From positions 1,641,693 through 1,705,692 of the forward strand of contig OZ245758.1 of assembly GCA_965227405.1 (NCBI GenBank): a stretch of DNA of 64,000 bases, in the 5' to 3' direction. The translations under genes and the position numbers were made by a program. Origin of the DNA: Polyangiales bacterium. Lineage in GTDB: Bacteria; Myxococcota_A; Polyangia; Polyangiales; Houyiibacteriaceae. The notes below the pieces were generated by a model. The model saw only the letters and a program-made list of their open reading frames with translations, was not told the origin of the DNA and did not search any database. The first letter of the stretch is position 1. Every line of letters starts with the position of its first letter. Shown piece after piece: positions 1-64,000 of this stretch.

Positions 1-2
1 CC

Positions 3-698
3 GTGGACGAATTCGTCGCGCAGTTCGCATGTCTCGCGGTGGTTGGCGACTTGGGTGGATGCGGCTTCGAGCAGCCGCTTGTGGCGACGCTCAAGGCGCT
101 GCTTCCTGCCGACGCTCCGTTTCCGTTCGTGACAGGAACTGCACACGGCGACGGAGCCAACGCTGGCTTTGTGCGGGACGACGCGATCCTTGCTGTGATC
201 GTGGTCTCCGACGAGGACGATTGCTCGATCAAAGACGGTGAGTTCTTCGATCCCGAAAGCGTGGCGTACCCATGGGAAGGACTCGGAGCTGGGAACCTTC
301 GTTGCTTTGCGTACCCAGATGCGCGCGTCGAAATCGATTCGATCGTGTCTGCTCTGCGGACCGTCAAACCCAACCCCGACGATCTTCTCCTCGCTGCGAT
401 CACCGGCGTTCCACCCGATCTTGTCGCCGACCCCGAAACCACCGACTACGAGGCGCTCTTGGCCGACTCCCGGATGCAGGAAATCGTCAATCCAGACCGA
501 CCTCGCGGTGCCCTCTTCCCGGCATGCGACCTCGAGGGGACGGGTTTTGCGCTTCCCGCACGCCGAACAGTTGAAGCCGTCGCTGCATTCGGCGACAACG
601 GGGTCGTGCAATCCATTTGCGATCCCACGTTCGGCCAAGCGCTTCGGGGAATCACGTCGCGATTAGGTTCGTTGATTCGTCGGAGGCGTTGTCGATGA
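3..698 (+). CDS. hypothetical protein, 5' partial (C-terminal 231 aa)
   Basis: ORF open from the window edge; 4-bp ATGA overlap with the epimerase start at 695 suggests translational coupling; no recognisable motif. Confidence 0.45.
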   Translation: MDEFVAQFACLAVVGDLGGCGFEQPLVATLKALLPADAPFPFVTGTAHGDGANAGFVRDDAILAVIVVSDEDDCSIKDGEFFDPESVAYPWEGLGAGNLRCFAYPDARVEIDSIVSALRTVKPNPDDLLLAAITGVPPDLVADPETTDYEALLADSRMQEIVNPDRPRGALFPACDLEGTGFALPARRTVEAVAAFGDNGVVQSICDPTFGQALRGITSRLGSLIRRRRCR

Positions 699-1621
699 CG
701 GTGATTGTGACGGGTGGTGCAGGCTTTATCGGTTCGCACGTGGTCGATGCGTTAATCGCCCGTGGTCAGGACGTCATCGTGATCGATGACCTGAGTAGCG
801 GCCGACGCGAGAACCTGGCGCAGCACCCGGACATCGATCTTCGCGTTGCCGACGTGGCCGACGAATGGCCGCTCAACGACGAGTCGATCGAAGGCATCGT
901 TCACTTGGCCGCGCAGGTTTCCGTCGTGCGTTCGATGCAGGCGCCACTCGATGATCTTCGCGCGAACGCCCAAGGCACGGTGCGCGCGTTGGAAGTCGCA
1001 CGGCAGCGCTCGGTTCCCAAAGTGGTGTTTGCGTCGTCCGCGGCAACGTACGGTGACGTCGAGCACGTCCCGACCCCCGAGGACGCACCGAAAGCTCCAC
1101 TCAGCCCCTATGGGGTCAATAAGTTGGCCGGTGAGAACTGGCTCGGCATGTATGGAGCGGTCCACGGAGTGGGCACCTCCGCGCTGCGCTTCTTCAACGT
1201 CTACGGTCCACGCCAAGATCCCTCGAGCCCCTACTCCGGGGTGATCAGCATCTTCTTGGAGCGAAGCGCACGAGGCGACGGACTGACGATTTACGGCGAC
1301 GGACAGCAAACGCGCGATTTCGTGTACGTCGGCGATGTTGTGCGGGCGATTCTGGCGGCGCTCGATCATCCCGGGTCGACCCCACCGATCAACGTTGGCA
1401 CCGGGAGGAGCGTGACCATCGAGACACTCGCGCATGAGGTCTTGGCGGCAAACAAGGCAGACGTGAAAGTCACGCTCGCGGAAGCACGAACCGGAGACAT
1501 CCGGCATTCCTGTGCAGTCGTCGACCGGCTTGCCGATCTCTTGGGCGTGCGAGCCGAAACCTCGCTTGCCGAGGGTCTGGAAGCGACTGGGCGCTGGTAT
1601 CGCGCGCAAGGCGAGGTATAA
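695..1621 (+). CDS. NAD-dependent epimerase/dehydratase (UDP-glucose 4-epimerase family)
   Basis: N-terminal Rossmann motif MTVIVTGGAGFIGSHVV and YxxxK-type SDR features; start taken at ATG 695, not the upstream TTG at 617. Confidence 0.85.
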   Translation: MTVIVTGGAGFIGSHVVDALIARGQDVIVIDDLSSGRRENLAQHPDIDLRVADVADEWPLNDESIEGIVHLAAQVSVVRSMQAPLDDLRANAQGTVRALEVARQRSVPKVVFASSAATYGDVEHVPTPEDAPKAPLSPYGVNKLAGENWLGMYGAVHGVGTSALRFFNVYGPRQDPSSPYSGVISIFLERSARGDGLTIYGDGQQTRDFVYVGDVVRAILAALDHPGSTPPINVGTGRSVTIETLAHEVLAANKADVKVTLAEARTGDIRHSCAVVDRLADLLGVRAETSLAEGLEATGRWYRAQGEV

Positions 1622-1628
1622 GGGCCGC

Positions 1629-2207
1629 GTGAGCACGCTGTTGATCGGCATTGCTGCGCTCTGCTTGGCTGTCCTCGTCATCTTGGATTTGACGGTGATG
1701 CGTGGAGCCGATCGGTTTGACGGATCCACAACCGAAGACGACGAAGCGCTGACGCCCATGTGGAAGGACGACGTTCCTGGCACGGTCAAAGCCGGACGAT
1801 GGGCGGGTTTGGCTCTTGGTGTGATCAGCTTTCCGGCGACGCTCGCACCGGTCGTGATCACCGTGCTTGCGTTTCAGAAGCATCCGGTGCTTTCGCACGG
1901 CTGGATCTCACTGGTGGCCGTGATCGTCGCAGGTGTGTCGATGAGCGCGGCGGTGAAGTACTTGCGAACCGCTCATCTCTTTCGTGGGTTTGCGCAAGAG
2001 ATGAAGAAGCTGCTGAAGCACACCGTGATCTACCAAGGTCTGTGGACGTTCTTTGTGCTGATCATGCTGGTGTTGATGCGCTCACCGGAGTCGGGGCGGC
2101 TCGTGGCGCTGATCTGGGGTTACGTGGCGATTTCGATCGTGGGCTTTGCCCTGACCGCACTCGCAGCGAAGCAGGCGCTCGTTCCCGACGAAGTCAGCTC
2201 GTTCTAG
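1629..2207 (+). CDS. integral membrane protein, hypothetical
   Basis: about five hydrophobic helices; start moved to GTG 1629 because the ORF-track start at 1512 overlaps the epimerase. Confidence 0.45.
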   Translation: MSTLLIGIAALCLAVLVILDLTVMRGADRFDGSTTEDDEALTPMWKDDVPGTVKAGRWAGLALGVISFPATLAPVVITVLAFQKHPVLSHGWISLVAVIVAGVSMSAAVKYLRTAHLFRGFAQEMKKLLKHTVIYQGLWTFFVLIMLVLMRSPESGRLVALIWGYVAISIVGFALTALAAKQALVPDEVSSF

Positions 2208-2312
2208 ACTTTTCGGGCAGCCACTGGGGTCTGAAGTGTAAACTCCAGGTCTACAGCTGACGCGGATCTCCCGAGGATCTCGTCGGCACGACCTTTGCTC
2301 ATTCCCCGTCTC

Positions 2313-3590
2313 ATGCGACTCCTTCCCCGTCTACTCGCCATTGGAGCGCTGCTGGCCTCTCTCATCCCTGAAGCCGCAGCTGCGCAAACCGGTGTCGTTC
2401 TCCGCTTTCGAGGACCCGGTTCCGGCCAAGCTCGAAACGCCGCAGTCCGCGCAGCCCGTCGCCAGATGGATCTGACCCCTCGCGCACGGGTCGAACGACG
2501 TGCACGACAGATGGGTGCACGCTTGGGAACTCGCGCCGGTCGCGCACGCATCGCCGACGACATGGGAATCGATTACTTCGTGCAAGGTCGCGTGACCGGA
2601 CGTGGCGGCTCGGCTCGCACGCGCATCACGATTTACGGTTCGGACGGGCGCCAACTCGCGTCGCGTCGAGCACGCAGGCCCATCGGCGCAGCAGGACGTG
2701 CCGATGTGACACGCGTCACCGCCGCCGCGCTTCAACACGCCATGGACCGTGACGGCAACGGGCCCGACCCTGTGGAAGAAGAGGAAGTCGAAGAAACACC
2801 GCCTCCGGTTGAAGTTGAGGAACCGGAGGAAGAGGTCGAAGACGAAAGCTCGTCCGAGGGCAACACAGGTTTGCTTCCCGTCGCGCGCATTCTTCTCGGG
2901 GTCGATGCACGAACGCGCGACGTGTCCATCCGACTCGCCGATGGAGTCCGTCGTCGCAACTACGAAACGAACCTCTACCCCGAGATCACCGCGACGATCG
3001 AAGCGCATCCCTTTGCCGGTCGAGAGGGCGGTCTGCGCGGCCTGTACGCACAACTCGACTTCGCGTACGCCGTGGCGCTCGACACGGTCGAACGCGACGC
3101 AGCAAACCCCGCGCTTGTCACCGACGTGAACACCACCGCATGGCGCCTGTTCTTGAACGTGGGCTACCTCGCACCCGTTGCCGATGATCGTGTCCGCATC
3201 GGTGTCCTCGCCGGCTTCGGTCACGACCGCGTGGATCTCGCCCCGAACATGACGCTGCCCTCGAGCCGCTACAACCAGTTCCGATTGGGTATCGCAGCGA
3301 GCTTGGCCAGCTACGGGACGCTCATGCAGACTCGACTCGACGCGGGATACCGCTTCGTCCTGGGCGCCGGTGAACTCTCAGATGCATTTGGCGAGACCAT
3401 CAACGGCGGTGCATTTGACGTCGGTCTGTCGATCGGCGGCTTCATCGAAGCCGGCTTCTCGTACAGCCTGCGCTTCGCCTACACCCGCTACGCAATCGAT
3501 TTTGCGGGACCAGCCCTCGACGAACCTGCCGCCGACGGGACAGACTCGAGCGTATCGTTTGGTCTCCAAATCGGCTGGGCTATTCGCTAG
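2313..3590 (+). CDS. secreted protein with acidic linker and C-terminal beta-barrel-like domain, hypothetical
   Basis: signal peptide MRLLPRLLAIGALLASLIPEAAAAQ; Glu/Pro-rich linker (EEEEVEETPPPVEVEEPEEEVEDE); alternating hydrophobic C-terminal pattern; the ORF-track start is 2295. Confidence 0.5.
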   Translation: MRLLPRLLAIGALLASLIPEAAAAQTGVVLRFRGPGSGQARNAAVRAARRQMDLTPRARVERRARQMGARLGTRAGRARIADDMGIDYFVQGRVTGRGGSARTRITIYGSDGRQLASRRARRPIGAAGRADVTRVTAAALQHAMDRDGNGPDPVEEEEVEETPPPVEVEEPEEEVEDESSSEGNTGLLPVARILLGVDARTRDVSIRLADGVRRRNYETNLYPEITATIEAHPFAGREGGLRGLYAQLDFAYAVALDTVERDAANPALVTDVNTTAWRLFLNVGYLAPVADDRVRIGVLAGFGHDRVDLAPNMTLPSSRYNQFRLGIAASLASYGTLMQTRLDAGYRFVLGAGELSDAFGETINGGAFDVGLSIGGFIEAGFSYSLRFAYTRYAIDFAGPALDEPAADGTDSSVSFGLQIGWAIR

Positions 3591-3595
3591 CGCTT

Positions 3596-5344
3596 GTGCT
3601 GGCGTGCGGAGGCACGTCTTCCCCCGATGCGAGCGTTCCGGATGCAACTCCGGATAGCCACGTTCAAGCGACATCGTGGACTTGGGATCCGTGGCCACAA
3701 GGACCGGTGACCTATCGCGTCGCAATCCCGAGCTGCAACGACGACGCGGCAGAACCCGGACGCTGTTCGCGCGGTTTTGCATGTACCGGCAGCGTGGATG
3801 TTGAACTGGTTGCACTCACTCGCGAGGAACGCGTTTGCGTGGCCGATGGTGTCACGACAATCGCCATCGATCGCTTTGAGGCGTATGAACCGAGCGAACC
3901 CGTCGACGTCACGATCCGAGTCACGCACAACGACGCGCCTTTCGAAGGCCGCGGAACGCTACGCCTGATCGACGAACAAGGCGCTGAGGCGTACTCGGGT
4001 CCTCTCGGCGACATGTCACTACGACTTCAACGCGGCAACTTTCGCGCGCTGGTCAACGTCGAGCCCGATACTCAAGTTCCAGCTTGGACACGCGGCGCAG
4101 CGGTCGTCGTTGGCGACGAAGCGGTCGTCATCCCGCTCGAGTCTGGGCGCTTGGTGTTCGAGGGTGAAGGTCGCGCGAATCTGTTAAATCGGGAAACCGG
4201 TGTCGCGATGGAGACCACGCTTCCGGCCGATCTTCCTGCGGTCGCGGGCACGTACGAAGTCACTCTCGTCCGCGATGCCGGTAGTGCACGTCAGGCTCCG
4301 GTCGATGTCACTGTCGGCGAACAAACGCGAGTCTCGCTCGATGCTGAAGAAGCTAGCGCCGTAGGCGAAGTCCGCGTCGATGGGGAGTTGGTCGCTGTGG
4401 GCACCGTGGTGTTCCACGATCCAGAAACAGGTCACGACGTCCGCGTTCCGATTCGCGAGGGCACCTATCGCACAACGCTCGTGAACCGCGCATGGGCGGT
4501 GTTCCTCGACACGCGCGACGTGGAAGGCCCACTGCCTCAGATGCGCGCCCTCACGCACGAGGCTGCAGCACCGGTCGTTGGGCTCGACCTCGATGTGTCC
4601 ACAGTTTCTCTTCGCGGCACATACAGCGTCGACGGTGTCGCGGCGCCTGTGCTCGGCCAGCGCTACGGGTTTGTCCAAGTTGTCGATGCACTAGGAATCG
4701 CCGGCGCCGGTGTTCCCTTGGAGGATGGAACGTTTGAAGGGCGCATTTACGCGACGCGTGCGTCCTTGGATTTCGTCGGCATGCATTCGACCGCACCGCG
4801 ATTGGCCCAACGCGTGGCGGAGTCGCTGGTGTTGGATGATGTTCCGATCGAAGTCGACATCGAAACCGCGCAGCTGGAAGTAGCACTTCGCGTCAACGGC
4901 GGAACGTTTCCCGTTGGCGCCGATATCGTCCCACGTGGACGCGGCGTGCTGATGGTGCGCGATGATTCGCGCAGTCTCGAGGCGCTGTTCCCTCCGCGTG
5001 GTGAAGCGATCGCGACGATGGTTGTTCCGCCCGGACGCTACACGCTCCTCTACGCCAACGACGAACTCGACGACGTTCCGAGGGGGCAAATCGTGTTGGG
5101 CGAAGTCGAGGTTTCGGGCGAAACGCGGGTCGACTACGACCTAACTCTGCACGAGTTCGCGTTGCAGCTTCCACCGGATGCGGGACGTGCGCAGTTCACC
5201 GGGATCGACGAAGGAAGTTTTGTCGACACCAACGTGACGGGCAGTACACCAGGGACAGCGCGGCTCTTTGGTGGGACGTGGCGAATGCACGAGCTGTGCA
5301 CGGTCGGATGCGGTCGACTCGTCATGGGCTGGTTTTCACTCTGA
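3596..5344 (+). CDS. hypothetical protein, possible lipoprotein
   Basis: 582-aa ORF starting GTG 3596 with ..LACGG.. at the N-terminus; a signal-peptide-like coding stretch lies immediately upstream without a canonical start codon. Confidence 0.5.
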   Translation: MLACGGTSSPDASVPDATPDSHVQATSWTWDPWPQGPVTYRVAIPSCNDDAAEPGRCSRGFACTGSVDVELVALTREERVCVADGVTTIAIDRFEAYEPSEPVDVTIRVTHNDAPFEGRGTLRLIDEQGAEAYSGPLGDMSLRLQRGNFRALVNVEPDTQVPAWTRGAAVVVGDEAVVIPLESGRLVFEGEGRANLLNRETGVAMETTLPADLPAVAGTYEVTLVRDAGSARQAPVDVTVGEQTRVSLDAEEASAVGEVRVDGELVAVGTVVFHDPETGHDVRVPIREGTYRTTLVNRAWAVFLDTRDVEGPLPQMRALTHEAAAPVVGLDLDVSTVSLRGTYSVDGVAAPVLGQRYGFVQVVDALGIAGAGVPLEDGTFEGRIYATRASLDFVGMHSTAPRLAQRVAESLVLDDVPIEVDIETAQLEVALRVNGGTFPVGADIVPRGRGVLMVRDDSRSLEALFPPRGEAIATMVVPPGRYTLLYANDELDDVPRGQIVLGEVEVSGETRVDYDLTLHEFALQLPPDAGRAQFTGIDEGSFVDTNVTGSTPGTARLFGGTWRMHELCTVGCGRLVMGWFSL

Positions 5345-5357
5345 CGTTTGGACCACG

Positions 5358-5966
5358 CTAAGCAGCCGGCCGCATCACTCGCCAGCCCAACCCTAGCGAC
5401 GCCAATCCCAGCACACCCAGCATGACCACAATCGGCCAACGCTCACCTTCGCGCTGATCGTGCCACGCGCGAAGCTCGTCGAGTTCGCCCACGTACACAA
5501 CACGTGCCTGGTTGCCCTCAACCTCCAACGCCACCTGATCGCCTGGACGGATCGCTTTGACGATCACGACGTAGGGCGGTTGCATTCGCTCGCGCGCCTC
5601 TTCTTCGATCGCACCGACGACCGGCAAACCGGCCACGGACTGCACTTCCACGGTGTCCGCAGGCACCAACCCTTGCCACCGATCCGGCTGCGGAAAACGG
5701 TAGGTCTCTCCATCGACCACCACTTCCGGATCGCCTTCGGTCGCCGACCAGCTTTGTTCGAACGCTTGCGAGCCCGACCGCGCAAGTCTCACTTCGCCGT
5801 ACAAAAACGGCTCGCCCGCAGGCGACTCGTGCAGCTCGCCTTCGCCCACAGTGCCGACAACATCTCCAGGCACTTCCATTCCAGTTCCAGACACCGCGAG
5901 TTGGATCGACGCGTAGCTAAACCCGACGCCAGCGAGGAGAGCGATGATTCCGGCCAGTTGCTTCAC
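5358..5966 (-). CDS. membrane-anchored hypothetical protein, co-transcribed with ruvB
   Basis: N-terminal and C-terminal hydrophobic helices; start overlaps the ruvB stop by 4 bp. Confidence 0.5.
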
Positions 5967-7012
5967 TCGAAGAGTCCTTGCTGACCGCTTCCCTTCTTGC
6001 CCTTCTTCGTCTTCTTGGCCTTACCAAGATGTTTGAACGCCTTGGGAGTCGCGGTTCGCCCGCGAGGCGTACGCGCAATAAACCCTTGCTGCAACAGATA
6101 CGGTTCGTACACGTCTTCCAACGTATCTCTGGGCTCACTCAGCGCTGCAGCCAAGGTCTCGATCCCCACCGGCCCACCTTCGTAGTGGTCGATGATCACA
6201 CTCAGGTATTTGCGGTCCATCAGATCGAGACCTTCCCGATCCACGTCCAAGCGATCGAGTGCGTCGTCGGCCATCTTCACGTCGAGCGTGCCGTCGCCCA
6301 GCACCTCCGCAAAGTCGCGCGCCCGACGAAGCAGCCGGTTGGCGATACGCGGGGTTCCTCGCGCTCGACGTGCAATCTCCACAGCCGCATCGTCTTCGAT
6401 CGGAACGCCCAGCAACCCAGCGCTTCGCAACACGATCTTCGCCAGGTCTTCGGGCGGGTAGTAGTCGAGTCGCGCGGTATAGCCGAAGCGGGTGCGCATC
6501 GGATTGGTCAGCAACCCCGTTCGCGTCGTGGCACCCACCAACGTAAAGGGATGCAAGGGCAACGAGAGCGTCTGCGCATACGCGCCGTCACCTTGGACGA
6601 TGTCGATGCGAAAGTCCTCAACCGCACTGTAAAGATTCTCTTCGACCACCGGCGGCAAGCGGTGGATCTCGTCGATGAACAAAACGTCGTTGGGATCCAA
6701 CTTCGTCAGCAGCGCCGCCAGTTGTCCTTTGTGTTCGATTGCTGGAGCGGACGCCGCATGAAGAACCACGCCGCGTTCTTGCGCGACGATCGTCGCCAAC
6801 GTGGTCTTGCCCAAACCCGGCGGACCGCAAAACAACACGTGGTCGACCGGGTCGCCGCGTTTCTTCGCCGCTGTGACAAACACGCGCAGGTTATCTTTGA
6901 TCTTCTGCTGTCCAACGAACTCTTCGAACTCCGAAGGCCGTAGCGAAATCTCATACGCCTTTTCGCCCGCAGGCTGCGTCTCCGGATCGAGCGTTTCGTT
7001 GTCGCGCGTCAT
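5963..7012 (-). CDS. ruvB: Holliday junction branch migration ATPase RuvB
   Basis: Walker A motif [11 protein letters not shown] and the RuvB-specific N-terminus ..[18 protein letters not shown]..; overlaps ruvA by 4 bp. Confidence 0.95.
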
Positions 7013-7605
7013 CGAAGCGCTCCCAACGCGTCACGGAGGATCTCTTCGACCGGCTTCTCCGCAAGCTCGATCGACTCGACCGCGCGCTCGGCTTCGAAGC
7101 GCTTGTAGCCCATCTGCATCAGCGCCGCGATCACCGTGGCCGCCGGTCCCTCCGGAGTCGTCGGCTTGGGTCGCTGCACGTTGGGACGCGGCTTACCCGC
7201 TTTCGCGCCCACGAAAAGCTTGTCCCGCAGATCGAGAAAGATCCGCTCGACTGTCTTCTTCCCCACTCCCGGAATGCCTTTGAGCGCCGTTCGATCTTCA
7301 CGTGCGATTGCATCGGCCAACTGATGCGCGTCGAGCGCTCCCAGAATCGCCATCGCCGACTTGGGCCCCACGTTGGACACACCAAGCAGCGCACGAAACG
7401 CGGCACGATCGGTATCGGTCTGAAAGCCGTAGAGCGCCAGCGCTTCAGCACGAACATGCGTGTGGATATGAAGTGTGATGGGGTCGCCCTCGCTCACCGA
7501 TGCACCAAGCGGCACGAATACTTCGTACCCCACCCCTGCGACGTCGACGATCACCGTCCCGTCGAGACCGATTTCCGCGAGCACGCCCGTGAGTCGCCCG
7601 ATCAC
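7009..7605 (-). CDS. ruvA: Holliday junction DNA-binding protein RuvA
   Basis: MIGRLTGVL.. N-terminus, helix-hairpin-helix motifs [11 protein letters not shown] and [13 protein letters not shown]. Confidence 0.9.
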
Positions 7606-7662
7606 CAGGCGAGCCTAGCAGACTTCTATATGGAGTCTTTTGCTCTCGCGGCTGCCTATGCT

Positions 7663-8160
7663 TCAGCGTGCGCGTTGCTGGATGTCTGCCGCACGCAGCG
7701 CTTGCATGTGCGTGATCGCGATCGCCAGCGCGTCGCACGCGTCCTCTGCGGGAAGCGTTCGAATGCCCAGAAGCGCACCGACCAGCGAGGCCACTTGGTC
7801 CTTCTTGGCTGCGCCTCGACCGGTCACCGTCTTCTTCACCACCGCAGGCGGGTAGGCTTCGACGGGAAGGTCCGCACTGGCGGCTGCCAAGAGCGCCACA
7901 CCGCGTGCATGTCCCAACTTGAGCGCAGCGTTCGGATGCTTCGCGAAAAACACGTCCTCCACAGCCACGCTCACCGGCGCGTATTCGGCGATCACCTCGG
8001 CGAGACCGGCATGAATCACTTTCAGCCGAAGCTCGAGAGCTTTTCCCTTCGGCGCACGAATCACACCTGCGGCGATGAGCGTCGCGCGAGGCCCTTTGGT
8101 CTCGATCACGCCCCAACCGGTCTTTAAGGTGCCGGGATCGATACCGAGAACGCGCGCCAC
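7663..8160 (-). CDS. ruvC: crossover junction endodeoxyribonuclease RuvC
   Basis: N-terminus VLGIDPGTLKTGWGV.. carries the catalytic Asp; 165 aa; lies upstream of ruvA-ruvB. Confidence 0.9.
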   Translation of the reverse strand: MARVLGIDPGTLKTGWGVIETKGPRATLIAAGVIRAPKGKALELRLKVIHAGLAEVIAEYAPVSVAVEDVFFAKHPNAALKLGHARGVALLAAASADLPVEAYPPAVVKKTVTGRGAAKKDQVASLVGALLGIRTLPAEDACDALAIAITHMQALRAADIQQRAR

Positions 8161-8176
8161 GCTTTACCCTAGCACC

Positions 8177-10021
8177 GTGGTCGAGACGGGCGACGAGGAG
8201 TTGGCTCGCCTACGCCCGGTGTACGCCGGCGTGGGACTGCTCGTCGCTGTCATCGCGGCTGCGGGTGCGCTTGCCTACTACCTGCAAAGCGAAGTCGACC
8301 CAACGCGCGTGGTGATCGTCGCCACGGGCTGTTCCGACGCGTGTCGTGAGAACCTAGCGCGACGTGCCGAGTTTCTGATGGAGCAACGCGGTTTCGACGT
8401 GCGTGCCCATACCGGTTCACTCGAGCAAGCCATGCGTGAACACGACGCGCTCCACGGTGTGCACATCGAACTGACTCACGAAGCGCGTACACCTTTGGTT
8501 GAAGGTACGCATTCGCTCGAAGTCGTGGTGCAGACGACAAGCACGACACGCAACGAAGCAGAGAGAACATCGAGCTCGCTGACTTTTCTTCGCGAAGCCA
8601 ACACCGCGGACCGAGCGCTCTTGGACGCCGGTCTTGCCGGAGTCGATGCGCTGGTCTCGCAAATGGAAGTCGAGATCCTACGAAGCGCCACGATTGCTCG
8701 CTACGTGGCCGAAGGCGCGAATCCTCACGACCTCGATCGTTTTGAAGCGATCGATCGCGCGCGAAACGGCGTGGCGGACTACGAGCAAGGCCAAGTTCGT
8801 TTTGCCGAGCTATGCGACGAAGTCGCTCAAGAACTCACTGCGGATGGACTGCAGTGTCTCACGCGCAGTTGTGGCAACGAGTACTTGGTGGATGTCGTGG
8901 ATGCCGACACAGCGCTGGTACGTGTCGAAACTGCAGACCCGGTGTTTGTGTTGGGAAGCGCCTCGGACGTCAAACGCGCGGAAGTCCCCGAACGCTACGT
9001 GCTCGCAAAGACCGACGGGACGCGTCAGGACATCCTGGCCACCGGTAACCTCTTTAGCTCGGCGACGCTGTCAAACGACCAGCGCTATCTCGCGTACGTC
9101 GAAATCGCGAGCGAGGGCACCGCTGTGTTGGCGCGACTCGACCTCGAAACCGGCGAACGCAAAGTCGTGCACACGGTTGGTGCACCCGCGCGACTCTTCT
9201 ATCCGGACATTTCACCGAATGGACGTTGGATCGCGTTTGTGCATCGTCCCTTCGCCGGTGCCGATGCCACGATCTACGTCGCGGATACCGAGGGGGAGAC
9301 GTGGGAACCCGCCGAGTTCGCGATCCAAACCCACTGGGTTGAACTCACTTTGTCCGGTGCGTCCGAACCACTCTTGGCGGTGACGATTCCTGCGGAGCGA
9401 GACCAGATCGCACTTGATGCCGATTCCGGGATCGACGAGTCCGAGATCGACGACGACCTCGAAGAAGACGAGCCGGGTGTCAACGTCACTCGCGAACCCG
9501 ACGAAGAGCTACCGCCGTTGACCCACGTGGCGTTGGTTCGGCCCGGCGAAGAGAGTGGCGAAGTCGTCGCGCGAATCGGGGGTGTGCAGCGACACATCGG
9601 AACGGTGGTCGGAACACGCGACAACACGATCGTGCTCACAGGAGCGACACCCTTGATCGGTTGCGAACTCGCGACGTGGACGCCGAGTGAAGAGATGAGC
9701 CTCACCCCGCTACGAACGTGCATCGCGTATCCATCGATTGGGCCCGACGGCGCCTACTACGCCGATGCACCAAGCGAAGATGGAGACGCCGACATTGTGC
9801 GGGTGGATCCGGAAACGGGAACCACCACGCACTTGATGGACAACAACTTGCGCGATCGATGGGCACGCCCTGTTCAGGCCGGTGAGCAGACCCGAGTATT
9901 CTTCGAGCGCATTCCAGAGCGCCGTTACGCACGCCATCCAGTGGCGGGTGTGTGCTGGGTAGACCTGAACACGCCCGCACCCCCATCCGAGGTCACGTCG
10001 GACGTCCGTCCGGGGACGTAG
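8177..10021 (+). CDS. TolB-like beta-propeller (PD40 repeat) protein with N-terminal transmembrane anchor
   Basis: PD40-like repeats (YPDISPNGRWIAFV, DGTRQDILATGNL, RYLAYVEIASEG); the ORF-track start at 8075 overlaps ruvC, so I use GTG 8177. Confidence 0.55.
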   Translation: MVETGDEELARLRPVYAGVGLLVAVIAAAGALAYYLQSEVDPTRVVIVATGCSDACRENLARRAEFLMEQRGFDVRAHTGSLEQAMREHDALHGVHIELTHEARTPLVEGTHSLEVVVQTTSTTRNEAERTSSSLTFLREANTADRALLDAGLAGVDALVSQMEVEILRSATIARYVAEGANPHDLDRFEAIDRARNGVADYEQGQVRFAELCDEVAQELTADGLQCLTRSCGNEYLVDVVDADTALVRVETADPVFVLGSASDVKRAEVPERYVLAKTDGTRQDILATGNLFSSATLSNDQRYLAYVEIASEGTAVLARLDLETGERKVVHTVGAPARLFYPDISPNGRWIAFVHRPFAGADATIYVADTEGETWEPAEFAIQTHWVELTLSGASEPLLAVTIPAERDQIALDADSGIDESEIDDDLEEDEPGVNVTREPDEELPPLTHVALVRPGEESGEVVARIGGVQRHIGTVVGTRDNTIVLTGATPLIGCELATWTPSEEMSLTPLRTCIAYPSIGPDGAYYADAPSEDGDADIVRVDPETGTTTHLMDNNLRDRWARPVQAGEQTRVFFERIPERRYARHPVAGVCWVDLNTPAPPSEVTSDVRPGT

Positions 10022-10155
10022 TCCGTACGGACCCGAACCTGCTTCAAAACGGGCCGTTCCACCGACGTTTTTGGATCCAACGCTTGACACCAAGACGTTT
10101 TGATCGGGAGATCGTCAGCCCTTCCGGCGTAAGAGGATAGTCCAAGGAGGAATGG

Positions 10156-10728
10156 ATGAGCGATCTCGTCGATATCATCGAAGTAGCCAAGTCGGGCCGC
10201 GCCAAGTGCCGCTCCACCGGTGAGAAGATCCCCAAGGGCGAGCTGCGTTTCGGCGAAGCCTTCGTCAACACGTTCAGCAGCAGCGGCAGCATCTCCTACC
10301 GCTGGCACTTCCTCGAAGCCGCAGCGAAGCGCTTCCCGCTCAAGGTGAAGAAGGCGCTCGAGACGTTCGACGGTGACGTGCCCAACCGCGAAGCGATCGA
10401 CAAGATCATCGAAGAGGCCGGCGCCAAGAAGAAGAAGTCCGACGCGAAGAAGCCCGGTGGGTTTCCGTACGCGGACCGTGCACCGACCGGCCGTGCAGCG
10501 TGCATCGTCTGCGGAGAAAAGATCCCCAAGGGCAGCGTGCGGTTTGCCATCGAGCGCGAGATCGACACCGGCTCGTTCGTGCGCAAGGGCCCGGGCTACA
10601 TGATGGGCACCATGGTCAAGCAGTACTGCGAGGACGAAGGCTTGGACTTCGATGACTTCCTCGCATCCGTGAAAGCCAACAGCCGCGTCGTGAACGAAGA
10701 AGAGATCGACGAAGCCATCGCCGGCTAG
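10156..10728 (+). CDS. tandem degenerate PARP-type zinc-finger (zf-PARP-like) protein
   Basis: two ~90-aa internal repeats: AKSGRAKC..KIPKGELRFG..YRWHF and APTGRAACIVCGEKIPKGSVRFA..; strong Shine-Dalgarno AAGGAGG 7 nt upstream of the ATG. Confidence 0.7.
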   Translation: MSDLVDIIEVAKSGRAKCRSTGEKIPKGELRFGEAFVNTFSSSGSISYRWHFLEAAAKRFPLKVKKALETFDGDVPNREAIDKIIEEAGAKKKKSDAKKPGGFPYADRAPTGRAACIVCGEKIPKGSVRFAIEREIDTGSFVRKGPGYMMGTMVKQYCEDEGLDFDDFLASVKANSRVVNEEEIDEAIAG

Positions 10729-10869
10729 GTGTAAATTCTGGGGACAGGTTAATTAATTTACCGACCCTCGATCTCTAAGTACCCGAAAACACACGATCGC
10801 GATGGCTGACGCTCCAACGCGACGAAATGCCACATCCCCGAGGACGCGGTCCCCAGCTAACCCCGAAAG

Positions 10870-11691
10870 GTGCGTTGGGCGGCACTCCTCGGGGTTTTTG
10901 TTTGGGCGATTCCCGCCCCCGTCGACGCATGCTCGACCTGCGCCACGGGCGATCCCACGCTGACCACGCTCGGTTCCGGCGCACCTTATGCAGGTCGCGT
11001 ACGCCTAGGACTCGAGGTTCAGCACCGACGCGAAGACGTTCACGGCATCGAACTTCGCGAAGAGCGCTACGCGTTGGGCATCGCATTAAGCCCACACGAA
11101 CGACTCACGCTCACCGCAACACTCCCCGTCGCCTACCAACGCTTGCGACTGACGAACTTAGCCGAGGTTCGTCGCTGGTCGGTTGGCGACGCAAGCCTTC
11201 GCGCCGGCGTCACCCTCTATCAAGACCGTGCGTTCGACACGCGACACCTCATCGCGTTGATCGGCGGCATCGAAGCCCCGACCGCAACTCGTCCCAACGA
11301 TGTTCCGGTCGACCTGCAACTCGGTTCCCGAAGCTGGGATGCACTGATGGGCGTTCGCTATGCCTGGTTCGCGCAGCCCATCTCCATTCAAATGCACGCG
11401 TTGATCGCCGCCCCCATCGACGAGTCCGAGCGACGCGCGCGACTCCAAGCAACCGGCATCGCGCAATGGCAACCCATCGACAGCGTGGGTATGCGAGGCG
11501 GGATTCGCACCGAAGTTGAAAAGCGCACCGAACAAACCGGCGGTTGGGAAGTCGCTGCACTCGCCGGAGCAATGGTCCGGGTCCGCGAAACAATCGCGTT
11601 CGCTCAACTGGTCGTGCCGCTCGCACAAGACCTCAACGGTGGACACAAACGCGACTGGAGCGTCGAGATGGGAGTGACCGTTGACCTCTAG
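10870..11691 (+). CDS. secreted protein, possibly outer-membrane, hypothetical
   Basis: signal peptide MRWAALLGVFVWAIPAPVDA; beta-rich composition. Confidence 0.5.
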   Translation: MRWAALLGVFVWAIPAPVDACSTCATGDPTLTTLGSGAPYAGRVRLGLEVQHRREDVHGIELREERYALGIALSPHERLTLTATLPVAYQRLRLTNLAEVRRWSVGDASLRAGVTLYQDRAFDTRHLIALIGGIEAPTATRPNDVPVDLQLGSRSWDALMGVRYAWFAQPISIQMHALIAAPIDESERRARLQATGIAQWQPIDSVGMRGGIRTEVEKRTEQTGGWEVAALAGAMVRVRETIAFAQLVVPLAQDLNGGHKRDWSVEMGVTVDL

Positions 11692-12256
11692 GCTCGCTTT
11701 AGGACTCACGCTCGTGAGCATGTTCCGCTGCGTTGGCTATGACTCCGGAATCGAACTTGCGGTCGAATACCAAGCCGACTGGATCGAACGCGAAGGTCTG
11801 GTGCTGGACGAAGCGCGCATTTCAGTTGTCGCGCTCGAGCTGATCGAGTGCCCTCGCATCGCGTGGAACCCGTTTTCGGTGGCACGCGCACACGCACCTA
11901 TCGAAACCGAGCACACGCGAACGTTTGACGTGGTGACCCAAACCGAAGTCGACGGTGGGCTCATGCTTCCCGAACCTGGGTCGTACTGCGGCGTTCGGCT
12001 GCACCTGATGCCGCAACCCAGTCGTGACGCACACACGCTCTTGCTTGCTGGCGAAATGCACGGCGAGCCCTTCGTCGCGTTCAGCGATGACGCCGTCGAC
12101 ATCGACGTTCCCTGCGAATCGGCAGTGTCCCTCGACGAAGCATCGCGCACGCGAGCCGAGATTTTGCTTGAGCCTTCCGCATGGCTTCAGACACGTGACC
12201 TGAGCGTGGACTTCGATCCAAACAGCTTTCGCTGCCGATTCGTTTCGACGCCTTGA
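11681..12256 (+). CDS. hypothetical exported protein
   Basis: N-terminal hydrophobic segment LALGLTLVSMFRC; overlaps the upstream gene by 11 bp; alternative start is ATG 11720. Confidence 0.4.
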   Translation: MTSRLALGLTLVSMFRCVGYDSGIELAVEYQADWIEREGLVLDEARISVVALELIECPRIAWNPFSVARAHAPIETEHTRTFDVVTQTEVDGGLMLPEPGSYCGVRLHLMPQPSRDAHTLLLAGEMHGEPFVAFSDDAVDIDVPCESAVSLDEASRTRAEILLEPSAWLQTRDLSVDFDPNSFRCRFVSTP

Positions 12257-12309
12257 TCCTGCCGGACCAGCACTCCAAAGATCAGGAGGTGAAGGCGAGC
12301 GACGAAGGC

Positions 12310-13458
12310 ATGCGCTGGTTCGTACGGGTCCGTTGGGCGGCCGTACTTGCCGAAGTGCTTGTTGTTGGCGCTGCGACGGCGCTCGACGAAGTACTTCCGC
12401 TTGTACCCATGGGAGCACTCATCGCGGGTCAGGCGATCAGCAACGCGGTGATGCAGCCACATCCGCCGACCACACAGGCGGGTCGCACACTCATCCTCAC
12501 GCTCGATGTTGCGGTGTTGTTTGCGTTGCTTGCGCTGTCGGGAGGCCCCTCCAATCCGTTTTCCGCGCTCTTCTTTGTGCAGGTCACACTGGCCGCGGTG
12601 TTGTTACCGCGCACCGCAACCGCGTTTGTGTGGGCCAGCGCAGTGGTCGCGTACGGTGCGCTCTTCGCGATTCGTCCGGCGACACATCACCATGGCGGCG
12701 GTGATTTCGCGGTTCACCTCTACGGAATGTTTGCAGCGTTCGCGCTGACCTCAGGACTGATCGCGTACTTCGTCCATCGTCTTTCTGTTGCGCTCCGAAA
12801 AACCCGCTTGCGTGAAGCGCATGCACGCCGCGTCGCGAGCTTGACCACTTTTGCGGCAGGCGCTGCCCACGAACTCGGAACGCCGCTTGGCACGATCGCA
12901 CTCATTGCGAGCGAGCTGAGCGACCAAGTCGACGACGCCCACCGCGAAGACCTCGAGGTGATCCGCCAACAAACAGCGCGGTGTCGTCAGATTCTCGACT
13001 CCATTCACCACAAGGCGGGCGGAGTCGCCGGCGAGGGTCTCAGTGAACTCTCGTTCGAAGAACTCGCCGATGAGATCCGCATTCGCATTGGTCCAGACCG
13101 CGCCGCGCGACTTGATGTATCTGGTGAAGGCGATTTCGAAGGACCGAAACTCGCGTTCCTGCAGGTTCTCGAGAACCTGGTGACCAACGCGTTTGATGCC
13201 TCCGATCAAGAGAGTCGAGTCTCGCTCAGCTTCGACGCCGGTTCGTTACGTGTCCGCGATCGGGGAACCGGTATGGATGCCGAGACCCTCGCACGCGTGA
13301 CCGAGCCGTACTTCACAACCAAGCCCGAAGGGCAAGGCACGGGTCTGGGTCTCTTCGTCGCTGCGGAAACCATCAGCGCAGTCGGTGGCACGCTCGAGCT
13401 CGAGTCCACCCCAAACCAAGGCACGACGGTCACCGTGCATCTTCCAGGAGCTGCGTGA
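12310..13458 (+). CDS. sensor histidine kinase (RegB/PrrB/ActS-like)
   Basis: multi-TM N-terminus; H-box AAHELGTPLG; HATPase G-boxes DRGTGMD and GQGTGLGL; ORF-track start is 12253 but the first Met is taken at 12310. Confidence 0.8.
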   Translation: MRWFVRVRWAAVLAEVLVVGAATALDEVLPLVPMGALIAGQAISNAVMQPHPPTTQAGRTLILTLDVAVLFALLALSGGPSNPFSALFFVQVTLAAVLLPRTATAFVWASAVVAYGALFAIRPATHHHGGGDFAVHLYGMFAAFALTSGLIAYFVHRLSVALRKTRLREAHARRVASLTTFAAGAAHELGTPLGTIALIASELSDQVDDAHREDLEVIRQQTARCRQILDSIHHKAGGVAGEGLSELSFEELADEIRIRIGPDRAARLDVSGEGDFEGPKLAFLQVLENLVTNAFDASDQESRVSLSFDAGSLRVRDRGTGMDAETLARVTEPYFTTKPEGQGTGLGLFVAAETISAVGGTLELESTPNQGTTVTVHLPGAA

Positions 13459-14000
13459 TGGATGCGAAGAGCATTCTGATCGTCGACGATGACGATGTGT
13501 TTCGAACGCATATGGTTCGTGCGTTCGAACGACGTGAGTTGGAAGTATGGGCAGCGGAAGGCCCTGAAGACGCGCTCTTGCTTGCGCGTGAACACGTCCC
13601 CGAACTCGCCTTGATCGACCTGCGGATGCCGCAAGGCAACGGGCTCGACTTGATTCGCGATCTTCTCGACGTCGATCCGCACACGAACGTGGTCGTGCTC
13701 ACCGGCTACGGCAGCATTGCGACCGCCCTTGAAGCAGTACGCCGCGGTGCCACGCACTACCTGACCAAGCCCGCAGACCTCGACGAGATTCTGGGAGCGT
13801 TTGCCCGAAAGGGCTTGGAACCGGATGCGGATCCTCCTGAGATTCCGACCACAACGCCTTCGCTTGCGCGCGTGGAGTGGGAGCACATTCAGCGCGTGCT
13901 GACCGATTGTGGCGGCAACATTAGCCAAGCTGCGCGACAGCTCGGCCTTCACCGGCGTTCGCTGCAACGAAAACTCGCGAAGTACCCCGTGAAGCGCTGA
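13455..14000 (+). CDS. response regulator, REC plus Fis-type HTH (RegA/PrrA/ActR-like)
   Basis: receiver motifs ILIVDDDD, DLRMP and LTKP; C-terminal Fis-type [24 protein letters not shown]; ATGA overlap with the kinase gene. Confidence 0.85.
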   Translation: MMDAKSILIVDDDDVFRTHMVRAFERRELEVWAAEGPEDALLLAREHVPELALIDLRMPQGNGLDLIRDLLDVDPHTNVVVLTGYGSIATALEAVRRGATHYLTKPADLDEILGAFARKGLEPDADPPEIPTTTPSLARVEWEHIQRVLTDCGGNISQAARQLGLHRRSLQRKLAKYPVKR

Positions 14001-14021
14001 GCGCGGTATGGTCCGCCGCGG

Positions 14022-15248
14022 ATGAGCGACGAGGACCAGAAACTCACCGGCTATCACTGGAAACTGCTGCTCTTCCTGAGCGTCGCCACGTTTTTCGAGG
14101 GCTACGACTTTCTCGCGCTCACGCAGGTTCTTCCGAACTTGCGCGAAGACCTGAACCTTCCGCCCGAAGCGTCCGGTTATCTGATCGGATTCATCAACAT
14201 CGGCACGGTCGCTGCGTTTTGGATCGTGCGTCGTGCAGATGTGTGGGGACGCAAGAAGGTCCTCACGATCACGATTATTGGCTACACCAGCTTTACGTTT
14301 CTCTCGGGCTTGGCACCCGACGTGTACACGTTCGCGATCGCGCAGTTGCTTGCTCGAATCTTTTTGTTGGGCGAGTGGGCGATCAGCATGGTGATCGCGG
14401 CCGAAGAGTTTCCGTCGAGCAAGCGCGGGATTGCCATGGGCGTGATCCAAGCGTGTTCGTCGCTCGGATCGATTGTGTGCGCAGGCACGGTGCCCTTCTT
14501 GCTCAACACCGAGTACGGCTGGCGCACGGTGTACTTCATCGGAATCCTGCCCTTGGTCATCTTGATGATCGCGCGTCGGGGCATGCGCGAGACGCAGCGC
14601 TTCAAAGAGATCGAGGACGAAGAACCGGTTGGGTTCTTTGAGATCTGGAAGACCCCCTATGTGAAGCGCATGTTGATTCTCGCGCTGATTTGGTTCGTCG
14701 CGTACATCCCTGCGCAAAACGGTGTCGCGTTTTGGAAAGAGTTCGCGGTGGGAGAGCGCAACTTCACCGATGGCGAAGTGGGCGCAGCGATCAGCATTGC
14801 GGCCGTGGGCTCAATGCCCTTCGTGTTCGGTTCCGGCTGGTTGATCGACAAATTCGGCCGCAAGAAAGGCGGTGCGTTCATCTTCCTGGCTGGTGGAGCC
14901 GGAATCGCCGCGGCGTACACGCTGGAAGGATTCTGGCCTCTGACCATCGCGTTGGGCTTTGGAATCTTTGCGGCGAGCGCGTACCTACCCGTGCTCAACG
15001 CGTACAGCACCGAGCTGTTTCCAACGAAGCTGCGCGGTATGGCGTACGCGTGGTGCAACAACCTCTTGGGTCGGTTGGGCTACGTCGGCTCGCCCGTGGT
15101 TGTTGGACTACTGGTGAGCGAGACCGGAGCGTTTGGACCGATCGTCGCGTCGTTGGCGTTGTTCAACGTGGTTGCCGTGGTGTTGATCTTTGCGTTGCTG
15201 CCCGAGACGGGGAGTCGTTCGCTAGAAGATACTGCTGCGGTTCACTAG
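14022..15248 (+). CDS. MFS transporter
   Basis: 12 predicted TM segments and the MFS loop motif G..VWGRKKVL. Confidence 0.85.
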   Translation: MSDEDQKLTGYHWKLLLFLSVATFFEGYDFLALTQVLPNLREDLNLPPEASGYLIGFINIGTVAAFWIVRRADVWGRKKVLTITIIGYTSFTFLSGLAPDVYTFAIAQLLARIFLLGEWAISMVIAAEEFPSSKRGIAMGVIQACSSLGSIVCAGTVPFLLNTEYGWRTVYFIGILPLVILMIARRGMRETQRFKEIEDEEPVGFFEIWKTPYVKRMLILALIWFVAYIPAQNGVAFWKEFAVGERNFTDGEVGAAISIAAVGSMPFVFGSGWLIDKFGRKKGGAFIFLAGGAGIAAAYTLEGFWPLTIALGFGIFAASAYLPVLNAYSTELFPTKLRGMAYAWCNNLLGRLGYVGSPVVVGLLVSETGAFGPIVASLALFNVVAVVLIFALLPETGSRSLEDTAAVH

Positions 15249-15249
15249 C

Positions 15250-15798
15250 TCAGCCTTTCGTGCCGTCGCTGGCACCAAGCGCTCGGAGCATCTCGTCGCG
15301 TGATGCTAGCCAACGCTTGAGCGACTGCCGATTTCGCCAGCTCCCTGCGGCGAAGTAGCACCAGGCGAGCCACGCGGCGAGGCCGGCTGCGAACCGACCT
15401 TCCTCTTCGACGAAGAACGACGCGACGAACAAGCCTGAAGACCCCACCCCGAACAGTAGGGCACAAAGACCGCAAAACCACTCACCGAACGTTCGTATCC
15501 ATCCTTCGCCTAGGCGTCTCCATTTCAGCTCCAGCGCGCCTATCTGCCCACGAACTTCAAGTTCGAGTCCTTCTTCGCCGCGAGCGGGATTGATGACGAT
15601 CATGGTCATCCAGATTGTGTGGTCGTCCTTGAACCCCCATTGAACGTCGTCATCCCAAACCGGTCTGAGTCGTGGCGGGCCTAGCCGAGGAAGTTCTTCG
15701 AAGGTACCAGCGACCTGGGTCGGAGCAGATTCGAGAAACTCTTTCCAGGCTCTGCGGCGTTGGTCGATGAACGTACTGACAAACCAATCGCCGAACAT
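15250..15798 (-). CDS. hypothetical membrane protein
   Basis: protein-like composition with one C-terminal TM helix; convergent with the MFS gene. Confidence 0.4.
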   Translation of the reverse strand: MFGDWFVSTFIDQRRRAWKEFLESAPTQVAGTFEELPRLGPPRLRPVWDDDVQWGFKDDHTIWMTMIVINPARGEEGLELEVRGQIGALELKWRRLGEGWIRTFGEWFCGLCALLFGVGSSGLFVASFFVEEEGRFAAGLAAWLAWCYFAAGSWRNRQSLKRWLASRDEMLRALGASDGTKG

Positions 15799-15815
15799 CC
15801 ACGCACCCTAAGCAC

Positions 15816-16040
15816 TCATGGGGTCTTGGGAAGAATCCTACGTGCACGTTTCTCGAATCGCTCGTTGGGCATGGGCAGCAGGGGCACGCCGTTCCGCCGG
15901 TTCCTGCGCCGACGCGACGCGACCCGTGTACCGTCGTGCCCGTGCCCATGCCCATGCCCATGCCCGTGCCCAACGAGCGTCGGAAAGAGACGCGTGCGCA
16001 GGAACCATCCCATGACCACAGGGTCAAAACCGCGCGACAT
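15816..16040 (-). CDS. small His-Gly repeat protein (speculative)
   Basis: 74-aa ORF containing (HG)6 encoded by a hexanucleotide repeat; lies between two same-strand genes, 18 bp upstream of 15798. Confidence 0.25.
   Translation of the reverse strand: MSRGFDPVVMGWFLRTRLFPTLVGHGHGHGHGHGHDGTRVASRRRRNRRNGVPLLPMPNERFEKRARRILPKTP
15936..15972. repeat. hexanucleotide tandem repeat (CCCRTG)x6
   Basis: gtgcccgtgcccatgcccatgcccatgcccgtgccc read directly from the sequence. Confidence 0.9.
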
Positions 16041-16974
16041 CCAATAGAATATCGACCTCGCAGGTCTTGCTCACCGCACCCTCTGTCGTTCCATCCGCAT
16101 TGACCTGCGCCGAGAAACTAAACCCACGCGGATCCAAACACGCAGGATCGTAACTGCCATCAAGCCCACCGACGGGCGCACTCGCCACGGTTGTCCACGC
16201 GTCGACGAAACCAAAATTGTTCCGCCTCAGGTACGTATGGAACGTCTCATCAAACGCTCCATCCTCGGTGATCAGCTCGACGTACACTTCGATGTCTAGG
16301 GCTGGCTGCGTGGGCGACGGGATCCGACACACCAAAAACCCATCGGTGTAGACAATTCGAACGCGCACGTTGGTATCCGGAAGCGTCTCGGGATACAGCT
16401 CACGATCACGCATGTACGGAAAGGGCGACGTGAAGTCGTCCGTCGGAATTCCCTCCAGTACCGCCACTGGCGTGAAGTCTGCATCATCACCGCACTGCTC
16501 GTTGGCGTCCTCCAATAGAATCGCGCCCTCTTCCGGCAAACCGGAATCGCGTCGCGTGCACGCCAAACCAGACGCCGCACACACGCATTCGTTCACACCG
16601 TCTGTCGCATCAAAGCGCTCGCCGTACTCGTAGTCGGTACCGTCATAGGTGCAGCCCGGACCCATCGACGTGCATTCACGCTCGGTGCATGCGCTGCTCC
16701 CGTCCGCATTGCAGTCACAGAAGTTGCACCCGTCGCCCGCGGGATATCGGTCGCCAGCTTCATGGTCGTCCAGACAACTCGAGCCCGCGTCCACGCCCGC
16801 ATCGGTTCCGGCGTCGACACCTGTATCCAGCTCCGCATCGACACCGTCCGTCGAAGCGTCCGTGCCCACGTCGGTGCCGCTGTCCACGACCGACACGTCC
16901 GTACCCGCGTCGGTCGGAGCACTGTCGTCTCCGCACGCGACCATCAACAAACAAACCAAGGCAAGTGACCGCAT
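16024..16974 (-). CDS. Cys-rich secreted lipoprotein, hypothetical
   Basis: lipoprotein signal MRSLALVCLLMVACGDD; Asp/Thr/Gly-rich linker; multiple Cys pairs. Confidence 0.6.
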   Translation of the reverse strand: MRSLALVCLLMVACGDDSAPTDAGTDVSVVDSGTDVGTDASTDGVDAELDTGVDAGTDAGVDAGSSCLDDHEAGDRYPAGDGCNFCDCNADGSSACTERECTSMGPGCTYDGTDYEYGERFDATDGVNECVCAASGLACTRRDSGLPEEGAILLEDANEQCGDDADFTPVAVLEGIPTDDFTSPFPYMRDRELYPETLPDTNVRVRIVYTDGFLVCRIPSPTQPALDIEVYVELITEDGAFDETFHTYLRRNNFGFVDAWTTVASAPVGGLDGSYDPACLDPRGFSFSAQVNADGTTEGAVSKTCEVDILLDVARF

Positions 16975-17079
16975 GTGACGAGCGTGCCACGTGTTGCGAA
17001 ATCACCACAGCGTTGAACGACAAATACGCGCTGAACGTTAGGGATTCGAAGTGGCATCCCCTTCGCATTGGCGGTGGTT

Positions 17080-17769
17080 ATGCGTATCGCACTGACCATC
17101 ATCGTGCTCGCTGGATGCACGCCGCACGTGTTCTCACCACCGGGTCGTGTCATTCCACTCGAAGCGCCAGCGACCGTGGGCGAAGGCCGAACGGGAATTC
17201 AGATCGAGGGCGGAATGAGTTCGGAGAGCTTTGGCGAACCCATCGGGCACGGCACCGCACGCGTTCGACACGGCCTCACGGAACGACTCGAGATCAACGG
17301 CGAAGCAAGCGCGGTGGTGTTTACGCTTGGCGACGACGCCATGACCGATGCGCATCGCGGAATCTACTCCGCACGCTTTGGCGTCAAAGGCGCGTTCGGA
17401 CGTCACTTCGCGCTCACGAGTGGACTCGCAGGAGGATGGTCGGCAGGTGGTGGTTTTCTCTCGCCGGACATTGGGCTCGTCACGGGGTGGACGAACAACT
17501 TCGTCGTGCCCTTCATCTCGACGCGTGTGTTCTTCAGCCAACCACTGAATGCGACTGCGGTGACGATCACCGACAACGAGGAAACGATCACAGCGGAGCC
17601 TCAACCTTCGTATGGCGTGTCGTTGGCGACGGGAATTCGTGTGCCCTTCGGACCGCGCGGGGATGAACGTGGAGCGTTCACGACCGGGTTCGGGTTTACG
17701 GTCATCAGCGACGGAGACGAGACGAAGGAGTTTTCCGGGTTCAATCTAGGGGTGGAGCTGCGCCTCTGA
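17080..17769 (+). CDS. lipoprotein, hypothetical
   Basis: MRIALTIIVLAGCTPH lipobox; ORF-track start is 17068. Confidence 0.6.
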   Translation: MRIALTIIVLAGCTPHVFSPPGRVIPLEAPATVGEGRTGIQIEGGMSSESFGEPIGHGTARVRHGLTERLEINGEASAVVFTLGDDAMTDAHRGIYSARFGVKGAFGRHFALTSGLAGGWSAGGGFLSPDIGLVTGWTNNFVVPFISTRVFFSQPLNATAVTITDNEETITAEPQPSYGVSLATGIRVPFGPRGDERGAFTTGFGFTVISDGDETKEFSGFNLGVELRL

Positions 17770-17780
17770 GGTCGGAGAGG

Positions 17781-17925
17781 GATGTGCCGCGATATATTTT
17801 TTATCTTGGAAGATTGAGAGATGGAAAGCTGGGAAGAGGAAACCGATTATTTTCTCGGGCCATGCGTTGAGCTTCCGTACTCCCGAGCTTCCAAGCTTCC
17901 GGATCCGCGAAGCGGAATGCTGCCC
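17781..17925 (-). repeat. MITE-like intergenic repeat, copy A
   Basis: reverse complement is ~85% identical over ~140 bp to 28661..28803; carries the core gcttccggatccgcgaagcggaatgc. Confidence 0.8.
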
Positions 17926-17936
17926 ACACGGAGCCG

Positions 17937-19472
17937 CTAAAAACCATCATCGAAGATCGGCACATCGTCGACGACTTGGTCTGACATGCCCATACCCATG
18001 CCCATCCCGCGCATGTTCATTCGTGGACGCATGCCGCGCATGCTCATGCCCATCCGTGAAGCACGGTCGTCTTCTGCCTCGGCTTCGGCTTCGGCTTCGG
18101 CCTCGGCTGCGACGGCGGCTGCGGCCTCGGCTTCGGCGACGGCTTCGGCGACGGCGTCGGCTTCGGCCTCGGCTTCGGCTTCGGCTGCGGCTGCGGCTTC
18201 GGCTGCGGCTTCGGCGGAGGATTCGGCGGAGGATTCGGTTTCAGCTTCGGCCGCGCTCCCAGCCGATTCCACGGGTGGCGCCGCAACGGGCAGAACCGGC
18301 TCGCCACTTCCGCCGCGGACAAGCATCACCGTCAACGCAAACGATGCGATCGCTACCGCAATCCCAGCAACGATGATCCAACCCTTCCGCGACTGCTCTT
18401 GGCGCGGACGCACGCCGCTTCCATCGCGTGTCGGAGCTTCACTTGCCTCAACTCCAGCTGGAACCGGCGCCGCTCCATCCAGACAAGCCGCCAGCATCTC
18501 ACGACGCTCATCCAGCATCTTGCCAAGGCTGCCCTCCAAGAGTGTGGCGATACGCGTCGCATCCACCATCGCCACCTCAGGAACGGCCTGGCCCAACGCA
18601 CGTCGGAACTCCAACGCAGTCTGATAACGATCGTCCGGATTCTGGGCGAGCGCCTTCATCACGACAGCGTCGAGTGCCGGCGACACCCCCGATCCAAACG
18701 CGCTCGGAGGTTTGATATCGGGCGCTGCGATCTGTTGCATCACGGCGAGTTCGTCACGACCGTTGAACAGTCGTCGCAACGCAAGCATCTCCCACAACAC
18801 CACGCCCATCGCATAGACATCGCTACGTCGATCGACGGTATCCCCGCGTGCCTGCTCCGGCGCCATGTAGCGCAACTTGCCTTTGAGCGAACCCGACCCC
18901 GTTTCGGTTTGGTGATGCCGGCCCCGCGCTTTCGCAATTCCGAAGTCGATCACCTTCACGTTGCCGTCCGCAGCCAACAGGATGTTCTGCGGACTGATGT
19001 CGCGGTGAACCAAACCGAGGAAGTTGCCGTCGGCCCCCTTGATATCGTGCGCGGCGTGCAAACCACTGAGCGCCTGCATCGCGATCCAAGCCATCTGTGC
19101 TGGATCCAGCGGCTCTTCGCTCATCGCGCGTGACTTGAGAAGCTGCGAGAGCGAAGCGCCGAGCAAATACTCCATGGCGATAAAGAGCACGCCGTCGCGT
19201 TCGCCCAGTTCTTCGATGTGAATCACGTTGGGGTGTTGGATCTTCGCGGCGAGTTTGGCCTCGTCGATGAACATGTCGACGAACTCGGAACTTTCGGCGA
19301 GATGGGGATGGATCACTTTGATCCCCACGGGTCGCGCAAAGCCCGCAGCACCCTCACGTCGCGCGAGATACACGCTCGCCATACCGCCGCCCGTTAAACG
19401 CGCGAAAATCTGATACGGCCCAAAGACCGAGCCGACGCCGACGTGTGCTGAGGCGCTGGGCTGAACCGCCAC
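17937..19472 (-). CDS. Ser/Thr protein kinase with one TM helix and low-complexity (AE)n / Met-Gly-rich tail
   Basis: Hanks motifs GMASVYLA, VGIKV, HRDISPQNILL, DFGIA, APE; TM GWIIVAGIAVAIASFALTVMLV; C-terminal AEAEAE.. and MGMSMRGMRPRMNMRGMGMGMGM. Confidence 0.9.
   Translation of the reverse strand: MAVQPSASAHVGVGSVFGPYQIFARLTGGGMASVYLARREGAAGFARPVGIKVIHPHLAESSEFVDMFIDEAKLAAKIQHPNVIHIEELGERDGVLFIAMEYLLGASLSQLLKSRAMSEEPLDPAQMAWIAMQALSGLHAAHDIKGADGNFLGLVHRDISPQNILLAADGNVKVIDFGIAKARGRHHQTETGSGSLKGKLRYMAPEQARGDTVDRRSDVYAMGVVLWEMLALRRLFNGRDELAVMQQIAAPDIKPPSAFGSGVSPALDAVVMKALAQNPDDRYQTALEFRRALGQAVPEVAMVDATRIATLLEGSLGKMLDERREMLAACLDGAAPVPAGVEASEAPTRDGSGVRPRQEQSRKGWIIVAGIAVAIASFALTVMLVRGGSGEPVLPVAAPPVESAGSAAEAETESSAESSAEAAAEAAAAAEAEAEAEADAVAEAVAEAEAAAAVAAEAEAEAEAEAEDDRASRMGMSMRGMRPRMNMRGMGMGMGMSDQVVDDVPIFDDGF
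18075..18255. repeat. hexanucleotide tandem repeat (GCYTCG)n, ~28 units, coding (AE)n in the kinase gene
   Basis: cggcttcggcttcggcttcggcctcggctgcg.. read directly. Confidence 0.9.
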
Positions 19473-19492
19473 GTCGCGGAGTGTAACAGCCC

Positions 19493-20299
19493 TCAGTCAG
19501 GAACCGTCAGTCGGCCCGGCGGAACGTTGCCGTTGTACCGAGCGGTCGATCCTGCACGCGCACCGAGAACACCACCCAGCACAGCGCCGACCACAACAAC
19601 ACCGACGATGGTCCAAAGCACCGGCGAACGTCGTAGCGGACGAGGCTCATCGCCTACGACATCGGGTTGTTCGGACAGGACTTCTTGTTGCGCGAGTTCC
19701 GTCGGATCAGGAACCAGTGGAGTCCACTCGAGACCGGCCACATCGATGACGTGCTCGGCGCCTTCTTCCAACGTGAACTCAAGCTCGACTGCCCGGTAGT
19801 CCGCGCGTTCAACGCGTGCCGTGTGCGTGGAGGGATCCAATGGAAAGAGTTCCCCATACGCAGCCGCAGGAACATCCTCGTCGTCGATCGCAACCGTCAC
19901 GTTCCGAAACTCACCCGTCGCCACAATCCGCACGTTCGGAATTGCCGCTTCGAGTTCCTCAAGTGCGGCTTGTGCAACTCGGTTCTGCTGTCGAGCGCGG
20001 CGCCCTCGGGCATCGTTGGAAGAAAGAAAGCGTCGGTAGCTCTCTGCAGCCGCGACCCACATGCCCAGCTGTCGTTGGGTGCCTGCCAAGTTCAACAGTG
20101 TGGTCGAACGAGGCGAGAGTTCGTACGAACGCTCGAACGCATCGTGAGCTTCCTGCCAGTTGCGCTGTCGCGCTTCGCGAATCCCCTCACGAAAGAGGCG
20201 GCGCGCAACCGTGGTGCTACTCGCGCCTTGAGCCTCCACCAAATCCGCCCCCGACGAGAGCAGAACCACCATCGCGAGGAGGTTGGCAGCGACACGCAT
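19493..20299 (-). CDS. signal-peptide protein with TPR-like segment and C-terminal TM helix, hypothetical
   Basis: real gene is the 3' 268 codons of a longer antisense-extended ORF; N-terminus MRVAANLLAMVVLLSSGADLVEAQG; TM VLWTIVGVVVVGAVLGGVLGA. Confidence 0.6.
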   Translation of the reverse strand: MRVAANLLAMVVLLSSGADLVEAQGASSTTVARRLFREGIREARQRNWQEAHDAFERSYELSPRSTTLLNLAGTQRQLGMWVAAAESYRRFLSSNDARGRRARQQNRVAQAALEELEAAIPNVRIVATGEFRNVTVAIDDEDVPAAAYGELFPLDPSTHTARVERADYRAVELEFTLEEGAEHVIDVAGLEWTPLVPDPTELAQQEVLSEQPDVVGDEPRPLRRSPVLWTIVGVVVVGAVLGGVLGARAGSTARYNGNVPPGRLTVPD

Positions 20300-20351
20300 G
20301 CGCAAATCGTATCGAAAACCACGCGCCGCTTCTACTTGGTATCCTCCCCGC

Positions 20352-22073
20352 ATGCTTCGGCGTCTTGGCTTCGCGCTCGCGATCGTCGCACTCGGTGCGT
20401 GTGATGACGAAGCCACGCAGTTGATCGTGGTCGTCGACACAGACCTCGCGATCCCAAGCATGATCGACGGGGTTCGCTTCGACGTTTCGGGACGCGGCGC
20501 AACCGCCACGACAACGGCAGCGTTGACGTCGTCTACGCAACTGCCACTGACGTTGGCGCTTGAACCCGAAGGCGATCCCGGCTCAGTCGAAATCCGAGTC
20601 ACTGGCACAAGCGCTGGAAGCGACGTCGTCGAAGCGCGCGTAGACACCGAGTTTCTCACCGGCCAGCGGCGACTGGTCAACGTGTTCCTTTCCACGTCGT
20701 GCATCAGCGTGGACTGCACTGGATCAAACACCTGCGTGCAGGGCATGTGTCGCCCTTCGTTTGTGGCTCCTGAAGACCTTCCGCGCTTCGACGGAGAGCC
20801 GGGCCGACTCGACGGTGGAGTCGGTGTGGATGCGGATATTGGTGATGCGGACACCCCCGACGCGTTCGATGGTGGACGCGACGCAACTGTCGATGCTCCA
20901 CCCATCGATACCGGTGGTGTCGATGCAGGCTGCGGATGCGACGACGGCGTGACCTGCATCGACGGTGTCTGCGAGAACCGGCTCGCGGTCGACGTGTGGA
21001 TGGGCCAACGCTTTACGTGCATCGAACGCCGCGACGGCACGATCAGTTGCCTAGGCGACAACCGCAGTGGACAGCTCGGCGACGGAACAACCAACGACGC
21101 CCCGGTGTTGGCGCCGGTTGATGTGATCGGTTTTGGACCGGACGGTGATACCGCCACGGACGTTGCGCTCGGTTTCGACTCGGCGTGCGTGGTGACCAGC
21201 GGTCGCGAAGTGTTTTGTTGGGGCGCCAACGAAGCCGGGCAGCTCGGTGACGGAACCCTGGTGATGCGACCCGTTCCACAGCGCGTACCGGGGTTGAACT
21301 CGATCATCGACGTCAGCTCCGGCTCGAACCACACCTGCACCGTGGCTGTGTCCGGCGAGATCCAATGTTTTGGCGGCAATGCCGCGGGGCAACTTGGCGA
21401 CAACACCAACGACGGACGCAACACACCGGCGCCTGTCGTGGACGATCTCGAGGGTGTTCAAGTCAGCTGTGGCAGCGGCTTCACCTGCGCGATTCTCATG
21501 GACAACAACGTCGCGTGTTGGGGCGGTGGACTGAGCGGCGAGAACGGCAACTCGATGTTTATGAACACCGAGCGGCCGGACAACGTTGGAGGAATCAGCG
21601 GGATTCCCTTGGCCCTCACCACTGGAAGCGACAACTCGTGCGTCGCTTTCGCGGATGGCACCGTTCGATGTTGGGGCGCGGCTGACTTCGGTCGGCTCGG
21701 TGACGGAGGCGCTAGTGGTGGCGGCGATCAGTTCATGGCTGTCCCCGTGCCTGCGCTTGCAGGCGTCACGCAAGTCGCGAACGGACCCACTGCCTCCCAC
21801 GCATGTGTGAACGCTGGTGGAGATGTGTTGTGTTGGGGTGGAAACCGCTTTGGCCAGGTCGGCGACGCGAACGTCGGCATTCCGCGGCCGGTGCCCTTTG
21901 AAGTGTCCCTGCCGTCCGCTGCGATTGCGGTAGAGACTGGCGGCGTGTCGTCGTGCGCCGTGTTGGACACCGGACGCGTGTACTGTTGGGGCGAAAACGC
22001 GCGTGGTCAGTTGGGTGACGGAACGACCGACGACCGCGGCATCCCGACGGAAGCCACCGCATTTTTCCCGTAG
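20352..22073 (+). CDS. RCC1-repeat (beta-propeller) lipoprotein
   Basis: lipobox MLRRLGFALAIVALGACDDE; at least six RCC1-like repeats (..CWGANEAGQLGDGT.., ..CFGGNAAGQLGDNT.., ..CWGENARGQLGDGT..). Confidence 0.75.
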   Translation: MLRRLGFALAIVALGACDDEATQLIVVVDTDLAIPSMIDGVRFDVSGRGATATTTAALTSSTQLPLTLALEPEGDPGSVEIRVTGTSAGSDVVEARVDTEFLTGQRRLVNVFLSTSCISVDCTGSNTCVQGMCRPSFVAPEDLPRFDGEPGRLDGGVGVDADIGDADTPDAFDGGRDATVDAPPIDTGGVDAGCGCDDGVTCIDGVCENRLAVDVWMGQRFTCIERRDGTISCLGDNRSGQLGDGTTNDAPVLAPVDVIGFGPDGDTATDVALGFDSACVVTSGREVFCWGANEAGQLGDGTLVMRPVPQRVPGLNSIIDVSSGSNHTCTVAVSGEIQCFGGNAAGQLGDNTNDGRNTPAPVVDDLEGVQVSCGSGFTCAILMDNNVACWGGGLSGENGNSMFMNTERPDNVGGISGIPLALTTGSDNSCVAFADGTVRCWGAADFGRLGDGGASGGGDQFMAVPVPALAGVTQVANGPTASHACVNAGGDVLCWGGNRFGQVGDANVGIPRPVPFEVSLPSAAIAVETGGVSSCAVLDTGRVYCWGENARGQLGDGTTDDRGIPTEATAFFP

Positions 22074-22088
22074 GCGGTACGCTTCGGC

Positions 22089-23648
22089 ATGGCGAAGCGG
22101 CGTTTTGAGTTCAGCAGCGGTTCCTCGAACAAGTTTTGGGAAATCGACGTCAAAGGTTCGTCGCACACGGTGCGCTACGGGCGCATCGGAACGGACGGAC
22201 AAACCAAAACCAAAACACTCGCGTCGCCCGCCAAGGCTCGCGAAGCGGCGGACAAGCTCATCGCGAGCAAGATGAAGAAGGGCTACGTCGAGACCAAGGG
22301 CAAGGCCGCCAAGAAGCCTGCGAAGGCCGCCAAGAAGAAGCCCGCCAAGAAGAAGCCTGCGAAGAAGTCCGCGAAACGGTTCCCATCGACGAAGGCGTCG
22401 GCGAAACGAAAGCCCACCAAGAAGGCGACCAAGCGACCCGCGAAGAAAAAGCTCGCGAAGGGCAAACGCATCGACGCGCGATTGGTGCATGCCGTCGCAC
22501 CGAAGTATCCCGCCGGCTCGTTCGTCGGCGTGTGGGAAAGCGGAGCCGACTTGTGGGTCATCGGCGCAGACGACATCGGCAAAGAGGACGATGTCTCCAC
22601 CGCAGATGTGATCGACAGCGATGGCTTTGTTCAACGCTGGCGCTTCAAGTCGCCCAAAGAAGCCAAAGCCGCAGCGGCAGCGATCAAGAAGCAGAAGAAG
22701 CCCGCGAAAGGTCCCGCACCGGACTGGGTTAAAATCGACTCCGCGCTCAATCCGTTGATGCGCGCCAAGGATCTGCCCACGATTGCGCGTTACGACGTAG
22801 CGAAGAGCGGCCCGCTCACATTGACGCGGTCCACGCCCTTTGACTGGGTCCATCCGCGACCTGCATCACGTTGCTGGTGCGGGCGTGCCCTGATGCCGAC
22901 GTATCAACTCAGTGGCGCGGTCGATCCTCGTTTGGGCAAGAAGATCCGAATGCACATCTCGTTTTGCCCAGGCTCACTGCAGTCTCCGCACTGCGAAGGC
23001 ACGATCGAGGTGATCGTCGAGCACGAAGGTGCGAAATCCAGCGACGTCGTCGCCTACGAACTCATTGGCTACGGACGCAACAAGAGTTACGGGGTGCTGT
23101 CGCGAAGCGTGTTTTGGGATCCGATCGGGTCGGGTTTCCGGCATGCAGTGACGACGCACTATGGCGAGATGGGCACACCCGGGACAGTTCGTACCGAAAC
23201 GTTTCGGACGCGCAAAGAGGCCGACGAGTACTTCAAAAAGCGAAAGCCTCACCGCCCGGCAAAGCGAAGTCAGTTTGGGAAGTGGTACGCCGACGTACTC
23301 AAGGAGCGCGCCCACTTCCACCGCGTCCCAGGTTCGAAGCCACAAACGCTGCGCCTCAAGCCTCTGATGGCGCCGGCCAAAGTCAGCGGCAGCCCCTACG
23401 CACGCGTCGCGGACCTCTTCGACAATCGAGATGGAGTGGGTGGACAACCGAACTACACGCAGAGCGACTGGAGCGACACGTTTGACTGCGCCGCGTGTGG
23501 CAAGGTGATGCTCTTTGTGTTTCAGACGGGCTACGGCGCGCCGTGGTGGTGCGAACAACTCAACGACGGGGATGCAGGATCGTTTCAGTTCTTTGCGTGT
23601 CCGCACTGCAAGGGCCCACACGGTCGCGCGCTCTTTGAGTGCCACTAG
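22089..23648 (+). CDS. WGR-domain protein with histone-H1-like Lys/Ala/Pro linker and Cys-motif C-terminal domain
   Basis: WGR signature RRFEFSSGSSNKFWEIDVKGSSHTVRYGRIGTDGQTKTKTL..KKGY; linker AKKPAKAAKKKPAKKKPAKK; C-terminal CAACGK..FFACPHCKGPHG. Confidence 0.75.
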   Translation: MAKRRFEFSSGSSNKFWEIDVKGSSHTVRYGRIGTDGQTKTKTLASPAKAREAADKLIASKMKKGYVETKGKAAKKPAKAAKKKPAKKKPAKKSAKRFPSTKASAKRKPTKKATKRPAKKKLAKGKRIDARLVHAVAPKYPAGSFVGVWESGADLWVIGADDIGKEDDVSTADVIDSDGFVQRWRFKSPKEAKAAAAAIKKQKKPAKGPAPDWVKIDSALNPLMRAKDLPTIARYDVAKSGPLTLTRSTPFDWVHPRPASRCWCGRALMPTYQLSGAVDPRLGKKIRMHISFCPGSLQSPHCEGTIEVIVEHEGAKSSDVVAYELIGYGRNKSYGVLSRSVFWDPIGSGFRHAVTTHYGEMGTPGTVRTETFRTRKEADEYFKKRKPHRPAKRSQFGKWYADVLKERAHFHRVPGSKPQTLRLKPLMAPAKVSGSPYARVADLFDNRDGVGGQPNYTQSDWSDTFDCAACGKVMLFVFQTGYGAPWWCEQLNDGDAGSFQFFACPHCKGPHGRALFECH

Positions 23649-24594
23649 CGCGCGTCCACATCGCAACAAGCGCACCCACGATTCCGGGACGGACGGTGCT
23701 TCGATACGACGCAGACTCGGGAAGCTGCTCCATTAAACGCTGATGTACCAAGGGAAAGTGGTGGTAGGCCAACCGCGGAAACTGGTGGTGCAACGCGTGA
23801 TGCGCCGTGCCGACAGGGTTCACCAGCCAGGTCAGCCAACCTCCTTCGAGGGTGCTCGAGTCTGCGACTTGAGCATCGAAGCTCATTGGGTCGCCGTGGC
23901 TTTCGTACGCGTGCGACACGTTTGTGCGCAACTGATTGAGCGCAAGCGCAGTTCCCGTGACCGCCCACCACAGAAGCGCCCAATGCCAGTGCAGCCATCC
24001 TTGGATCAGAGCGACGCTCATCGTGGTCCACCACAGCCACGCAAGCACTTCGTACCGAACAAAACGCACGTCTACGCATTCGCGTCGAAACGACATGTTG
24101 GTCACAAGCGAACTCGCACGCGCGACCACAATCCGACGAATGGGAGGCACGACACTAAGCGGTGCCACCAAGACCCAACGAAGCGCAAGCAAGGGCGGCA
24201 ACACAAAGCTGACCAGGACCGAGGAGATGTGTTGCAGCCGGCCCCAGGTCGCGACCTGTTCGTATTCGGGATCGCCTAGCGTGCCGTAGACCCGGGTTCG
24301 ATGATGATCGGTGTGCGTGTCGACCATAGGGCTGATCAATCCCAATGGGACGCCGACGAGCAGGTTCCAGATCGGCTCAAACCCAGGCAGCTCACCTGCG
24401 CGCCGATGGTTGATCTCGTGGACGAAGTACGCCGCCCGCCACAGCGCAAAGACGCTGATCATCGCCGCTAGAGGCCAGGACAGCGCCAACACAAACGCAC
24501 CCCAGCCCACCAGCGCACTGGCGCCAAAATCCGCCCAATAGATGCTTCGATTGGGCTTCAGGGTCCGTACCCACGCACGAAACTCGCGATTCAT
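23560..24594 (-). CDS. membrane fatty-acid desaturase
   Basis: three His boxes HEINHR, HTDHHRT and HHALHHQF; start set at MNREFRAW (24594), the ORF-track start is 24834; 3' end overlaps the WGR gene by 89 bp. Confidence 0.75.
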   Translation of the reverse strand: MNREFRAWVRTLKPNRSIYWADFGASALVGWGAFVLALSWPLAAMISVFALWRAAYFVHEINHRRAGELPGFEPIWNLLVGVPLGLISPMVDTHTDHHRTRVYGTLGDPEYEQVATWGRLQHISSVLVSFVLPPLLALRWVLVAPLSVVPPIRRIVVARASSLVTNMSFRRECVDVRFVRYEVLAWLWWTTMSVALIQGWLHWHWALLWWAVTGTALALNQLRTNVSHAYESHGDPMSFDAQVADSSTLEGGWLTWLVNPVGTAHHALHHQFPRLAYHHFPLVHQRLMEQLPESASYRSTVRPGIVGALVAMWTRASGTQRARDRVGPCSADTQRTETILHPRR

Positions 24595-24675
24595 GCGGCT
24601 AGCGTCGCGAATCACTGAGTTTCTGGCATTGGTCGACTGCGCCGTTTCATTGACCGAACGCGCTATCGTGGGTGG

Positions 24676-25607
24676 GTGATAGCGCGGAGCGTCACCGAAC
24701 ACGTCATCGCCGTGGCCAAGGCTCATGGGGCCGGTGGCATGATCCAGCCCACCGGCGACCAGGTGGATGATGCCACCCACCTCAAGATCTGGGAGCAAGC
24801 CATTGCTCAAACCTCCCGCGACTTGCCGGTCCACTACGCGCGTGCGTGTGATGTGGATGGCTATGGCTTGCTCGGTCTAGCGTGCAAGACAGCACCTGAT
24901 CTGCGAACGGCCATCGAGCGCATGCTCACCTTCGTGCACATCGTGGCCTCGAGTGTGCAGGCTCGGTTGGATGGCCACACGCTGGTCGTCCAACGCGACG
25001 GCAACCCCGGACTGGGTCGAATGGCAGCCATCGAGTCCACGCTGGGCGAGATCTGGGTGACCATCGGCCAGATGACCGTCGAACCGGTTGCTCTGACGCG
25101 CGTTGAACTCGCCCACCCACCCTACGTGCAGCTGAACTCGCTCTTCGGATGTCCGGTCGAGCAGACCGATCGCAATGCTCTGGTGTTTGCTGACGATGCA
25201 CTCCGCACGCCCTGAAGCAGGCTGATTCTGCGATTTCTGCCTATTTTCTCGAGCAATTGCGTCCCTTGGCGAAACCTGAGACGTGGACCGAGCGAGTCGC
25301 ACAACAGCTCGAAACCGCATTTGCGCAGTCTGGAGGAGCATCCAGACCTGGGGTCGAGGATGTCGCTCGAGCGTTGGCCGTTTCACCGCGCACGTTGCAG
25401 CGTCATCTCCAAGAAGAGTCCTCTTCGTTTCGCACCGTCCTCGAACACACGCGTCTCACCATCGCCAAACGACTTCTGATCACACACGCCATCGGCGAGG
25501 TCGCATTCGCGCTCGGGTTCTCCGAAAGCAGCGCCTTTCATCGTTGGTTTCGAAAGTCGACAGGGATGACGCCGGGTGCGTTTCGCGATTCCTCCACGCT
25601 GGGATGA
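24676..25607 (+). pseudogene. AraC-family transcriptional regulator split by a frameshift (ligand-binding domain 24676..25215, HTH domain 25257..25607)
   Basis: the upstream ORF is an AraC-type N-domain; the downstream ORF has the AraC HTH (..GFSESSAFHRWFRKSTGMTPGAF); the reading frame changes by 1 nt between about 25194 and 25213. Confidence 0.5.
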
Positions 25608-25636
25608 TTTGTTCGAGCACAGCGCGTTGACTCTTC

Positions 25637-26206
25637 GTGCCGCGCGTTTGGAGTCATAACCACCACTACTACTCGCGAGTCCTGCTCGCCTGCCCTTCAC
25701 GATGCCGAGTCGCACTGGATGTTGGATGCGGCGAAGGTGACCTCAGTATCGAGCTGCTTCGAGTGGCGGACCACGTCATCGGACTCGACTCGGACCCGGT
25801 GGTGATCGAACGCGCACGCGAACGCTCGCGTGATGCAGAATGGCGGTGCGAGAGCTTCCTCGAGTCCGAACTACCGCGTGCCGACTTCATTACGTTCGTC
25901 GCATCTCTCCATCACATGGACATGCGCCCGACGCTCGATCGGGCACTCTCGCTCTTACAGCCTGGGGGAGTGCTCTGCGTCATCGGCATGGCGCGTTCGA
26001 CCGAACCGCGAGACTGGCTTGCCGATGTGGGGGGCTTTGTGGCGTCCCGAACACTGAAACTGTTTCGCCCAACCGCACGTTCGCAGATGCGCTTGAAGCA
26101 CCCACAGGTTTCGTACCGCGACGTTCGAACCCTCGCGCATTCGCTACCCGGCGCGCACTACGAACGGTTGTGGCTCTTTCGCTACCTCTTGGAGGTGAAC
26201 ACCTAA
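25637..26206 (+). CDS. class I SAM-dependent methyltransferase
   Basis: motif I VALDVGCGEGDL, motif II-like LLQPGGVL. Confidence 0.7.
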   Translation: MPRVWSHNHHYYSRVLLACPSRCRVALDVGCGEGDLSIELLRVADHVIGLDSDPVVIERARERSRDAEWRCESFLESELPRADFITFVASLHHMDMRPTLDRALSLLQPGGVLCVIGMARSTEPRDWLADVGGFVASRTLKLFRPTARSQMRLKHPQVSYRDVRTLAHSLPGAHYERLWLFRYLLEVNT

Positions 26207-27552
26207 CAGCACCAACGCGTCACGATGTCTGCCAACACGTCGGTTCCCCACGCGTAGCCGTCGAGAGGGATTCGTTCGTCGTGCGCATGGAAGAGATCGG
26301 CATAGCGCAACCCTTTCGGCAACTTGAGTGGGGCAAAGCCGATCCACTTCACGCCGATTCGATCGAAGCCCTTCGCATCGGTGAATCCCGGAAGCATGTA
26401 CGGAACCACCGGACAGCCCGGCGCGTGATCCTTCATCACGCTCTCAATGGTCTGGTAGAGCGGCCCCTTCCAAGGACGCGTCTCGACGGCATCCATGGCA
26501 TGTGTGACTTCGATCTCGACGTCGTCACCCATGATCTCTTTCACTTCGCGAAGGAACGACTGTTGGGTTTGTCCCGGCAACACGCGTCCATCGATCTCGA
26601 TCGATGCTGAACCTGGGATCACGTTCACGCTTTGTCCGGAACGAAACACCGTCGGACTCGCGGTGTTCGCCAGCATCGCCAACATGCCCATGCGAACCGT
26701 GGGATCTGGGACACGACGCACGATCTCCCGCAGCGCACCGGGCTGCTTGGCAAGCTGCCCCGTTGTCGCACGAAACCCCGGTACTTGCGGGGCAATCGCA
26801 TCGACCAGGTGTTCCAAAAACGCTTCGACGATCGGAGTGCGATGCGGCGGAAGCGACGTGGGTGTGAGTCGCGCAACCTTCTCCGCGAGACGCAACACAG
26901 CCGAGTCTGCGCGTGGCATCGACCCGTGTCCTGGAGGTCCGTGGATGGTGGCCTTCATCCAGCACACGCCCTTCTCGGCAACCTGCACGGGATAGAAACA
27001 CTTGCCACCGAGATGCAGCGAGAACCCACCGCCCTCGCCCAGCGCGTACTCGGCACGAACCAAGTCTGGATGGTTGTCGCAGAGCCACAGTGAACCTGCA
27101 CGACAACCCTGCTCCTCGTCCGCCACTGCGGCAAAGATCAGATCGCGTTTGAGTTGGACCCCTTCTTTGGCCAATCGACAGATCACCGCGAGCGACATCG
27201 CCACGTGGTTTTTCATGTCGACCGCGCCTCGCCCGTAGAGACAACCGTCGTCGCCCACGACACCCGCGAAGGGCGGATGCGTCCAATGTTCGGGTTCGAC
27301 AGGAACGACGTCGAGATGACCCGTCAGCAACAAGGGCGGTTTCTCGCCGGTTCCCTTAATCCGTGCGACGACGTTTGTGCGCTTGTCGCTTGAGGTGAGA
27401 ATCGTCGGCTCAAGACCTGCTTCGCGAAGTGCGCCGACCACGTAGGCTGCAGCTTCGGTTTCGTCTCCGGGCGGGTTAATGCTCGGGATTTTCAGCAGGC
27501 CTTCGAGAAGAACCCGGGAATGTTCGCGGAGGGCGCCGTCAGCGACGTTCAT
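26203..27552 (-). CDS. M20 family metallopeptidase (ArgE/DapE/CPG2-like)
   Basis: metal-binding GHLDVVP..., DMKN, EEQG motifs; dimerisation domain; 4-bp overlap with the methyltransferase stop. Confidence 0.85.
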   Translation of the reverse strand: MNVADGALREHSRVLLEGLLKIPSINPPGDETEAAAYVVGALREAGLEPTILTSSDKRTNVVARIKGTGEKPPLLLTGHLDVVPVEPEHWTHPPFAGVVGDDGCLYGRGAVDMKNHVAMSLAVICRLAKEGVQLKRDLIFAAVADEEQGCRAGSLWLCDNHPDLVRAEYALGEGGGFSLHLGGKCFYPVQVAEKGVCWMKATIHGPPGHGSMPRADSAVLRLAEKVARLTPTSLPPHRTPIVEAFLEHLVDAIAPQVPGFRATTGQLAKQPGALREIVRRVPDPTVRMGMLAMLANTASPTVFRSGQSVNVIPGSASIEIDGRVLPGQTQQSFLREVKEIMGDDVEIEVTHAMDAVETRPWKGPLYQTIESVMKDHAPGCPVVPYMLPGFTDAKGFDRIGVKWIGFAPLKLPKGLRYADLFHAHDERIPLDGYAWGTDVLADIVTRWCC

Positions 27553-27641
27553 GGCGCGAGCATACCGAGGATTTCAAGAAGAGAACCTTTGGGCTGGGCG
27601 TACGTCTATCATAGGTACCGGCGAAGTAGGGTTGAAGACGA

Positions 27642-28613
27642 ATGCGAGCTGAGGCACCGGAAGGAGGACGCGACAACGAGCTTCGACTCGTCTTGTGGGC
27701 GGCCTTGGTTCTCTCGCTCGGAGGTCACTTGGTGATCTACTTCAGCCTCAACCCGTGGTGGCCAGGTCCTGTCGGTTCACCGAGTGAACCGAATTGGATG
27801 ACCATGGTTGAAGGACCTGGCGACGGGATGGGTGAGGAAGTCACGCCCGAAGAATCGGGTGAAGCTGGAAGCGATCTGCTTGAGAGTGAGCCGATCGCAC
27901 CGCAGGAGCGCGTGCCTGAAGACATTCGCGTGCAGCGCGAAACCGAACCGGAGCCGGTCGAAGAGCAGATCACGGTGGTGGACGAAGCCGAAGAACCGGA
28001 CGTCGCGGTTGAGGACCCGATCGAGCGTATCGAGAACACGCAAGCACCCAGCAACGAAGTTCGCGACATTCCGAGCCCAGAAGAGACCGCCAACCGACTC
28101 TTTGTCGACGCACTCATCAATCGAGGCAACAACGGCCAAGGGAACGTTGGCGCGGGCACAGGTTCCGGTGGTGGCGGTGAAGCCGGTGGTGGCGGTGAGT
28201 GTGGGGATCCGATCCTGGGAACCTGGCGCGCGCGTCGGTACGACCGACTACATCAACGGCACGCCACGTTCACCATTCGAATCACACACCGCGAGGGTGA
28301 TCGTCTCGAAGGCACGATCATCAACCGCGCATGGAGTGGCGGACCGCTACAAACGTCTCCGCCGCGCTGCACACCTGGAGTCTTTGATCATACGGTTCGC
28401 ATGCCCGCGCATGGTCGTTTCAATGGGCGCGAGTTTCGGATGGATGCAGAGTCGCATCGTCGAACGGTGCACTGCATCGACACGGGGATCTGGATGTACA
28501 ACCTGGATCACTTTACCGGGCGAATGCAGGGCGATGTGCTGGTGACCGTGAACAACGATGGTGGGGTGGAAGTGAACTCGCCGTATCGTTTTCGGCGGGT
28601 CAGTTGTCTCTAA
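27642..28613 (+). CDS. membrane-anchored protein with acidic Pro/Glu-rich linker, hypothetical
   Basis: TM LRLVLWAALVLSLGGHLVIYF; acidic linker; Gly-rich stretch; no catalytic motif. Confidence 0.5.
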   Translation: MRAEAPEGGRDNELRLVLWAALVLSLGGHLVIYFSLNPWWPGPVGSPSEPNWMTMVEGPGDGMGEEVTPEESGEAGSDLLESEPIAPQERVPEDIRVQRETEPEPVEEQITVVDEAEEPDVAVEDPIERIENTQAPSNEVRDIPSPEETANRLFVDALINRGNNGQGNVGAGTGSGGGGEAGGGGECGDPILGTWRARRYDRLHQRHATFTIRITHREGDRLEGTIINRAWSGGPLQTSPPRCTPGVFDHTVRMPAHGRFNGREFRMDAESHRRTVHCIDTGIWMYNLDHFTGRMQGDVLVTVNNDGGVEVNSPYRFRRVSCL

Positions 28614-28660
28614 CTTGGCACGCTCCGCTCGCAGAAACTTAGGCAGGGAAACCCGGGTTT

Positions 28661-28803
28661 GATGTGCATTCCGCTTCGCGGATCCGGAAGGATGGAAGCT
28701 CGGGAGTACGGAAGCTCAACGCATGGGCCGAGAAAAGAGTCTGTTTCTCTTCCCGGCTTACCCTCTTTCGATCTTCCCGGATAAAAATGAATCGCGGCAC
28801 ATC
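28661..28803 (+). repeat. MITE-like intergenic repeat, copy B
   Basis: bounded by the terminal inverted repeat GATGTGC..GCACATC; ~85% identical to the reverse complement of 17781..17925. Confidence 0.8.
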
Positions 28804-28824
28804 CAAGTCGCGAAGCGGACCTGG

Positions 28825-29700
28825 TCACTCGGAAGCAGAGTTTAGCGCCCAGTCGTACTCAAAATGCGTAATCCGCGTTCGGTCGCGCCGCACAAACTCC
28901 GCGTCTTCGCCCTCAAGCTGCGACGCAATGAACTCACGTACATCGCCAAAGTCATCCGCAAACCACTCGAACAACTTCGTGGCCGAGATTCGATTGCGCC
29001 GACGATCCAACTGCGTTGTACCGCGCACAAACGCTTGCGTTGCTGAGGCCAACAGGGCTTCGAGGTTTTCGGGAGTAAACGCCTCACGCTGAAGCGGAGG
29101 ACAACCCACCGATGCACAGTTCACGGCAAAGTGAATTCGCGGCTCACCAAAGCGCTCCTTGTCGCGGATAATCTCGTTCTCCAACGCGTTGAGCGTCATA
29201 TCCGCGCCTGCAACGCGATGGGTTCGCGCGTCGAAGAACCCGTCTTCCTGCATCACGCTTTCGACGGGCCACAACTCCAACACGGAGTTCACGGTCAGCA
29301 CGTTGTAGGCGTTGATGTAAAACGCCAACGCACGGTCGCGCTCCATCCCGGAGGTATCGATCGATCCAACTCGTTCGACGATCATCGCCAAGCGAGCGAC
29401 GTGTTCTTCGTTGGCGCGAAGCGCTTCGTAGCGAAAGCCTGCGTCGTTGACGTATGCCGCGAGCAGGTTCGTCCAATCGGCGGTGGGAAACGAGTCGACT
29501 GCAGGTGCTTCGCGGGTCCCGGGAACTTCGGTGTTCCGCGCTTGCGGCTCTTCCTGTTCGGGTTCGGCCTCAGCAACCGGCTCGGGTTCGGGAGCAGGTG
29601 TTTGCGGCGGAGGTGACTCAGTGTTGTCAGCACCACATGCGAGCGCAAAGACCAGAGGAAGCCAAAGTTTTCCAGAAGCCATGCAGGACGTACGAACCAT
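28825..29700 (-). CDS. DUF547-domain lipoprotein
   Basis: lipobox LVFALACGAD; DUF547-like core AFYINAYNVLTV..HFAVNCASVGCPPL. Confidence 0.7.
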   Translation of the reverse strand: MVRTSCMASGKLWLPLVFALACGADNTESPPPQTPAPEPEPVAEAEPEQEEPQARNTEVPGTREAPAVDSFPTADWTNLLAAYVNDAGFRYEALRANEEHVARLAMIVERVGSIDTSGMERDRALAFYINAYNVLTVNSVLELWPVESVMQEDGFFDARTHRVAGADMTLNALENEIIRDKERFGEPRIHFAVNCASVGCPPLQREAFTPENLEALLASATQAFVRGTTQLDRRRNRISATKLFEWFADDFGDVREFIASQLEGEDAEFVRRDRTRITHFEYDWALNSASE

Positions 29701-30179
29701 AGCGGCGGACGTTAGCAGCTTCGCGAACGGGCGCGTCGGGAGCCGGGAAACCCTTTAACTTTTTCGAAGACTCCAAGACCTGCAAAGACGCCAAGTCGTG
29801 GGTTGGGCGAGTATTTTTTCCCGGAAGAGGGGAAGGCGGGAAGACGGGAAGAGTTTTTTTTTTTTCTCTTGCCGGTCAGCGTCGTTCCTTTTGAGCGCTC
29901 GTTCGCTCCTAGCTCCGGGGCGTTTTGCGCTGCTCACCGCTTCGGATGTCTCGCTCGTGCTTCCTTCCTCCGAGCAACACGCATGAAATCAAAACGCAAA
30001 CCCATCGCCGGCCTCATGCAGCGTGTCCTCGCTCTTCGTGCGTTTTGACCTCGTCGCCGCAACGCGAAGTTGGGATACATGCGCGACGTGTGAGAAGTGA
30101 AAAACGCCTCGAAGATGGGTGCGCACGAGATCCGGTGGAACATCCGCAGGTGTCGGGAAAAAATCAGTCCTTCCCATCT

Positions 30180-30345
30180 TCCGGCTAAAAATACTGGCGC
30201 TACTCGACGACCGTCTTCGCAGGGTCTTGAAGTCTTGACTGGTTTGGTCGCTTGACCGACTTCGAGAAAATGATCGGTATCCCAGTCTTCCTGCTTCCGA
30301 GCTTTCGAACTTCCGAGCTTCCGGATCCGCGAAGCGGAATGCAGA
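30180..30345 (-). repeat. diverged copy of the intergenic repeat family, copy C
   Basis: contains gagcttccggatccgcgaagcggaatgc plus ttttctcgaag and ggtcttgaagtcttg motifs shared with the other copies. Confidence 0.6.
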
Positions 30346-30362
30346 CCAAGCCTTCCAGAACG

Positions 30363-30394
30363 AAAAAAGGGACACCCCGAAGGGCGTCCCTTTT
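30363..30394 (-). terminator. intrinsic terminator of the cysteine-protease gene
   Basis: minus-strand RNA GGGACGCCC-UUCG-GGGUGUCCC (9-bp stem, one G-U pair, UUCG loop) followed by UUUUUU, 20 nt after the stop codon. Confidence 0.7.
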
Positions 30395-30414
30395 CCAGTC
30401 TTCGCAGACCTGGA

Positions 30415-32301
30415 TTACTCCGTAAGAATCTCGATGCTCCAGGAGTTCAGCGTTCCTTGGTCCACTTCGGCCAAGTCCGCCACGTTCAACGTGTAGGTTC
30501 CCGCTGCGTCGCCGCTCAGACCTTCCACGGTGAACGTGCGCATCAGGCGGTCGCCCTCAACCAGGTCTTCACGCATCAGCTCGATGGCCGAACCACCGTC
30601 CTTCGAGATGCTCACGACGAGGTCGCCGATGAACGAGTGGGTCACGTCGATGGTCACGCGCACGGTCGAGATGGTCCCGCTCTCGGTGATGACAATGTCC
30701 GAGTCCACGCCCGCCATGTCGTTGTCCGGAATGACACCCAGCGTGTCGTTCATGCCGTTGATGGTGCTGGGCATCGAGCCGCAGTCGCCACCCGCACACG
30801 TGGTCAGGTGAAGGGTCCACGAGTTGAGCGTTCCCTCGTCGGCGTTCGCGTTGTCGATGACCGTCAGGATCCAGTCGCCAGCGGCGTCTTCACCATCGAA
30901 GTCCGACACGTCGTAGGTCGCGACAAGATCGTCGGCGCCTGCACCCTCGCGCTCGAAGAGCGTCACGGTGCGGTCGTCCTTGGTCAGCGTGACCGTCAGG
31001 TCGCCACGGTAGGTGTGGGTGATGTCCACGTCGACGCTCACGCCGCTAAGCGTGCCGCTGTCCGCCACGGTGATGGTGCTGGTCGCGCCCATCGCGTCGT
31101 TGTCGGGAATCGCCACCGGCGCTTCACTCGTGTACGAGCCGGCCGGGTCGACGCACGCGCGGTCCATCGAGCATGCCGCGTCTGCGCAGTCGATCGCACC
31201 GTTGAAGTCGTCGTCCTCGCCGTTGCCGCAAATCTCGTCGATCGCGAGCTCGGGCTTGTCGGCGATGTAGGCCGAAAGGTAGCGCTGAACGTACTCGTAC
31301 GAGATCCAGCCGTAGCCTGCGCCGAACGGGTTCTCCGTGGCCCAGCCGTCACCCCAGCTGTTCTTGAAGAGGAAAAAGCCGCGCTGCATGATCGGGTCGC
31401 CGTTTTCGTCCTCGGCCAGGTTGCCCTCGGCGTCGATGGCCTGAACCTCGAGCTCGTCGCTCCATCCCACGAGAAGGAACGAGTGACCCGCGCGGTGCGT
31501 GTTCGACGAACGAACATCTTCCGCGTTGGGCGTCACGACGTAACCGAACTGGCGGTAATCGCCATACGTCGGGATCTCCGATCCGCCGTGGCCCCATGCC
31601 TGGTAGTAGAAGTCGCCGCCGGCCTGAACGGCGGTACCCGTGTTGAACATGTGCGACTTGATCGACTCGGGACGGGTGCTGATCCAGCGACCACTTGAAC
31701 CAAGGAACCAACGCTGTGCCATCAACGCGGCCTCGGGCGGCTCTCCGTTGGTGTGGCAGCGCGTAGGCTGATCGCTCTCTTCGCCGTCGCACTCGGGATC
31801 ATTCGTAGCGGTCCAACCGCTGGCCTCGTACGGCCAGTCCGACTCGAGCACCGAACCGTAGCGGGCGAGTGCGCGCAAGTTCGTCGAGGCGTTGCTGCCC
31901 GACGTGTTGCGGAACGCACCCACCTCAAACTTGGTCGACCACTGAAGGAACTGCTCCGAGAAGTCGGGCATCGTCAGCGTGCCTTCGACGATGTAGAGGT
32001 GCTCCTGGTACGCGGTCGTTCCGAAAATCGAGCACACGCCGCGACGGCCCTGGCTCTTGATCGGTGACTGCGTGGCAACCAAATCAAACGTTGCGGGAAG
32101 CACCTCGTCGAACTTGCCTTCGCTGGGCAAGTCGCCGTCGCAGGCTTCTTCAACGCTCGGGTCGCATCGCAGTGCGTCCGGGTTGCTTTCGAGTCCAAAC
32201 AGGACGTCGTCATCGGTGAGGGGCGGTTCGCCGCCATCGCCGCACGCGAAGGATCCGGCAGCGAGGGCACCCGCAAGAAGAAGGCGGAAAGCTCGATTCA
32301 T
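30415..32301 (-). CDS. secreted papain-like (C1) cysteine peptidase with two C-terminal proprotein-convertase P-domains, lipoprotein
   Basis: lipobox MNRAFRLLLAGALAAGSFACGDGG; C1 catalytic residues QGRRGVCSIFG (Cys), GHSFLLVGW (His), FKNSWGDGW (Asn); two P-domains with GDLTVTLT.. and GDLVVSIS..; alternative start ATG 32325. Confidence 0.8.
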   Translation of the reverse strand: MNRAFRLLLAGALAAGSFACGDGGEPPLTDDDVLFGLESNPDALRCDPSVEEACDGDLPSEGKFDEVLPATFDLVATQSPIKSQGRRGVCSIFGTTAYQEHLYIVEGTLTMPDFSEQFLQWSTKFEVGAFRNTSGSNASTNLRALARYGSVLESDWPYEASGWTATNDPECDGEESDQPTRCHTNGEPPEAALMAQRWFLGSSGRWISTRPESIKSHMFNTGTAVQAGGDFYYQAWGHGGSEIPTYGDYRQFGYVVTPNAEDVRSSNTHRAGHSFLLVGWSDELEVQAIDAEGNLAEDENGDPIMQRGFFLFKNSWGDGWATENPFGAGYGWISYEYVQRYLSAYIADKPELAIDEICGNGEDDDFNGAIDCADAACSMDRACVDPAGSYTSEAPVAIPDNDAMGATSTITVADSGTLSGVSVDVDITHTYRGDLTVTLTKDDRTVTLFEREGAGADDLVATYDVSDFDGEDAAGDWILTVIDNANADEGTLNSWTLHLTTCAGGDCGSMPSTINGMNDTLGVIPDNDMAGVDSDIVITESGTISTVRVTIDVTHSFIGDLVVSISKDGGSAIELMREDLVEGDRLMRTFTVEGLSGDAAGTYTLNVADLAEVDQGTLNSWSIEILTE

Positions 32302-32458
32302 GCGCAGGAGTAAAGCACGCCGCATGCCACAAAGGTAGGAAGCCACTGGTTGGAAAGATCGAGGAAAACGGACCCGTTGGTTGGGGATCCTCACGCGATC
32401 GGTGGCGACCCCAGTTGCCAGAGGAGCCCTTCGAGTCGCCAGCAAGTAGGGTCCGGCG

Positions 32459-33625
32459 GTGCGCAGTGAATGGACACTCGAGCCGGACCTCGCCTTTCTC
32501 AACCATGGATCGTTTGGCGCGTGTCCGCGTGAGGTGCTCGATCGTCAGACGGCGATTCGGGCGCAGATGGAGGTCTCGCCCGTTCGCTTCTTCGTGCGCG
32601 AACTCGAGCCCATGCTCGCCGAAGTTCGCGACCAAGTCGCTCGTTTCGTCGGCGCCGAGCCCACGAACATCGCGCTGATCCGAAACGCCACCGAAGGCGT
32701 CAACGCTGTACTTCGCTCGCACACGTTTGCAGCGGGGGACGAGATCCTCGTCACGAACCACGGATACAACGCGGTCGCCAACTGCGCGCGTTGGGTCTGC
32801 GAGCGCTTTGGCGCGGAACTGAAGGTCGCCGATGTGCCCTTCCCGATCGCCGACGAAGACCAAGTGGTGGAGGCCGTACTCGCGGGCGTCACCAACAAGA
32901 CAGCGCTCGTCATCGTGGATCACGTCACGAGTCCGACCGGCGTTGTGATGCCGGTGAAGCGCTTGGTCGACGAACTCACACAACGCGGGATCCACACGTT
33001 AGTCGACGGTGCGCACGGCCCTGGCATGTTGCCCTTGCAGCTCGAGTCACTCGGCGCGGCGTACTACACTGGCAACTTCCACAAGTGGGTGTGCGCGCCC
33101 AAAGGCGCAGCGTTTCTCTACGTCCGCGAAGACCGGCAAACCGGTTTGGTTCCGCCGGTGATCAGTCACGGCTACAACTCGCCACGAGATCGTTCTCCGT
33201 TTTTGGAGATGTTCGACTGGACCGGCACGGGCGATCCCAGCGCGATGCTCTCTGTGCCCGCTGCGTTGCGCTTCATGGAACGCTTTGGAACCTGGGAGTC
33301 GATTCGCGAACGGAACCGCGCCGTGCTTTTGGAAGCGCGCGACTTGCTCTGCGACGCCCTCGACGTTGCACCACCGGTACCCGACTCGATGCTGGGGTTC
33401 CTCGCTGCTCTGCCGATTCCCGATGGTGATGCAGGCCCACCCAAGAGTTCTCTCTACATGGATGCGCTGCAGATCGTGCTCTATGAGAAGCACCGCGTGG
33501 AAGTCCCGATCGTGCCCTGGCCTGCGCCACCCAAGCGGCTCGTGCGGATCAGCGCGCAGGTCTACAACGAACGAAGCGACTACGAACGACTCGTCCAAGG
33601 ATTGAAGGCAGAGCTATGGAGCTGA
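32459..33625 (+). CDS. class V aminotransferase (isopenicillin N epimerase / cysteine desulfurase-like)
   Basis: fold type I PLP motifs; PLP lysine context ..YYTGNFHKWVCAPKGAAFLY. Confidence 0.8.
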   Translation: MRSEWTLEPDLAFLNHGSFGACPREVLDRQTAIRAQMEVSPVRFFVRELEPMLAEVRDQVARFVGAEPTNIALIRNATEGVNAVLRSHTFAAGDEILVTNHGYNAVANCARWVCERFGAELKVADVPFPIADEDQVVEAVLAGVTNKTALVIVDHVTSPTGVVMPVKRLVDELTQRGIHTLVDGAHGPGMLPLQLESLGAAYYTGNFHKWVCAPKGAAFLYVREDRQTGLVPPVISHGYNSPRDRSPFLEMFDWTGTGDPSAMLSVPAALRFMERFGTWESIRERNRAVLLEARDLLCDALDVAPPVPDSMLGFLAALPIPDGDAGPPKSSLYMDALQIVLYEKHRVEVPIVPWPAPPKRLVRISAQVYNERSDYERLVQGLKAELWS

Positions 33626-35058
33626 TTCGCAACTGTGCGTACATCAACGGTGAGTGGACCGACACGAGTGCGGGCCGTTTCCCGGTGACCGACCCTGCGA
33701 CCGGTGACGTCATCACCGAGGTCTCACGTTGCGGGACCAACGACGTGCAACGCGCAATTCGATCGGCCGAACGCGCACTCCCGGCATGGCGAGCACTTCC
33801 GGCGGCCCATCGGGCTGCTGTGTTGCGTCGGTTCACCATGCTGATGGGCAAGCACGAGGATGAACTGGCTCAGCTGCTCACGCGCGAACAAGGCAAGCCG
33901 CTGAACGAAGCACGTGGAGAGATTCGCTACGCGGCATCGTTCACGGATTTCTACGCAGAAGAAGCCCGTCGCATCCACGGCGAGACGATCCCTTCGCCGG
34001 ATCCGCACTCCCGCATCGTGGTGTTGCGTCAGCCGATCGGAATCGGTGCAGGCATCACCCCGTGGAACTTCCCCTCGGCGATGATCACCCGAAAGCTTGC
34101 ACCTGCATTGGCTGCAGGGTGCACGTTCGTCCTCAAACCCGCTGAAGGCACGCCACTGAGTGCGCTAATTCTCGCGGGGCTACTTGAACTCGCTGGTGCA
34201 CCTCCCGGTGTGTTCAACGTTGTTCCCGGTGCTGCCGAAGATGCGGCCCCCATCGGCAAAGTCTTGTGCGACGACCCGCGTGTTCGCGCACTGAGTTTCA
34301 CCGGATCGACCGCGGTCGGAAAGCTGCTGCTCGGCCAATGTGCGTCGACCATCAAGAAGGTGAGCTTGGAGCTCGGCGGCAACGCTCCCTTCATCGTGTT
34401 CGAAGATGCGGACATCGAAGAAGCCGTGAAGGGCTGCATGGTCGCCAAGTTTCGAAATGCGGGGCAGACCTGCGTGGCAGCGAACCGCATCCTGGTGCAC
34501 GACAAGGTCTACGACGCGTTTCGCGATGAGCTCGCATCGCGAATCGGGCATCTCCAGGTCGGCAACGGCTTGGAAAGTGGCGTTACGATCGGACCGCTGA
34601 TCGATAGCGATGCGGTGGAGAAAGTCGAAGAGCACCTGCAGGACGCGCGCGACAAAGGCGGTTCGATCAAAGTGGGTGGCAACCGTCACGCGCTGGGTGG
34701 AACGTTCTTCGAACCCACGTTGGTCGAGAACGCGAGTGCCGACATGCTCATGGCTCGCGAAGAAACGTTTGGTCCGGTTGCGGCGCTTACGCGTTTCGAG
34801 AGCGAAGAGGATGCGATTCGCGTGGCGAACGACACGCCGATGGGACTGGCTGCGTATTTCTACTCACGCGACGTGGGTCGGGTGTGGCGCGTGAGCGAAG
34901 CCCTCGACTACGGCATGGTCGGTGTGAACACCGGCATGATGTCGACCGTGTTGGCACCCTTTGGTGGCGTGAAGGAAAGCGGCTTGGGGCGCGAGGGTTC
35001 GCGACACGGAATCGACGAGTGGACCGAGCTGAAGTACGTCCGAATGGCCGGGCTTTAG
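33616..35058 (+). CDS. gabD: NAD(P)-dependent succinate-semialdehyde dehydrogenase
   Basis: ALDH motifs GITPWNFP, LELGGNAP, catalytic Cys in GQTCVAANR, EETFGPV; overlaps the aminotransferase gene by 10 bp. Confidence 0.9.
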   Translation: MELIRNCAYINGEWTDTSAGRFPVTDPATGDVITEVSRCGTNDVQRAIRSAERALPAWRALPAAHRAAVLRRFTMLMGKHEDELAQLLTREQGKPLNEARGEIRYAASFTDFYAEEARRIHGETIPSPDPHSRIVVLRQPIGIGAGITPWNFPSAMITRKLAPALAAGCTFVLKPAEGTPLSALILAGLLELAGAPPGVFNVVPGAAEDAAPIGKVLCDDPRVRALSFTGSTAVGKLLLGQCASTIKKVSLELGGNAPFIVFEDADIEEAVKGCMVAKFRNAGQTCVAANRILVHDKVYDAFRDELASRIGHLQVGNGLESGVTIGPLIDSDAVEKVEEHLQDARDKGGSIKVGGNRHALGGTFFEPTLVENASADMLMAREETFGPVAALTRFESEEDAIRVANDTPMGLAAYFYSRDVGRVWRVSEALDYGMVGVNTGMMSTVLAPFGGVKESGLGREGSRHGIDEWTELKYVRMAGL

Positions 35059-35069
35059 AGTGGCAAGTG

Positions 35070-37274
35070 CTAGTAGATGGGGTCTGGTTCGGGTGGCTCA
35101 CCGAGCGTCACCCAAAAACCAACGCGTTGGTCTGCCAGTTCGTGAATCGTCCATTGACGAACCGCTTCGGACAAACATGCGCGCAACGCGCGAAACTCCA
35201 CAGATCCTCCCATCGTCCGCGCGATCATGACTTCGCCGGCTTGGTCCACACGAAAGCTGATGTGCAGATCCGCGGCCGCTTGTGGGTCGGCGGTCAACAT
35301 CCGTCGAGCACATGCGTCGAGCGATTCGCGGTGCTCTGCCAAATATGGTTCAAGTGCGGGTTCCTCAAAAGCGAACGCGAAACTCAAGGGTTCTTCGGCA
35401 ACAGACTCGCCGATTTCCATCGGCAGCGGGGTCCACTCGCGCTCGGGCAACTCATCGACAACGACGAGCTGGTATCGATAGGTCCGGCCGAGCACGACCA
35501 TCGCGAGATCGGCAAGGTGTTGCACCGTCACGCCTTCGTGTGGCTTGACGAGCACCACGTAGTTCGTGACGTCGTGAACGCGTTGCTCCTCAATGCCCTC
35601 GGGAAACGGAAGGACTTCACCGGTCTCGAAATCTCGCACCTCGCGAACAGGTTCGGTTCCAAGCTCGACCGTGAGAAGGACGCTAAACAGCGCGTTGGGA
35701 TTGCAGGCGCCACGTGGCCACCACACTGAAAACGCACCAAGCGAGTCACGCAAGGCAATGTTCGAGAGTACCGGCAAGGGCTCTGATTGCGGCGGAGCGG
35801 GGGCGTCCATCCGTCGACCGACGAGAGTCACCGAACCGAACTGATGTAAGGCCCGAAGCAACGGACGGGCCTGGGTTCGAGCGTCGGCGATCGCGGTCAG
35901 AGGCCGGCCGCCACCGATCGCACAACCATCGATATACCCGCTCGGAGTGGCGAACCTGGCGGCCGTTCTGCGCGCTCGCCGTCGGAGTTCGGCAACCTCC
36001 TCGTCGCTGATGTCCTGAGACGGCCCGTATCGATTGGACGGCCTCTTTGTCGGCGGTGGCGTGCCCCTCGATCGCATTCCGTGTCCTGGCGATTCTTCAA
36101 CCTCGTGAAGCCAAGCCGGTTCATCTTCGACGATCTCTTCAAGGTACCGAGCGTGTTCCTCCTCTCGTCTTTGCTGCTCTGCTTCGACCGCGGCGAGAAC
36201 ATCGTCGACGGGCTCGCCACCGAGGGAAGCTGTGGCGTCCGCGTCAATAACAACCCAGGGTTCTCGACCGTAGTCGTCAGTGCGCACGAGCTGGAGGTCA
36301 TCGGTCCACGGCACTTCCGTCCACCGCTCGATCGTGTCCATGGTGGCGTTCGTCGTGACGCGATGGAGTACCAACGTCATGAGCAGCACCACGACAAGGC
36401 TGACCGTTTGGGCGACTCCCGTGCGACGAAGCGACTCTGCAGCAATCACGAGTGCACCGACGCCCGCCGCAGCCACTGCGATCAGACTCGCTTCGGCAAG
36501 GGCAGTCTCCCCCTGTGCCACGGTCTCGTAGATCTCGATTCTCGCGCGCGTGCTCACCTGAAGCGCCATCAAGAACCCTTCAGTTCGATTCTTCAGCAAC
36601 ACGACGGCGCAGGCTCCGATCATCGCCAGCACACCAGAGGTTGCCGCGCCGAACGCAGCTTCACGTCCCGCAGCAAAACCGAGTGACGCCGCAACAACCA
36701 CGGCGGCGAGTGCCACGAGACTTACGATTGGCGCCTCGGTAACGACCAGCGCCGGTCCAGCACATGCCAGCAGCCCACATGCAACGCCAAGAGCTGCGAG
36801 TGCCCGCTTGCGTTCGCCCTGCGAACGCACTGCGAGAACGACGGCAATCGCTCCAAGCAACCCCATCGATAGGAGCACCCCCAACCAAGCGATGTCGGCC
36901 GCGGACGCGTACCCGCGCAATGCCATTTCACCGTGCGACGACCAGTCTGCCTGCTCCAGTGCTTTCTCGGCGGCGCGCATGCGATACCGCATGCCTCCCA
37001 AGCCCGACAGCCATGGGAGAGTGCCTGTGAACACAATCAATGCTGCTGGGATGCGCCGTCCGTGACGCCTCAACCACAACAATACGCACGCGCCTGCCAA
37101 ACCAACTACACCTGCCGCGGCGATGACAACTCGCCATTCCGTGTAGACAATGCGCGAGCCGATATCGCTCAGAAGCGCGGTGAAGGCAGCAACGAGTGCG
37201 ACGGACAGAATCGGGAGCCCGACCTCAAGCCACGCGCTCTTGCGTTCGTGTTTGCGCTCTTCCCCCCGAGGCAT
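35070..37274 (-). CDS. polytopic membrane protein of unknown function, paralog A
   Basis: N-terminal ~330 aa with ~8 TM helices plus a ~400-aa acidic soluble domain; starts MPRGEERKHERK; collinear homology to the adjacent paralog. Confidence 0.65.
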   Translation of the reverse strand: MPRGEERKHERKSAWLEVGLPILSVALVAAFTALLSDIGSRIVYTEWRVVIAAAGVVGLAGACVLLWLRRHGRRIPAALIVFTGTLPWLSGLGGMRYRMRAAEKALEQADWSSHGEMALRGYASAADIAWLGVLLSMGLLGAIAVVLAVRSQGERKRALAALGVACGLLACAGPALVVTEAPIVSLVALAAVVVAASLGFAAGREAAFGAATSGVLAMIGACAVVLLKNRTEGFLMALQVSTRARIEIYETVAQGETALAEASLIAVAAAGVGALVIAAESLRRTGVAQTVSLVVVLLMTLVLHRVTTNATMDTIERWTEVPWTDDLQLVRTDDYGREPWVVIDADATASLGGEPVDDVLAAVEAEQQRREEEHARYLEEIVEDEPAWLHEVEESPGHGMRSRGTPPPTKRPSNRYGPSQDISDEEVAELRRRARRTAARFATPSGYIDGCAIGGGRPLTAIADARTQARPLLRALHQFGSVTLVGRRMDAPAPPQSEPLPVLSNIALRDSLGAFSVWWPRGACNPNALFSVLLTVELGTEPVREVRDFETGEVLPFPEGIEEQRVHDVTNYVVLVKPHEGVTVQHLADLAMVVLGRTYRYQLVVVDELPEREWTPLPMEIGESVAEEPLSFAFAFEEPALEPYLAEHRESLDACARRMLTADPQAAADLHISFRVDQAGEVMIARTMGGSVEFRALRACLSEAVRQWTIHELADQRVGFWVTLGEPPEPDPIY

Positions 37275-37302
37275 CCTGCGAGTCTACATGCCGACCCCGA
37301 AA

Positions 37303-39462
37303 CTACTCGCGGGGGGATTCCCCGAGTCGGACCCAAAAACTGAACCGCTGTTCGTGGTCGTTGGGACGAAATCGCCACTGCTTAACCGCGTCTGCCAAAC
37401 ACCCACGCAACGCACGGAGTTCCACCGCGCCACCGATTGTACGTGCCGATGACACCTCGCCGCTCGGCGCCACGCGAAAATAGATCGACATGGTACCTGC
37501 CAGTTCGCGGTCGAGTGACAGAGCGCGTCGTGCACATTGATCGAGCAGTTCGCGACTATCGGACATCCGATGGCGGAGTTCCGCACGCTCGCGTGGAGGA
37601 CCAAAGGTCAGCTGTTGTTCAGCCACGGACTCGTCGATGTCCGTAGGTAACGGAACAACGACTCGCTCGGGCAACTCGTCGACGAGCACGAGGCGATACT
37701 TGCCCGTTAGCGCCTGCAGGGGTGCAGCTAAATCGGCAAGATCCTGAATACTCGCGTCACCAGTCGACTCCACGAACATGATGAAGTAGGCGTTCGGCTG
37801 ATCGTCGCGCCGTTGTTCCAACCCATCTGGAAACGCCAACGTTTCGCCCGTCTCAAAGTCACGTACTTCACGAACCCGATCCGCGCCGAGTTGCACCGTG
37901 AGCAAGACATCATGCAGCGCGTTGGGTTCGCATTGGGTCCGTGGCCACCACACTGAGAACTGAGTCAACGAGTCGCGAAGGGCGATGTTCGACAAGATCG
38001 TGAGCGGTTCCGTATCTGGAAGAGGACGTGCCTCTCGGTAGCGACCCACCAACTCCACAGTCGCAAGTTCACCAAAGAGTTCGGGCAACGCGCGAGCCTT
38101 CGTTCGTGCGTCAACCACTGCAGCAACTCGTTCTCCCCCACCGATCGGACAGCCTTCGATTTCTTCCATAGGCCGCATTGAGGCTTGCTGAAGGCGGCGC
38201 GTCATCTCGCTCTCCTCATCGGGAGGCCGACCGATGGCGTGGCGGTTCGTGTTGTCTTCTGGTTCGAGCCACTCTGGCTCTTCCTCGTGAATGTACCCGG
38301 GTGGGTAGCCGTACTCCTCAAACTCGCGAGCACGGTCTTCGTGTCTTCGGCGTTGCTCCGCCCTCACCCTCGCAACGACATCATCGACCGGCTCGCCCTG
38401 AAACCAGACTTCTTCATTCTCCAGCACCACCAGCCATGGCTCCGATGCGTACTCGTCAGGAGTACGAGCGAATTCGAGAGTCTCCGGCCACGCATGGTTG
38501 GTCCAACCTTCGATCATCGACATGCTTGCGGCTGTGGAAACCCGATGCAGCGCCAACGTGATCAGGACGACGACAACAACGCTCACCGCACGCAACACCG
38601 GCGTTCGTCGAAGCGACTCTCCGCACAACACCAGCGCACCTACGCCCACCGCCGCGATCGCGATCCAGCTCGCCTGCAGTAGCGCTGTTTCGATCTCTGC
38701 AATCGTCTCGAAAATCTGCATCCTCGACTCCGCATCCACGCTGGCGACAACGCCAAATCCAGGGATACGACCTTCGAGTTGAGCAACGCCGCACGCCGCT
38801 GTTGTCGCAAGAAACCCCGCGGCCGCAGAACCAAACGCACTGGGTCGGCCTGCGCTGAGCCCGAATGACACCGCCGCAACGACAGATGCAAGCGCGACCA
38901 ACGCTGCGATCGGTGCTGTTGCAACTGCCAGTGCAGGCCCGACACATGCGATGACGCCACAGCCCACACCGAGCGCTACGAGAGTCTGGCCGCGATCGCC
39001 ATGTGCGCGAACCGCGATCACAACCGCGATGGATACCAACAGACCGCAAGAGAACAGCAGACCAAACCACGCGCTGCTACTCGCTTCGGCGTAACCGCAC
39101 AGCGCCATGATGCCGTGCATCGACCAGTCTGCGTGTTGCAACGCGCGGTCGACCATGCGCATGCCGAAGCGCATCCCGCCAAGCCCCGTAATCCAAGGAA
39201 GCGTGGCAACAAAGATCGTCAGCGCGACCGGAACGTTTCGTCCCTGGCGAGCCAGCCAAAGCAGAACACAAACGCCAGCGAGCCCACTGATCCCCGCAGC
39301 AGAGACGGCGTAAAACCACCAGCCCATGCTAGGAATGCGGTCGCGAAGTTCGTTTCCGAGCAGCAGCGCGAGTGCGAACACAACCGAGACCGACACCATC
39401 GGCAGAGCGATCTCGATCAGCGCGGCCTTTCGTTCGCGCGATTGCTTTTCCCCCCGCGGCAT
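37303..39462 (-). CDS. polytopic membrane protein of unknown function, paralog B
   Basis: same architecture as paralog A (MPRGEKQSRERK..; ..LSNIALRDSL..FSVWWPR..NPNAL..VREVRDFETGE..); 28-bp spacer to paralog A. Confidence 0.65.
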   Translation of the reverse strand: MPRGEKQSRERKAALIEIALPMVSVSVVFALALLLGNELRDRIPSMGWWFYAVSAAGISGLAGVCVLLWLARQGRNVPVALTIFVATLPWITGLGGMRFGMRMVDRALQHADWSMHGIMALCGYAEASSSAWFGLLFSCGLLVSIAVVIAVRAHGDRGQTLVALGVGCGVIACVGPALAVATAPIAALVALASVVAAVSFGLSAGRPSAFGSAAAGFLATTAACGVAQLEGRIPGFGVVASVDAESRMQIFETIAEIETALLQASWIAIAAVGVGALVLCGESLRRTPVLRAVSVVVVVLITLALHRVSTAASMSMIEGWTNHAWPETLEFARTPDEYASEPWLVVLENEEVWFQGEPVDDVVARVRAEQRRRHEDRAREFEEYGYPPGYIHEEEPEWLEPEDNTNRHAIGRPPDEESEMTRRLQQASMRPMEEIEGCPIGGGERVAAVVDARTKARALPELFGELATVELVGRYREARPLPDTEPLTILSNIALRDSLTQFSVWWPRTQCEPNALHDVLLTVQLGADRVREVRDFETGETLAFPDGLEQRRDDQPNAYFIMFVESTGDASIQDLADLAAPLQALTGKYRLVLVDELPERVVVPLPTDIDESVAEQQLTFGPPRERAELRHRMSDSRELLDQCARRALSLDRELAGTMSIYFRVAPSGEVSSARTIGGAVELRALRGCLADAVKQWRFRPNDHEQRFSFWVRLGESPRE

Positions 39463-39479
39463 TCCGCGAGTTTATACAG

Positions 39480-40211
39480 CTACACGCGTATTTCGGGAAT
39501 CGCTACGTTTGCAGGGCGAATCTGTAGGCGACGTCGAACATCGTCCAAATCGTCTTCCCACATGTCCTCAAAGCGAACGACCGGAAGAAACGCTGCTTCT
39601 GCACCTCGCTGAAACCCTTCCCACGCCGCAGCCACAACTTTGCGCGCATGTGGGGCCAAGCGAACGGTTCCGATCAACGTGAGCAAAGCAGAACTCGGCA
39701 TGCGCATTTGCGCGTAGCTAAACGCTTGGAGTGCGACCTCTCCCGCGACGTCGGTTTTGTATCCGGTGAGCACGTGCCAGATGTCGTGCGTCTGCCGAAC
39801 ACGCTGCGCGAGATACGCCGGAACCTCAGGCAGTCCGGGTGGTGCTTGAAAGAGATCGGGGTCCAGGTTCTCCGCATCAAGATAGCGAACATACGCACCA
39901 CCCAAGGTCGATGCCGGTAGTGCACGCAACGCATCGAAGTCGATGTGCTTGGAATCGATTGCGGGACGATCAACGAGCAGCTTGGAGCCTTCGGCGTCGC
40001 CTGCCATGCGTGCGAGGAAACGCTTCAAGTGCGGCGCGTTGAGAATGATGCCGAGTAGAAAAACTTGCTCGGTGTCGTTCGGATCTTGATGCAGCGCGCG
40101 CATTGCTCGGGTTGCGACCTGCACCTTCTCCCGCGGCGTCCCGTTGAGCGCAGTCCGAACAGCGTGGAGCTCGGGATTTTCGGTCGCTTCGAAATTCGCA
40201 TTCATTTCCAT
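39480..40211 (-). CDS. Coq4-family (ubiquinone biosynthesis protein COQ4-like) protein
   Basis: HDxxH-x11-E zinc-site motif THDIWHVLTGYKTDVAGE; 243 aa; 18 bp upstream of membrane paralog B. Confidence 0.6.
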   Translation of the reverse strand: MEMNANFEATENPELHAVRTALNGTPREKVQVATRAMRALHQDPNDTEQVFLLGIILNAPHLKRFLARMAGDAEGSKLLVDRPAIDSKHIDFDALRALPASTLGGAYVRYLDAENLDPDLFQAPPGLPEVPAYLAQRVRQTHDIWHVLTGYKTDVAGEVALQAFSYAQMRMPSSALLTLIGTVRLAPHARKVVAAAWEGFQRGAEAAFLPVVRFEDMWEDDLDDVRRRLQIRPANVAIPEIRV

Positions 40212-40219
40212 GGCTTCCT

Positions 40220-40274
40220 CTATTGTCAGAACTGATAATAACTCTGCTCAAGTTATTGTCAAGTCTGACAATAG
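40220..40274. promoter_or_regulatory. 55-bp imperfect palindrome, candidate TetR operator in the divergent promoter region
   Basis: perfect 11-bp inverted repeat CTATTGTCAGA (40220-40230) / TCTGACAATAG (40264-40274) with nested GATAATAAC / GTTATTGTC. Confidence 0.6.
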
Positions 40275-40289
40275 TGTTAGGTTCGACCC

Positions 40290-40910
40290 ATGGCGCGAGT
40301 CCGACGCACACCCGAGGAAGCGCGAGCTCTCATCCTGAAAGCGGCGCGCGAGATCCTCCTGCGCGAAGGACCTGCTCGTGTGCGCTTGAAGCAAGTCGCG
40401 AAACGCGCAGGCATCAGCCACGGGTTGATCACGCATTACTTCGGAACGATCGAAGGCTTGGTCGAAGAAACGTTCTCAACGTTCGTTCTCGAGATGCGAC
40501 GAGAGTGGATTCGTCGCTTCACGCAAGACGGACTCAACCTTCGAACGGGTGTCGAAGCGTTCTTCGAATCCCTCAGTCATCCGTTGTATGGGCGGTTGGT
40601 TGCGTGGGGGTTGCTAACGGGTCGTTTCGAAAAACCGGATGCGCCCTTGATGAACGATCAGGGCATTCGGCTGAGTGTCGATGCGGTGGAGGCACGTGTT
40701 CGCGAACGTGGTGGAGAGGTGAGCCGCGAGGATCTCGAGTACATGTTCCTGATCGTGATGACGAGCGCGGTGGGGTATCGGCTAGGACGCGTGCTGATGT
40801 GGAAGGGGCTCGGGCGCGAGCCGAGCGAAGAGCGGGATGCGGAGTTTCGGCGGCGGATCACGAAGATGATTCAGGCGTACTTGGATCTACCGGACGAGTT
40901 GGTGCGCTGA
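40290..40910 (+). CDS. TetR-family transcriptional regulator
   Basis: N-terminal TetR HTH ..ILKAAREILLREGPARVRLKQVAKRAGISHGLITHYF. Confidence 0.85.
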   Translation: MARVRRTPEEARALILKAAREILLREGPARVRLKQVAKRAGISHGLITHYFGTIEGLVEETFSTFVLEMRREWIRRFTQDGLNLRTGVEAFFESLSHPLYGRLVAWGLLTGRFEKPDAPLMNDQGIRLSVDAVEARVRERGGEVSREDLEYMFLIVMTSAVGYRLGRVLMWKGLGREPSEERDAEFRRRITKMIQAYLDLPDELVR

Positions 40911-40914
40911 GAAT

Positions 40915-41090
40915 CGAGGCGCTTCGCGGATCCGCAGGGAAGAATCGTCACAATTTGTTAGTGGGAGACGCGAGGCTAGGAGACCGGAGAGATAGATTTT
41001 CTCTGCGGACTCCGAGCCTCGCGTCTCCCACTAAATTAAGATCCCTCCCTCTGCGCCTCATAAAGATCTCCCTCTGCGTGTCCCTCAAAC
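40915..41090. repeat. intergenic repeat with a 20-bp perfect inverted repeat (hairpin element)
   Basis: TTAGTGGGAGACGCGAGGCT (from about 40961) pairs with AGCCTCGCGTCTCCCACTAA about 38 bp away; flanked by the partial core cgcttcgcggatccg. Confidence 0.7.
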
Positions 41091-41750
41091 TTTTGGCCAC
41101 GGTCTCCCCTCGAGTTGCTTCACCCGCTCGGCCGCTGCGTTCCACGCTTTGAAGGCGGCTTCTGCGGCGTCTCCTTCGAGCCGCATCGCCTGGTGTTCCA
41201 AGCGCGTTGCCTCTGCTGTCGCAGCTTGCCGCGCGGAGTCACGCTCTGTCGTTAGCGCCTTGAGGTAACGCGCGAAGCGGTCGGCGTCGGTGGGGAGAGG
41301 TCGGAACATCGCCGCATCGGGGTCGAAGTCTTCGCTCGTGAACCACACCCAATCACGAAGCAGGTTGTCGCACCACCGCTCCAGCTTGCCCTCGCCCCGC
41401 GACGAACCATCCGAGTCGTCAAACCAATGCACGGTGGGTTCCCGGTCTAACGCGTCGACGAGGTATCCCATCGAGTGCCGGTCTTCGACCAACACGAAAA
41501 CATGTGCATCGCCGTAGGGCTTTTCTGCCCCAAGTACGAACGCAGCCTCCAGATTGGGATGAACAAAGTACGACGAGTACTTCGCGACTGAACACGCCTG
41601 CGCCAACGCTCGCACGCCTTCGTATGCATCCGGAAACGGATCCTTCGGCTCCCCTTCGAGCTCGAAGGCAATCGCACCAGCAAGTACGCGCGCAGCCCAC
41701 GGCGTGTTGTAGGACACGCACGCGATGCTCTCGACGCTCAGCAAGCTCAT
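41085..41750 (-). CDS. hypothetical protein
   Basis: 221-aa ORF with balanced composition; no motif recognised. Confidence 0.45.
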   Translation of the reverse strand: MSLLSVESIACVSYNTPWAARVLAGAIAFELEGEPKDPFPDAYEGVRALAQACSVAKYSSYFVHPNLEAAFVLGAEKPYGDAHVFVLVEDRHSMGYLVDALDREPTVHWFDDSDGSSRGEGKLERWCDNLLRDWVWFTSEDFDPDAAMFRPLPTDADRFARYLKALTTERDSARQAATAEATRLEHQAMRLEGDAAEAAFKAWNAAAERVKQLEGRPWPKV

Positions 41751-41769
41751 GGTCCGAGCTTACTGGATG

Positions 41770-42144
41770 TCAGATGACGGGGAGTCCGCGCGCTTCGCAG
41801 TCGTGCTTCAGGATCACGCTCTTGGGTACGTCGCCCAATCCCAACTTGCTCGAAAGATGACGCGCGGCAGCACGCACCTCGAGTTTGGTGGGAACGTGGG
41901 TGGACGTCTCACGGCTACGACAGCGCGCTTCCGCGAGTTTCCATGCAGCAGGTGCGAGTCCGCCAGAGTCCTCGAGGAGACGGGCATACCCGCCATCTTC
42001 GGAAACCAACTTCAGCAGCCATTCGATGGGTCGCATCTCATACCTCCATACGACCGGTTGTGGCGCGACCTTTAGGGATTGGTGGGCGCGCTCATTACTA
42101 AGACGTGCAAAGCGCGCTTCAAAGTCAAAGAAACGGACGAACAC
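41770..42144 (-). CDS. hypothetical small protein (uncertain)
   Basis: 124-aa ORF directly upstream of and on the same strand as 41085..41750. Confidence 0.3.
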   Translation of the reverse strand: MFVRFFDFEARFARLSNERAHQSLKVAPQPVVWRYEMRPIEWLLKLVSEDGGYARLLEDSGGLAPAAWKLAEARCRSRETSTHVPTKLEVRAAARHLSSKLGLGDVPKSVILKHDCEARGLPVI

Positions 42145-42278
42145 TCGAGAAATACCCGGTTTTGTCGAGGGATCGCGAATGCCTCCTCGCCAACCAGGGA
42201 CGTTTCACGCACGTCACATCGGTATCGCCTCAGGTACTTACTGGCCCTGCGGCGCGATGGCGTTAAGGTGCTCGGTCC

Positions 42279-45200
42279 GTGCTTCCCCTCGAGAAGGTCC
42301 GCGAGAAGCTCTCCCCCGCCGATCGAGCGATGACGATCGAGGACGTGTCCGCTTCGTTGATGGACGAAGAGGTGGCGTACGCGCTCGCATACTTGGCCAA
42401 CTACGTCGAAGCGAAAACCCTCGGCGACTTGTTGTCGAGTGAACGCGCGCTGCATGTGTTTGGGCAGGCGCTTCGTCGGGATACGCAACAACGCGTGCTC
42501 CATGCACTCGACGAGTGGGCGCTAAGTGAAACACGTGTCCGCTGGCGTTGGCCGATCCAACCCTCGCCGATGGTGCCTGCTCCGCCCGAGAGTTTGAGTG
42601 CGCTGCGCAAGTGGGTGAAGAAGCACGACATCGAAGCGTTCCTCGGCGCGTTCGGGCAGAAGGTTCGTCCTTTTGCGCCTTCGGGCTACTTCATCGACAC
42701 CAACGAGTTGGTGACCGTCGAAGACATCTTGTGGCGACGCGGACCGGTCTCGACGCTCTCGCGCGCCGTCGCAGATCGTTATGCCATCGCTGCGCGCTCG
42801 TTTCTGCACTACCGAGCACGGCGACATGCGTTGGTCGTCAAACGTCGCGAGCTCTGGCAAAGCCGCCCGCATTCTCGTGCACTTCGCTTGTTTGCGAGTC
42901 GGATGCGCGAAGCCTTCGATCTCCTGGATCCGAGTTCGGACGACCCGGTCTTTCTGAGCGGCGATGAGCATCTCGTCCTGAACGACGCACCTCCCTCCAT
43001 CTCCGTGCGCATGCGCGGTGCACCCAGCACTACCGTTCGCATCGAGTTCATGGGTTTCGAAACGGCGCCGGTTCGTCTTACAACCGCGCGCGCGATGCCG
43101 ATCGAGCGCGCTCCAGAAGTTCGCGCCTTGGTCGAATGGACGCGCGACATCGTCCACGACATCCAGCATCCGCTCCACGAGACGCTCGAACGCGTGTTGT
43201 CCAAGCCCACGTGGATGTTCGTGGTGGACGCGTTGGCCAAAGGCCTCGAAGAATCCGAGGACAAGCCCTCCCGTGAGCAACGGTTGCTTTGGCGAATCGA
43301 AGAGACGAGTTCCGATCGCAAGTTTCGCGTGGATGCGATTGTTCAAAAGCGTCTCAAGTCTGGAAAGTGGAGCAAGGGTGCTCGCACAGCGGTCAACAAG
43401 ATTCCGGTCGAAGCACTGGGACCGGCTGACCACCTCATCTACGACGAGGCATCCAAAGCCGAAGATCGCTTTCCCGTGAACTACGACTCGGTATTGCTGG
43501 CGTTGGTGGGCCATCCGCGCGTGGAGCACGAAGGTCGGCGCATTTCGATCCACCAAAGTCAGCCCACGCTGGCGCTCACGCCAGCCGACGGTGGCGTGCA
43601 CGTGGAACTGCGCCTGCTCAACACCGTGTTTGATCCCGACGACATGGACGAGCGTGTCCACACGGCATGGGACGACGATCGACTGCACCTCACCGTCCTG
43701 GATCAACGCACGCTCGGGGTGATGCGAACGCTCGCTGGTTTTGGTGGTGTCCTTCCGCCCGAAAGCTACGACCGCATTCTTGAACTGCTGGCCCGGCTCC
43801 AACCGAACATCCAACTTCAGCTTCCGACGGCGTTGCGGGGCGATGCGAAAGCGGGGCCAAGCCCACTGGTTGTTCGCTTGGATCCGGATGACCGCGCGCT
43901 TGCGCTGAGCCTTCGCTTTCGACCCTTTGGTGCGAACGGTGGTTCGTGGCCGGCGGGTTCAGGACCGCGCATCGTGTACGGCACCAAGAAGGGCAAGCGC
44001 ATGCACGTGCAGCGCGATCTGCTGGACGAACAAAAGCAGGTACGCGCACTTCAAGACGCGTTGGGGCTCGATCAACTCGACACACGCATCACCGACTTGC
44101 CGCGTGCACTGGGGATCTTGGATCAGCTGGAGCAACGCGCGGCCCGCAAAGAGCTGATCACCGAGTGGCCGCGCGGTCGAAAGTGGAAGCTGCTTGGTAC
44201 GGCAACGAGCAGCGCGCTCAAAGTACAGGTCCAACGCGCGGGGGATTGGTTTGGCGTGGAAGGCTACGCCGAACTGGATGGCGTGAAGGTCCCTCTTTCG
44301 TCGTTGCTCAAGGCGGTTCGTCGAAACGAAGAGTGGGTGCAAGTCGCGCCCGGTCGGTTTGCCAAGATCGCCGACGGCCTGCGTGATCGACTGGGCAGTG
44401 CAGACGACGTGTTGGTCGAACACAAAGGCGAAATCGTCACCGGTGTTGCTGCGGTCTCCGAAGTCAAAGCGTTGGTCGACGAGGGCAACCTCGAAGCAGA
44501 CGACGGATGGCTCGACGTGTTGGATCGGATGGAACGCGCCAGCGAACTCGACCCCGAGTTGCCCGACGAACTCGATGCCGAACTTCGCGAGTACCAAACC
44601 GAAGGGTTTGTGTGGCTTGCGCGTTTGGCTGAGTGGGGCGCCGGCGCGTGTCTCGCCGACGAGATGGGCTTGGGCAAAACGGTGCAAGCCTTAGCGATGT
44701 TGTTGCGTCGAAGCGAGCTTGGACCCGCGCTTGTGGTCGCGCCGACGTCCGTCGGTGCAACGTGGCGTTCGGAAGCCAAGCGTTTCGCGCCCGAACTCAA
44801 CATCCGCAACTACCGCGGGCCGAAGCGAGCATCGCAACTCACCAAGCTCGGAAAACGCGATGTTGTCGTGACGAGTTACGACATTCTCGCGCGCGATGGC
44901 GAGGTGCTGGCTAACCAGGACTTCGCGACGTTCATTCTTGATGAAGCGCAAGCGATCAAAAACGCACGCACCAAGCGAGCGAAAGCAGCACGCGGAATCC
45001 AAGCACAGTGGCGATTGGCGCTGACCGGCACGCCACTGGAAAACCACCTTGGCGAGCTATGGAGTTTGTTCCGCGTGGTGTCCCCAGGATTGCTGGGCAC
45101 GTGGCCACACTTTCGCGAGCGCTTTGCGAGTCCGATCGAGCGCGATGGCATCGAAGAGCGGCAGCAAGCGCTCGCCCAGAAACTTCATCCCTTCTTGCTG

Positions 45201-45953
45201 CGACGAACAAAATCCGCGGTTGCACAAGAGCTTCCGCCTCGAACCGAGGTACTGCGCCCGGTCGAGTTTTCTGAGCACGAACTGGCGATCTACAACGCGG
45301 CTCGACAGGAAGCACTGGACGGTTTGGTCGCGTCCAAGCTCGAGAAGAAGCGCTTTGAGGTTCTTGCTGCGCTAACGCGTTTGCGTTTGTTGGCTTGTCA
45401 TCCGCGTTTGGTCGATCCGACGTCGACGCTCAAGTCGTCCAAGGTGAGCAGCCTGTTGGAGTTGATCGACGATCTTCGTCGCGAAGGTCACCGCACGTTG
45501 GTGTTCAGCCAGTTTGTGTCGTTGCTGGATATTGTGCGCGAGGAACTCGACGCAAAGGGAATCGACCCACTCTACTTGGTGGGTTCAACACCGGCAGAGC
45601 AACGCGAGCGTTTGGTGGACCAGTGGCAAGAGGGTGAAGACCCCGTGTTCCTCATCTCGCTCAAGGCCGGAGGAACGGGACTGACGCTGACCGGTGCGGA
45701 TACCGTGATTCATCTGGATCCCTGGTGGAACCCAGCGGTGGAAGACCAAGCGTCAGACCGTGCGCACCGCATCGGGCAAGAGAAGCCGGTCACGGTGGTG
45801 CGACTGGTCACGCAGGGAACGATCGAAGAGTCTGTGCTGCGTTTGCACGATGAGAAGCGTGCGTTGGTGGATGGCGTCCTGGAGGGAAGCGGTGCTGCAG
45901 GGTCACTGAGTGCGGAGGAGCTGGTGGCGCTAATCCGGGGGGAAAGCGACTAG
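42279..45953 (+). CDS. SNF2-family helicase with long N-terminal SNF2-associated region
   Basis: SNF2_N motifs ..LREYQTEGFVWL.., DEMGLGKTVQALA, ILDEAQAIKN; helicase-C motifs LISLKAGGTGLTLTGADTVIHLDPWWNPAVEDQASDRAHRIGQ. Confidence 0.85.
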   Translation: MLPLEKVREKLSPADRAMTIEDVSASLMDEEVAYALAYLANYVEAKTLGDLLSSERALHVFGQALRRDTQQRVLHALDEWALSETRVRWRWPIQPSPMVPAPPESLSALRKWVKKHDIEAFLGAFGQKVRPFAPSGYFIDTNELVTVEDILWRRGPVSTLSRAVADRYAIAARSFLHYRARRHALVVKRRELWQSRPHSRALRLFASRMREAFDLLDPSSDDPVFLSGDEHLVLNDAPPSISVRMRGAPSTTVRIEFMGFETAPVRLTTARAMPIERAPEVRALVEWTRDIVHDIQHPLHETLERVLSKPTWMFVVDALAKGLEESEDKPSREQRLLWRIEETSSDRKFRVDAIVQKRLKSGKWSKGARTAVNKIPVEALGPADHLIYDEASKAEDRFPVNYDSVLLALVGHPRVEHEGRRISIHQSQPTLALTPADGGVHVELRLLNTVFDPDDMDERVHTAWDDDRLHLTVLDQRTLGVMRTLAGFGGVLPPESYDRILELLARLQPNIQLQLPTALRGDAKAGPSPLVVRLDPDDRALALSLRFRPFGANGGSWPAGSGPRIVYGTKKGKRMHVQRDLLDEQKQVRALQDALGLDQLDTRITDLPRALGILDQLEQRAARKELITEWPRGRKWKLLGTATSSALKVQVQRAGDWFGVEGYAELDGVKVPLSSLLKAVRRNEEWVQVAPGRFAKIADGLRDRLGSADDVLVEHKGEIVTGVAAVSEVKALVDEGNLEADDGWLDVLDRMERASELDPELPDELDAELREYQTEGFVWLARLAEWGAGACLADEMGLGKTVQALAMLLRRSELGPALVVAPTSVGATWRSEAKRFAPELNIRNYRGPKRASQLTKLGKRDVVVTSYDILARDGEVLANQDFATFILDEAQAIKNARTKRAKAARGIQAQWRLALTGTPLENHLGELWSLFRVVSPGLLGTWPHFRERFASPIERDGIEERQQALAQKLHPFLLRRTKSAVAQELPPRTEVLRPVEFSEHELAIYNAARQEALDGLVASKLEKKRFEVLAALTRLRLLACHPRLVDPTSTLKSSKVSSLLELIDDLRREGHRTLVFSQFVSLLDIVREELDAKGIDPLYLVGSTPAEQRERLVDQWQEGEDPVFLISLKAGGTGLTLTGADTVIHLDPWWNPAVEDQASDRAHRIGQEKPVTVVRLVTQGTIEESVLRLHDEKRALVDGVLEGSGAAGSLSAEELVALIRGESD

Positions 45954-45959
45954 GTTCCT

Positions 45960-46190
45960 GGGTTGTGGCTCCGGTCTATTCACTAATTTAGTGGAAGATT
46001 CGAAGACGAAAGACGAAAGAGCGCGAGCTCGAGCGCGAGGGTGACCGATAAATTTTTCGGGTATCGTCGCTCCGAGGCACCCACAAAAAGACAGCTCCCC
46101 TTGAGTCTTGCGCCTTCGATCTTCCACTAAGAATATCGACCAAAAGGCGCGCCACCAAAGTGACGCGCCCCAAGTTCGAGACAAGCTCGC
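45960..46190. repeat. intergenic repeat element with TTAGTGGAAG terminal inverted repeats
   Basis: CTAATTTAGTGGAAGAT (~45978) pairs with ATCTTCCACTAAG (~46121); shares ttcgaagacgaaagacgaaagagcg-type motifs with 54535..54610 and 29760..29790. Confidence 0.6.
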
Positions 46191-46196
46191 AAGATC

Positions 46197-46964
46197 TTAC
46201 AAGCCGAACTCGGCCAGACACTCCCTCAGCTGCGGCGTGTCTTCCCAACCGCAACCGTCTTCCCCACCACCGCACACACCGTAGCGCTGGTAGCAGACAA
46301 ACTCCGGTCGCACTTCGCACGTAGTCGCAAGATCATCGGCTGCGCAGATCTCTCCCGAGCAACCCGTTCGACGACACTCGCCGGGATCCGGTTCGGGATC
46401 GGGCTCGGGATCCGCAAGACACGCTTCGAGTTCCGCGGTCTCCATCCAACCGCACTCGCCATCATCCTGACGTCCGCAGATTCCGTGGTCGGCGTAGCAC
46501 GCATCTCCGGGAAGCACTTCACACGTGGTCGCGATGTCTTCGTCCGCGCAGATCTGACCGGAGCAACCGGTTCGACGACACTCGCCCGGTTCCGGTGAAG
46601 GATCGTCCAAGCACGCACTCAACTCTGGCGTCTCGGTCCACCCGCACAGTCCATCAGCCTGACGCTCGCAGGCTCCGTGCGTGTCGTAACAAGCATACTC
46701 TGGTCGTGCTTCGCACGTACTCGTGAGTGGCTCGTCGTTACAGAGTTCACCCGAACAGCCGGTACGAATACAGCCGCCACAATCGGGGTCAGCATCGAGA
46801 CAGAACGAGTCGCACTCGCCGTCTCCGTACCAGCCAAACTCTTCGCAGTAATCGACTTCGGTCTCGCCGATGTCGCGTACCTCTTGTTTCGTAAACCCAG
46901 CGTTTTCCGACGTACAGCCGGCAACGGCGAGGCACGCGAAAGCCCAAGATGCGATTCGATTCAT
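46197..46964 (-). CDS. Cys-rich lipoprotein with three tandem ~65-aa repeats
   Basis: lipobox MNRIASWAFACLAVAGCTSE; three repeats of C(I/R)RTGCSG(E/Q)(L/I)C..ATTCE..P..CY..G.C.RQ.DG.CGW.ET.EL..CL. Confidence 0.65.
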   Translation of the reverse strand: MNRIASWAFACLAVAGCTSENAGFTKQEVRDIGETEVDYCEEFGWYGDGECDSFCLDADPDCGGCIRTGCSGELCNDEPLTSTCEARPEYACYDTHGACERQADGLCGWTETPELSACLDDPSPEPGECRRTGCSGQICADEDIATTCEVLPGDACYADHGICGRQDDGECGWMETAELEACLADPEPDPEPDPGECRRTGCSGEICAADDLATTCEVRPEFVCYQRYGVCGGGEDGCGWEDTPQLRECLAEFGL

Positions 46965-47055
46965 GATGTTTCCTTTCTGAAGCAAGACAGACAACGGCCT
47001 GCCAACGCCGGAGTCGGCGCGGTGGTGCAGGCAGAAATGAGGGAGCTAGCGAGCG

Positions 47056-47709
47056 CTAGAGGGGACAGCCTCCGGCACACGCCTCGGCGACCAGAGTGAT
47101 GAACACGGCGTCTTCACTGCCGCGCACTTCCAAGAGATCTTCGACTTCCCCGTCACGGCCATCGAACGTGACGATCACATCAAGACCACCATCACCGGCG
47201 CTCATCCCGGTTACCGACAAGCCTTGGTCGCCGCGTACAAGCGCAGGTGCCATCAGCATCTCCGCGCACACCGGCTGAGCAGGAAAACGGATTGCGGTTT
47301 CTTCACCCGGCTCGCCTTCGATGCGCATGAACGTTTCGGGCACCGTGGGTCGGCACACCCCCGAAAGTGCGCCGACAACCACGCTGAAGTCGAACACGTC
47401 GGAACGAAGTCGCTCGTTGATCGCTTGCAAGCGAACCGTCAACGCGCCCGGCAACTCAAAACGAAAGCTGCCATCCTCGTTCGTCGGAATACGAACCGGT
47501 GCATCCGTGCTGCCGAAGATGGTGGTTTGGATGTCCACACCACCCGGATCAACCGCGCCTGCGCTGCCCTGCACGATGAGCAAACCCGCACCGCCTTCGA
47601 TCAACTCCACGCGTTCCGGATCCAGGTCGGGCTGCAGCGGAGGGTTGCCAGTTTCGGTGCCCACACAGGCCAGCGAGACCACGAAAAGCATGCAAAGTAA
47701 GGGTTTCAT
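47056..47709 (-). CDS. lipoprotein, hypothetical
   Basis: lipobox MKPLLCMLFVVSLACVG; 4-bp overlap with the upstream gene. Confidence 0.55.
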   Translation of the reverse strand: MKPLLCMLFVVSLACVGTETGNPPLQPDLDPERVELIEGGAGLLIVQGSAGAVDPGGVDIQTTIFGSTDAPVRIPTNEDGSFRFELPGALTVRLQAINERLRSDVFDFSVVVGALSGVCRPTVPETFMRIEGEPGEETAIRFPAQPVCAEMLMAPALVRGDQGLSVTGMSAGDGGLDVIVTFDGRDGEVEDLLEVRGSEDAVFITLVAEACAGGCPL

Positions 47710-48539
47710 GACGTCTCATCGCCTTTAGAGAGAGGGAAGAGCTGAAAGTTAATCTGGATGACCTGGGTCGGATTTTCAGAGTCTTCTTCGAGAGCAAGAA
47801 GCGACCCGCGCAGGTCGCGAAGCTGGCTTTTGATCTCTTGGAGACGACCCGGATCCACGCAAAGCGTCAAAGATGAGATGTCGCGTTCTGCCGCGGGCAC
47901 GAGATCGATCGCTTCGGCAGCACGGCGCATCATTACGCGGTGGTACTCGCCGATGTGCACCCACTTGGTTTGCGGCCCCGTCGACACGATCGAATCGCTG
48001 GGTCGAATCTGGCCATCGACTTCTTTCAGCATGCCGAGTTCTTCGAGAATGCGAAGCGCACGAGCGGCATCGCTCTTGGAGATCGCCGGAACCATCTGAC
48101 CCGCGATCCAAGCTGCGTCGGCGCGAAAGTCTTTGCGTCGCGCCAACTCACGCACCGCGGGAATGAACCACTCGCTGTGGTATGCGGCATGTGCGAGATC
48201 GAGTTTTTGAGCTTTGCGAAAGCTGCGGTGACTCGACAGGTCGCGATAGCGTTGTGCGCGCTCTGACGAAGTCTTGGCTTGGTTGAACGCCACCAGGTGC
48301 TCAAAGAAACGCAGCCCTTCCCCGTCCAAGCCGCATGCCTTTCCAAAGCGCTGCGCCATTGCCGGGGTGAGGTTGCGGTCGCCATCGATGACCAGCTTCA
48401 AGTAGTTGGGCGACTTGAGTCCGGCGCGACGAGCGAACGCGCGATACGAAAACCGACCGCCCGCTTTCTTGAGGTCGTAATACGCGCGAAGAAACTCGCG
48501 GTAGTCGAGGAACTCAAAGACTTCGAGCGGCGCGCCCAT
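47706..48539 (-). CDS. TIGR02147-like (Fibrobacter/myxobacterial paralogous family) putative DNA-binding protein
   Basis: N-terminus ..FLDYREFLRAYYDLKKAGGRFSYRAFARRAGLKSPNYLKLVIDGDRNLT resembles that family as I recall it. Confidence 0.6.
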   Translation of the reverse strand: MGAPLEVFEFLDYREFLRAYYDLKKAGGRFSYRAFARRAGLKSPNYLKLVIDGDRNLTPAMAQRFGKACGLDGEGLRFFEHLVAFNQAKTSSERAQRYRDLSSHRSFRKAQKLDLAHAAYHSEWFIPAVRELARRKDFRADAAWIAGQMVPAISKSDAARALRILEELGMLKEVDGQIRPSDSIVSTGPQTKWVHIGEYHRVMMRRAAEAIDLVPAAERDISSLTLCVDPGRLQEIKSQLRDLRGSLLALEEDSENPTQVIQINFQLFPLSKGDETS

Positions 48540-48756
48540 GACTACTCAATACGTCGCCTCGCGTGTTCGCGCACCCTGCGGAACAGAGATATCGTATACG
48601 CTTAGTATACAAAAATTGATGAGTTTCACAAATAATCCAATAATATCAAGCAGCCTAGTTCGTCTTGGCACATGCAGCGGACTCAATCTGTATACAAGCT
48701 CAATCGACTGCTCGCTGTTCGTGCGCCTCGAACACGGCAATGGCTAGACTGCGCGC
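48540..48756. promoter_or_regulatory. AT-rich divergent promoter region with three GTATAC palindromes
   Basis: tcgtatacgcttagtatacaaaaattgatgag...aatctgtatacaagc; local GC is far below the window average. Confidence 0.5.
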
Positions 48757-49161
48757 ATGGCCTCGACGACCAAGATTTCCAAGTGGATTCGCGCAACGCT
48801 CATCGGGCCTTTTGCCACGTGTTGGGGTGTCGTCACGGCGGCCTCGGTACTCCTTCCGAGCGAAACGTTCTCGCGCATCTTCTTTGATGTGGATTCGTGG
48901 GCGCTGGGGATGTGGCTCGTCAGCTTGTTCGCGTCTGCGGTGGCTGTCTGTCTGATCGCCACCGATGTGCTCTTCCTGAAGTGGAAGTTCCGCCAACTGC
49001 CCACAAGCTTGTTCAGTTCCATGCTGGCCCCGATTGCAGTTTGGATCGTGTGGTTTGTGATGCCTTCGTTCGAAACGATCCCGCTCTTGGTCGCGTCATT
49101 GGCTGCGGGATTGTGGATTGGCGCGGCGTCGGTGCGCTTGGTGTTTGGCAAGCGTCCCTAG
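48757..49161 (+). CDS. small integral membrane protein (4 TM), hypothetical
   Basis: four hydrophobic helices; 134 aa. Confidence 0.5.
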   Translation: MASTTKISKWIRATLIGPFATCWGVVTAASVLLPSETFSRIFFDVDSWALGMWLVSLFASAVAVCLIATDVLFLKWKFRQLPTSLFSSMLAPIAVWIVWFVMPSFETIPLLVASLAAGLWIGAASVRLVFGKRP

Positions 49162-49222
49162 TTCCTGAGTCCGCCACAAACCTGTAACCGAGCCGGCCCC
49201 CAAGTGGAGGTATAGACCTCGG

Positions 49223-49936
49223 ATGTCTGCTTCCAACCTTGCACGTCGCTGCTTCGCCGAAGCGATCGGCACGTTCGCACTCGTGTTTGCGGGGTGCGGC
49301 GCCATCATGGTGGATGCACAAACCCAGGCGCTCGGGCATCTCGGTGTTGCCACCGTCTTCGGTGCGGTGATCGCGGTCATGATCTACGCCGTTGGACACA
49401 TTTCGGGTGCCCACTTCAATCCGGCCGTCACCGTCGCCTTCGCCACCATCGGTAAGTTTCCGTGGCGTGAAACGCCGGCCTACATCGCCAGCCAAATCGG
49501 CGCAGCAACGCTTGGCGCACTGGCGCTGCGCGGCATGCTCGGCTTCGTCGCAGACGTGGGCGCCACCACACCAAGTGTTTCCGTCGGCGTTGCCTTCGGA
49601 ATCGAAGTCGTCACCACGTTCTTCTTGATGTTCGTGATCGCAGCTGTGGCCACTGACAAACGCGCCGCGCAAGCGATGTCAGGTGTTGCGATTGGCGGAA
49701 CCGTCTTGCTGGTCGCGTTGTTTGCAGGACCGCTCAGTGGAGGGTCGATGAACCCCGCGCGCAGCCTTGGACCCGCCATGGTAATCGGCCAAACGACGGA
49801 TGTTTGGCTGTACGTGGTCGCCCCCACGATCGGTGCCGTGCTCGGCGCGATGAGCTATCGCTTCGTGTCTGGGCAACCCGTGCATGCGCACGAAACGTCG
49901 AAATCGACGATCACATCGACAACAGCCACGACCTAA
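49223..49936 (+). CDS. aqpZ: aquaporin (MIP family water channel)
   Basis: two NPA boxes HFNPAVT and SMNPARS; six TM helices. Confidence 0.85.
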   Translation: MSASNLARRCFAEAIGTFALVFAGCGAIMVDAQTQALGHLGVATVFGAVIAVMIYAVGHISGAHFNPAVTVAFATIGKFPWRETPAYIASQIGAATLGALALRGMLGFVADVGATTPSVSVGVAFGIEVVTTFFLMFVIAAVATDKRAAQAMSGVAIGGTVLLVALFAGPLSGGSMNPARSLGPAMVIGQTTDVWLYVVAPTIGAVLGAMSYRFVSGQPVHAHETSKSTITSTTATT

Positions 49937-51684
49937 GCCGCGCGAACCAAGCGTCCCGGACGAGCTCCCGTCAGCTTGCCCTGCTTCGCGATTGCGATTC
50001 CGTTGATCAGCGTCGCGATGTAACCCGTCGCACCCTGCATCAAACGCTGACCGCCTGCCGGCAGGTCCGCCTGCATCTCCGGGTGGTTCAACTGCAGCTG
50101 GTCGAAGTCGATGATGTTGATGTCGGCCTTCTGACCCACGGCCAAGAGCCCGCGATCCTTGAGACCCATGTAGCGTGCTGTGTCGTGCGCCTGCATCTGC
50201 ACGATGCGCTCAAGCGGGATCTGATCACCATCACGGTCGCGACCCCAGTGGGTGAGCATGAACGTCGGGAAACTCGCATCACACACAGTTCCGACGTGCG
50301 CGCCACCATCGCTTAGACCCGGCAGCGCCAAGGGATGCGTGAGCATCTTGTGCAGGTTGTTCAGGTTCATCGACGTGTAGTTGTAGAGCGGGAAGTAGAG
50401 CAACGCCTTGCCCTCTTGCTCGAGCAGCGCGTCGTAAATCGCACCCAGCACCGGCTCCTTCTTCTTGAGCGCCTCGTTGTAGAGACACGTGCTGATGTGC
50501 GGCTCGTAGTTGGGCTTCTCGCCCAAGCGGTACAGACGCATTGCCACCATGTCCAAGTTGGCCAACAACTGATCGGCCAAAGGCGGAATGCTGCTGCCGT
50601 CGCCAGCAAGCGGCTCACTCTTTTCCTTGAGCATCTGCGTACGCAGCTCGGGATTGCGCATCGCCTTGACGCGTTCGGCCAAGGGCAAGTGCGAGATCTT
50701 CTTGTAGCTCGGGAATCCCATGAAGGGATGGAAGGTCGCGTTGAGACCCAGCATGATGCCGATGCCTCGCGCGCCCACCTGACAACGAATGTCGAGACCC
50801 TTTTGCTGGGCGGCCTGCGCACGCTCGAAAATCCACTGCCACTGGTTCGGTGACTGGTCGCGCTGCATCGTCGACACCGACATGGGTCGACCACCACTGG
50901 CAGCGATCATGGCTTCGAGCTTGTCGAACTCCGCGTGGAAGTGTTCGTCGCCACGCATCATGTCGAAGTCGCTCACCGCTTGAAGCACGCCGTGACTCAA
51001 CCCCTTGAACGCTTCGGCAATTCCGGCGAGTTCACGCGCACTGGCTTCGGATGCGGGCGTCGCATCGCCTTCCGCCGAACGGTGATTGTCCGTTTGGCCC
51101 GTGGAAAACCCGCACGCGCCCTCTTCCAACGCGGCACGGACCACGCGACGCATCGCCGCAATGTCGTCTTCGGTTGCAACCTCGTCGGCGATCGCGCGCT
51201 CGCCCATCACGTACACGCGCAACGCGTCGTGTGGAACCTGGGCCAAGAAGTCAATCGCGTGTGGCATGTCGTCGATGGCCTGCATGTACTGCGGGAAGGT
51301 CTCCCAGTTCCACGTCAGTCCCTCGGCCAACGCCGTTCCCGGAATGTCCTCCACGCCTTCCATCAACATGATGAGTTTTTCGTGGTCGGTCGGCTTCACC
51401 GGTGCGAACCCCACACCACAACTTCCCATCACACAGGTGGTCACGCCGTGGATCGACGAAGGCGCCATCTCTTCGTCCCACGAGATCTGCCCGTCGTAGT
51501 GCGTGTGAATGTCGGTGAACCCCGGCGTGACGATCGCACCTTGTGCATCGATGGTTTCGTGCGCGCCTTCGTCGCACTTTCCGACCGCAACGATCTTGCC
51601 GTCCTTGATGCCGATGTCGCCGCTGTAGCGCTCGTTGCCACTTCCGTCGACAAGCGTCCCGCCCTTGATCTTCACGTCATACAT
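49933..51684 (-). CDS. N-acyl-D-amino-acid deacylase (D-aminoacylase) family amidohydrolase
   Basis: N-terminus MYDVKIKGGTLVDGSG..; metal site TPGFTDIHTHYD; ~580 aa. Confidence 0.85.
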   Translation of the reverse strand: MYDVKIKGGTLVDGSGNERYSGDIGIKDGKIVAVGKCDEGAHETIDAQGAIVTPGFTDIHTHYDGQISWDEEMAPSSIHGVTTCVMGSCGVGFAPVKPTDHEKLIMLMEGVEDIPGTALAEGLTWNWETFPQYMQAIDDMPHAIDFLAQVPHDALRVYVMGERAIADEVATEDDIAAMRRVVRAALEEGACGFSTGQTDNHRSAEGDATPASEASARELAGIAEAFKGLSHGVLQAVSDFDMMRGDEHFHAEFDKLEAMIAASGGRPMSVSTMQRDQSPNQWQWIFERAQAAQQKGLDIRCQVGARGIGIMLGLNATFHPFMGFPSYKKISHLPLAERVKAMRNPELRTQMLKEKSEPLAGDGSSIPPLADQLLANLDMVAMRLYRLGEKPNYEPHISTCLYNEALKKKEPVLGAIYDALLEQEGKALLYFPLYNYTSMNLNNLHKMLTHPLALPGLSDGGAHVGTVCDASFPTFMLTHWGRDRDGDQIPLERIVQMQAHDTARYMGLKDRGLLAVGQKADINIIDFDQLQLNHPEMQADLPAGGQRLMQGATGYIATLINGIAIAKQGKLTGARPGRLVRAA

Positions 51685-52534
51685 TCGACTGGTTCTCCTT
51701 CTTCACACCAATAGCCAGCACGGCGACATCTTTTTCGCCTTCCCCCTGATCGATCAGCGCGTCCATTCGCGCGCCCAATCCGGGAAGGACTCCGAGCGAC
51801 CGACCCTCGGCCGCATCCACCATTAACCCCAAGTCTTTACGGGCCATTCGCAGAGACCACATCGTGTCCCAATCGGCGCTGGCCATCTTGGGACCCCGTC
51901 GCGAAAGAGCCATGCGCAGGTCGAAGTGCTCGAACAATCCAAGAACTTCCTGGGCCTGCAATCCTTGTTGGTCGGCCAGGGTCATCACGTCGGCGAGCCC
52001 ACCAAGAATCGCCAAGAGCATGCCGTTGCCACTCAACTTGAACGCCGCAGCCCGACCTGGCTCTTCACCCAAGAAGAGCACTTTGCCCGTCATCATTTCG
52101 AGCTCGCTACTCACTTCCCCGAAGAGTCCTTCAGGGCCGGCGACAAGCATGATCCCTGCAGCATCGCGACAAGCTTGCGGCGACATGAACACCGGCACGT
52201 GCAGGTAGCGCACCTTGCCGGCCAAACGCTGTGCGCGTGCACGCGTCTTCACCGGTGAGTTGGTGCTGTGGTCGATCACAATTGCATCGGGCTCCAGCGC
52301 ATCGACGATGCTGTCGATCACTTCGTCGACCGCCGGGTCCGAGGTGAGCGCGATGTGCACCCGGTCCGATCCGCGGACTGCACCGGCCGCGCTCTTGGCC
52401 ACGCGTGCACCGTGTTCGCTCAACGCCTCGGCTTTAGAGAGCGTGCGGTTCCAAACCACCACCTCATCGCCTCGTTTGCAGGCCGCTTCCGCCAACCCTG
52501 CGCCGATCCATCCTGTGCCCAAGAACGTTCTCAT
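51677..52534 (-). CDS. NAD(P)-dependent oxidoreductase, 3-hydroxyisobutyrate dehydrogenase family
   Basis: Rossmann N-terminus MRTFLGTGWIGAGLAEA; HIBADH-like length; overlaps the downstream gene by 8 bp. Confidence 0.8.
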   Translation of the reverse strand: MRTFLGTGWIGAGLAEAACKRGDEVVVWNRTLSKAEALSEHGARVAKSAAGAVRGSDRVHIALTSDPAVDEVIDSIVDALEPDAIVIDHSTNSPVKTRARAQRLAGKVRYLHVPVFMSPQACRDAAGIMLVAGPEGLFGEVSSELEMMTGKVLFLGEEPGRAAAFKLSGNGMLLAILGGLADVMTLADQQGLQAQEVLGLFEHFDLRMALSRRGPKMASADWDTMWSLRMARKDLGLMVDAAEGRSLGVLPGLGARMDALIDQGEGEKDVAVLAIGVKKENQSNV

Positions 52535-52566
52535 TGCTTGACCTCGATGACCCAGTGGTACATCAT

Positions 52567-52597
52567 CTTAACCGGTCGGTCAAACCGCTCGGTTAAG
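52567..52597. promoter_or_regulatory. inverted repeat CTTAACCG-N14-CGGTTAAG, candidate TetR operator
   Basis: lies between TTGACC (52538) and the TetR start at 52602. Confidence 0.5.
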
Positions 52598-52601
52598 AAT
52601 T

Positions 52602-53228
52602 ATGCAAACTGCCAAAACTACTAAGAAAACCAAGAAGGTCCTGATTCTCGAAGCGGCCGAAGCGTTGCTCCACGAAGAGGGCTACGAGGCGTTGAGTGCG
52701 CGAGCTGTCGCGGAACGTGCGGGCGTGAACAAAGCGTTGGTGTTCTATCACTGGGGCAGCACGACTGCGCTCTTTGAAGCCGTGTTGGTGCGCTACTACG
52801 AGCGGCACAAAGCTGCGTTGGAAGACGCGTACGCTCAGCCAGGAACGACGCGTGAACGGATGCATCGTGTCGTGGATGACTTTCTGGATTTCATGGAGAG
52901 CGAACGCGCGTATGCGCGGATCGTGCAGCAGCAGGTGTCGAGTGGAGGCGAGCACGTTCCCTTGGTGCGCGCGCATCTGAGCTCGGTGTTGGATATTACG
53001 ACGCGCATGTTGGAAGGCGTGACACCCGCAAAGGGGCCGCTGAGCGCGCGGCATTTTCATCTCTCGTTGTCCGCGTTGGTGATCAACTACTTCACGTACT
53101 CGCCCATGCTCGTGCCGGAGGGTTCGACGTACGATCCCTTTACCGAGGAAGCGTTGGCGGAGCGTCGCTCACATGTGCATTGGGTCGTCGATACGTGGAT
53201 GGACGCCTTGGAGAAGCAAGGGACTTAG
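52602..53228 (+). CDS. TetR-family transcriptional regulator
   Basis: HTH ..ILEAAEALLHEEGYEALSARAVAERAGVNKALVFYHW. Confidence 0.85.
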   Translation: MQTAKTTKKTKKVLILEAAEALLHEEGYEALSARAVAERAGVNKALVFYHWGSTTALFEAVLVRYYERHKAALEDAYAQPGTTRERMHRVVDDFLDFMESERAYARIVQQQVSSGGEHVPLVRAHLSSVLDITTRMLEGVTPAKGPLSARHFHLSLSALVINYFTYSPMLVPEGSTYDPFTEEALAERRSHVHWVVDTWMDALEKQGT

Positions 53229-53289
53229 GCTGGGCGGGACATTGGGCGCGAAGGTATTGGGGGTGGGGTTCCCTCAGTTTCGTTGACAC

Positions 53290-54162
53290 CTATGCGACGA
53301 ACGCCGCGTGGTTTACTTCGAACTGCTCTGGGGAGACGTACCCAAGCGTCGAGTGACGTCGTTCCCGGTTGTAAAAGACTTCGATGTACTCGAAGAGCGC
53401 ACTCCGGACATCCTGCTCGTCTCGCCAAGTGCGACGCGAGATGAGTTCTTGTTTGAGCGTGCTGAAGAACGACTCCGCGACCGCGTTGTCCCAGCAGTTG
53501 CCTTTGCGACTCATGCTCAGACGTACTCCCGCTTGAGTGGCCGCAAGTTCGAATGCATAGCTTGTGTACTGCCTGCCTCGATCGGAGTGGTGAACGAGCT
53601 CTTCCTCTGGCGCGCGAGAAATCAGCGCCGCATTGAAAGCGCTGAGCACCAGCTCGGTTGTGAGGTCGCTACGCAATGACCAGCCAACGACTTTGCGTGA
53701 GAACAGATCCAGGATCACTGCGAGGTACGACCAGCCTTTTGCGGTCTGAATGTACGTGATGTCGCTGACCCATTTTTCGTTCGGTCGTGACGCCGCAAAG
53801 TCGCGGTCGAGTATGTTTGCTACAACAGGTCGCGTCTCATCGCGTTCTGTGGTGTTTCGAAAACTCTTTCGCTTCCGCGCTTGGATCCCCAGTGTTTTCA
53901 TGGCGTTTTCAACGGTGCGTTTGGAGACTCGTATCCCATGCGTCTCGCGCAACTCCGCCAACACGCGTGGACTGCCGTACGTTTGGTAGCTCGCGAGGAA
54001 GATGAGTTGAACAAGTTCTTCGACGTGTCGTCGACGCGTTTCAGTCCGACTCGGTCCTCGATCTCTCCACGCGTAGTACCCGGCACGCGTGACCTGAAGG
54101 ACGCGACAGAGACGAGCGATTGAGTGGTTTGCCTTCTCTGCGTGAATGAAAGCAAATCTCAT
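53290..54162 (-). CDS. IS3-family transposase OrfB (integrase core, DDE)
   Basis: HSDRGRQYTS motif and rve-type catalytic core. Confidence 0.85.
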   Translation of the reverse strand: MRFAFIHAEKANHSIARLCRVLQVTRAGYYAWRDRGPSRTETRRRHVEELVQLIFLASYQTYGSPRVLAELRETHGIRVSKRTVENAMKTLGIQARKRKSFRNTTERDETRPVVANILDRDFAASRPNEKWVSDITYIQTAKGWSYLAVILDLFSRKVVGWSLRSDLTTELVLSAFNAALISRAPEEELVHHSDRGRQYTSYAFELAATQAGVRLSMSRKGNCWDNAVAESFFSTLKQELISRRTWRDEQDVRSALFEYIEVFYNRERRHSTLGYVSPEQFEVNHAAFVA

Positions 54163-54494
54163 TCGCTTTCGCGCGCAAAGAAGGCCGCGGCTTTTTTTAG
54201 GATGACCTTGTCCTCTTCCGCGGAGTCGAGTTTCCGTTGCAGACGCTTCACCTCACGCCGCAACCGTTGCAACTCCTCCTCGGGCGTCTCCTCTTTCCTC
54301 GTCGCCGTCCGCTTCTTTTTCGGTTTCTTCCGAGCCATCTCATCACGGTACCAGCTGTAGAGCGTGCCTCGATTCACGCCGAGGCGTTCCGCCAGAACAG
54401 CAAACGTGTCGTCGCTTCGCAGGACGAGTTTCACCGCTTCAGCGCGAAACTCAGCCGAGTAGCGACTATTCCTTCTCGATCTTCTTGAGCCCAT
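54159..54494 (-). CDS. IS3-family transposase OrfA (HTH)
   Basis: Myb/HTH N-terminus RRNSRYSAEFRAEAVKLV and leucine zipper; slippery AAAAAAG at minus strand 54199..54192. Confidence 0.85.
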   Translation of the reverse strand: MGSRRSRRNSRYSAEFRAEAVKLVLRSDDTFAVLAERLGVNRGTLYSWYRDEMARKKPKKKRTATRKEETPEEELQRLRREVKRLQRKLDSAEEDKVILKKAAAFFARESE

Positions 54495-54645
54495 GACACC
54501 TCCAAGGCGGTGTCAACGAAAGCGAGGGAGGCCCAGGGGTCTATTCCATTTAATTTTTTCGAAGATTTGAAGAGCGAAGACTCAAGATTTTTCTCGGTTT
54601 CTACCGCCAGCGCGTCGGCGAATACACTCTCCGCAGGAGGTCTCC

Positions 54646-54894
54646 ATGAAGGGTTTTGCTCTCGGATTGTCACTGTCGATCGCGTTTGTTTTAGGGTGCG
54701 TTTCAAGTCCGCTCGTCACACGCGATGCCCGCGCTCAAGAGGACGGCGGGGAAGTCGTGCCAGCACACGTCCCACGTTGGCAGCACTTCTACTACCTCGA
54801 CCAACCGCCGCGGTACGACCTGGACCGTTTGAACGACCTGGGCGGACGCGGCTGGCAGATGGTCGGACCGCGTGATGAGTACGATCGAGTCTGA
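54646..54894 (+). CDS. small lipoprotein, hypothetical
   Basis: MKGFALGLSLSIAFVLGCVSSP lipobox; 82 aa. Confidence 0.45.
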   Translation: MKGFALGLSLSIAFVLGCVSSPLVTRDARAQEDGGEVVPAHVPRWQHFYYLDQPPRYDLDRLNDLGGRGWQMVGPRDEYDRV

Positions 54895-55000
54895 AGCGTC
54901 AACTGTGATCAGATCTGCGAAGCCACAGCACCCTAGAAAAGGAAATCGGTCTCCTCTTTGCACTCTTGGAATCTTCTGATCTTCCAAAAAATAAAATAGG

Positions 55001-55031
55001 TATCCCCGTATCCCCGTATGCCCGTATCCCG
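55001..55031. repeat. octanucleotide tandem repeat (TATCCCCG)x4
   Basis: tatccccgtatccccgtatgcccgtatcccg in a convergent intergenic region next to an A/T-rich run. Confidence 0.85.
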
Positions 55032-55055
55032 ACCGCAACCAACCAAACCCACCGA

Positions 55056-56153
55056 TCACTCAGGCGTCGGCAGTTCCTCCAACGAGCTGATGTACGCCCA
55101 CAATGCTTCCAGTTCCACGTCGGTCATTCGCTCTGCGTACGGCTTCATCAGCGTCATCGGCTCACGCACATCGGAGCCATCCGGTCGCTTCATCTCGCGC
55201 ATCGAACGCACAAAGTCTTCGTAGCTCCACTCGTTCAACGCAGTCAGGTTTGCCGCTGGGAGCCAATCCGGATCGCCACCCAAGATTGGACCTCCCTGAA
55301 GCTGCTCTCGATGACAACCCACGCACGGTCCCGCGAGGTGCTCGCCGAATTCCAACGTCGGCGCGGCTTCTGGAGGCGTCGACGGATACGTTTGCTCGTG
55401 GTCGATCTCATCCGCAGCTAACGGGATCTCCCCAAACGCGAGCAACACGGTTCCGAGCGGACCCATCTGCACCGCTGGCGTGTCATCTGAATCAACGGGA
55501 TCCAACGAACGCACGTACGCGATGATGTCGGAGAGTTCGCGGTCGCTCATGCGCTGATGATCTTGAGCAGGCATGACGGAGGGACGTCCGTCAGACATGA
55601 CTCCGTGTCGAACGATGCGATCCCAATCCGCGACGGAGTAGCTTTCATCGAGCCCGCCGTTGCCTGAAGTCAGGTTGGGTCCGAGGAACGTACCGAGCGC
55701 AGGGTCGTCCACCATGACGCCACCACCGAAGTTCGCGCCGTGACATTCGGTGCAGCCATATCGTGCTTCGACGAGGTGCTGTCCGCGTTCGATGGCGCGT
55801 TCCAAAGCGAGTGCGTCAAGATCGACCCCTTCGAGAGGATCGACTTCAACAACATCGGCGGCATCGGCATCGACATCCGCATCGGGATCGGCATCCGCAT
55901 CGGCATCCGCATCGTCGTCGGTTTCGGATTCAGAGGAAGCAAGTTGCGCAGACCGCTCCTCGCGCAGCTGATCAAGCTCCGCCTCGCTCAACGGAAACGG
56001 AACCGGAACATCCACCACGCTCACGTCGAACGAGCGGTTGACCAACGAATCCGCTTTGACCGAAGCCCATGCGTAAAGGACGCCAACTCCGACGAGCAGG
56101 ACTCCCAGAAAGACAGCAAGCCCCTTAAAGAACTTCTTCACCCCACCTCCCAA
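55056..56153 (-). CDS. membrane-anchored diheme c-type cytochrome
   Basis: two CxxCH motifs (CTECH, CVGCH); N-terminal TM; (DA)n low-complexity linker. Confidence 0.75.
   Translation of the reverse strand: MGGGVKKFFKGLAVFLGVLLVGVGVLYAWASVKADSLVNRSFDVSVVDVPVPFPLSEAELDQLREERSAQLASSESETDDDADADADADPDADVDADAADVVEVDPLEGVDLDALALERAIERGQHLVEARYGCTECHGANFGGGVMVDDPALGTFLGPNLTSGNGGLDESYSVADWDRIVRHGVMSDGRPSVMPAQDHQRMSDRELSDIIAYVRSLDPVDSDDTPAVQMGPLGTVLLAFGEIPLAADEIDHEQTYPSTPPEAAPTLEFGEHLAGPCVGCHREQLQGGPILGGDPDWLPAANLTALNEWSYEDFVRSMREMKRPDGSDVREPMTLMKPYAERMTDVELEALWAYISSLEELPTPE
55852..55917. repeat. hexanucleotide tandem repeat (GCATCG/GCATCC)n coding (DA)n
   Basis: catcggcggcatcggcatcgacatccgcatcgggatcggcatccgcatcggcatccgcatcg. 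Confidence 0.85.
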
Positions 56154-56278
56154 GCCGGATTGTATACGGTCATCACAACGAACTGGAGAACGACATCGAC
56201 TCGGTCGTCACGTCATTTGTCACAGCAGGATACGGTTCGATTCGAATCGAGATCTCACTCGACTCGAGACGCATCCAC

Positions 56279-56563
56279 GTGCGGCGTTGGGGTCACAAAC
56301 TCGACGAAGAAGCTGAGTACACGTTGCCGAAAGCAAAAGTCGCGAGGCTCCGGCGACTCGCCTCACGAGTCCAACAAGACGAACAAGAATCCGTCGTCGG
56401 GTCGTTTCACGAAACCGGTCGTGAAACCTTGGACATCTCCATCAACGGTCAGTGGATACGACTCGAGCATCCCACCGACCGCCTGACAACGCCCGCAGCA
56501 AGTGCAGTGACCACCTACTGTCACCAACTCGCCGACGAGTACTGCCCGCGAAAAGCAACATGA
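56279..56563 (+). CDS. hypothetical small protein (uncertain)
   Basis: 94-aa ORF with protein-like composition in a 540-bp divergent intergenic region. Confidence 0.25.
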   Translation: MRRWGHKLDEEAEYTLPKAKVARLRRLASRVQQDEQESVVGSFHETGRETLDISINGQWIRLEHPTDRLTTPAASAVTTYCHQLADEYCPRKAT

Positions 56564-56690
56564 GGTTTGGGTCACTCGGCGGCTGAGGCTCCGTCGCCTC
56601 AGGCTGGCCGCACTCAACCCGAATTCGCCTTGATTTCCGGGACTTGGATCGCGCAATCGGGGCGGCACGATGCTTGTAATAGGGAGCTGC

Positions 56691-57383
56691 ATGAACTTGC
56701 TCTCTCGTTGGTTGATGCTCGCTTCAATCCTCGCATTGGTCGGTTGCGGTGACGACGATGGTCCCGCCGATCCAGTCGACGGAGGCAACGGTGACGCTCC
56801 CGTTTTCATGCCTCCCGACACGGGGCTCATGCTTCGCGATTCGGGCAACGTCGACAGCTCGGTCTCCGAGTGCATGCGACCTCGGCTCGACCCACCGCCG
56901 GCTGAAAGTCTTCCACTGTGTAGCGCCGAAACGCGTGACTGCGTACAGCGTTGTCCCGAAGACGAAGAGGACTGCGCCGATGAGTGCTGGGCTGCGGATG
57001 AAACTCCGGCGGACCCGGACATCGGAGGATGCGGCGAGTGCGTGATCTTCGACCTGCTCGCGTGCTTCGACGCAAACGGATGTCAGCAACAAGTCGCCGA
57101 GATCTTCTGTTGCGGTGAACGCGAGTGCCCACCGGGCAGCGCCGAAGACTGCTTTGATGTGATGTGCCAACCGGAGCTGCAAACGTTGTTCTCGTGTGGC
57201 GTGTCGATGGCACCCACCTGTTTGGATGAACTCAACGGCACGGGCGCTTGCTACGACGACACACCGCTGACTGATGCCGGTCCGATGGACGACGCAGGTC
57301 CCATGGATGACGCGGGTCCCGGCGACGCGGGCGACATGGATGCAGGCGTTGCGGACGCCGGTACCGACGCAGGAGAAGTTTGA
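56691..57383 (+). CDS. Cys-rich secreted lipoprotein, hypothetical
   Basis: lipobox MNLLSRWLMLASILALVGCGDD; about 20 Cys; C-terminal DAGPMDDAGPMDDAGP repeat; ATGA overlap with the next gene. Confidence 0.6.
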   Translation: MNLLSRWLMLASILALVGCGDDDGPADPVDGGNGDAPVFMPPDTGLMLRDSGNVDSSVSECMRPRLDPPPAESLPLCSAETRDCVQRCPEDEEDCADECWAADETPADPDIGGCGECVIFDLLACFDANGCQQQVAEIFCCGERECPPGSAEDCFDVMCQPELQTLFSCGVSMAPTCLDELNGTGACYDDTPLTDAGPMDDAGPMDDAGPGDAGDMDAGVADAGTDAGEV

Positions 57384-59068
57384 TGCGAACGTTCTGTTTA
57401 GTCGCGCTACTGGCGCTTGGTTGCAGCGATGAGGGACCCGAACCGGTACCCGCCGAAGTGGTCGAACGACTCTCGCCCACCGAACACTTGGTCCGCGCCA
57501 GCATGGCGATTCGTGGTGTGCGACCGGGCATTGCGGAGATCGAAGCGGTGGAAGCGGACCCTGGCGCACTGCCATCCATCGTCGACTACTACCTGACCAC
57601 CGACGAGTTCGGCGCCACGGTTCGTGACGTCTGGGCCGAAGGTCTCTTGCTGGGGATCGCCGCCGACTCCTTCCCGGCTGGTTTTGCCGCTGTGGGTGAG
57701 CTCGCTGACCGAACCACCCATGAGATCAACACCTCAATCATCGAGGCGCCCCTTCGTTTGATCGAACACGTCGTCGTCAACGACCGGCCCTTCCACGAAA
57801 TCGTCACAGCCGACTACACTCTTGCTGACGAGATCGTCGCCACCGTCTGGGGCTTGCCCTATGACAACGAAGCCGGTGGATGGCAGGTCACCACTTACGA
57901 AGACGGTCGCGACGTCGCGGGCATCCTGTCTGATGGCTTCATCTTCACGCGTCACTCCAGCACGTTCTCCAACAAGAACCGCGGACGCGCTTCACAGATT
58001 TCGCGCGGACTTCTTTGCTACGACTTCCTCGATCGTCACGTCGAGATCGACACCGGCATCGACTTGGCGGATGCCGAAGCCGTGGCCAACGCGATTCGTC
58101 GCAACGACGCCTGTGTCTCGTGCCACCAGACGCTCGATCCCCTGGCTGCATACTTCGCGAATCACTTTCCGATCCGGGTTCCCAGCGACATCACCGAGTA
58201 CCCCGTTCAACAGTACGCTCCCGAACTCGCGTTCCTGAACACCTCAAGTCCACACACCGCGTACTTTGGTCAAAGCGGCAACGGCCTGCACGACTTGGGT
58301 GTCCGGATGGCCACCGACACGCGGTTTGAGATGTGCGCAACGCGTCGTTTCTACTCGCACCTCACGCAAGTCGAGGTCGACAACATTCCACTCGAAACAG
58401 TCAGCCGATTCCGCGATGTACTCGTCAACGAAGGGCAGAACGTCAAAGCGATGGTTCGCGCCATCGTCCTCAGTGATGAGTTTGCATCCCGTCGCGTCAA
58501 CGCCGATGCCACCGACGACGAAGCCGCGCGTCTGGTGGGTATGCAGTTCGCGTCGCCGGAACAACTCGCGCGCATGATGGAGGACTTCGCCGGCTACCGC
58601 TGGGAGACCGACTTCAACTTCGACTTTGGCTTCGGAACGATTGGCCGCATCGACCTAATGCGTGACCCTTTCTTCGGCTACAGCGTGCTGGGCGGTGGCA
58701 CCGACTCGATCAGCGTCACGCGACCCACGCGCACCGTCAGTGCCAGCACCAACTTGGTCTTAACTGGATTGGCCGGGCGCACCGCCATTGCGCTGGTTCG
58801 CTACGACCTCAACGAGCCTGACCCCGCCTACCGTCGTTTGCTCACGAAGGTCGACGACACCACACAAGACGAAGCAACCATCCGCGATCAACTCATCGAC
58901 GTGCACCTGCGCTTCTACGGACAGCGCGTCACCGCGGACTCCCCCGAGATCGACGCCTTGTGGACACTCTGGTCCGGCGCACTCGCCGACCCCGAAGCCG
59001 ACCCGTGGAGAGCGTGGCAGTTCACGATCTTCGCCATGCTCCAAGACATTCGCATCGCCTACTACTGA
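57380..59068 (+). CDS. DUF1800-like lipoprotein with a CxxCH motif
   Basis: lipobox MMRTFCLVALLALGCSDE; CVSCH; sits upstream of a DUF1501-like gene, which is the usual DUF1800-DUF1501 pairing. Confidence 0.55.
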   Translation: MMRTFCLVALLALGCSDEGPEPVPAEVVERLSPTEHLVRASMAIRGVRPGIAEIEAVEADPGALPSIVDYYLTTDEFGATVRDVWAEGLLLGIAADSFPAGFAAVGELADRTTHEINTSIIEAPLRLIEHVVVNDRPFHEIVTADYTLADEIVATVWGLPYDNEAGGWQVTTYEDGRDVAGILSDGFIFTRHSSTFSNKNRGRASQISRGLLCYDFLDRHVEIDTGIDLADAEAVANAIRRNDACVSCHQTLDPLAAYFANHFPIRVPSDITEYPVQQYAPELAFLNTSSPHTAYFGQSGNGLHDLGVRMATDTRFEMCATRRFYSHLTQVEVDNIPLETVSRFRDVLVNEGQNVKAMVRAIVLSDEFASRRVNADATDDEAARLVGMQFASPEQLARMMEDFAGYRWETDFNFDFGFGTIGRIDLMRDPFFGYSVLGGGTDSISVTRPTRTVSASTNLVLTGLAGRTAIALVRYDLNEPDPAYRRLLTKVDDTTQDEATIRDQLIDVHLRFYGQRVTADSPEIDALWTLWSGALADPEADPWRAWQFTIFAMLQDIRIAYY

Positions 59069-59079
59069 GGAACTGACTG

Positions 59080-60330
59080 ATGAAAAGAAGAACACTTCTC
59101 TCTGGTGGTGCTGCGATGGCAGCGCTTGGTGGCCTGGGTGGCCTGCTCCGTGCTCGCGCATCGGGTTCGGGTGCGTGCAAGAACCTTGTCGTCGTCTTGA
59201 ACTTCGGTGGTTGGGACACGACCTACACGATCGATCCCAAACCCGGACGGGAGCGCATCGACGCCCCCGAAGGCGACGTGCGCATGTTTGGTGGTCTGCC
59301 GATCTACGACAGCGAAACACGTCCACAGGTCACTGAGTTCTTTCAGACCTGGGGAAGCGAGTGCGCGGTCGTCAACGGCGTTCAGGTTCGCTCGTTTGTG
59401 CACAGCGACTGCGTGAAACGCATCCTCACGGGCGGTCCGTCTGAGGTCACGCCCGACCTTGCGGCGATCAGTGCGTACGAACTGGGTCGCGAGCGTCCGG
59501 TGCCCTACTTGGCCTTTGGTAGTCAGGCGCGCAGTGGTCCCTTTGCATCGCTCACGGGACGGACGGGAACGCTCAATCAGCTGACGACGTTGGCGAATCC
59601 TGAGCGGGCGTATCCGCGGCCGGGCGCGTTTGGTCCCGACCAAGGCTTCCAGCCGACCGCAGCCGAATCGGAGTTGTTACGTGCGTACCTCGAGGGTCAG
59701 GCAACCGCACTTGAAACGCGGTTCGGAACGCGCGGCTACAACGGCGATCGCATCGACGACTATCGCGGCTCACTCACGCGTGCGGACTTGTTGCGACAGT
59801 TTTCGCTCGACAACGACTTGGGTGAACTGGACTACACGCCCGATTTGGCGGTTCAGGTACCGATGGCGATCAACGCGATGCGCGATGGTCTCGCTCAAAC
59901 GATCATGATGGAGACCGGCGGTTGGGACACGCACACCTACAACGCCATGCAGGGCGAGCTGCACAACAACCTGTTCGGCGCACTCAACCAGTTGGTGCAA
60001 GGCCTCAACGAAGAGAACCTCTTGAGCGACACAATGGTTGTCGTGCTCTCGGAGATGGGTCGTACGCCGCTGCTCAACGCCGACATGGGCAAAGACCATT
60101 GGCCTGTCACCAGCGCGATGCTCTTGGGCGGCGACGTACGTGGCGGTCGTGCTCTGGGTGGAACCAACGACGAACTCGGAGCGCTCTCGATGGATCTGCA
60201 AACCGGCGACGTTCGCGAAGACGGCAAGCAGCTACAGACCTCAAACTTGGTTGCTGGAATCTTGGAATCGGTCGGCGTGGATCCGGAGCCCTACTTCCCG
60301 GGTGTGGAGGCGTTCCGTGCGTTTCTGTAG
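59080..60330 (+). CDS. DUF1501-family Tat-secreted protein (sulfatase/phosphatase-like fold)
   Basis: Tat signal MKRRTLLSGGAAMAALGG; C-terminal GKDHWP..GGDVRGGRALGGTNDELGA resembles DUF1501 proteins. Confidence 0.7.
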   Translation: MKRRTLLSGGAAMAALGGLGGLLRARASGSGACKNLVVVLNFGGWDTTYTIDPKPGRERIDAPEGDVRMFGGLPIYDSETRPQVTEFFQTWGSECAVVNGVQVRSFVHSDCVKRILTGGPSEVTPDLAAISAYELGRERPVPYLAFGSQARSGPFASLTGRTGTLNQLTTLANPERAYPRPGAFGPDQGFQPTAAESELLRAYLEGQATALETRFGTRGYNGDRIDDYRGSLTRADLLRQFSLDNDLGELDYTPDLAVQVPMAINAMRDGLAQTIMMETGGWDTHTYNAMQGELHNNLFGALNQLVQGLNEENLLSDTMVVVLSEMGRTPLLNADMGKDHWPVTSAMLLGGDVRGGRALGGTNDELGALSMDLQTGDVREDGKQLQTSNLVAGILESVGVDPEPYFPGVEAFRAFL

Positions 60331-60700
60331 TGCACTGCTCTTGATTGCGGTGATGGGTTGTGCCGATGACACACCACCGCGAATCGACAACCAACTTCCC
60401 GAATGTCCAGAAGATAGCGTTCTTACGTACGAGAACTTCGGCCGGCCTTTTCTCTTGGATTGGTGCACTGGCTGTCACTCGAGCGAACTCGCCAACAACA
60501 TTCGCGGCAACGCGCCCGAGGACTTGAACTTCGACGACCCGAACTTGTTCCGGCCCTATTTGTTGGAGATGTACGACGTGGCCGCCGACGAAAACATCGA
60601 GATGCCACCTGTTGGAGGGCCTGGTTCTGCGGAGCGTCACCTCTTCGGGGAGTGGATCGCCTGTGGAGCGCCGTCGGACTACGACGTCATCTCCGAATGA
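60317..60700 (+). CDS. small c-type-cytochrome-like lipoprotein
   Basis: GTG start; lipobox LLLIAVMGCADD; CTGCH heme-binding motif; 127 aa. Confidence 0.5.
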   Translation: MRFCSALLLIAVMGCADDTPPRIDNQLPECPEDSVLTYENFGRPFLLDWCTGCHSSELANNIRGNAPEDLNFDDPNLFRPYLLEMYDVAADENIEMPPVGGPGSAERHLFGEWIACGAPSDYDVISE

Positions 60701-60722
60701 CGATTGCGCTACGCTTGGCTCG

Positions 60723-62222
60723 ATGTCGACGGAGCGATATCGAGACTTGGAACCGATCGCCCAAGGGGGGATGGGCGAGGTGTTCCGCGCAACGATGATT
60801 TCGGATGCAGGTGTCGAGAAACGCGTCGCGTTGAAGCTCCTGCACGATGCCGACGGCAGTGATGGGTTTCTCGAAGAAGCGAAGATCGCGATGGCGATGT
60901 CGCACGGCAACATCGTGCAGACCTTCGACGCCGGGCATCGTGAGGGGCGTCCCTTTTTGGCCATGGAGCTCGTCGAGGGGACGGATCTCAGTGCACTGAT
61001 CGCCCGCGGTCCCATTCCGGTCGCACACGCACTGACGATTGCGGCCGAAGCGTTGCGTGGTTTGGACTACGCGCATCGGCTTCGTTCTCCAACCGGTGCG
61101 CGTTTGGACGTCGTGCACCGTGACATCTCGCCGGCGAATTTGTTGGTGAGCCACGATGGTGAAGTGAAGGTTGCCGACTTTGGGATTGCGCGCGGTGCGG
61201 CGCATCGACAACAAGAGCGCGGGGTTCGTGGAAAGCTCGCGTACATGGCGCCGGAGCAGCTTTCGGGCAGTGCGATCGACGCGCGCGCTGATCTCTACGC
61301 CATGGGCGTGGTGTTGTTTGAGATGTTGACCGGTGAACGCCCCTTCCAAGCCGCCGACGCCGATGGACTCCGTGCAGCGATTCTTCAGGGCGGCGTCGAC
61401 GCGTCGAGCGTTCCTGCACGTGGGGTGATCGAACGCGCCATGTCTCTCGACGCTGGAGATCGGTTCGAAAACGCAGCTCAGATGCGCGAAGCGATCGAAG
61501 ACGCAGCCCGTGAAGCAGGGGAGCGTGTTTCGACACGAGCACTCCGTGACTGGATGGGCGCCACGCCTGCGCCTGCGAGTGATGGCTTCGATGCACGGCT
61601 CGGTGCGCTCTTGGGCGGTTCGCGTACGGGCACGGTGGAAGTGGAAGCCGCGGTGACCCCCCAAGCTGCAGAGCCGGACGCGTCGGACTCAGAGACTGCA
61701 ACGAGCACTCGTTCGTACACGGGATTGGTCGTGTTGGCGTTGGTGGTGTCTGCGGCGATGCCCTTTATCGGGTTCGCTTTTGATGACGACGAACCACGTC
61801 GCACATACACACCTCCACGGCCTGCGAGCATGAGGGCGATGGCGGAGAGCATGACGCCCGTGCAGGAGCCGGTTGCAGAAATGGCTGTTGCTCCGACCGT
61901 CGTGACGATGGAGCCAACGAAGAGGACGCGCCCACGCATGCGCATGTCGATGCTTGAGTCCATGCGCGTGGAACCCGAACCTGAGATGACGTCGGAAGTT
62001 GTTGGGGTGCAGCCTGGTGAGCTTTGGATTGCGAGTGAACCTTGGGCGTACGTGTCCATTGATGGGCAACGGATTGGTCGCACGACGCTTCGTGGACACA
62101 CCGTCGAACCAGGGCGGCACGTGATCGTTTTGTCCAACCCGGATGCGCAGCTGCAGCGTCGGATTCAAGTCGAGATCGAACCCGGTGAACGCAAACGACT
62201 CTCGGTAAACCTAAACGAATGA
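60723..62222 (+). CDS. Ser/Thr protein kinase with TM helix and C-terminal PEGA domain
   Basis: Hanks motifs GGMGEVF, VALKL, HRDISPANLLV, DFGIA, APE; TM LVVLALVVSAAMPFIGFAF; PEGA-like ..GELWIASEPWAYVSIDGQRIGRTT..; ORF-track start is 60612. Confidence 0.85.
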   Translation: MSTERYRDLEPIAQGGMGEVFRATMISDAGVEKRVALKLLHDADGSDGFLEEAKIAMAMSHGNIVQTFDAGHREGRPFLAMELVEGTDLSALIARGPIPVAHALTIAAEALRGLDYAHRLRSPTGARLDVVHRDISPANLLVSHDGEVKVADFGIARGAAHRQQERGVRGKLAYMAPEQLSGSAIDARADLYAMGVVLFEMLTGERPFQAADADGLRAAILQGGVDASSVPARGVIERAMSLDAGDRFENAAQMREAIEDAAREAGERVSTRALRDWMGATPAPASDGFDARLGALLGGSRTGTVEVEAAVTPQAAEPDASDSETATSTRSYTGLVVLALVVSAAMPFIGFAFDDDEPRRTYTPPRPASMRAMAESMTPVQEPVAEMAVAPTVVTMEPTKRTRPRMRMSMLESMRVEPEPEMTSEVVGVQPGELWIASEPWAYVSIDGQRIGRTTLRGHTVEPGRHVIVLSNPDAQLQRRIQVEIEPGERKRLSVNLNE

Positions 62223-63553
62223 GCGACTGGGCAACTCGGACGCTCATTCAAGATGGGCACGTTGTTTCGCAAAGCGTGCGGTGCATTCGCTTGCGTGTTC
62301 GACACGACGGAAACGAAGACGTTGTGGAACTGCGTACGCCGCGAATCCGAGTCGGTTCGCGCCCCGGACTCGAGCTAACGCTGAACGACGACGCCGTGAG
62401 TCGTACGCACTTTGAGCTGCTCGCGACCGAACGAGGCTTCCGACTGCGAGACCTGGGAAGCCGCAACGGGACAACCGTGGATGGCTATCGAACGCGCGAC
62501 ATCGAACTCAAGCGCGGTTCGGTGATTCGTGTTGGGCGCACCGAGTTGGTGTTTGAGCCCACCGAAAAAGAAGCGCCGGTGGCGCTGTACGAGTCGGATC
62601 GCTTTGGTGAGTCGGTGGGTGGCTCTGCGCGCATGCGTGAAATCTTCGCGTTGGTCGACAAGGCTGCACCCACAAGCGTGACCGTGTTGCTGCAAGGCGA
62701 GAGCGGAACCGGTAAAGAAGCGATGGCGCGTTCAATTCACCAGGCGAGTCCACGACGTGATCGTCCGTTTGTCGTGGTCGATTGCAGTGCCCTTCCGGCG
62801 AGCCTGTTGGAAAGCGAGCTTTTTGGTCATGAAAAAGGGGCATTTACTGGAGCGTCGACGCGACGACTCGGTCTGATGGAGGAAGCGCAAGGGGGAACGC
62901 TCTTCTTCGACGAAATCGGTGAGCTCCCGGTGGACATGCAGCCCAAGCTCTTGCGCGCGTTGGAATCGCGAAGCGTCCGACGCGTGGGCGGGCGCGAAAC
63001 GATCAACCTGGATGTTCGCGTGATTGCGGCGACGAACCGGGACCTTGCGGTGGAAGTGAACCGAGGTTCGTTTCGTGAAGATCTCTACTACCGGATCGCC
63101 GTGTTGGAAGTGACCTTGCCACCCTTGCGTGAGCGACCTGAGGATGTGCAGCTCTTGGTCGCGCACTTTGTGCGTGACGCATTGCGGGATGATCCGGGAC
63201 AAGCCGAGCGACTGCTTGCGAGTATTACGCGTGAGAACTGGGAGAAGCTTCGTTCGAGACCATGGCCTGGAAACGTGCGTGAGCTACGCAACGTGATCGA
63301 AGTATCGTTGGCATTGAAGGGCGACGATCCGCACTTGCAGCTGCACGGACAAAGCGTGTCTGCGCCCAGTAGTTCCGTGGATCTTGATCGTCCGTACAGC
63401 GCGCAGAAGCAGGAGTGGATCCAGCGTTTCGAGAAAGCGTACGTGTTAGGACAGCTCGAGCGACACGACGGCAACATTAGCCAAGCCGCGCGCGCGAGCG
63501 GTCTGGAGCGAATGCACTTCAAGCGAATCCTGAAGAAGCACACCGACGGCTAA
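62219..63553 (+). CDS. sigma-54-dependent transcriptional activator with N-terminal FHA domain
   Basis: FHA ..[24 protein letters not shown]..; Walker A GESGTGKE; GAFTGA motif; C-terminal Fis [24 protein letters not shown]; ATGA overlap with the kinase. Confidence 0.9.
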
Positions 63554-63654
63554 TCTTCTGCGGGTGAATTCTGGGGACGCGTTTACTGGTTACCCGGACC
63601 TGCCCTGAAACAGCTCGATCTGCCGGCATTTTTGCAAAACCAACGCAAAACGAC

Positions 63655-63954
63655 TCAACGCCGCGCGAGTGCCTCGGCGGCAATCAACGCTGTGGGCGCG
63701 CCCTTCTTCCGAACCAACACGAGTTGGTAACGACCCGTTTCGTAGACAGGTTCACCCTGTGGACTGGTCCCAACTTGCTCGAGGTGTGTGGGCGTCGCGT
63801 CCCAAATCACTTCCGCAGGCAACGACTCCTTAAAGCTCCTTCGGTCGAACTCCACTGTGCTGACGAAGCCGGTCACGATCTCCAACCGGAAGCCGCGCTT
63901 GCTCTCTGCAAAGCCGTCGTCATCCTCGATCTCGACCGCGGAGCACAACTTCAA
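63655..63954 (-). CDS. hypothetical protein
   Basis: 99-aa ORF near the window edge; no motif recognised. Confidence 0.3.
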   Translation of the reverse strand: MKLCSAVEIEDDDGFAESKRGFRLEIVTGFVSTVEFDRRSFKESLPAEVIWDATPTHLEQVGTSPQGEPVYETGRYQLVLVRKKGAPTALIAAEALARR

Positions 63955-64000
63955 CGCGCGCTTGACCTCGGGAGACTCGTAGTAACTACCCAGCAGAGCA

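Follow-up and report, generated by a model that had tools for sequence, protein, structure and literature searches.

The locus and its gene

We analysed a stretch of 64,000 nucleotides (hereafter "the window", meaning that whole stretch), in which an ATG-initiated open reading frame of 190 codons on the forward strand is a real gene, encoding a small protein with two tandem PARP-type zinc fingers (zf-PARP). The features of this gene and of its upstream DNA are:

10084-10114, forward strand: conserved upstream element, a candidate promoter or operator (TTGACA at 10084-10089, then GATCGGGAGATCG at 10102-10114)
10144-10150, forward strand: Shine-Dalgarno sequence AAGGAGG, with the ATG 5 nt downstream
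10156-10728, forward strand: coding sequence of the tandem zf-PARP protein (190 aa, 20.8 kDa, pI 7.6)
10156-10416, forward strand: finger 1, residues 1-87, basic (pI 9.3); AKSGRAKC motif with R15 and C18; R31, F40 and W50 conserved
10417-10464, forward strand: flexible, Lys-rich linker, residues 88-103, AGAKKKKSDAKKPGGF; an indel-variable region of the family alignment
10465-10725, forward strand: finger 2, residues 104-190, with acidic C-terminal helices; APTGRAAC motif with R113 and C116; R129 and G139 conserved

The Shine-Dalgarno sequence was read directly from the DNA, and its GGAGG core is kept in an upstream alignment of the window with five relatives. Two further blocks of that alignment, TTGACA and GATCGGGAGATCG (the latter including the inverted repeat CGATC/GATCG), are common to the window and three of the relatives (loci L084, L083 and L007), and this shared sequence suggests that the finger gene may have a promoter or operator of its own at 10084-10114. 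A sigma-70 consensus scan called no promoter at this element, an intrinsic-terminator scan found nothing convincing (folding of the 3' region was at the level of shuffled sequence, z = 0.16), and by eye there was no Myxococcus-type LexA box upstream (consensus CTRHAMRYBYGTTCAGS). Third-position GC content (GC3) of the finger gene is 0.85, the top value among the ORFs listed in our GC3 scan of the window, and the minus-strand ORFs overlapping 10156-10728 were without support.

Two PARP-type fingers from an internal duplication

A reading of the DNA made from its letters alone (hereafter the sequence-only reading) had described the product as a tandem PARP-type finger protein that stands alone and arose by duplication of one module, and the domain and repeat searches bear this out. 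Pfam PF00645 (zf-PARP) matches the protein in two stretches with an E-value of 1.2e-16 and 61.6 bits, above the curated gathering cut-off of 39.3 bits, with coverage of repeat 1 running over residues 9-69 and ending at model position 62 of 87. Among PDB sequences, phmmer recovered F1-F2 chains of human PARP1 (3.3e-9), which align collinearly with residues 2-131, and the DNA ligase III (Lig3) finger (1.1e-4). When profiles from the N-terminal and C-terminal halves of the family were compared with hhalign, residues 1-91 aligned to residues 99-190 over 78 columns (probability 96.7%, E 3.4e-10), so that the internal duplication is real. Neither NCBIfam nor PADLOC gave a match for the protein, the assembly index had no entry identical to it, and a family HMM run on the six-frame translation of the window found this one gene only, with no second, intact paralog.

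Profiles of the single fingers were then compared with their eukaryotic counterparts. The finger 1 profile scored 49.7 bits against the Lig3 finger, ~34.5 bits against PARP1 Zn1 alone and ~30 bits against Zn2 alone; the finger 2 profile scored ~26 bits against Zn1 alone and ~18 bits against Zn2 alone, and the Lig3 finger was not listed for it at E ≤ 1. A one-to-one scheme, with repeat 1 as the ortholog of PARP1 F1 and repeat 2 as that of F2, was rejected because F1 gave the higher score for each repeat. The duplication in the bacterial protein probably arose separately from the one in PARP1.

A two-finger family in Polyangia-type Myxococcota

Searching 5.8 billion proteins returned 219 homologs, nearly all of 175-195 aa with full-length coverage and PF00645, the best of them at 2.2e-109 with 91% identity and 100% coverage. 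The few that carry names come from Myxococcota, Polyangiaceae, Labilithrix and Kofleriaceae metagenome-assembled genomes (MAGs). Scanning one genome per GTDB species gave 76 loci, the nearest encoding proteins 70-72% identical to the window protein, and these were almost all Polyangia-type Myxococcota (Polyangiaceae, Labilithrix, Kofleriaceae, Haliangiales and "Myxococcales" MAGs). Both family motifs, FPYADRAPTGRA and RxAxEREIDTG, are present in the window protein, which is a member of an uncharacterised stand-alone two-finger family essentially confined to Polyangia-type Myxococcota.

Beyond this core, a profile search of 1.84 billion representatives yielded 1,624 proteins at E ≤ 1e-3 and 86 at E ≤ 1e-30, and 20 longer proteins containing the module were scanned for other domains with Pfam and NCBIfam. 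Some of these carry the module at the N-terminus of chains of ~550 aa or ~950-1050 aa whose remainder has no Pfam match, some carry it at the C-terminus of ankyrin (ANK), LRR, HEAT or TPR proteins, and some are arrays of 5-11 fingers. None of the 20 had a WGR or PARP catalytic domain, and the sole DNA-enzyme signal was a weak PNK3P match in the 11-repeat protein P0121. A search for informative enzymatic fusion partners turned up repeat scaffolds or regions without Pfam or NCBIfam matches instead. A literature search found general PARP reviews only and no paper on prokaryotic zf-PARP proteins; the domain itself is already known, since Pfam and NCBI annotation recognise it, and what is new is the variant described below and its evolutionary pattern.

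Zinc ligands of both fingers are lost in a single clade

Zinc ligands of the family fall at residues 18, 21, 52 and 55 of finger 1 and 116, 119, 150 and 153 of finger 2 (numbered as in the window protein), positions on which three alignments agree (the family alignment, the finger-1 profile against PARP1, and repeat against repeat). Finger 1 keeps C18 and has T21, F52 and A55 at the other three positions (1 of 4 ligands retained), while finger 2 keeps C116 and C119 and has M150 and M153 (2 of 4). The CCHC set (C-x2-C ... H-x2-C) is therefore absent from both fingers, with five of the eight canonical ligands gone. This agrees with the sequence-only reading that neither half has a full ligand set and that repeat 2 keeps its CxxC and has lost its HxxC. 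For repeat 1, that reading was right that the CxxC is broken (at T21), but the histidine of the WHF motif that it counted as kept is H51, which is not a canonical ligand: R15, C18 and positions 52 and 55 map to R18, C21, H53 and C56 of PARP1 Zn1, and the finger-1 profile W50-H51-H52-L-x-C55 faces W51-Y52-H53-F-S-C56, placing H51 opposite Y52 and not opposite the ligand H53.

We then asked how the ligands are distributed over the family. The full CCHC+CCHC pattern is present in 109 of 121 aligned sequences (the window protein and 120 of the 219 homologs), and both fingers are degenerate only in the window protein and its nearest relatives (P0001-P0008 and P0013). Adding 150 representatives brought the number of full patterns to 195, and the only further losses were in P0191, P0224 and P0251, which lack ligands in finger 2 alone. 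A neighbour-joining tree groups the ligand-less sequences into one clade, placed next to P0009 and then P0010/P0012, all of them intact; judged from these alignments and this tree, the ligand loss is a derived, clade-specific state.

Within the clade, the former ligand positions have taken different courses. Among its eight full-length members, position 21 is fixed as T and position 55 is A in seven and P in one, while position 52 drifts among F, L, K and V, position 119 among C, S and T (S or T in six of the eight), position 150 among M, L and R, and position 153 among M, Q, H, A and S. The first cysteine of each finger (C18 and C116) is invariant. Because the former ligand positions drift in this way, the CxxC of finger 2 in the window protein would most simply be a leftover and not a working half-site. 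Six residues (T21, A55, F60, K66, C158 and L163) are fixed in the clade and absent from its intact sisters, C158 being present in all eight members where V, L or A stands elsewhere. Several of these residues are hydrophobic, and they could be compensatory substitutions in the core. The species-representative scan yielded a single copy from each subclade genome, which makes the ligand-less form look like a replacement rather than a spare paralog.

The window gene is functional and under strong purifying selection. By the Nei-Gojobori method, dN/dS is 0.098 (dS 0.60) against the gene of L084 (P0001, 91% amino acid identity) and 0.173 (dS 0.59) against that of L083 (P0002, 85% identity). The eight members of the ligand-less clade, 70-91% identical to the window protein, have a mean column identity of 80% with 85 invariant columns, and the ORF is unbroken in every member. 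Together with the Shine-Dalgarno sequence, these values fit the earlier expectation that the gene is probably expressed.

Conserved putative DNA-contact residues and predicted fold

Set against the lost ligands, R15, R31, F40, W50, R113, R129 and G139 are invariant across 116 family sequences. R15 and R113 align to PARP1 R18, and R31 and R129 to R34. Published work on PARP1 describes R18 and R122 as the "phosphate backbone grip" of Zn1 and Zn2, and F44 and L161/I164 as its "base stacking loop" (PMC8150716). F40 lies in the corresponding loop, one position off PARP1 F44 in the sequence alignment, and we tentatively assign it a base-stacking role.

AlphaFold2 with the 116-sequence alignment gave two β-sheet-plus-helix domains with a mean pLDDT of 91.6 and a pTM of 0.63, and with the eight ligand-less sequences only it kept the same secondary-structure layout (pLDDT 85.0, pTM 0.49). 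Linker residues 92-98 had pLDDT below 50 in the subclade-only model and 78 in the same block of the deep-alignment model. Foldseek searches of the PDB with both models returned, at E < 0.04, zf-PARP structures only. These were PARP1 N-terminal domains in complex with nicked DNA (9mi8, 2.5e-9), F1F2 of PARP1 bound at a single-strand break (2n8a, 8.3e-9 to 1.2e-8), Zn1 and Zn2 each alone with DNA, and the finger of Lig3. A PARP1 Zn1/Zn2-like fold is thus predicted for both fingers. AlphaFold leaves zinc out of its models, and the structures from which it knows this fold contain zinc, so high confidence is no proof of metal-free folding. Both models speak for fingers that are independent of each other and tethered, as in PARP1, by a flexible basic segment, and they lend no support to a fixed interface between the fingers.

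Genomic neighbourhood

The surrounding genes that bear on the finger gene are:

5963-7012, opposite strand to the finger gene, upstream of it: ruvB
7009-7605, opposite strand, upstream: ruvA
7663-8160, opposite strand, upstream: ruvC
8075-10021, between ruvC and the finger gene: 648-aa protein with a hydrophobic N-terminal stretch and a weak TolB/PD40-like match
20283-22073: RCC1-repeat gene, directly followed by the WGR gene
22089-23648: WGR protein, 11.4 kb from the finger gene
42279-45953: SNF2 helicase, 31.5 kb from the finger gene, matching generic bacterial SNF2/DpdE/ZorD-like models

On its 3' side the finger gene is followed by two unknown ORFs, a histidine kinase, a response regulator and an MFS transporter. 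The order ruvC, ~600-aa protein, finger gene is common to the window, L084, L083 and L007 and is looser in L008 and L009, and an MFS transporter follows the finger gene in L084, L083, L007 and L009 but not in L008. Proximity to ruvCAB is limited to this close subclade, beyond which neighbourhoods are wholly different. Clustering of neighbourhood ORFs from the 76 species loci found no family-wide partner and lineage-specific synteny only; a putative secreted protein and an acyl-CoA dehydrogenase are such lineage-specific neighbours, in about 21-24 loci. Gene context, not being conserved, gives no functional support to a DNA-binding role.

A WGR protein and an SNF2 helicase do lie in the window, as the sequence-only reading had observed. 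Between the finger, WGR and SNF2 genes stand a two-component system, an MFS transporter, kinases, a desaturase and others, with opposite-strand units among them. Searching the collected homolog loci by tblastn with the WGR and SNF2 proteins of the window found neither, while phmmer matched the WGR protein in L084 and L083 only, the two closest relatives (85-91% identity), and matched the SNF2 protein in none; these queries were single sequences, which very divergent WGR domains could escape. The 76 other-species loci yielded no WGR and no SNF2 closer than about 10 kb to the zf-PARP homolog, and the three loci with precomputed Pfam calls yielded none either. Since WGR occurs near the finger gene of the closest relatives only, this linkage is ordinary synteny among near relatives; the RCC1-repeat and WGR pair is itself found again in L083. 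About 50 ORFs of the window were scanned for PARP catalytic (PF00644), macro and PARG domains, and none was found. A survey of bacterial PARPs reports WGR+PARP architectures only (PMC4245714).

Interpretation and rival explanations

Domain identity, the duplication, the ligand loss with its phylogenetic pattern, purifying selection and the predicted fold are established here. To account for them, we lean modestly toward zinc-independent recognition of DNA discontinuities, achieved through the conserved arginine grip and loop hydrophobics and with no enzymatic output of the protein's own; zinc independence, DNA-break binding and any downstream role are what we infer. The product would be a stand-alone nucleic-acid-binding protein with two PARP/Lig3-type fingers on a flexible lysine-rich linker. 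Its ancestral family form probably bound one zinc per finger (CCHC), and in what looks like a single evolutionary episode, the lineage of the window shed three of the four ligands in finger 1 and two or three of the four in finger 2. Side-chain packing by T21, F52, A55, F60, M/L150, C158 and L163 presumably replaces the zinc. Contacts to the DNA backbone would most likely be made by the invariant arginines R15/R113 and R31/R129, and a loop hydrophobic (F40 in finger 1, F141 in finger 2) probably stacks on bases exposed at a nick, gap or end, as in PARP1 Zn1/Zn2. Because no catalytic domain is attached, the protein would act through occupancy, protection or recruitment and not through ADP-ribosylation. 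The conserved first cysteine of each finger and the new C158 may form a residual or remodelled metal or redox site.

The weightiest competing account holds that the fingers have lost DNA-break recognition, or in bacteria never had it, and serve as a protein-interaction or RNA-binding adaptor instead. Its appeal lies in the fusions, where the partners are protein-interaction solenoids (ANK, LRR, HEAT, TPR) or unannotated regions and not DNA enzymes (the weak PNK3P of P0121 excepted, among 20 longer architectures), an observation that counts against our preferred reading, and no DNA-repair neighbourhood is conserved across the family. We nonetheless think the adaptor account rather unlikely, given that the arginines aligned to the PARP1 DNA-contact residue and the loop aromatic are invariant family-wide, that finger 1 is basic and the linker Lys-rich, and that the nearest solved structures are all DNA-bound break sensors. 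Less probable again is a remodelled metal site drawn from C18, H51, C116 and C158, possibly bridging the fingers, so that the two halves complement each other. C18 and C116 are indeed invariant, and C158 is found in eight and H51 in seven of the eight subclade members, but P0006 has Tyr at position 51, where His is ancestral to the family and not newly acquired, and C119, which the window copy would need within its finger, is S or T in six of the eight. The AlphaFold models, with pTM of 0.49-0.63, a disordered linker and no confident inter-domain packing, likewise do not favour the earlier suggestion that the halves complete a shared zinc site.

Two further accounts fare worse. The sequence-only reading had joined the zf-PARP, WGR and SNF2 proteins into one PARP-like damage-sensing machine split over separate genes, and it is true that all three domain types occur within 64 kb, that 5-11 kb separate the zf-PARP gene from a WGR gene on its downstream side in the window and its two closest relatives, and that ruvCAB lies 2-4 kb upstream of the finger gene. 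Yet the gaps of 11.4 and 31.5 kb hold many unrelated genes and opposite-strand units, the linkage was not found within about 10 kb at the 76 other-species loci, the WGR gene is partnered by an RCC1-repeat gene instead, the SNF2 protein resembles generic bacterial models, no PARP catalytic domain turned up in the scanned ORFs, and the examined fusions never include WGR or PARP domains; we consider such a machine very improbable and do not retain it. A decaying relic, that is, a zinc finger turning into a pseudogene after its ligands went, could be read from the five missing ligands, and it is effectively refuted by dN/dS of 0.10-0.17, by the column identity and intact ORFs of all clade members, by the ribosome-binding motif found again in the five relatives with aligned upstream DNA, and by the GC3 value.

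PARP-type break-sensing fingers are usually regarded as a eukaryotic invention, and the PARP1/Lig3 finger is the textbook eukaryotic strand-break sensor, its zinc site considered integral. Against that background, we entertain as a tentative possibility, one we would not call likely, that PARP-type fingers form an autonomous two-finger sensor in a whole bacterial class, of which one lineage has a working, naturally zinc-free version. On a stronger version of this idea, the Polyangia family would not have come by transfer from eukaryotes but may be the prokaryotic source, or an ancient sibling, of the PARP1/Lig3 finger. If true, the zinc-free version would be the first zf-PARP fold independent of zinc and would offer a minimal model, free of catalysis, for F1F2-style nick recognition. 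The ligand-less clade is a natural experiment on what zinc contributes and on what break binding is worth without ADP-ribosylation. The family extends the list of eukaryote-like modules in Myxococcota (WGR, RCC1, ANK, Ser/Thr kinases) and bears on the origin of DNA-damage-response domains; the practical stakes are modest.

Comparison with known systems

The closest architectural parallel is Zn1-Zn2 of human PARP1 (2n8a, 4av1, 9mi8, 3oda, 3odc), which shares with the window protein two tandem zf-PARP domains on a flexible basic linker, a collinear alignment, and the arginines of GRAxC and LR(F/M), and which supplies the best structural matches. Unlike PARP1, the window protein lacks Zn3, BRCT, WGR and catalytic domains and most of the zinc ligands, and the C-terminal helices of each of its repeats differ. 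The finger-1 profile finds its best single-domain sequence match (49.7 bits, E 2.8e-12) in the finger of DNA ligase III alpha (1uw0), a nick sensor that works without ADP-ribosylation; there, however, a single finger with intact CCHC is fused to a ligase, whereas the window protein has two fingers, degenerate ligands and no enzyme.

Within the family, P0036 (annotated by NCBI as "PARP-type zinc finger-containing protein") and proteins of Labilithrix and Kofleriaceae MAGs have the same length, architecture and motifs at 43-59% full-length identity, but they keep CCHC in both fingers and the window subclade does not. For the loss itself, a parallel comes from the zinc-free "C-minus" forms of zinc-ribbon ribosomal proteins, reportedly described by Makarova, Ponomarev and Koonin in 2001 under the title "Two C or not two C", a paper to which PMC10038286 refers. 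Ribosomal C-minus forms usually stand alongside a C-plus paralog and under Zur control, whereas one copy per genome was detected for the ligand-less subclade, and fold and function differ; what the two have in common is a small zinc-stabilised fold that has lost Cys ligands and is still functional under selection.

The WGR protein is likely partnered by an RCC1-repeat protein

The sequence-only reading had joined the WGR protein with the zf-PARP protein and an SNF2-family helicase into a split PARP-like damage-sensing machine. The WGR gene and its neighbour are placed as follows:

20283-22073, plus strand: RCC1-repeat (RLD) protein gene
22089-23648, plus strand: WGR-domain protein gene (519 aa)

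The WGR gene starts 15 nt past the RCC1-repeat gene, and its product has no recognisable match beyond the N-terminal WGR. Because the same RCC1-then-WGR order recurs in L083 (15061-16836, then 16870-18315), one of the two closest relatives carrying a zf-PARP homolog, we interpret the RCC1 protein, rather than the zf-PARP protein, as the likely partner of the WGR protein.

Surroundings of the zf-PARP gene

Downstream, in both the window and L084 (the other closest relative), four genes (10870-14000, plus strand in the window; two of them unknown ORFs, the others encoding a histidine kinase and a response regulator of the Fis type) separate the zf-PARP gene from an MFS transporter gene, which directly follows the zf-PARP gene in the relatives lacking them (L083, L007 and L009). 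This four-gene block is a lineage-specific insertion. Elsewhere, the window's ruvC, ruvA and ruvB genes adjoin one another (5963-8160, minus strand); in L083 and L084 (4207-8070), ruvC is separated from ruvA by two additional genes, one for a TPR protein and one for an unknown protein of 270 aa.

Upstream, a TTGACA motif plus a GATCGGGAGATCG block (10084-10114, plus strand), the latter containing the inverted repeat CGATC/GATCG, is conserved in the window and three relatives. This element could be a promoter or operator; a consensus promoter scan made no call there.

Architectures and ligand losses of the finger family

Profile searching revealed the tandem finger module in other architectures (P0121, P0149, P0174, P0176, P0179, P0180, P0128, P0150, P0131), including fusions to ankyrin, LRR, HEAT or TPR repeats, forms in which the module sits at the N-terminus of a protein of ~550 aa or ~1000 aa whose remainder is unannotated, and arrays of 5-11 fingers, with the 11-finger P0121 also giving a weak C-terminal match to PNK3P (polynucleotide 3'-phosphatase). 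Three unrelated members, P0191, P0224 and P0251 (CCHC-CSLY, CCHC-CSRC and CACC-CSLN, finger 1-finger 2), independently lost ligands in finger 2 alone, sharing the same second-position Cys-to-Ser change. Zinc loss seems likelier in finger 2.

Mobile element, unusual domains and the SNF2-family helicase

53290-54494, minus strand: IS3-type transposase
53290-54162, minus strand: its rve integrase-core ORF with HTH_21
54159-54494, minus strand: its small ORF ahead of the rve ORF
39480-40211 (-), 30415-32502 (-), 16024-16974 (-), 17937-19472 (-), 60612-62222 (+): genes with eukaryote-like or unusual domains
42279-45953, plus strand: SNF2-family helicase (1224 aa)

The transposase marks a mobile element within the window. 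The scattered eukaryote-like or unusual domains, typical of Myxococcota gene content, comprise a homolog of Coq4, a papain-like protease that carries two proprotein-convertase P-domains, a pacifastin-inhibitor-like match, and a pair of Ser/Thr protein kinases.

For the helicase, the N-terminal ~770 aa had no Pfam match, and the NCBIfam SCO1167-family and pilus-regulating Snf2 models fell under their cut-offs. The protein very strongly matches PADLOC 'DpdE' models (E 1.5e-203), and ZorD-like models match it very strongly as well.

What the first reader, a model, noticed from the sequence alone, without database searches (positions are those of the whole stretch)
17781..30345. Dispersed MITE-like intergenic repeat family with core gcttccggatccgcgaagcggaatgc
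Two copies, 17781..17925 (minus orientation) and 28661..28803 (plus orientation), are about 85% identical over ~140 bp. The better-preserved copy is bounded by the terminal inverted repeat GATGTGC..GCACATC. More diverged relatives carry the same 26-bp core plus ttttctcgaag and ggtcttgaagtctt(c/g) motifs at 30180..30345 and 29740..29830, with a partial core at 40915..40935. Every copy is intergenic, mostly between convergent gene ends. No ORF runs through them, so they look like non-autonomous mobile elements (MITE or REP-like) or a small-RNA family that ordinary annotation would not name.
Basis: seen in the sequence. Interest (0 to 1): 0.8.

Follow-up and report, generated by a model that had tools for sequence, protein, structure and literature searches.

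The report
Palindromic intergenic repeats marking gene inversions
The repeat is real: it belongs to a young, strain-variable family of non-coding hairpin-forming DNA repeats in an uncultured myxobacterium, an ordinary kind of selfish repeat, notable mainly because copies sit at the edges of genes that have been flipped.

Summary
Copies A (17780-17925, minus) and B (28661-28804, plus) are 88% identical over 141 nt. Copy C (30263-30352) carries the exact 26-nt core on a half element. The 40920-40940 "partial core" is not significant alone.

The three copies belong to a wider superfamily of imperfect palindromes. Their arms combine an A/T-rich cap, GGAAGAT, 8-nt-phased GRAAG units and a loop motif ACCGATnATTTTCTCGGG. 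The window holds 9-11 such arms, including two ~0.5-kb palindromes and two TA-flanked hairpins. About 130 kb of genus-level relatives holds none.

No Rfam, plasmid, phage, GTDB-representative or JGI metagenome match exists. A ~98% identical strain has a different TA-flanked palindrome at B's site. The orthologous A copy is no better conserved than its flanks.

B and C, mutually inverted, bracket a DUF547 gene that is inverted relative to three relatives. A abuts a kinase gene inverted relative to one relative.

Best reading: a lineage-specific MITE/BIME-like mosaic repeat family that promotes local inversions. Canonical TIR and TSD are not shown for the core-bearing type, and no transposase was found. 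This is a new member of a known kind, of moderate-to-low interest.

The parts
17780..17925 (-). Copy A, full length. Read on the minus strand it runs: 26-nt core (17895-17920), four 8-nt GGAAG units, loop motif, CTTCC arm, A-rich tail ending GGCACATCC. It lies between the stops of a lipoprotein gene (17080-17769 +) and a Ser/Thr kinase gene (17937-19472 -).
   Evidence: nhmmer E 3e-54. An orthologous copy is present in the 94% strain L036.
28661..28804 (+). Copy B, full length, core at 28666-28691. It lies between the stops of a hypothetical gene (27642-28613 +) and the DUF547 gene (28825-29700 -). It is absent from strains L003, L004 and L041, which carry another palindrome here.
30263..30352 (-). 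Copy C, a half element: core (30317-30342), five GGAAG units, and the loop motif in the opposite orientation to A and B. It is inverted relative to B and, with it, brackets the DUF547 gene.
   Evidence: (I2: 60 nt, 82% complementary).
29751..30245 (.). G1, an imperfect palindrome of about 495 nt. Arms are about 29751-29852 and about 30161-30245. The centre of about 300 nt is non-coding and starts with a T13 run. The left arm holds the phased array 29823-29851.
   Evidence: Self-complementarity over 29767-30236. Arm alignment score 39 against a shuffle mean of 8.6. Arm HMM hits. The centre appears flipped in strain L041.
54546..55004 (.). G2, inverted arms (54546-54612 and 54931-55004) that flank a real 82-aa lipoprotein-like gene (54646-54894 +, AGGAGG ribosome-binding site). 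The right arm is homologous to the tail half of copy A.
   Evidence: (arm scores 21 and 30 against shuffle means of about 8.8). The ORF has 18 full-length relatives.
40959..41033 (.). T2-a, a near-perfect 75-nt hairpin with ends TA|GTGGGAGAC...GTCTCCCAC|TA, between convergent genes. A core-like 15-mer lies just upstream at 40920-40940.
   Evidence: (I3, 35-nt arms, 91% complementary), (DNA fold z -13).
45989..46129 (.). T2-b, a 141-nt palindrome with ends TA|GTGGAAGAT...ATCTTCCAC|TA. It has GAAAGAC units and the same central loop motif (46045-46060).
   Evidence: (z -4.1).
28825..29700 (-). DUF547 lipoprotein gene, inverted relative to three genus-level relatives and bracketed by B and C.
17937..19472 (-). 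Ser/Thr kinase gene, inverted relative to relative L026/L027. Copy A lies at its 3' junction. The 20-nt ancestral upstream spacer travelled with the gene.
30362..30396 (.). Canonical bidirectional intrinsic terminator of the peptidase gene, conserved in relatives. It marks the ancestral sequence just outside copy C.

Best explanation
The finding is a species-level, recently expanded family of modular palindromic intergenic DNA repeats. It is non-autonomous selfish repeat DNA of the MITE/BIME/BOX kind.

Each arm is built from an A/T-rich cap, GGAAGAT, a variable number of 8-nt-phased GRAAG units and a shared loop motif.

Shown:
- The copies are multi-copy, non-coding and hairpin-forming.
- They are absent from genus-level relatives.
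- They turn over between strains 94-98% identical.
- They lie at the boundaries of single-gene inversions.

Inferred:
- They spread in trans by a transposase encoded elsewhere. The simplest members are flanked by TA...TA, like elements mobilised by IS630/Tc1-type enzymes.
- They spread further by ectopic recombination.
- Once present in inverted pairs, or as long palindromes, they promote inversion of whatever lies between the arms: a loop, a 300-nt spacer, or a whole gene.
- Any effect on neighbouring genes (3'-end hairpins, insulation of new convergent junctions) is secondary.
For: Family is real.

Superfamily architecture: the arm HMM finds 9-11 arms in the 64-kb window and in strains L003, L036 and L041. 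It finds none in about 130 kb of genus-level relatives. Phased GRRAR arrays number 5 in the window, against 0 in shuffles and 0 in relatives. Arm-to-arm alignments score 7-18 sd above shuffles.

TA-flanked ends: TAGTGGRA occurs only at the four ends of two palindromes in the window, and at both ends of the L003 element. That element sits in the central TA of a perfect 24-nt-arm palindrome.

Turnover: across 10.5 kb aligned at about 98%, B's site is the only unalignable block. Two further strains carry the other element there.

No constraint: orthologous A copies are about 91% identical against 94% for flanking DNA. Arm sequence upstream of DUF547 is 77% identical between strains that are otherwise about 98% identical.

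No coding or known RNA.

Rearrangements: DUF547 is inverted relative to three relatives and is bracketed by inverted B and C. The kinase gene is inverted relative to L026/L027, with A at one junction. The loop motif is flipped in C relative to A and B. The G1 centre is flipped in L041.

Assembly breaks: short-read contigs of related strains end at or inside the elements (L035, L036, L003, L041), as expected for multi-copy repeats.

Precedent: Correia elements are recombination and inversion hot spots in Neisseria (PMC3454330).
Against: - No transposition event is directly shown for the core-bearing type. There is no clean filled-versus-empty site, no TSD, and a 7-bp TIR in one copy only.
- No matching transposase is in the window. 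The only mobile-DNA genes are an IS3-family element with unrelated ends.
- Genome-wide copy number is unknown, because the source genome could not be searched.
- The kinase inversion has an element at only one junction.
- The polarity of the kinase inversion rests on one relative lineage.
- The 5' half of A and B is 95% identical while the 3' half is about 80%. Differences avoid paired positions (2 of 14). Some constraint, or gene conversion, is therefore possible.
- The G1 flip rests on one Logan contig. That contig could be a chimeric path through the tandem 8-mers.
Confidence: 0.6

Rival explanations
1. A structured RNA element. The copies would be transcribed as 3'-UTR hairpins that stabilise or terminate the upstream mRNA, or processed into a small RNA. 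The single-stranded GGAAG array could titrate an RNA-binding protein of the CsrA type, or ribosomes.
For: Each copy follows a gene end in sense orientation: A follows the kinase, B follows the hypothetical gene, and C follows the peptidase terminator. The hairpin is retained in both full copies, and A/B differences avoid paired positions. The 5' half with the GGAAG units is the best conserved part.
Against: - No Rfam similarity.
- Fold z-scores are only -0.7 to -2.6, and the centroid structures are weak.
- 0 compensatory pairs.
- No U-tract follows the hairpin on either strand, whereas this lineage uses canonical terminators.
- No promoter-like site in 17-31 kb.
- Orthologous copies evolve at or above the neutral rate.
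- Absent at the same gene ends in relatives.
- The GGA motifs are mostly paired in A and B.
Confidence: 0.15
2. A site-specific inversion system (inverton or shufflon-like). The 26-nt core, or the arms, would be sites for a dedicated recombinase that flips the enclosed segment. This would switch expression of surface lipoprotein genes such as DUF547 and the 82-aa gene.
For: - The core is exactly conserved (25-26 of 26) in otherwise diverged copies and is dense in palindromes.
- B and C are inverted and bracket an inverted gene.
- Arms bracket a second small lipoprotein gene.
- The centre of G1 appears flipped between strains, with the switch point in a short identical stretch.
- The loop is flipped in C.
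Against: - No serine or tyrosine recombinase among about 40 ORFs scanned.
- The DUF547 orientation is the same in all strains seen: the window, L003/L004 and L041.
- B is missing altogether in those strains, so the B-C pair is not a conserved switch.
- G1 and G2 arms lack the core.
- The kinase inversion has no second site.
- The one observed flip may be an assembly path artefact.
Confidence: 0.1
3. Arrays of binding sites on double-stranded DNA. The 8-bp-phased GGAAG/CTTCC units, in direct and inverted sets, would be coated by a small dimeric DNA-binding protein, as ribbon-helix-helix centromere or operator proteins coat 7-8-bp iterons. The role would be regulatory or nucleoid-organising.
For: Strict 8-nt phasing of 3-5 units, 5 arrays against 0 by chance. 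The unit number varies between strains and arms. Own knowledge, not tested here: ParG and omega-type proteins bind short motifs repeated every 7-8 bp.
Against: - No candidate binding-protein gene adjoins any copy.
- Unit sequences drift (GGAAG, GAGAG, GAAAG, GGGAG).
- The arrays always occur as palindrome arms, which is simply what slippage in a hairpin element would give.
- No conservation in relatives.
Confidence: 0.05

Closest known systems
Correia repeat-enclosed elements (Neisseria) and ERIC/RU-type enterobacterial palindromic MITEs
   Same: These are 75-160-nt imperfect palindromes in intergenic DNA. They are TA-flanked, as are the T2 members here and the L003 element. They are polymorphic between strains, can be co-transcribed as hairpins, and are documented hot spots for inversions (PMC3454330; review PMC2229807 listed).
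   Different: There is no sequence similarity. The core-bearing copies A, B and C lack a clear TIR and TSD. The arms are made of 8-nt tandem units. One end carries a GC-rich 26-nt cap. No IHF site or promoter was identified.
BIMEs (mosaics of REP units, E. coli) and BOX elements (Streptococcus pneumoniae)
   Same: The architecture is modular and mosaic, with a variable number of internal units and with half elements. They sit at 3' gene ends, form hairpins, and are involved in rearrangements (own knowledge).
   Different: REP units are 20-40-nt GC-rich palindromes with a GTAG or CGTC tag, mobilised by RAYT transposases (PMC3733652 and PMC2817692, listed). Neither the tag nor a RAYT gene is seen here. 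Module sequences are unrelated.
Invertons (invertible promoters or genes flanked by inverted repeats)
   Same: Inverted repeats flank segments that differ in orientation between relatives or strains. Two of the flanked genes encode lipoproteins.
   Different: No invertase is nearby. The repeats are long, diverged and dispersed. The orientation of the gene-sized segment is fixed among the strains seen.

Membership tests
MITE (miniature inverted-repeat transposable element) | Multi-copy, small (under about 600 bp), non-coding | tested here: met
   Two full copies and at least three partial copies of the core type. There are 9-11 arms of the superfamily in 64 kb. No protein matches to translations of the copies.
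MITE (miniature inverted-repeat transposable element) | Terminal inverted repeats shared by the copies | tested here: inconclusive
   Core type: a 7-bp TIR in copy B only. T2 members and the L003 element share clear ends, TAGTGGRAGA...TCTYCCACTA.
MITE (miniature inverted-repeat transposable element) | Target-site duplication and filled-versus-empty sites | tested here: inconclusive
   T2-a, T2-b and the L003 element are flanked by TA...TA. The L003 element sits in the centre of a perfect palindrome. No empty site was recovered. No TSD is visible for A, B or C. B's site holds a different element in other strains rather than being empty.
MITE (miniature inverted-repeat transposable element) | A cognate autonomous IS with the same ends | tested here: not met
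   Within the window, the only transposase genes belong to an IS3-family element whose inverted repeats are unrelated. The rest of the genome could not be searched.
REP / BIME with RAYT | 20-40-nt GC-rich palindrome with a GTAG or CGTC tag, and a RAYT (Y1 transposase) gene flanked by copies | tested here: not met
   The only REP-sized palindrome is the 13-nt TCCGC-GAA-GCGGA inside the core. It has no tag, and its DNA fold is only -4.5 to -4.8 kcal/mol with z -0.6. No Y1_Tnp hit among the scanned ORFs.
Any curated RNA family (Rfam 15) | A covariance-model match at or near the gathering score | tested here: not met
   No hit in the window at gathering thresholds. Only irrelevant sub-threshold hits in E-value mode.
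Intrinsic (Rho-independent) terminator | GC-rich hairpin followed by a U-tract on the transcribed strand | tested here: not met
   The scan reports no terminator at A, B or C. The T-rich tract lies 5' of the hairpin and the A-rich tract 3'. A canonical terminator lies next to C at 30362-30396.
Inverton / site-specific invertible segment | Both orientations present, and an invertase gene | tested here: inconclusive
   One possible flip, the G1 centre in L041 relative to the window. The DUF547 orientation is identical in all strains. No recombinase in the window. Read-level data are not available.

The most novel reading that the evidence does not exclude
That mechanism would be a recombinase encoded elsewhere, or hairpin/cruciform-driven template switching. 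It would flip whatever lies between paired arms: loops, 300-nt spacers, and whole lipoprotein genes. This would give an uncultured Sandaracinaceae-like myxobacterium a dispersed, gene-scale phase-variation or shuffling system built from a repeat family.
Probability: 0.1. Interest if true: 0.7.

Novelty: new member of a known kind. Interest (0 to 1): 0.35.

Why it matters
Small palindromic repeats are rarely catalogued outside model bacteria. I found no report of MITEs in myxobacteria: the one paper holding both terms concerns Acidobacteria.

This family is dense here, at about one arm per 6-7 kb, yet it is confined to a species-level lineage. It explains why short-read contigs of that lineage break at these intergenic sites.

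It also coincides with two precise single-gene inversions and a strain-specific element swap within 12 kb. That gives a compact natural example of how hairpin repeats remodel gene order and operon structure.

If the flips prove to be frequent, the family would become a candidate gene-scale switching system.

Tried and rejected
1. Exact-core scans of GTDB representative genomes, JGI metagenomes and IMG/VR. All 23 hits were chance matches inside coding DNA of unrelated GC-rich organisms.

2. A concatenated six-frame translation of A and B searched against 5.8 billion proteins, hoping that spurious ORF calls at contig ends would reveal more copies. There were no hits.

3. Rfam at gathering and at E-value thresholds, and plasmid and phage BLAST. 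Nothing relevant.

4. Exact-protein look-ups for DUF547, the kinase and the aminotransferase failed, because starts or sequences differ from the gene calls on record.

5. Sigma-70 and sigma-54 scans of 29650-30420 gave no sigma-70 site and one weak sigma-54-like match at 30010 on the minus strand. This is not enough to call an invertible promoter.

6. Central regions of G1 and G2 compared in both orientations showed no similarity above shuffles.

7. In relative L026, the kinase-TPR spacer is a hairpin, GCACATC-N7-GATGTGC. I judged this coincidental, because these 7-mers occur 19 times in the window.

8. Rejected: a retron (no reverse transcriptase), CRISPR (no array), and a tRNA or tmRNA relation.

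Full report
**Observation.** The 26-nt core occurs three times in the window with at most one mismatch, at 17895-17920 (+), 28666-28691 (-) and 30317-30342 (+). None is expected by chance. Copies A (17780-17920) and B (28666-28804), in opposite orientation, align at 87.9% over 141 nt with E 8e-39. The best ungapped stretch is 82 nt at 93%. Copy C shares only the core-proximal 56-60 nt, at 82-86%. A profile built from A and B also finds the following:
- 30263-30317, read on the other strand.
- 29813-29854 (E 4e-3).
- The "partial core" at 40920-40940, which is not significant alone (E 0.5).

The TIR GATGTGC..GCACATC is present only in B and lies largely outside the A/B homology. Those 7-mers are common in the window.

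**Organism and gene context.** Homologues of the neighbouring DUF547 protein are named Sandaracinaceae, Polyangiales or Myxococcota MAG proteins. GC content is about 60%. A lies between the stops of a lipoprotein gene (17080-17769 +) and a Ser/Thr kinase gene (17937-19472 -). B lies between the stops of a hypothetical gene (27642-28613 +) and the DUF547 gene (28825-29700 -). C lies downstream of a C1-type peptidase gene (30415-32502 -), just inside its conserved bidirectional terminator (30362-30396), and about 600 nt upstream of DUF547.

**Anatomy.** Read from the core, a full copy has these parts in order:
- The core, which contains the 13-nt palindrome TCCGC-TTC-GCGGA (GCGAAGC on the other strand).
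- Four tandem 8-nt units of the form NCGGAAGC.
- A loop region with CCGAGAAAAtAATCGG.
- A CTTCC-rich arm that pairs with the GGAAG units.
- An A-rich tail ending ATCGCGGCACATCC.

These features are seen. The 5' half is 95% identical between A and B and the 3' half about 80%. Of 14 differences in the 3' half, 2 fall in predicted pairs and both are wobble-compatible. No pair shows a compensatory change, and the structure was derived from the same two sequences. RNA fold z-scores are modest, -0.7 to -2.6.

**A wider superfamily.** Arrays of three or more GRRAR units in 8-nt phase occur five times in the window, all in these elements. They occur 0 times in shuffles and 0 times in genus-level relatives. 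The region 29751-30245 (G1) is a ~495-nt imperfect palindrome. A second large palindrome (G2, 54546-55004) has arms homologous to G1's ends and to the tail half of A, with alignment scores 7-14 sd above shuffles. G2's arms flank an 82-aa lipoprotein-like ORF with an AGGAGG ribosome-binding site. That ORF has 18 full-length relatives among 1.8 billion representatives.

Two simpler hairpins, 40959-41033 and 45989-46129, end in TA|GTGGRAGA...TCTYCCAC|TA. TAGTGGRA occurs nowhere else in the window. Their DNA fold z-scores are -13 and -4. The 46-kb element shares the loop motif. An HMM of eight aligned arms finds 9-11 arms in the window and in its close strains. It finds none in about 130 kb (with redundancy) of genus-level relatives.

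**Not a known RNA, protein or mobile replicon piece.** Rfam gave nothing. There are no tRNA genes. Plasmid, phage and viral searches gave nothing. Translations of the copies gave no protein matches. Core scans of GTDB representatives and JGI metagenomes returned only chance matches in coding DNA.

**Strain comparisons.**
- Logan contigs L003 and L004 are 97.9-98.6% identical to window 18156-28629 and colinear with it. Window 28630-28826, which is B with its immediate flanks, is not alignable.
- At that site they carry a different element of about 215 nt with TA|GTTGGAAAT...ATTTCCCAC|TA ends. It sits in the centre of a perfect palindrome, GTCGCTTCGCTGCTGCGAACTTTT / AAAAGTTCGCAGCAGCGAAGCGAC, followed by three 14-nt tandem units.
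- A third strain (L041, about 94%) has the same element there.
- Copy A is present at its site in another 94% strain (L036). It is about 91% identical over the 58 nt available, no better than the flanks.
- Contigs L035, L036, L003 and L041 all end at or inside these elements, as expected for repeats.

**Inversions.** In three genus-level relatives (L026/L027, L028-L033, L034) the order is hypothetical(+), about 20 nt, DUF547(+), optionally a WD40 gene, terminator, peptidase(-). In the window and its strains, DUF547 alone is on the opposite strand. B and C are mutually inverted with their cores at the outer ends, and they bracket this inverted gene (I2).

In L026/L027 the order is lipoprotein(+), about 20 nt, kinase(+), then TPR(-) convergent. 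In the window the kinase alone is inverted, with A at the lipoprotein|kinase junction. The ancestral 20-nt upstream spacer was carried along to the TPR side. The L028 lineage lacks this gene block, so the polarity of the kinase inversion rests on one lineage.

Two smaller flips fit the same theme. The loop motif is in the opposite orientation in C compared with A and B. In L041 the DUF547-proximal G1 arm is joined to the opposite end of the G1 centre. L041 aligns better to an in-silico flipped window (score 161 against 132). The caveat is that a de Bruijn contig could cross between arms through the tandem 8-mers.

**Genes in the window.** About 40 ORFs were scanned against Pfam, in addition to the precomputed calls. 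The only mobile-DNA genes are an IS3-family element (53264-54535) that abuts G2. There is no serine or tyrosine recombinase, no Y1/RAYT transposase and no IS630-like transposase.

**Interpretation.** The evidence fits a young, lineage-specific family of non-autonomous palindromic repeats of the MITE/BIME/BOX kind. The features that fit are:
- Multi-copy, non-coding and modular.
- Absent in relatives.
- Swapped between strains.
- Evolving at least as fast as neutral DNA.
- Located at rearrangement junctions, as Correia elements are in Neisseria (PMC3454330).

Mobility in trans is inferred, not shown. The TA...TA flanks of the simplest members suggest a TA-targeting transposase. The core-bearing copies fail the strict MITE tests for TIR, TSD and a cognate IS. 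The roles of the 26-nt core and of the 8-nt phasing are unexplained.

I give 0.6 to this reading. I give 0.15 to a structured-RNA role, 0.1 to a dedicated inversion system and 0.05 to a dsDNA protein-binding array. The kind is known, and the family is new and undescribed. Interest is moderate to low unless the flips prove frequent.

Noticed in passing
window 53264-54535: A complete IS3-family insertion sequence. It has orfA 54159-54494 (HTH_Tnp_1), orfB 53290-54162 (rve), and 27-nt terminal inverted repeats at 53264-53290 and 54509-54535. It sits 10 nt from the left arm of the G2 palindrome.
   Followed up: partly
window 54646-54894: An 82-aa lipoprotein-like ORF with a lipobox (VLGC) and an AGGAGG ribosome-binding site, enclosed by the G2 inverted arms. 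It belongs to a small conserved family of 83-92-aa proteins with no Pfam match.
   Followed up: partly
window 55005-55036: Four tandem 8-nt units, GTATCCCC, lie immediately outside the right arm of G2. This is another 8-nt-period microsatellite next to an arm. The purpose is unknown.
   Followed up: no
window 10731-10768 and 63564-63601: Two copies of a motif, GTRAATTCTGGGGAC...TTACC.GACC (71% over 38 nt). Each lies a few bases after a gene stop, one after the zf-PARP gene and one after the sigma-54 activator gene. It may be another small intergenic repeat or a regulatory site.
   Followed up: no
window 40220-40274: A 24-nt-arm palindrome, CTATTGTCAGAACTGATAATAACT / AGTTATTGTCAAGTCTGACAATAG, lies in the 78-nt AT-rich spacer between the divergent Coq4 and TetR genes. 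It looks like a TetR operator.
   Followed up: no
window 15249-17067 and 23560-26206: Two gene blocks are absent at these positions in relatives. The first holds two minus-strand ORFs between the MFS and lipoprotein genes. The second holds a fatty-acid desaturase, an AraC regulator and a methyltransferase between the WGR and M20 genes. This lineage has many local rearrangements besides the two inversions.
   Followed up: partly
window 18042-18269 and 15943-15976: Low-complexity coding repeats. The first is a 12-nt period (Ala/Glu-rich) tract in the C-terminal part of the kinase, followed by a Met-Gly repeat. A similar GCCCAT hexamer run lies near 15.95 kb. The L003 contig ends in the kinase tract.
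   Followed up: no
window 46255-46797: Three tandem copies of a unit of about 150-200 nt (63-72% identical) inside the ORF 46197-46994, which has no Pfam match. This ORF lies next to the T2-b palindrome.
   Followed up: no
window 29854-29866: A T13 homopolymer lies exactly at the boundary between the left arm and the centre of G1. The number of GGGAAGAC units next to it differs between strains: four units in the window's left arm and five in L041.
   Followed up: partly
L026 3445-3465 (and L027 267-287): In the relative, the 21-nt spacer between the convergent kinase and TPR genes is a hairpin, GCACATC-N7-GATGTGC. This is probably coincidence.
   Followed up: partly

Follow-up and report, generated by a model that had tools for sequence, protein, structure and literature searches.

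A rare WGR protein of Myxococcota with a basic linker and a probable divergent, duplicated TYPP module

The window analysed here is a 64,000-nucleotide stretch of a Polyangiales bacterium contig (OZ245758.1), with a G+C content of ~61 % across its length and no compositional break at the gene described below. An ATG-to-stop open reading frame of 519 amino acids occupies positions 22089..23648 of the forward strand, starting 16 nt after a co-oriented RCC1-repeat gene and sharing 89 nt with the 3' end of a convergent ORF for a fatty-acid desaturase. The reading frame is kept in relatives from 96 % down to ~25 % identity, indicating that this is a real gene. The ORF and its homologues thus bear out the gene, the exact coordinates and the length given in the initial annotation. 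As part of the overall explanation developed below, to which we give about even chances, the product is a soluble multidomain protein. The features of the gene are as follows:

22089..23648, forward strand: complete gene of 519 codons plus stop, encoding WGR / basic linker / (WGR-like + probable TYPP half) x2, from the ORF and its homologues
22104..22298, forward strand: canonical WGR domain, residues 6-70, with Y29-G30-R31 (Pfam PF05406, 2ra8_A and the first model)
22299..22478, forward strand: disordered Lys/Ala/Pro-rich basic linker, residues 71-130 (composition; pLDDT ~32)
22322..22367, forward strand: 15-nt tandem DNA repeat within the linker that encodes KPAKK units in 3.1 copies (90 % matches in Tandem Repeats Finder)
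22479..22703, forward strand: tentative degenerate WGR-like module, residues 131-205, predicted beta-beta-beta-alpha-beta-alpha
22761..23036, forward strand: probable TYPP repeat 1, residues 225-316, with an x-G-P motif, CxC...Q273 and the Cys4 site C262/C264/C293/C302
23040..23264, forward strand: degenerate WGR-like domain between the TYPP repeats, residues 318-392, with H357 and G365 invariant in the family and the W-G-R Arg replaced
23265..23393, forward strand: helical connector with the initial strands ahead of repeat 2, residues 393-435 (from the modelled secondary structure)
23394..23645, forward strand: probable TYPP repeat 2, residues 436-519, with GGQP451-454, Q458, the Cys4 site C467/C470/C504/C507, NDGDAGS492-498 and the C-terminal FECH

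The protein begins with a genuine WGR domain, as the initial annotation had proposed for the first ~70 residues. Pfam PF05406 (WGR) matches residues 6-70 with E = 6.1e-23 (81.2 bits, cut-off 22), residues 3-89 align with the PDB chain 2ra8_A (E = 3e-18), and an NCBIfam model matches the N-terminal region of the protein with its WGR part. The aromatic-Gly-Arg signature is Y29-G30-R31, located within VRYGRIG. The first AF2 model of the full-length protein, built from 7 sequences, was set aside as too poor overall (pLDDT 59.5); its N-terminal domain folds into four strands and a helix (E4-10, E13-22, E25-32, E38-43 and H47-63; pLDDT 76-89). The WGR domains of PARP1-3 bind DNA breaks (PMC10789625), and by analogy the N-terminal WGR would bind nucleic acid, possibly at DNA breaks. 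As in PARP1/2/3 and Bacteroides fragilis Q64V53 (PDB 2RA8, WGR plus LRR-like), the WGR is bona fide, and here it lies at the N terminus; however, the protein has no ADP-ribosyltransferase, ligase or LRR domain.

The linker that follows (residues 71-130) contains 24 Lys, 14 Ala and 6 Pro among its 60 residues, amounting to 73 % K+A+P with a net charge of +27, and was modelled as disordered (pLDDT ~32 in the first AF2 model). A basic repeat linker had been recognized from the outset, although its length is 60 residues rather than ~70. The histone H1 C-terminal tail and the KPAA-repeat tails of the Pseudomonas AlgP type are likewise Lys/Ala/Pro-rich, and the linker shares with them this composition, a strong positive charge, predicted disorder and repeats at the DNA level. 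However, those tails are terminal whereas the linker is internal, and its length and charge are not conserved within its own family, the net charge ranging from 0 to +28. The likeness is one of composition; no H1 or AlgP homology and no Pfam or NCBIfam family match of the linker was detected. A basic stretch after the WGR is also present in other bacterial WGR fusions, such as P0017 and P0032.

The remaining ~390 residues (131-519) gave no above-threshold match in Pfam, NCBIfam, PADLOC or PDB sequences. The features of this C-terminal module nevertheless recall the TYPP superfamily, which comprises TSR4, YwqG/DUF1963, PDCD2L and PDCD2 and is defined by two repeats of an all-beta unit, each with a GGxP motif and a highly conserved Gln, with CxxC pairs sporadically conserved in each repeat (Burroughs & Aravind, PMC4275035). 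A two-repeat all-beta fold as in the YwqG structure 1PV5 is predicted for the module, in keeping with that definition. The YwqG reference used for profile comparison comprises 13 sequences (1pv5, 8 plasmid-borne YwqG genes, 1 metagenome locus and the DUF1963 domains of P0017, P0032 and P0068); enlarging the DUF1963 reference brought 2 matches from the protein homologue search, 0 from viral contigs and 1 from metagenome contigs. Against this profile, which is shallow and for which the hhalign E-values are pairwise and calibrated by shuffles alone, repeat 2 (436-519) aligns with the second YwqG repeat over 52 columns with a probability of 82.7 % and E = 9.6e-6. The score of this alignment is 37.9, compared with 10.8 +/- 2.1 (maximum 19.2) for column shuffles and 9.9 for the reversed sequence. 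The GG-to-Q spacing is identical in the two (GGYASFTQ in YwqG and GGQPNYTQ here, with the Gln at +7 from the first Gly), and in both it is followed by a hydrophobic-LxQ strand and then by GDxG..FF. The module family and YwqG also share a C-terminal end of the form aromatic-x-acidic-Cys-x (the tail of YwqG is ...WDC-x). Repeat 1 alone did not match YwqG significantly (hhalign E = 0.14), its best local match being the equivalent strand. The whole module reached a probability of 46 % against the 13-sequence profile, which was used in place of an earlier 4-sequence DUF1963 alignment (probability 0.1 %). Foldseek comparison of the module with the PDB and BFVD returned nothing at E <= 0.001, and 1pv5 ranked seventh with E = 0.24. 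Taken together, the C-terminal module is very probably a divergent TYPP domain.

Conservation of the TYPP motifs is uneven between the repeats. In the 20-sequence alignment of the family, G451-G452 of repeat 2 is present in 20/20 members, P454 in 19/20 and Q458 in 17/20, whereas repeat 1 conserves only an x-G-P (KSGP), its Q273 (within TYQL) being limited to close relatives. The paired Cys motifs quoted in the initial annotation are all present (C262/C264, C293/C302, C467/C470 and C504/C507), and two further Cys, C488 and C518, lie outside them. The tetrad of repeat 1 is complete in 12/20 members and that of repeat 2 in 10/20, each tetrad being present or absent as a unit. The Cys4 site of each TYPP half is optional; it would be structural and would probably bind zinc. 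It had seemed that these motifs might mark an undescribed DNA- or RNA-reading zinc finger of the Cys/His kind, and with it a new type of nucleic-acid-binding protein. Such a reading could draw on the four paired Cys motifs themselves, on sub-threshold Zn-ribbon matches in members (TFIIS and TFIIB; best E = 0.0017) and on the missing Pfam or NCBIfam family at threshold, but it is largely refuted and we regard it as highly improbable. The initial annotation had called the region a novel domain that could not be placed in a known family and had named a match to a described WGR partner as what would speak against this. Its statement holds for sequence matches in Pfam, NCBIfam and the PDB; it does not hold for the profile match of repeat 2, and, TYPP being a described WGR partner, the claim of novelty is largely explained away.

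Pfam DUF1963 has no match in any of 16 members, and the module therefore does not belong to the YwqG family proper. It shares only 12 % identity with 1pv5, and an exhaustive hmmsearch with its profile recovered ~17 of its own relatives but no DUF1963 proteins; for these reasons it is filed as a separate, divergent TYPP family. A sub-threshold PDCD2_C match occurs in P0004 only, over repeat 1 (E = 0.013-0.024; 15 bits against a cut-off of 30). The absence of DUF1963 and PDCD2_C matches is a property of the Pfam models and not of the definition of the TYPP superfamily.

The region between the TYPP repeats is occupied by a degenerate WGR-like domain (residues 318-392). Comparison with the family's own N-terminal WGR by hhalign gave a probability of 85-88 % with E = 3-6e-6, and the Pfam WGR model matches the region below threshold (E = 0.0037). 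The Arg of W-G-R is replaced in this copy (Y358-G359-E360) and the motif is preceded by the invariant H357. The domain sits between the motifs of repeat 1 and the GGxP of repeat 2, consistent with the preferred TYPP insert site, a loop that follows strand 1 of repeat 2 (PMC4275035); a WGR-like domain at this place is not described in that paper. In the list of PDB chains obtained for the C-terminal module, ranks 2 to 5 are 2ra8_A (7.4; the WGR-containing protein of B. fragilis), 2eoc_A (6.5; PARP3 WGR), 4dqy_C (6.3; PARP1 WGR) and 2cr9_A (5.7; PARP1 WGR). The internal WGR-like domains match the same PDB structures as the WGR domains of PARP1/2/3 and 2RA8 but, unlike these, lack the W-G-R Arg. 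Residues 131-205 are tentatively another degenerate WGR, aligning with the N-terminal WGR at a probability of 44 % and E = 2.4e-4 over only 18-22 columns (the last strand and helix), a score reached by 0/100 shuffles.

Comparison of the two halves of the module showed that residues 131-316 and 318-519 are collinear over 95 columns (probability 65 %, E = 6e-5), the connector 393-435 aligning with the connector before repeat 1. The score of 36.3 compares with 12.6 +/- 2.5 for column shuffles, 17.7 +/- 3.8 for block shuffles and 12.5 for the reversed sequence. The order of a WGR-like part followed by a TYPP part is the same in both halves and the halves align, so that the sequence of the module reads as [degenerate WGR-like + TYPP half] x2.

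The conservation pattern also bears on whether the TYPP module may be an enzyme, for example one that modifies peptides or nucleic acids, with H357, Q458 and C518 in the active site and the WGR targeting it to DNA. H357 is invariant and Q458 nearly so in the 20-sequence alignment whereas the Cys4 sites vary, and C518 is kept in 15/20 members, at an end that resembles that of YwqG. A catalytic role was also raised by Burroughs & Aravind as a "more radical interpretation" (PMC4275035); however, the same authors judged it unlikely and without enzymological precedent, PDCD2 and Tsr4 act as chaperones in experiments (PMC7736825), and no catalytic family in Pfam, NCBIfam or the PDB matches the module. 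A catalytic module is therefore considered distinctly unlikely.

The family is rare and has so far been found only in Myxococcota. A word-indexed search of 5.8 billion proteins returned six full-length relatives, all other matches covering the WGR only; two fragments came in when the search was repeated with a C-terminal module profile. Scanned exhaustively with HMMER, 1.84 billion representatives yielded 23 matches, ~17 of them genuine. Five of the matches (P0060, P0062, P0063, P0065 and P0066) were rejected as long repeat proteins matched in multiple stretches; P0062 and P0065 are FG-GAP repeat proteins, whose DxNGDG-type repeats probably mimic NDGDAGS, and the other three are repeat proteins of different kinds. 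P0057 appeared as a stand-alone half-unit protein but, beginning 10 nt away from the end of its contig, was rejected as a fragment. All named members come from Myxococcota MAGs (Kofleriaceae, Myxococcales) and carry no NCBI annotation other than "WGR domain-containing protein". Most genuine members begin with a WGR. P0006 has lost the WGR core while keeping its first strand and the basic stretch, suggesting that the C-terminal module may function without DNA tethering. At locus L019 the architecture is split between two genes: a WGR of 96 aa has its own gene, and a WGR-less member follows it by 4 bp.

The 10 neighbourhoods of family members that were examined revealed neither an operon nor a partner gene that is conserved; the neighbours are housekeeping genes that differ each time. 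The window itself encodes a two-finger zf-PARP protein at 10156-10728, 11 kb upstream of the gene, and a dedicated DNA-repair accessory factor working with this stand-alone zf-PARP protein was considered. The same arrangement recurs at L002, and WGR and zf-PARP cooperate on DNA breaks in eukaryotic PARP1 (PMC10789625). However, L002 is closely syntenic (60 % identity) and is the only locus where the RCC1, Ser/Thr kinase and zf-PARP neighbours recur; all three are absent around the 64 % (L004) and 57 % (L003) orthologues and around all distant members, the zf-PARP gene within 8-10 kb. At least five genes, some on the opposite strand, separate the two genes in the window. At the level of neighbourhoods, the co-occurrence with the zf-PARP gene that had been suggested for checking is thus not supported, and a repair partnership of this kind seems very unlikely.

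The neighbourhoods also bear on a role in inter-bacterial or anti-phage conflict. As an immunity or sensor protein, the TYPP module would neutralise or sense a toxin or phage protein while the WGR would sense damaged DNA, by analogy with WGR-SUKH proteins. Such a fusion exists in P0021, in which a WGR is joined to a SUKH/SMI1_KNR4 immunity-type domain; a second, different WGR fusion gene lies directly upstream of the member at L016, and the distribution of the family is patchy and narrow. The PADLOC candidate-defence model WGR_XIII matches residues 5-120 with E = 8e-9, but this match is confined to the WGR and the linker. Moreover, no toxin, nuclease, secretion or known defence gene is present in the 10 neighbourhoods, and a survey of polymorphic toxins (PMC3482391) mentions neither WGR nor YwqG. 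By these comparisons a conflict role may be entertained but appears unlikely.

Among known systems, the closest counterparts are other WGR-TYPP fusions. In 2014, WGR was listed among the domains fused N-terminally to the YwqG family (DUF1963/TYPP; Burroughs & Aravind 2014, PMC4275035), and the supplement of that paper holds no mappable WGR or Myxococcota entries. Thus the combination of WGR and TYPP and the fold are already known, and the protein is neither a new fold nor a new system. Like it, the WGR-YwqG fusions P0017 and P0032 begin with a WGR, continue with a low-complexity basic stretch and end in a two-repeat TYPP domain with GGxP and Gln. However, they match Pfam DUF1963 at E = 1e-19 whereas the present family has no match, and they have Ank or HEAT spacers and no Cys4 sites, whereas in the present family both repeats carry Cys4 sites, and WGR-like modules precede the first repeat and separate it from the second. 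New are a divergent TYPP family that current Pfam models do not see, the Cys4 sites in both of its repeats, the WGR-like modules that are nested or duplicated, and the narrow distribution, so far only in Myxococcota. The protein had initially been set apart from WGR-DUF4132 fusions. No DUF4132 match was found in the protein or its relatives at E <= 10, and the N-terminal WGR is the sole feature in common with the WGR + DUF4132 proteins of the E. coli MolR type; this part of the distinction stands, but WGR-YwqG fusions were already on record.

Comparisons with single TYPP proteins are also informative. Bacillus subtilis YwqG (1PV5), the structural prototype of TYPP, is a 261-aa single domain with no WGR, basic tail or Cys4 sites, and its inter-repeat insert is not WGR-like. 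PDCD2, Tsr4 and PDCD2L have CxxC pairs in both repeats and a domain inserted between the repeats, as here, although the insert of PDCD2 is a MYND domain whereas that of the present protein is WGR-like. The TYPP domain of PDCD2/Tsr4 holds the unstructured, positively charged N terminus of uS5, and mutation of GGxP or CxxC in either repeat abolishes uS5 binding (PMC7736825). The N-terminal extension of uS5 is specific to eukaryotes, so the client of the present protein must differ; no evidence for a role in ribosome biogenesis as in PDCD2/Tsr4 was found for it.

The best overall explanation, which we hold at roughly even odds, is that of a rare-family WGR / basic linker / duplicated TYPP protein acting as a nucleic-acid-tethered adaptor or chaperone. 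It builds on the domain identities, the motifs with their conservation and the internal duplication described above, to which it adds nucleic-acid binding, zinc binding, peptide binding and a client, all of which we infer. The mechanism, a peptide-binding adaptor or chaperone tethered to nucleic acid, is a tentative proposal by analogy and is held with less than even confidence. Anchoring on DNA or RNA, as in PARP1-3 most likely at DNA ends or nicks, would fall to the N-terminal WGR together with the polycationic linker. An extended or disordered client peptide would be bound in the TYPP pocket around GGxP...Q458, as PDCD2/Tsr4 binds the basic N terminus of uS5, with the WGR-like domain carrying H357 flanking the pocket. 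The two Cys4 sites would be structural and dispensable. The protein would then be neither an enzyme nor a zinc-finger DNA reader but an adaptor or chaperone. A peptide-binding, chaperone-like role was predicted for TYPP by Burroughs & Aravind (PMC4275035). We know of no function for any bacterial TYPP/YwqG protein or any bacterial stand-alone WGR fusion. No client is known to us for any bacterial TYPP protein, which is counted against this explanation, as are the lack of a conserved neighbouring gene, the loss of the WGR core in P0006, and the weak or missing matches to DUF1963, PDCD2_C and 1pv5 and of repeat 1.

A more specific reading, distinctly unlikely in our judgement, would join the origin of the module by tandem duplication with a chaperone role for H1-like nucleoid proteins. 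The TYPP duplication would not have been simply inherited; instead, a protomer of [WGR-like + single TYPP half] would have duplicated in tandem, so that the module arose or was rebuilt. The degenerate WGR-like domains would form integral walls of the client-binding cleft, and the protein would serve as a chaperone for polycationic H1-like nucleoid proteins. The TYPP pocket would hold the protein's own +27 Lys/Ala/Pro tail, or the tails of other proteins, until the WGR engages a DNA end. If true, this would be the prokaryotic equivalent of the way PDCD2 holds the basic uS5 tail.

WGR and TYPP are tied to each other in three independent ways, through the N-terminal fusion, through the WGR-like modules before and between the repeats, and through the split-gene version, which argues for a functional pair rather than a chance fusion. 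The current Pfam models (DUF1963 and PDCD2_C) miss divergent TYPP families, and proteins annotated only by their WGR domain can therefore gain a second domain. The [WGR-like + half-TYPP] x2 symmetry provides a small, concrete data point on the evolution of the strand-swapped TYPP fold. The finding, with its function putative only, is useful for annotation and a curiosity in evolutionary terms, and it strengthens the functional link between WGR and TYPP.

The genes around the target gene, which encodes the WGR protein with a TYPP C-terminal module, include the following (window coordinates):

10156-10728, +, stand-alone zf-PARP protein of 190 aa with two zf-PARP (PF00645) fingers
16024-16974, -, protein with a marginal Pacifastin-inhibitor-like match
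17937-19472, -, Ser/Thr protein kinase, conserved in the syntenic locus L002
20283-22073, +, RCC1-repeat (RLD beta-propeller) protein
23560-24834, -, fatty-acid desaturase ORF (PF00487, E = 8e-22)

The RCC1-repeat gene has the same orientation as the target gene and stops 16 nt ahead of it, so that the two are probably co-transcribed; their adjacency is retained in L002 only. On the 3' side, the desaturase ORF is convergent with the target gene, and its predicted final 89 nt overlap the target 3' end (23560-23648). The kinase and the Pacifastin-inhibitor-like gene are typical Myxococcota content with no evident tie to the target gene. Further upstream, the two fingers of the zf-PARP protein are connected through a Lys-rich stretch, and the product is a bacterial PARP-type zinc-finger protein without a catalytic domain. 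It shares 85 % identity with its counterpart at L002; no counterpart was found near the other family members when the neighbourhoods were compared.

Within the C-terminal module, one motif is nearly invariant and aligns to the GDxG of YwqG:

23562-23582 of the window, NDGDAGS, residues 492-498 of the target protein

The same motif probably also accounts for the spurious matches of the exhaustive search to the FG-GAP repeat proteins P0062 and P0065, owing to its similarity to the DxNGDG-type repeat of these proteins.

Three loci carrying relatives have these WGR arrangements:

L016 2-1159, second, different WGR fusion gene, directly upstream of the family member P0051
L019 4706-4996, separate WGR-only gene, 96 aa
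L019 5001-6167, P0059, WGR-less family member
L001 10001-11287, P0006, orthologue of the target

By reading of the translation, the L016 fusion looks like a WGR, a TIGR02996-like motif and an LRR-like region in a 2ra8-type architecture. Since this gene directly precedes P0051, L016 carries two distinct WGR proteins in tandem. At L019, 4 bp separate the WGR-only gene from P0059 downstream of it; here the fused architecture has either been split naturally into two genes or been broken by a frameshift. P0006 retains the first WGR strand (MAKRRLELEAGNS) and a Lys-rich stretch and has lost the WGR core. Thus, the C-terminal module can persist without WGR.

Follow-up and report, generated by a model that had tools for sequence, protein, structure and literature searches.

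The locus at positions 35070 to 40910 raises the question of whether a Coq4-like gene and the two large membrane-protein genes that follow it form one functional system or two units that have come to lie side by side. In the window (the whole 64,000-nucleotide stretch of DNA analysed), three ORFs are present on the minus strand, i.e. the gene for a Coq4-family protein at 39480..40211 (243 aa; 241 aa in the public gene call), that for large paralog A at 37303..39462 (719 aa), and that for large paralog B at 35070..37274 (734 aa). Paralog A starts 18 nt after the Coq4 stop codon and paralog B starts 28 nt after that of paralog A, and the 3' end of paralog B converges on an aldehyde dehydrogenase gene located 11 nt away. 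A gene for a TetR-family repressor (206 aa; 40290..40910, plus strand) is divergent from the Coq4 gene, with a palindrome in between. These ORF coordinates bear out the layout described in a first-pass annotation of the locus, and the boundaries of both large proteins are identical in the public gene calls of the 9,074,070-bp source contig. As argued below, we favour the view that two units, each with an evolutionary history of its own, are joined in this locus, namely a TetR–Coq4 switch and the tandem membrane paralogs.

The large ORFs are genuine genes. Compared with their 96%-identical orthologues in locus L001, paralogs A and B gave dN/dS values of 0.15 and 0.38, respectively, which indicate that both are under purifying selection. 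These values, together with conservation in at least four lineages, ruled out a pseudogene or a spurious ORF. Neither tRNA genes nor Rfam RNAs were found in the 64-kb window, and the PADLOC models for defence systems matched none of the Coq4, TetR, paralog A, and paralog B proteins.

The Coq4 protein matched Pfam PF05019 with E = 5.8e-43 and 147.2 bits (cut-off, 22.9) over profile positions 11–220 of 221, and an alignment of 13 bacterial homologues shows no variation in the metal-site motif H141-D142-x-x-H145-x11-E157, so that the original assignment to this family holds on HMM comparison. Relatives of known structure include 3msq_A (E = 1.6e-18) and 6e12_A (Alr8543; E = 7e-17). Neither a signal peptide nor a membrane helix was identified in the protein. 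The closest relatives are labelled Polyangiaceae, and all share 60% identity or less, except for those on three metagenomic contigs. Such proteins had been described as unusual in bacteria, a statement that does not stand: 383 homologues were obtained in a protein search and 409 of the 462 pattern-matched stretches in a search of species genomes encode a Coq4 relative, with Myxococcota-type records throughout among the 80 matches listed. The family had already been reported to be widespread in proteobacteria and cyanobacteria (PMC5714133).

The TetR protein carries the TetR_N domain (PF00440; E = 6.7e-12; 45.4 bits, cut-off 24). With phmmer and tblastn, an orthologous TetR gene was found next to Coq4, in divergent orientation, in 73 of the 85 loci examined, and clustering by BLAST places a TetR gene beside Coq4 in 80 of 81 loci, where it is the sole recurrent neighbour. 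The gene downstream of Coq4 varies in the 77 Coq4 loci analysed outside the clade of the window. Judged from these comparisons of gene neighbourhoods, TetR–Coq4 is a two-gene unit that is widespread in Polyangia-type Myxococcota.

The palindrome between the two genes has arms of 24 nt each (40220–40243 and 40251–40274; 88% complementary). Its location agrees with that of the 55-bp palindromic operator reported previously; it is not a single operator, however, but resolves into two 20-bp palindromic sites of the form TATTGTCA-N4-TGACAATA, 33 bp apart. Operator O1 (40254..40273, TATTGTCAAGTCTGACAATA) matches this form perfectly and operator O2 (40221..40240, TATTGTCAGAACTGATAATA) matches it at 15 of 16 positions; the 64-kb window contains no further match, and none was found in 100 shuffles. 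A sigma-70-like promoter for the Coq4 unit (TTGACA, 16 nt, TATTAT; 40235..40262, minus strand; 11 of 12 consensus positions) lies within the two operators. On the minus strand, the right half of O1 contributes the -35 hexamer TTGACA (40262..40257) and the first six bases of O2 are the -10 hexamer TATTAT (40240..40235). This is the sole promoter-like site detected on the minus strand between 34900 and 41200 in a consensus scan. The distance from the end of O1 to the TetR start codon is 16 bp.

The same arrangement recurs across loci. At least one operator site is present in all 71 non-redundant TetR–Coq4 intergenic regions, against 7 sites in 1420 trials with shuffled intergenic regions; at least two sites occur in 68 of the 71 loci, with the 33-bp spacing retained in 51 of these 68, and the TTGACA/TAT promoter arrangement is shared by 60 of the 71. 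The earlier proposal of TetR control is much strengthened by this conservation, which suggests the following mechanism. The repressor would bind the two operators, one covering the -35 and the other the -10 element. Since both sites lie less than 70 bp from the TetR start codon as well, binding would block transcription of Coq4 and probably that of the TetR gene itself. By analogy with other members of the TetR family, a small ligand would release the repressor. The locus thus resembles the TetR–tetA, QacR–qacA, and AcrR–acrAB pairs in having divergent repressor and target genes, palindromic operators over the target promoter, and two sites, whereas a Coq4-family enzyme takes the place of the efflux pump as the target here. 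It also differs from these classical switches in its 20-bp operator, repeated at a fixed 33-bp distance that places TTGACA at -35 and TATxxT at -10, and conserved across a whole bacterial class.

The two large proteins share 50% identity over their full length (586 bits by BLASTP) and do not differ in domain architecture, and the blocks LSNIALRDSL, FSVWWPR, and VREVRDFETGE are present in both. Over the C-terminal 408 residues, acidic side chains predominate (77 D+E vs 48 K+R). Paralogy, shared blocks, and the acidic soluble part had all been correctly described; the number of membrane helices, previously given as about eight, is nine according to both hydropathy and an AlphaFold2 (AF2) model. 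This model of paralog A, built from 39 sequences, reached a pLDDT of 88.4 and a pTM of 0.83, whereas a whole-protein model from 4 sequences (pLDDT 51) was left out of the fold comparison. The nine helices form a membrane domain at residues 14–311 of paralog A (38530..39423, minus strand). The cytoplasmic loops contain 11 K+R in 37 residues and the periplasmic loops 6 in 75 residues, which places the N-terminus inside. Helix 3 carries the family motif LPWxxGLxG at its periplasmic end, and P77, P88, G92, and G133 are invariant in the membrane domain (in alignments and AF2 models, the numbering is that of the protein minus 1). No conserved acidic residue was found in the membrane in the family alignment.

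About 60 representative proteins of 640–960 aa combine the membrane domain with the tail. The two large proteins belong, as divergent members, to a Myxococcota family that has no name. The first-pass annotation had recognized no characterized family in them, and this remains true of the membrane domain, for which comparison with solved structures returned no counterpart. Foldseek matches to a pore-forming toxin and to an ABC exporter were rejected (probability 0.3 or less). The Pfam model Trp_oprn_chp scored 24.6 bits on paralog B, below its cut-off of 29.6, and was absent from paralog A at E ≤ 1; the match most likely reflects the composition of the Ala/Gly/Leu-rich helices. A BlaR1-like zinc protease was also rejected, as HExxH is absent from both paralogs. 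In a metagenome scan for the membrane domain, none of 564 pattern-matched stretches was confirmed by tblastn.

Two other parts of the large proteins resemble known domains. Residues 445–594 of paralog A (37681..38130, minus strand) form two periplasmic alpha/beta domains, modelled with a pLDDT of approximately 90, and Cys438, which belongs to an IEGC motif just upstream, forms a conserved pair with Cys511. One of these domains appears to have a TolR-like fold: 89 columns of the model align with E. coli TolR (5by4) in Foldseek with a probability of 0.92 and a TM score of 0.51. The family segment A-D-x-R-V-x3-L-x6-A-G-x3-V-x-L-x-G also resembles the C-terminal strand–helix–strand of TolR/ExbD. 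The likeness is one of fold, seen by Foldseek only, as hhalign of the middle domain against TolR and ExbD gave a probability of 1.1% and the profile of this domain matched nothing significantly in the PDB. In contrast to TolR and ExbD, the domain forms an internal part of a larger protein and is not accompanied by a single membrane helix bearing the essential aspartate.

The C-terminal 90–100 residues (627–713 of paralog A; 37324..37584, minus strand) are TonB-C-like. NF033768, the model for the AgmX/PglI C-terminal domain (cut-off, 40 bits), matches 36 of 39 family members; relatives score 90–154 bits, whereas paralogs A and B score 39.5 and 27.5 bits (E = 2.5e-6 for paralog B), respectively. 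The tail profile returned 15 matches in the PDB, all of them TonB (best E = 2.2e-5), and Foldseek matched the tail to 9dc4_T (probability 0.99, TM score 0.60) and 7zc8_B (probability 0.95), whereas Pfam TonB_C reached only E = 0.16 on the single sequence. Cys643 and Cys688 are conserved as a pair and form a probable disulfide. In the clade of the window, the tail is degenerate and lacks the terminal YPF strand motif; binding to the partner may thus have changed.

Whether the two units belong together can be judged from their distribution. The earlier interpretation was that of one lipid- or quinone-related membrane system. In a system of this kind, the large proteins would supply, retain, or export the lipophilic compound that Coq4 uses or makes. 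The 18- and 28-nt spacers behind a single promoter-like site are consistent with such a system, as is the activity of eukaryotic COQ4, which works at the membrane on a lipid substrate (PMC10680789). Adjacency of Coq4 and a large gene is moreover kept, at a spacing of 18–21 nt, in three diverged lineages whose large proteins share approximately 40% identity, and such persistent tight spacing could reflect selection for co-expression. Pairing is, however, confined to a narrow clade, i.e. the window and loci L001, L002, and L003–5. No member of the large family occurs in the other 77 Coq4 loci analysed, and seven distant family members lie in unrelated contexts, with neither Coq4 nor TetR nearby. 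In the syntenic locus L089, the large gene directly follows a conserved 88-aa gene without the TetR–Coq4 module; loss of the module from L089 is equally conceivable, and the event may have run in either direction. The periplasmic TonB-C-like and TolR-like domains also suggest contacts within the envelope rather than a part in lipid chemistry, and Coq4 would be cytoplasmic, whereas most of the large protein would be periplasmic. We consequently regard a joint system as unlikely and a composite origin as the better account of the locus. In this lineage only, the paralogs are probably read from the TetR-controlled promoter, given the short spacers and the lack, in consensus scans, of a promoter or convincing terminator belonging to the paralogs themselves. 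This would be co-regulation by juxtaposition and not evidence of a shared pathway; tight operon-like spacing in one genome is weak evidence of the latter.

Two further explanations concern the units separately. In Myxococcus, GltG and GltJ couple a proton-driven motor to the gliding complex, and a single N-terminal helix docks TonB, GltG, or GltJ into the motor. The paralogs might likewise be true TonB-type transducers, coupling a proton-driven motor of the ExbBD/TolQR/AglRQS type, encoded elsewhere, to a receptor in the outer membrane or a gliding-type complex. They share with TonB, GltG (PglI), and GltJ (AgmX) a C-terminal domain homologous to TonB-C and predicted to be periplasmic, which resembles the AgmX/PglI subtype of GltG and GltJ and has two conserved cysteines, and they contain a putative TolR-like fold besides. 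These features have to be set against an anchor of nine helices instead of one docking helix, the additional alpha/beta domains, and the lack of a conserved acidic residue in the membrane. Only about 30 residues (model 383–414; acidic/charged) are disordered in a compact model that is otherwise folded and contains no long proline-rich spacer with which to cross the periplasm. Furthermore, no ExbB, ExbD, TolQ, or TolR gene was present among the annotated neighbours in the window and 10 related loci, and the GltG and GltJ models (NF033760 and NF033761 were tested) match over the tail only, far below their cut-offs (16.4 bits against 650 for the GltG equivalog). A transducer role of this kind is thus as improbable as the joint system. 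Still less likely, in our judgement, is that Coq4 performs a step in the synthesis of ubiquinone or another benzoquinone for respiration, with TetR merely tuning supply. The full-length match and intact metal site would fit this role, and homologues are named 'ubiquinone biosynthesis protein COQ4' in the sources; yet, across 81 loci, Coq4 has no recurrent neighbour from a quinone pathway, nor did the scan of its neighbours in the window show another such gene, and a ligand-released repressor would be more typical of inducible detoxification, catabolism, or specialized metabolism than of a housekeeping cofactor. By genome annotation, the ubiquinone pathway is predicted only in Pseudomonadota and one class of Desulfobacterota (PMC13386864). 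As it is not predicted in Myxococcota, the substrate of Coq4 here is probably other than a ubiquinone precursor.

What the TetR–Coq4 switch does can be proposed by comparison with eukaryotic COQ4, which carries out an oxidative C1 decarboxylation (PMC10680789). By this analogy, the protein would most likely catalyse an O2-dependent oxidative decarboxylation or hydroxylation of a lipophilic 4-hydroxybenzoate-type compound. It resembles eukaryotic COQ4 and the bacterial proteins Alr8543 (Nostoc; PDB 6e12) and 3msq in its full-length PF05019 match, HDxxH-x11-E motif, size (approximately 240 aa), and solubility, but it differs in occurring in a phylum without a predicted ubiquinone pathway, in being accompanied by a conserved pair of operators and a TetR gene in divergent orientation, and in having no other coq or ubi gene nearby. 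We tentatively suggest, at somewhat less than even odds, that, in bacteria whose sole quinone is menaquinone, the class-wide module endows Coq4 with a function induced by a ligand and unconnected with ubiquinone, e.g. the conversion or detoxification of prenylated or alkylated hydroxybenzoates, possibly from proteobacterial prey.

The paralogs, in turn, appear to be fast-evolving inner-membrane proteins with a compact, acidic periplasmic part. As envelope proteins, they would use the TonB-C-like domain to grip a periplasmic or outer-membrane partner via beta-strand pairing. The nine-helix domain, which has no conserved acidic residue in the membrane and is thus not expected to be an ion-driven motor, would serve as an anchor or a sensor. 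A protein combining nine helices with TolR-like and TonB-C-like domains may represent a new kind of self-contained envelope connector, which in this clade may have come under the control of the Coq4 switch, thereby tying remodelling of the envelope to the same lipophilic signal.

In view of these results, hundreds of Myxococcota genomes probably carry a misleading annotation in the name 'ubiquinone biosynthesis protein COQ4'. As the operator and promoter of the TetR–Coq4 unit are precisely defined and deeply conserved, a search for the ligand and an assay of the enzyme are within direct reach; these could reveal chemistry of the Coq4 fold beyond ubiquinone synthesis, with relevance for the mechanism of human COQ4. 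The large proteins merit definition as a family comprising the nine-helix domain, the alpha/beta domains, and the AgmX/PglI-type tail; this polytopic, TonB-C-tailed family constitutes an unexplored architecture beside the periplasm-spanning proteins TonB, TolA, and GltG. If true, a role of Coq4 other than in ubiquinone synthesis would extend the chemistry known for a family that includes a human disease gene.

The cassette comprises three minus-strand genes, separated by spacers of 18 and 28 nt, which encode a 243-aa Coq4 protein (39480..40211), large paralog A (37303..39462; 719 aa) and large paralog B (35070..37274; 734 aa), together with a divergent TetR gene on the plus strand (40290..40910; 206 aa). 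These ORFs agree with the layout described in the first-pass annotation, and the limits of both large proteins are identical in the public gene calls for the 9,074,070-bp source contig (NCBI/ENA). The two large proteins are paralogs, as had been claimed: they share 50% identity from end to end, and the sequence blocks quoted in that annotation are found in both. The dN/dS values of 0.15 and 0.38 obtained for paralogs A and B, respectively, against the orthologues from L001, a metagenomic contig with 96% identity, indicate that both copies are under selective maintenance. The large proteins have evolved much faster than their neighbour, with 38–42% identity between the window and the related locus L002 as opposed to 79% for Coq4, but their dN/dS is still well below 1. 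The tandem duplication also took along ~10 nt of leader (39463..39479 and 37275..37302, minus strand), which reads ACTCGCGGA-ATGCCGCGGGGGGA before paralog A and ACTCGCAGG-ATGCCTCGGGGGGA before paralog B.

The 243-aa protein belongs to the Coq4 family, as shown by a full-length match to Pfam PF05019 (147 bits), and the motif H141-D142-x-x-H145-x11-E157, recognized in the first reading, is unchanged throughout 13 bacterial homologues. Two bacterial relatives have solved structures (3msq and 6e12). Such a protein had been considered unusual in bacteria, a view that does not hold: a protein search returned 383 matches, 409 stretches coding for a relative turned up when one genome was scanned for each species, and homologues have already been noted in proteobacteria and cyanobacteria (PMC5714133). 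Among the matches listed (80 of the 409), all are labelled Myxococcota, delta-proteobacteria or similar, including Polyangiaceae, Sandaracinaceae, Kofleriaceae, Labilithrix, and Haliangiales. An orthologous TetR gene is divergent from and adjacent to Coq4 in 73 of the 85 loci fetched (phmmer/tblastn), and all-against-all clustering of neighbours places a TetR gene beside Coq4 in 80 of 81 loci. Apart from TetR, no gene family is specifically recurrent beside Coq4 in this clustering; the next cluster, NtrC-like regulators (31 loci), represents a very large paralogous family. The TetR–Coq4 pair is thus a widespread, self-contained module. Although the Coq4 family itself is known, its regulatory and taxonomic setting here is undescribed, and a full-text literature search pairing Coq4 with Myxococc* returned nothing relevant.

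The palindromic repeat noticed between Coq4 and TetR is real (40220-40243/40251-40274; arms of 24 nt with 88% complementarity), and the 55-bp region can now be split into two 20-bp palindromes of the form TATTGTCA-N4-TGACAATA, located at 40254-40273 (16/16 match) and 40221-40240 (15/16 match). The window holds just these two matches, whereas none was found in 100 shuffles. When sites were counted at a threshold of at least 12/16 in 71 non-redundant TetR–Coq4 intergenic regions, at least one site was present in all 71 and at least two in 68, with a start-to-start spacing of exactly 33 bp in 51 regions; shuffled intergenic regions gave 7 single sites per 1420 trials. The central spacer is 3 nt instead of 4 nt in 23 of the 141 sites, namely in loci L070–L084, labelled Kofleriaceae, Haliangiales, and similar (e.g. 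TATTTTCA-CGT-TGACAATA), suggesting that the repressor and its site evolved together. A consensus scan of the Coq4 strand found one strong sigma-70-like promoter (40262..40235, minus strand; TTGACA, 16 nt, TATTAT; 11/12), in which the -35 element coincides with the right half of the first operator while the second operator begins with the -10 element, an arrangement repeated in 60 of the 71 loci. The TetR protein would bind the operator pair and obstruct RNA polymerase, and a ligand would free it from the operators. The nearer operator stops 16 bp ahead of the TetR ATG, which points to probable autoregulation. This regulator/operator design is the same in kind as that of classical TetR systems.

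In eukaryotes, COQ4 oxidatively decarboxylates the ring precursor of ubiquinone at C1 (PMC10680789). According to a 2026 quinone-pathway survey, the ubiquinone pathway occurs in Pseudomonadota and is convincing elsewhere only in one Desulfobacterota class (PMC13386864). Across the 81 loci, neighbour clustering detected no other quinone genes next to Coq4, and a repressor released by a ligand is better suited to controlling an inducible reaction than a housekeeping one. These three considerations suggest that the protein encoded here probably performs a Coq4-type oxidative decarboxylation of some lipophilic, hydroxybenzoate-like compound other than a ubiquinone precursor.

Close relatives of the large proteins are very scarce, forming three clusters in 5.8 billion proteins, and an exhaustive profile search added a fourth full-length orthologue, P0129. 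Profile searches also revealed ~60 representative proteins (640–960 aa) sharing both the N-terminal membrane domain and the C-terminal stretch, as well as hundreds of small proteins that match the tail alone. The tail of these relatives qualifies clearly as both an AgmX/PglI C-terminal domain (NF033768 in 36 of 39 members; 91–154 bits in examples) and a TonB_C domain, and the models of the gliding proteins GltG (PglI) and GltJ (AgmX) align with them over the tail alone. The two tails of the window clade score 39.5 and 27.5 bits against NF033768 (cut-off, 40), and judging from sequence the AgmX/PglI tail is degraded in this clade. All 15 matches of the tail profile in the PDB are TonB C-terminal domains (best E=2.2e-5).

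The AlphaFold2 model, built from a 39-sequence alignment (pTM 0.83, pLDDT 88.4; model numbering is protein minus 1), predicts nine membrane helices with helical extensions reaching the periplasmic side, followed by a short beta element, a charged helix (361-382), and a disordered acidic stretch of ~30 residues. Two alpha/beta domains (444-504 and 518-593) and the TonB-C-like domain (626-712) complete the model. The architecture of membrane helices plus a soluble domain proposed in the first reading was retained, but its count of ~8 helices becomes nine in the model. In a Foldseek search of the PDB, local regions of the model aligned with high probability to TonB C-terminal domains (0.99 and 0.95) and to TolR (0.92, TM 0.51); since sequence profiles gave no confirmation of the TolR link, we call it a fold resemblance only. 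Foldseek found no credible PDB counterpart for the membrane domain. The positive-inside count (11 K+R per 37 cytoplasmic-loop residues vs 6 per 75 periplasmic-loop residues) and the presence of four conserved cysteines on the outside both support a topology with a cytoplasmic N-terminus and an external C-terminus. The family alignment contains no conserved acidic residues in the membrane; conservation falls on Pro, Gly, Trp, and Arg, among them those of an LPWxxGLxG motif. No motor genes lie beside the large gene in any locus examined. The earlier statement that the paralogs belong to no characterized family therefore holds for the membrane domain in the libraries searched but not for the tail, which is TonB-C-like and probably of the AgmX/PglI type: the large proteins join a known tail to an undescribed nine-helix domain. 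A term search of a recent review of force transducers in the periplasm did not return this architecture.

Upstream of the cassette, an 88-aa gene (~41770..42036, minus strand; MRPIEWLL..., no Pfam match) is divergent from a 1224-aa SNF2 helicase (42279..45953, plus strand) with matches to the PADLOC models for DpdE (677 bits) and ZorD (394 bits); no further Dpd or Zorya genes were found among the neighbours scanned. The two genes remain adjacent in the related loci L002, L003, and L089. The interval between the 88-aa gene and the large gene varies (window, 40911..41770; L002, 8565..8567; L003, 6998..8482; L089, 7962..8001). This slot carries a 221-aa ORF (41085..41750, minus strand; no Pfam match) plus TetR–Coq4 in the window, TetR–Coq4 alone in L002, and RtcB plus TetR–Coq4 in L003, and it is empty in L089. 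On the other side, two genes (32459..35058, plus strand; 10-nt overlap), for a class-V aminotransferase and for an aldehyde dehydrogenase, run head-on towards paralog B, whose stop codon is only 11 nt from theirs, and this synteny holds in L001–L005. Elsewhere in the window, a PSCyt3/PSD2 (DUF1588/DUF1585) protein gene adjoins one for a DUF1501 protein (57380..60330, plus strand), a pairing best known in Planctomycetes-type genomes. Genes for a DUF4423 protein (47706..48539, minus strand), a WGR-domain protein (22089..23648, plus strand), a fatty-acid desaturase (23560..24834, minus strand), and a Ser/Thr kinase (17937..19472, minus strand) are also present; no tRNA or Rfam RNA genes were detected across the 64 kb.

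The first-pass annotation had suggested that Coq4 and the membrane paralogs make up one lipid- or quinone-related membrane system. The tight spacing between Coq4 and the large gene, kept in three lineages, speaks for such a unit, but the pairing is confined to the window, its near-twin L001, and the lineages L002 and L003–L005, which also share a syntenic order of SNF2 helicase, 88-aa gene, cassette, aldehyde dehydrogenase, aminotransferase, and peptidase; the duplication of the large gene is limited to the window and L001. The remaining Coq4 loci analysed contain no member of the large-protein family, even by a family HMM search, and seven distant family members have unrelated neighbours, each set different. 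Moreover, L089 encodes a full-length large-protein orthologue in window-type synteny but has neither TetR nor Coq4, the 88-aa gene being followed after 38 nt by the large gene. A single system is accordingly improbable. Most simply, the arrangement can be read as a joining of module and large gene by insertion, or their parting by deletion, at a variable spot.

The large genes of the window clade showed no promoter-like site of their own in the consensus scan, and terminator-like hairpins were not in excess (9 vs 6.1 ± 2.6 in shuffles), so that the large genes are probably co-transcribed with Coq4. Co-transcription would be co-regulation, not evidence for a shared pathway. The original observation was thus confirmed and its interpretation supported in part, and we file the locus as known kinds of element in a new form rather than as a new system. 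The TetR–Coq4 module represents a class-wide and testable predicted switch, complete with a defined operator, among bacteria not expected to make ubiquinone, and the large proteins represent an uncharacterized polytopic family with a TonB-C-like tail, for which a confident model is available and which is likewise testable.
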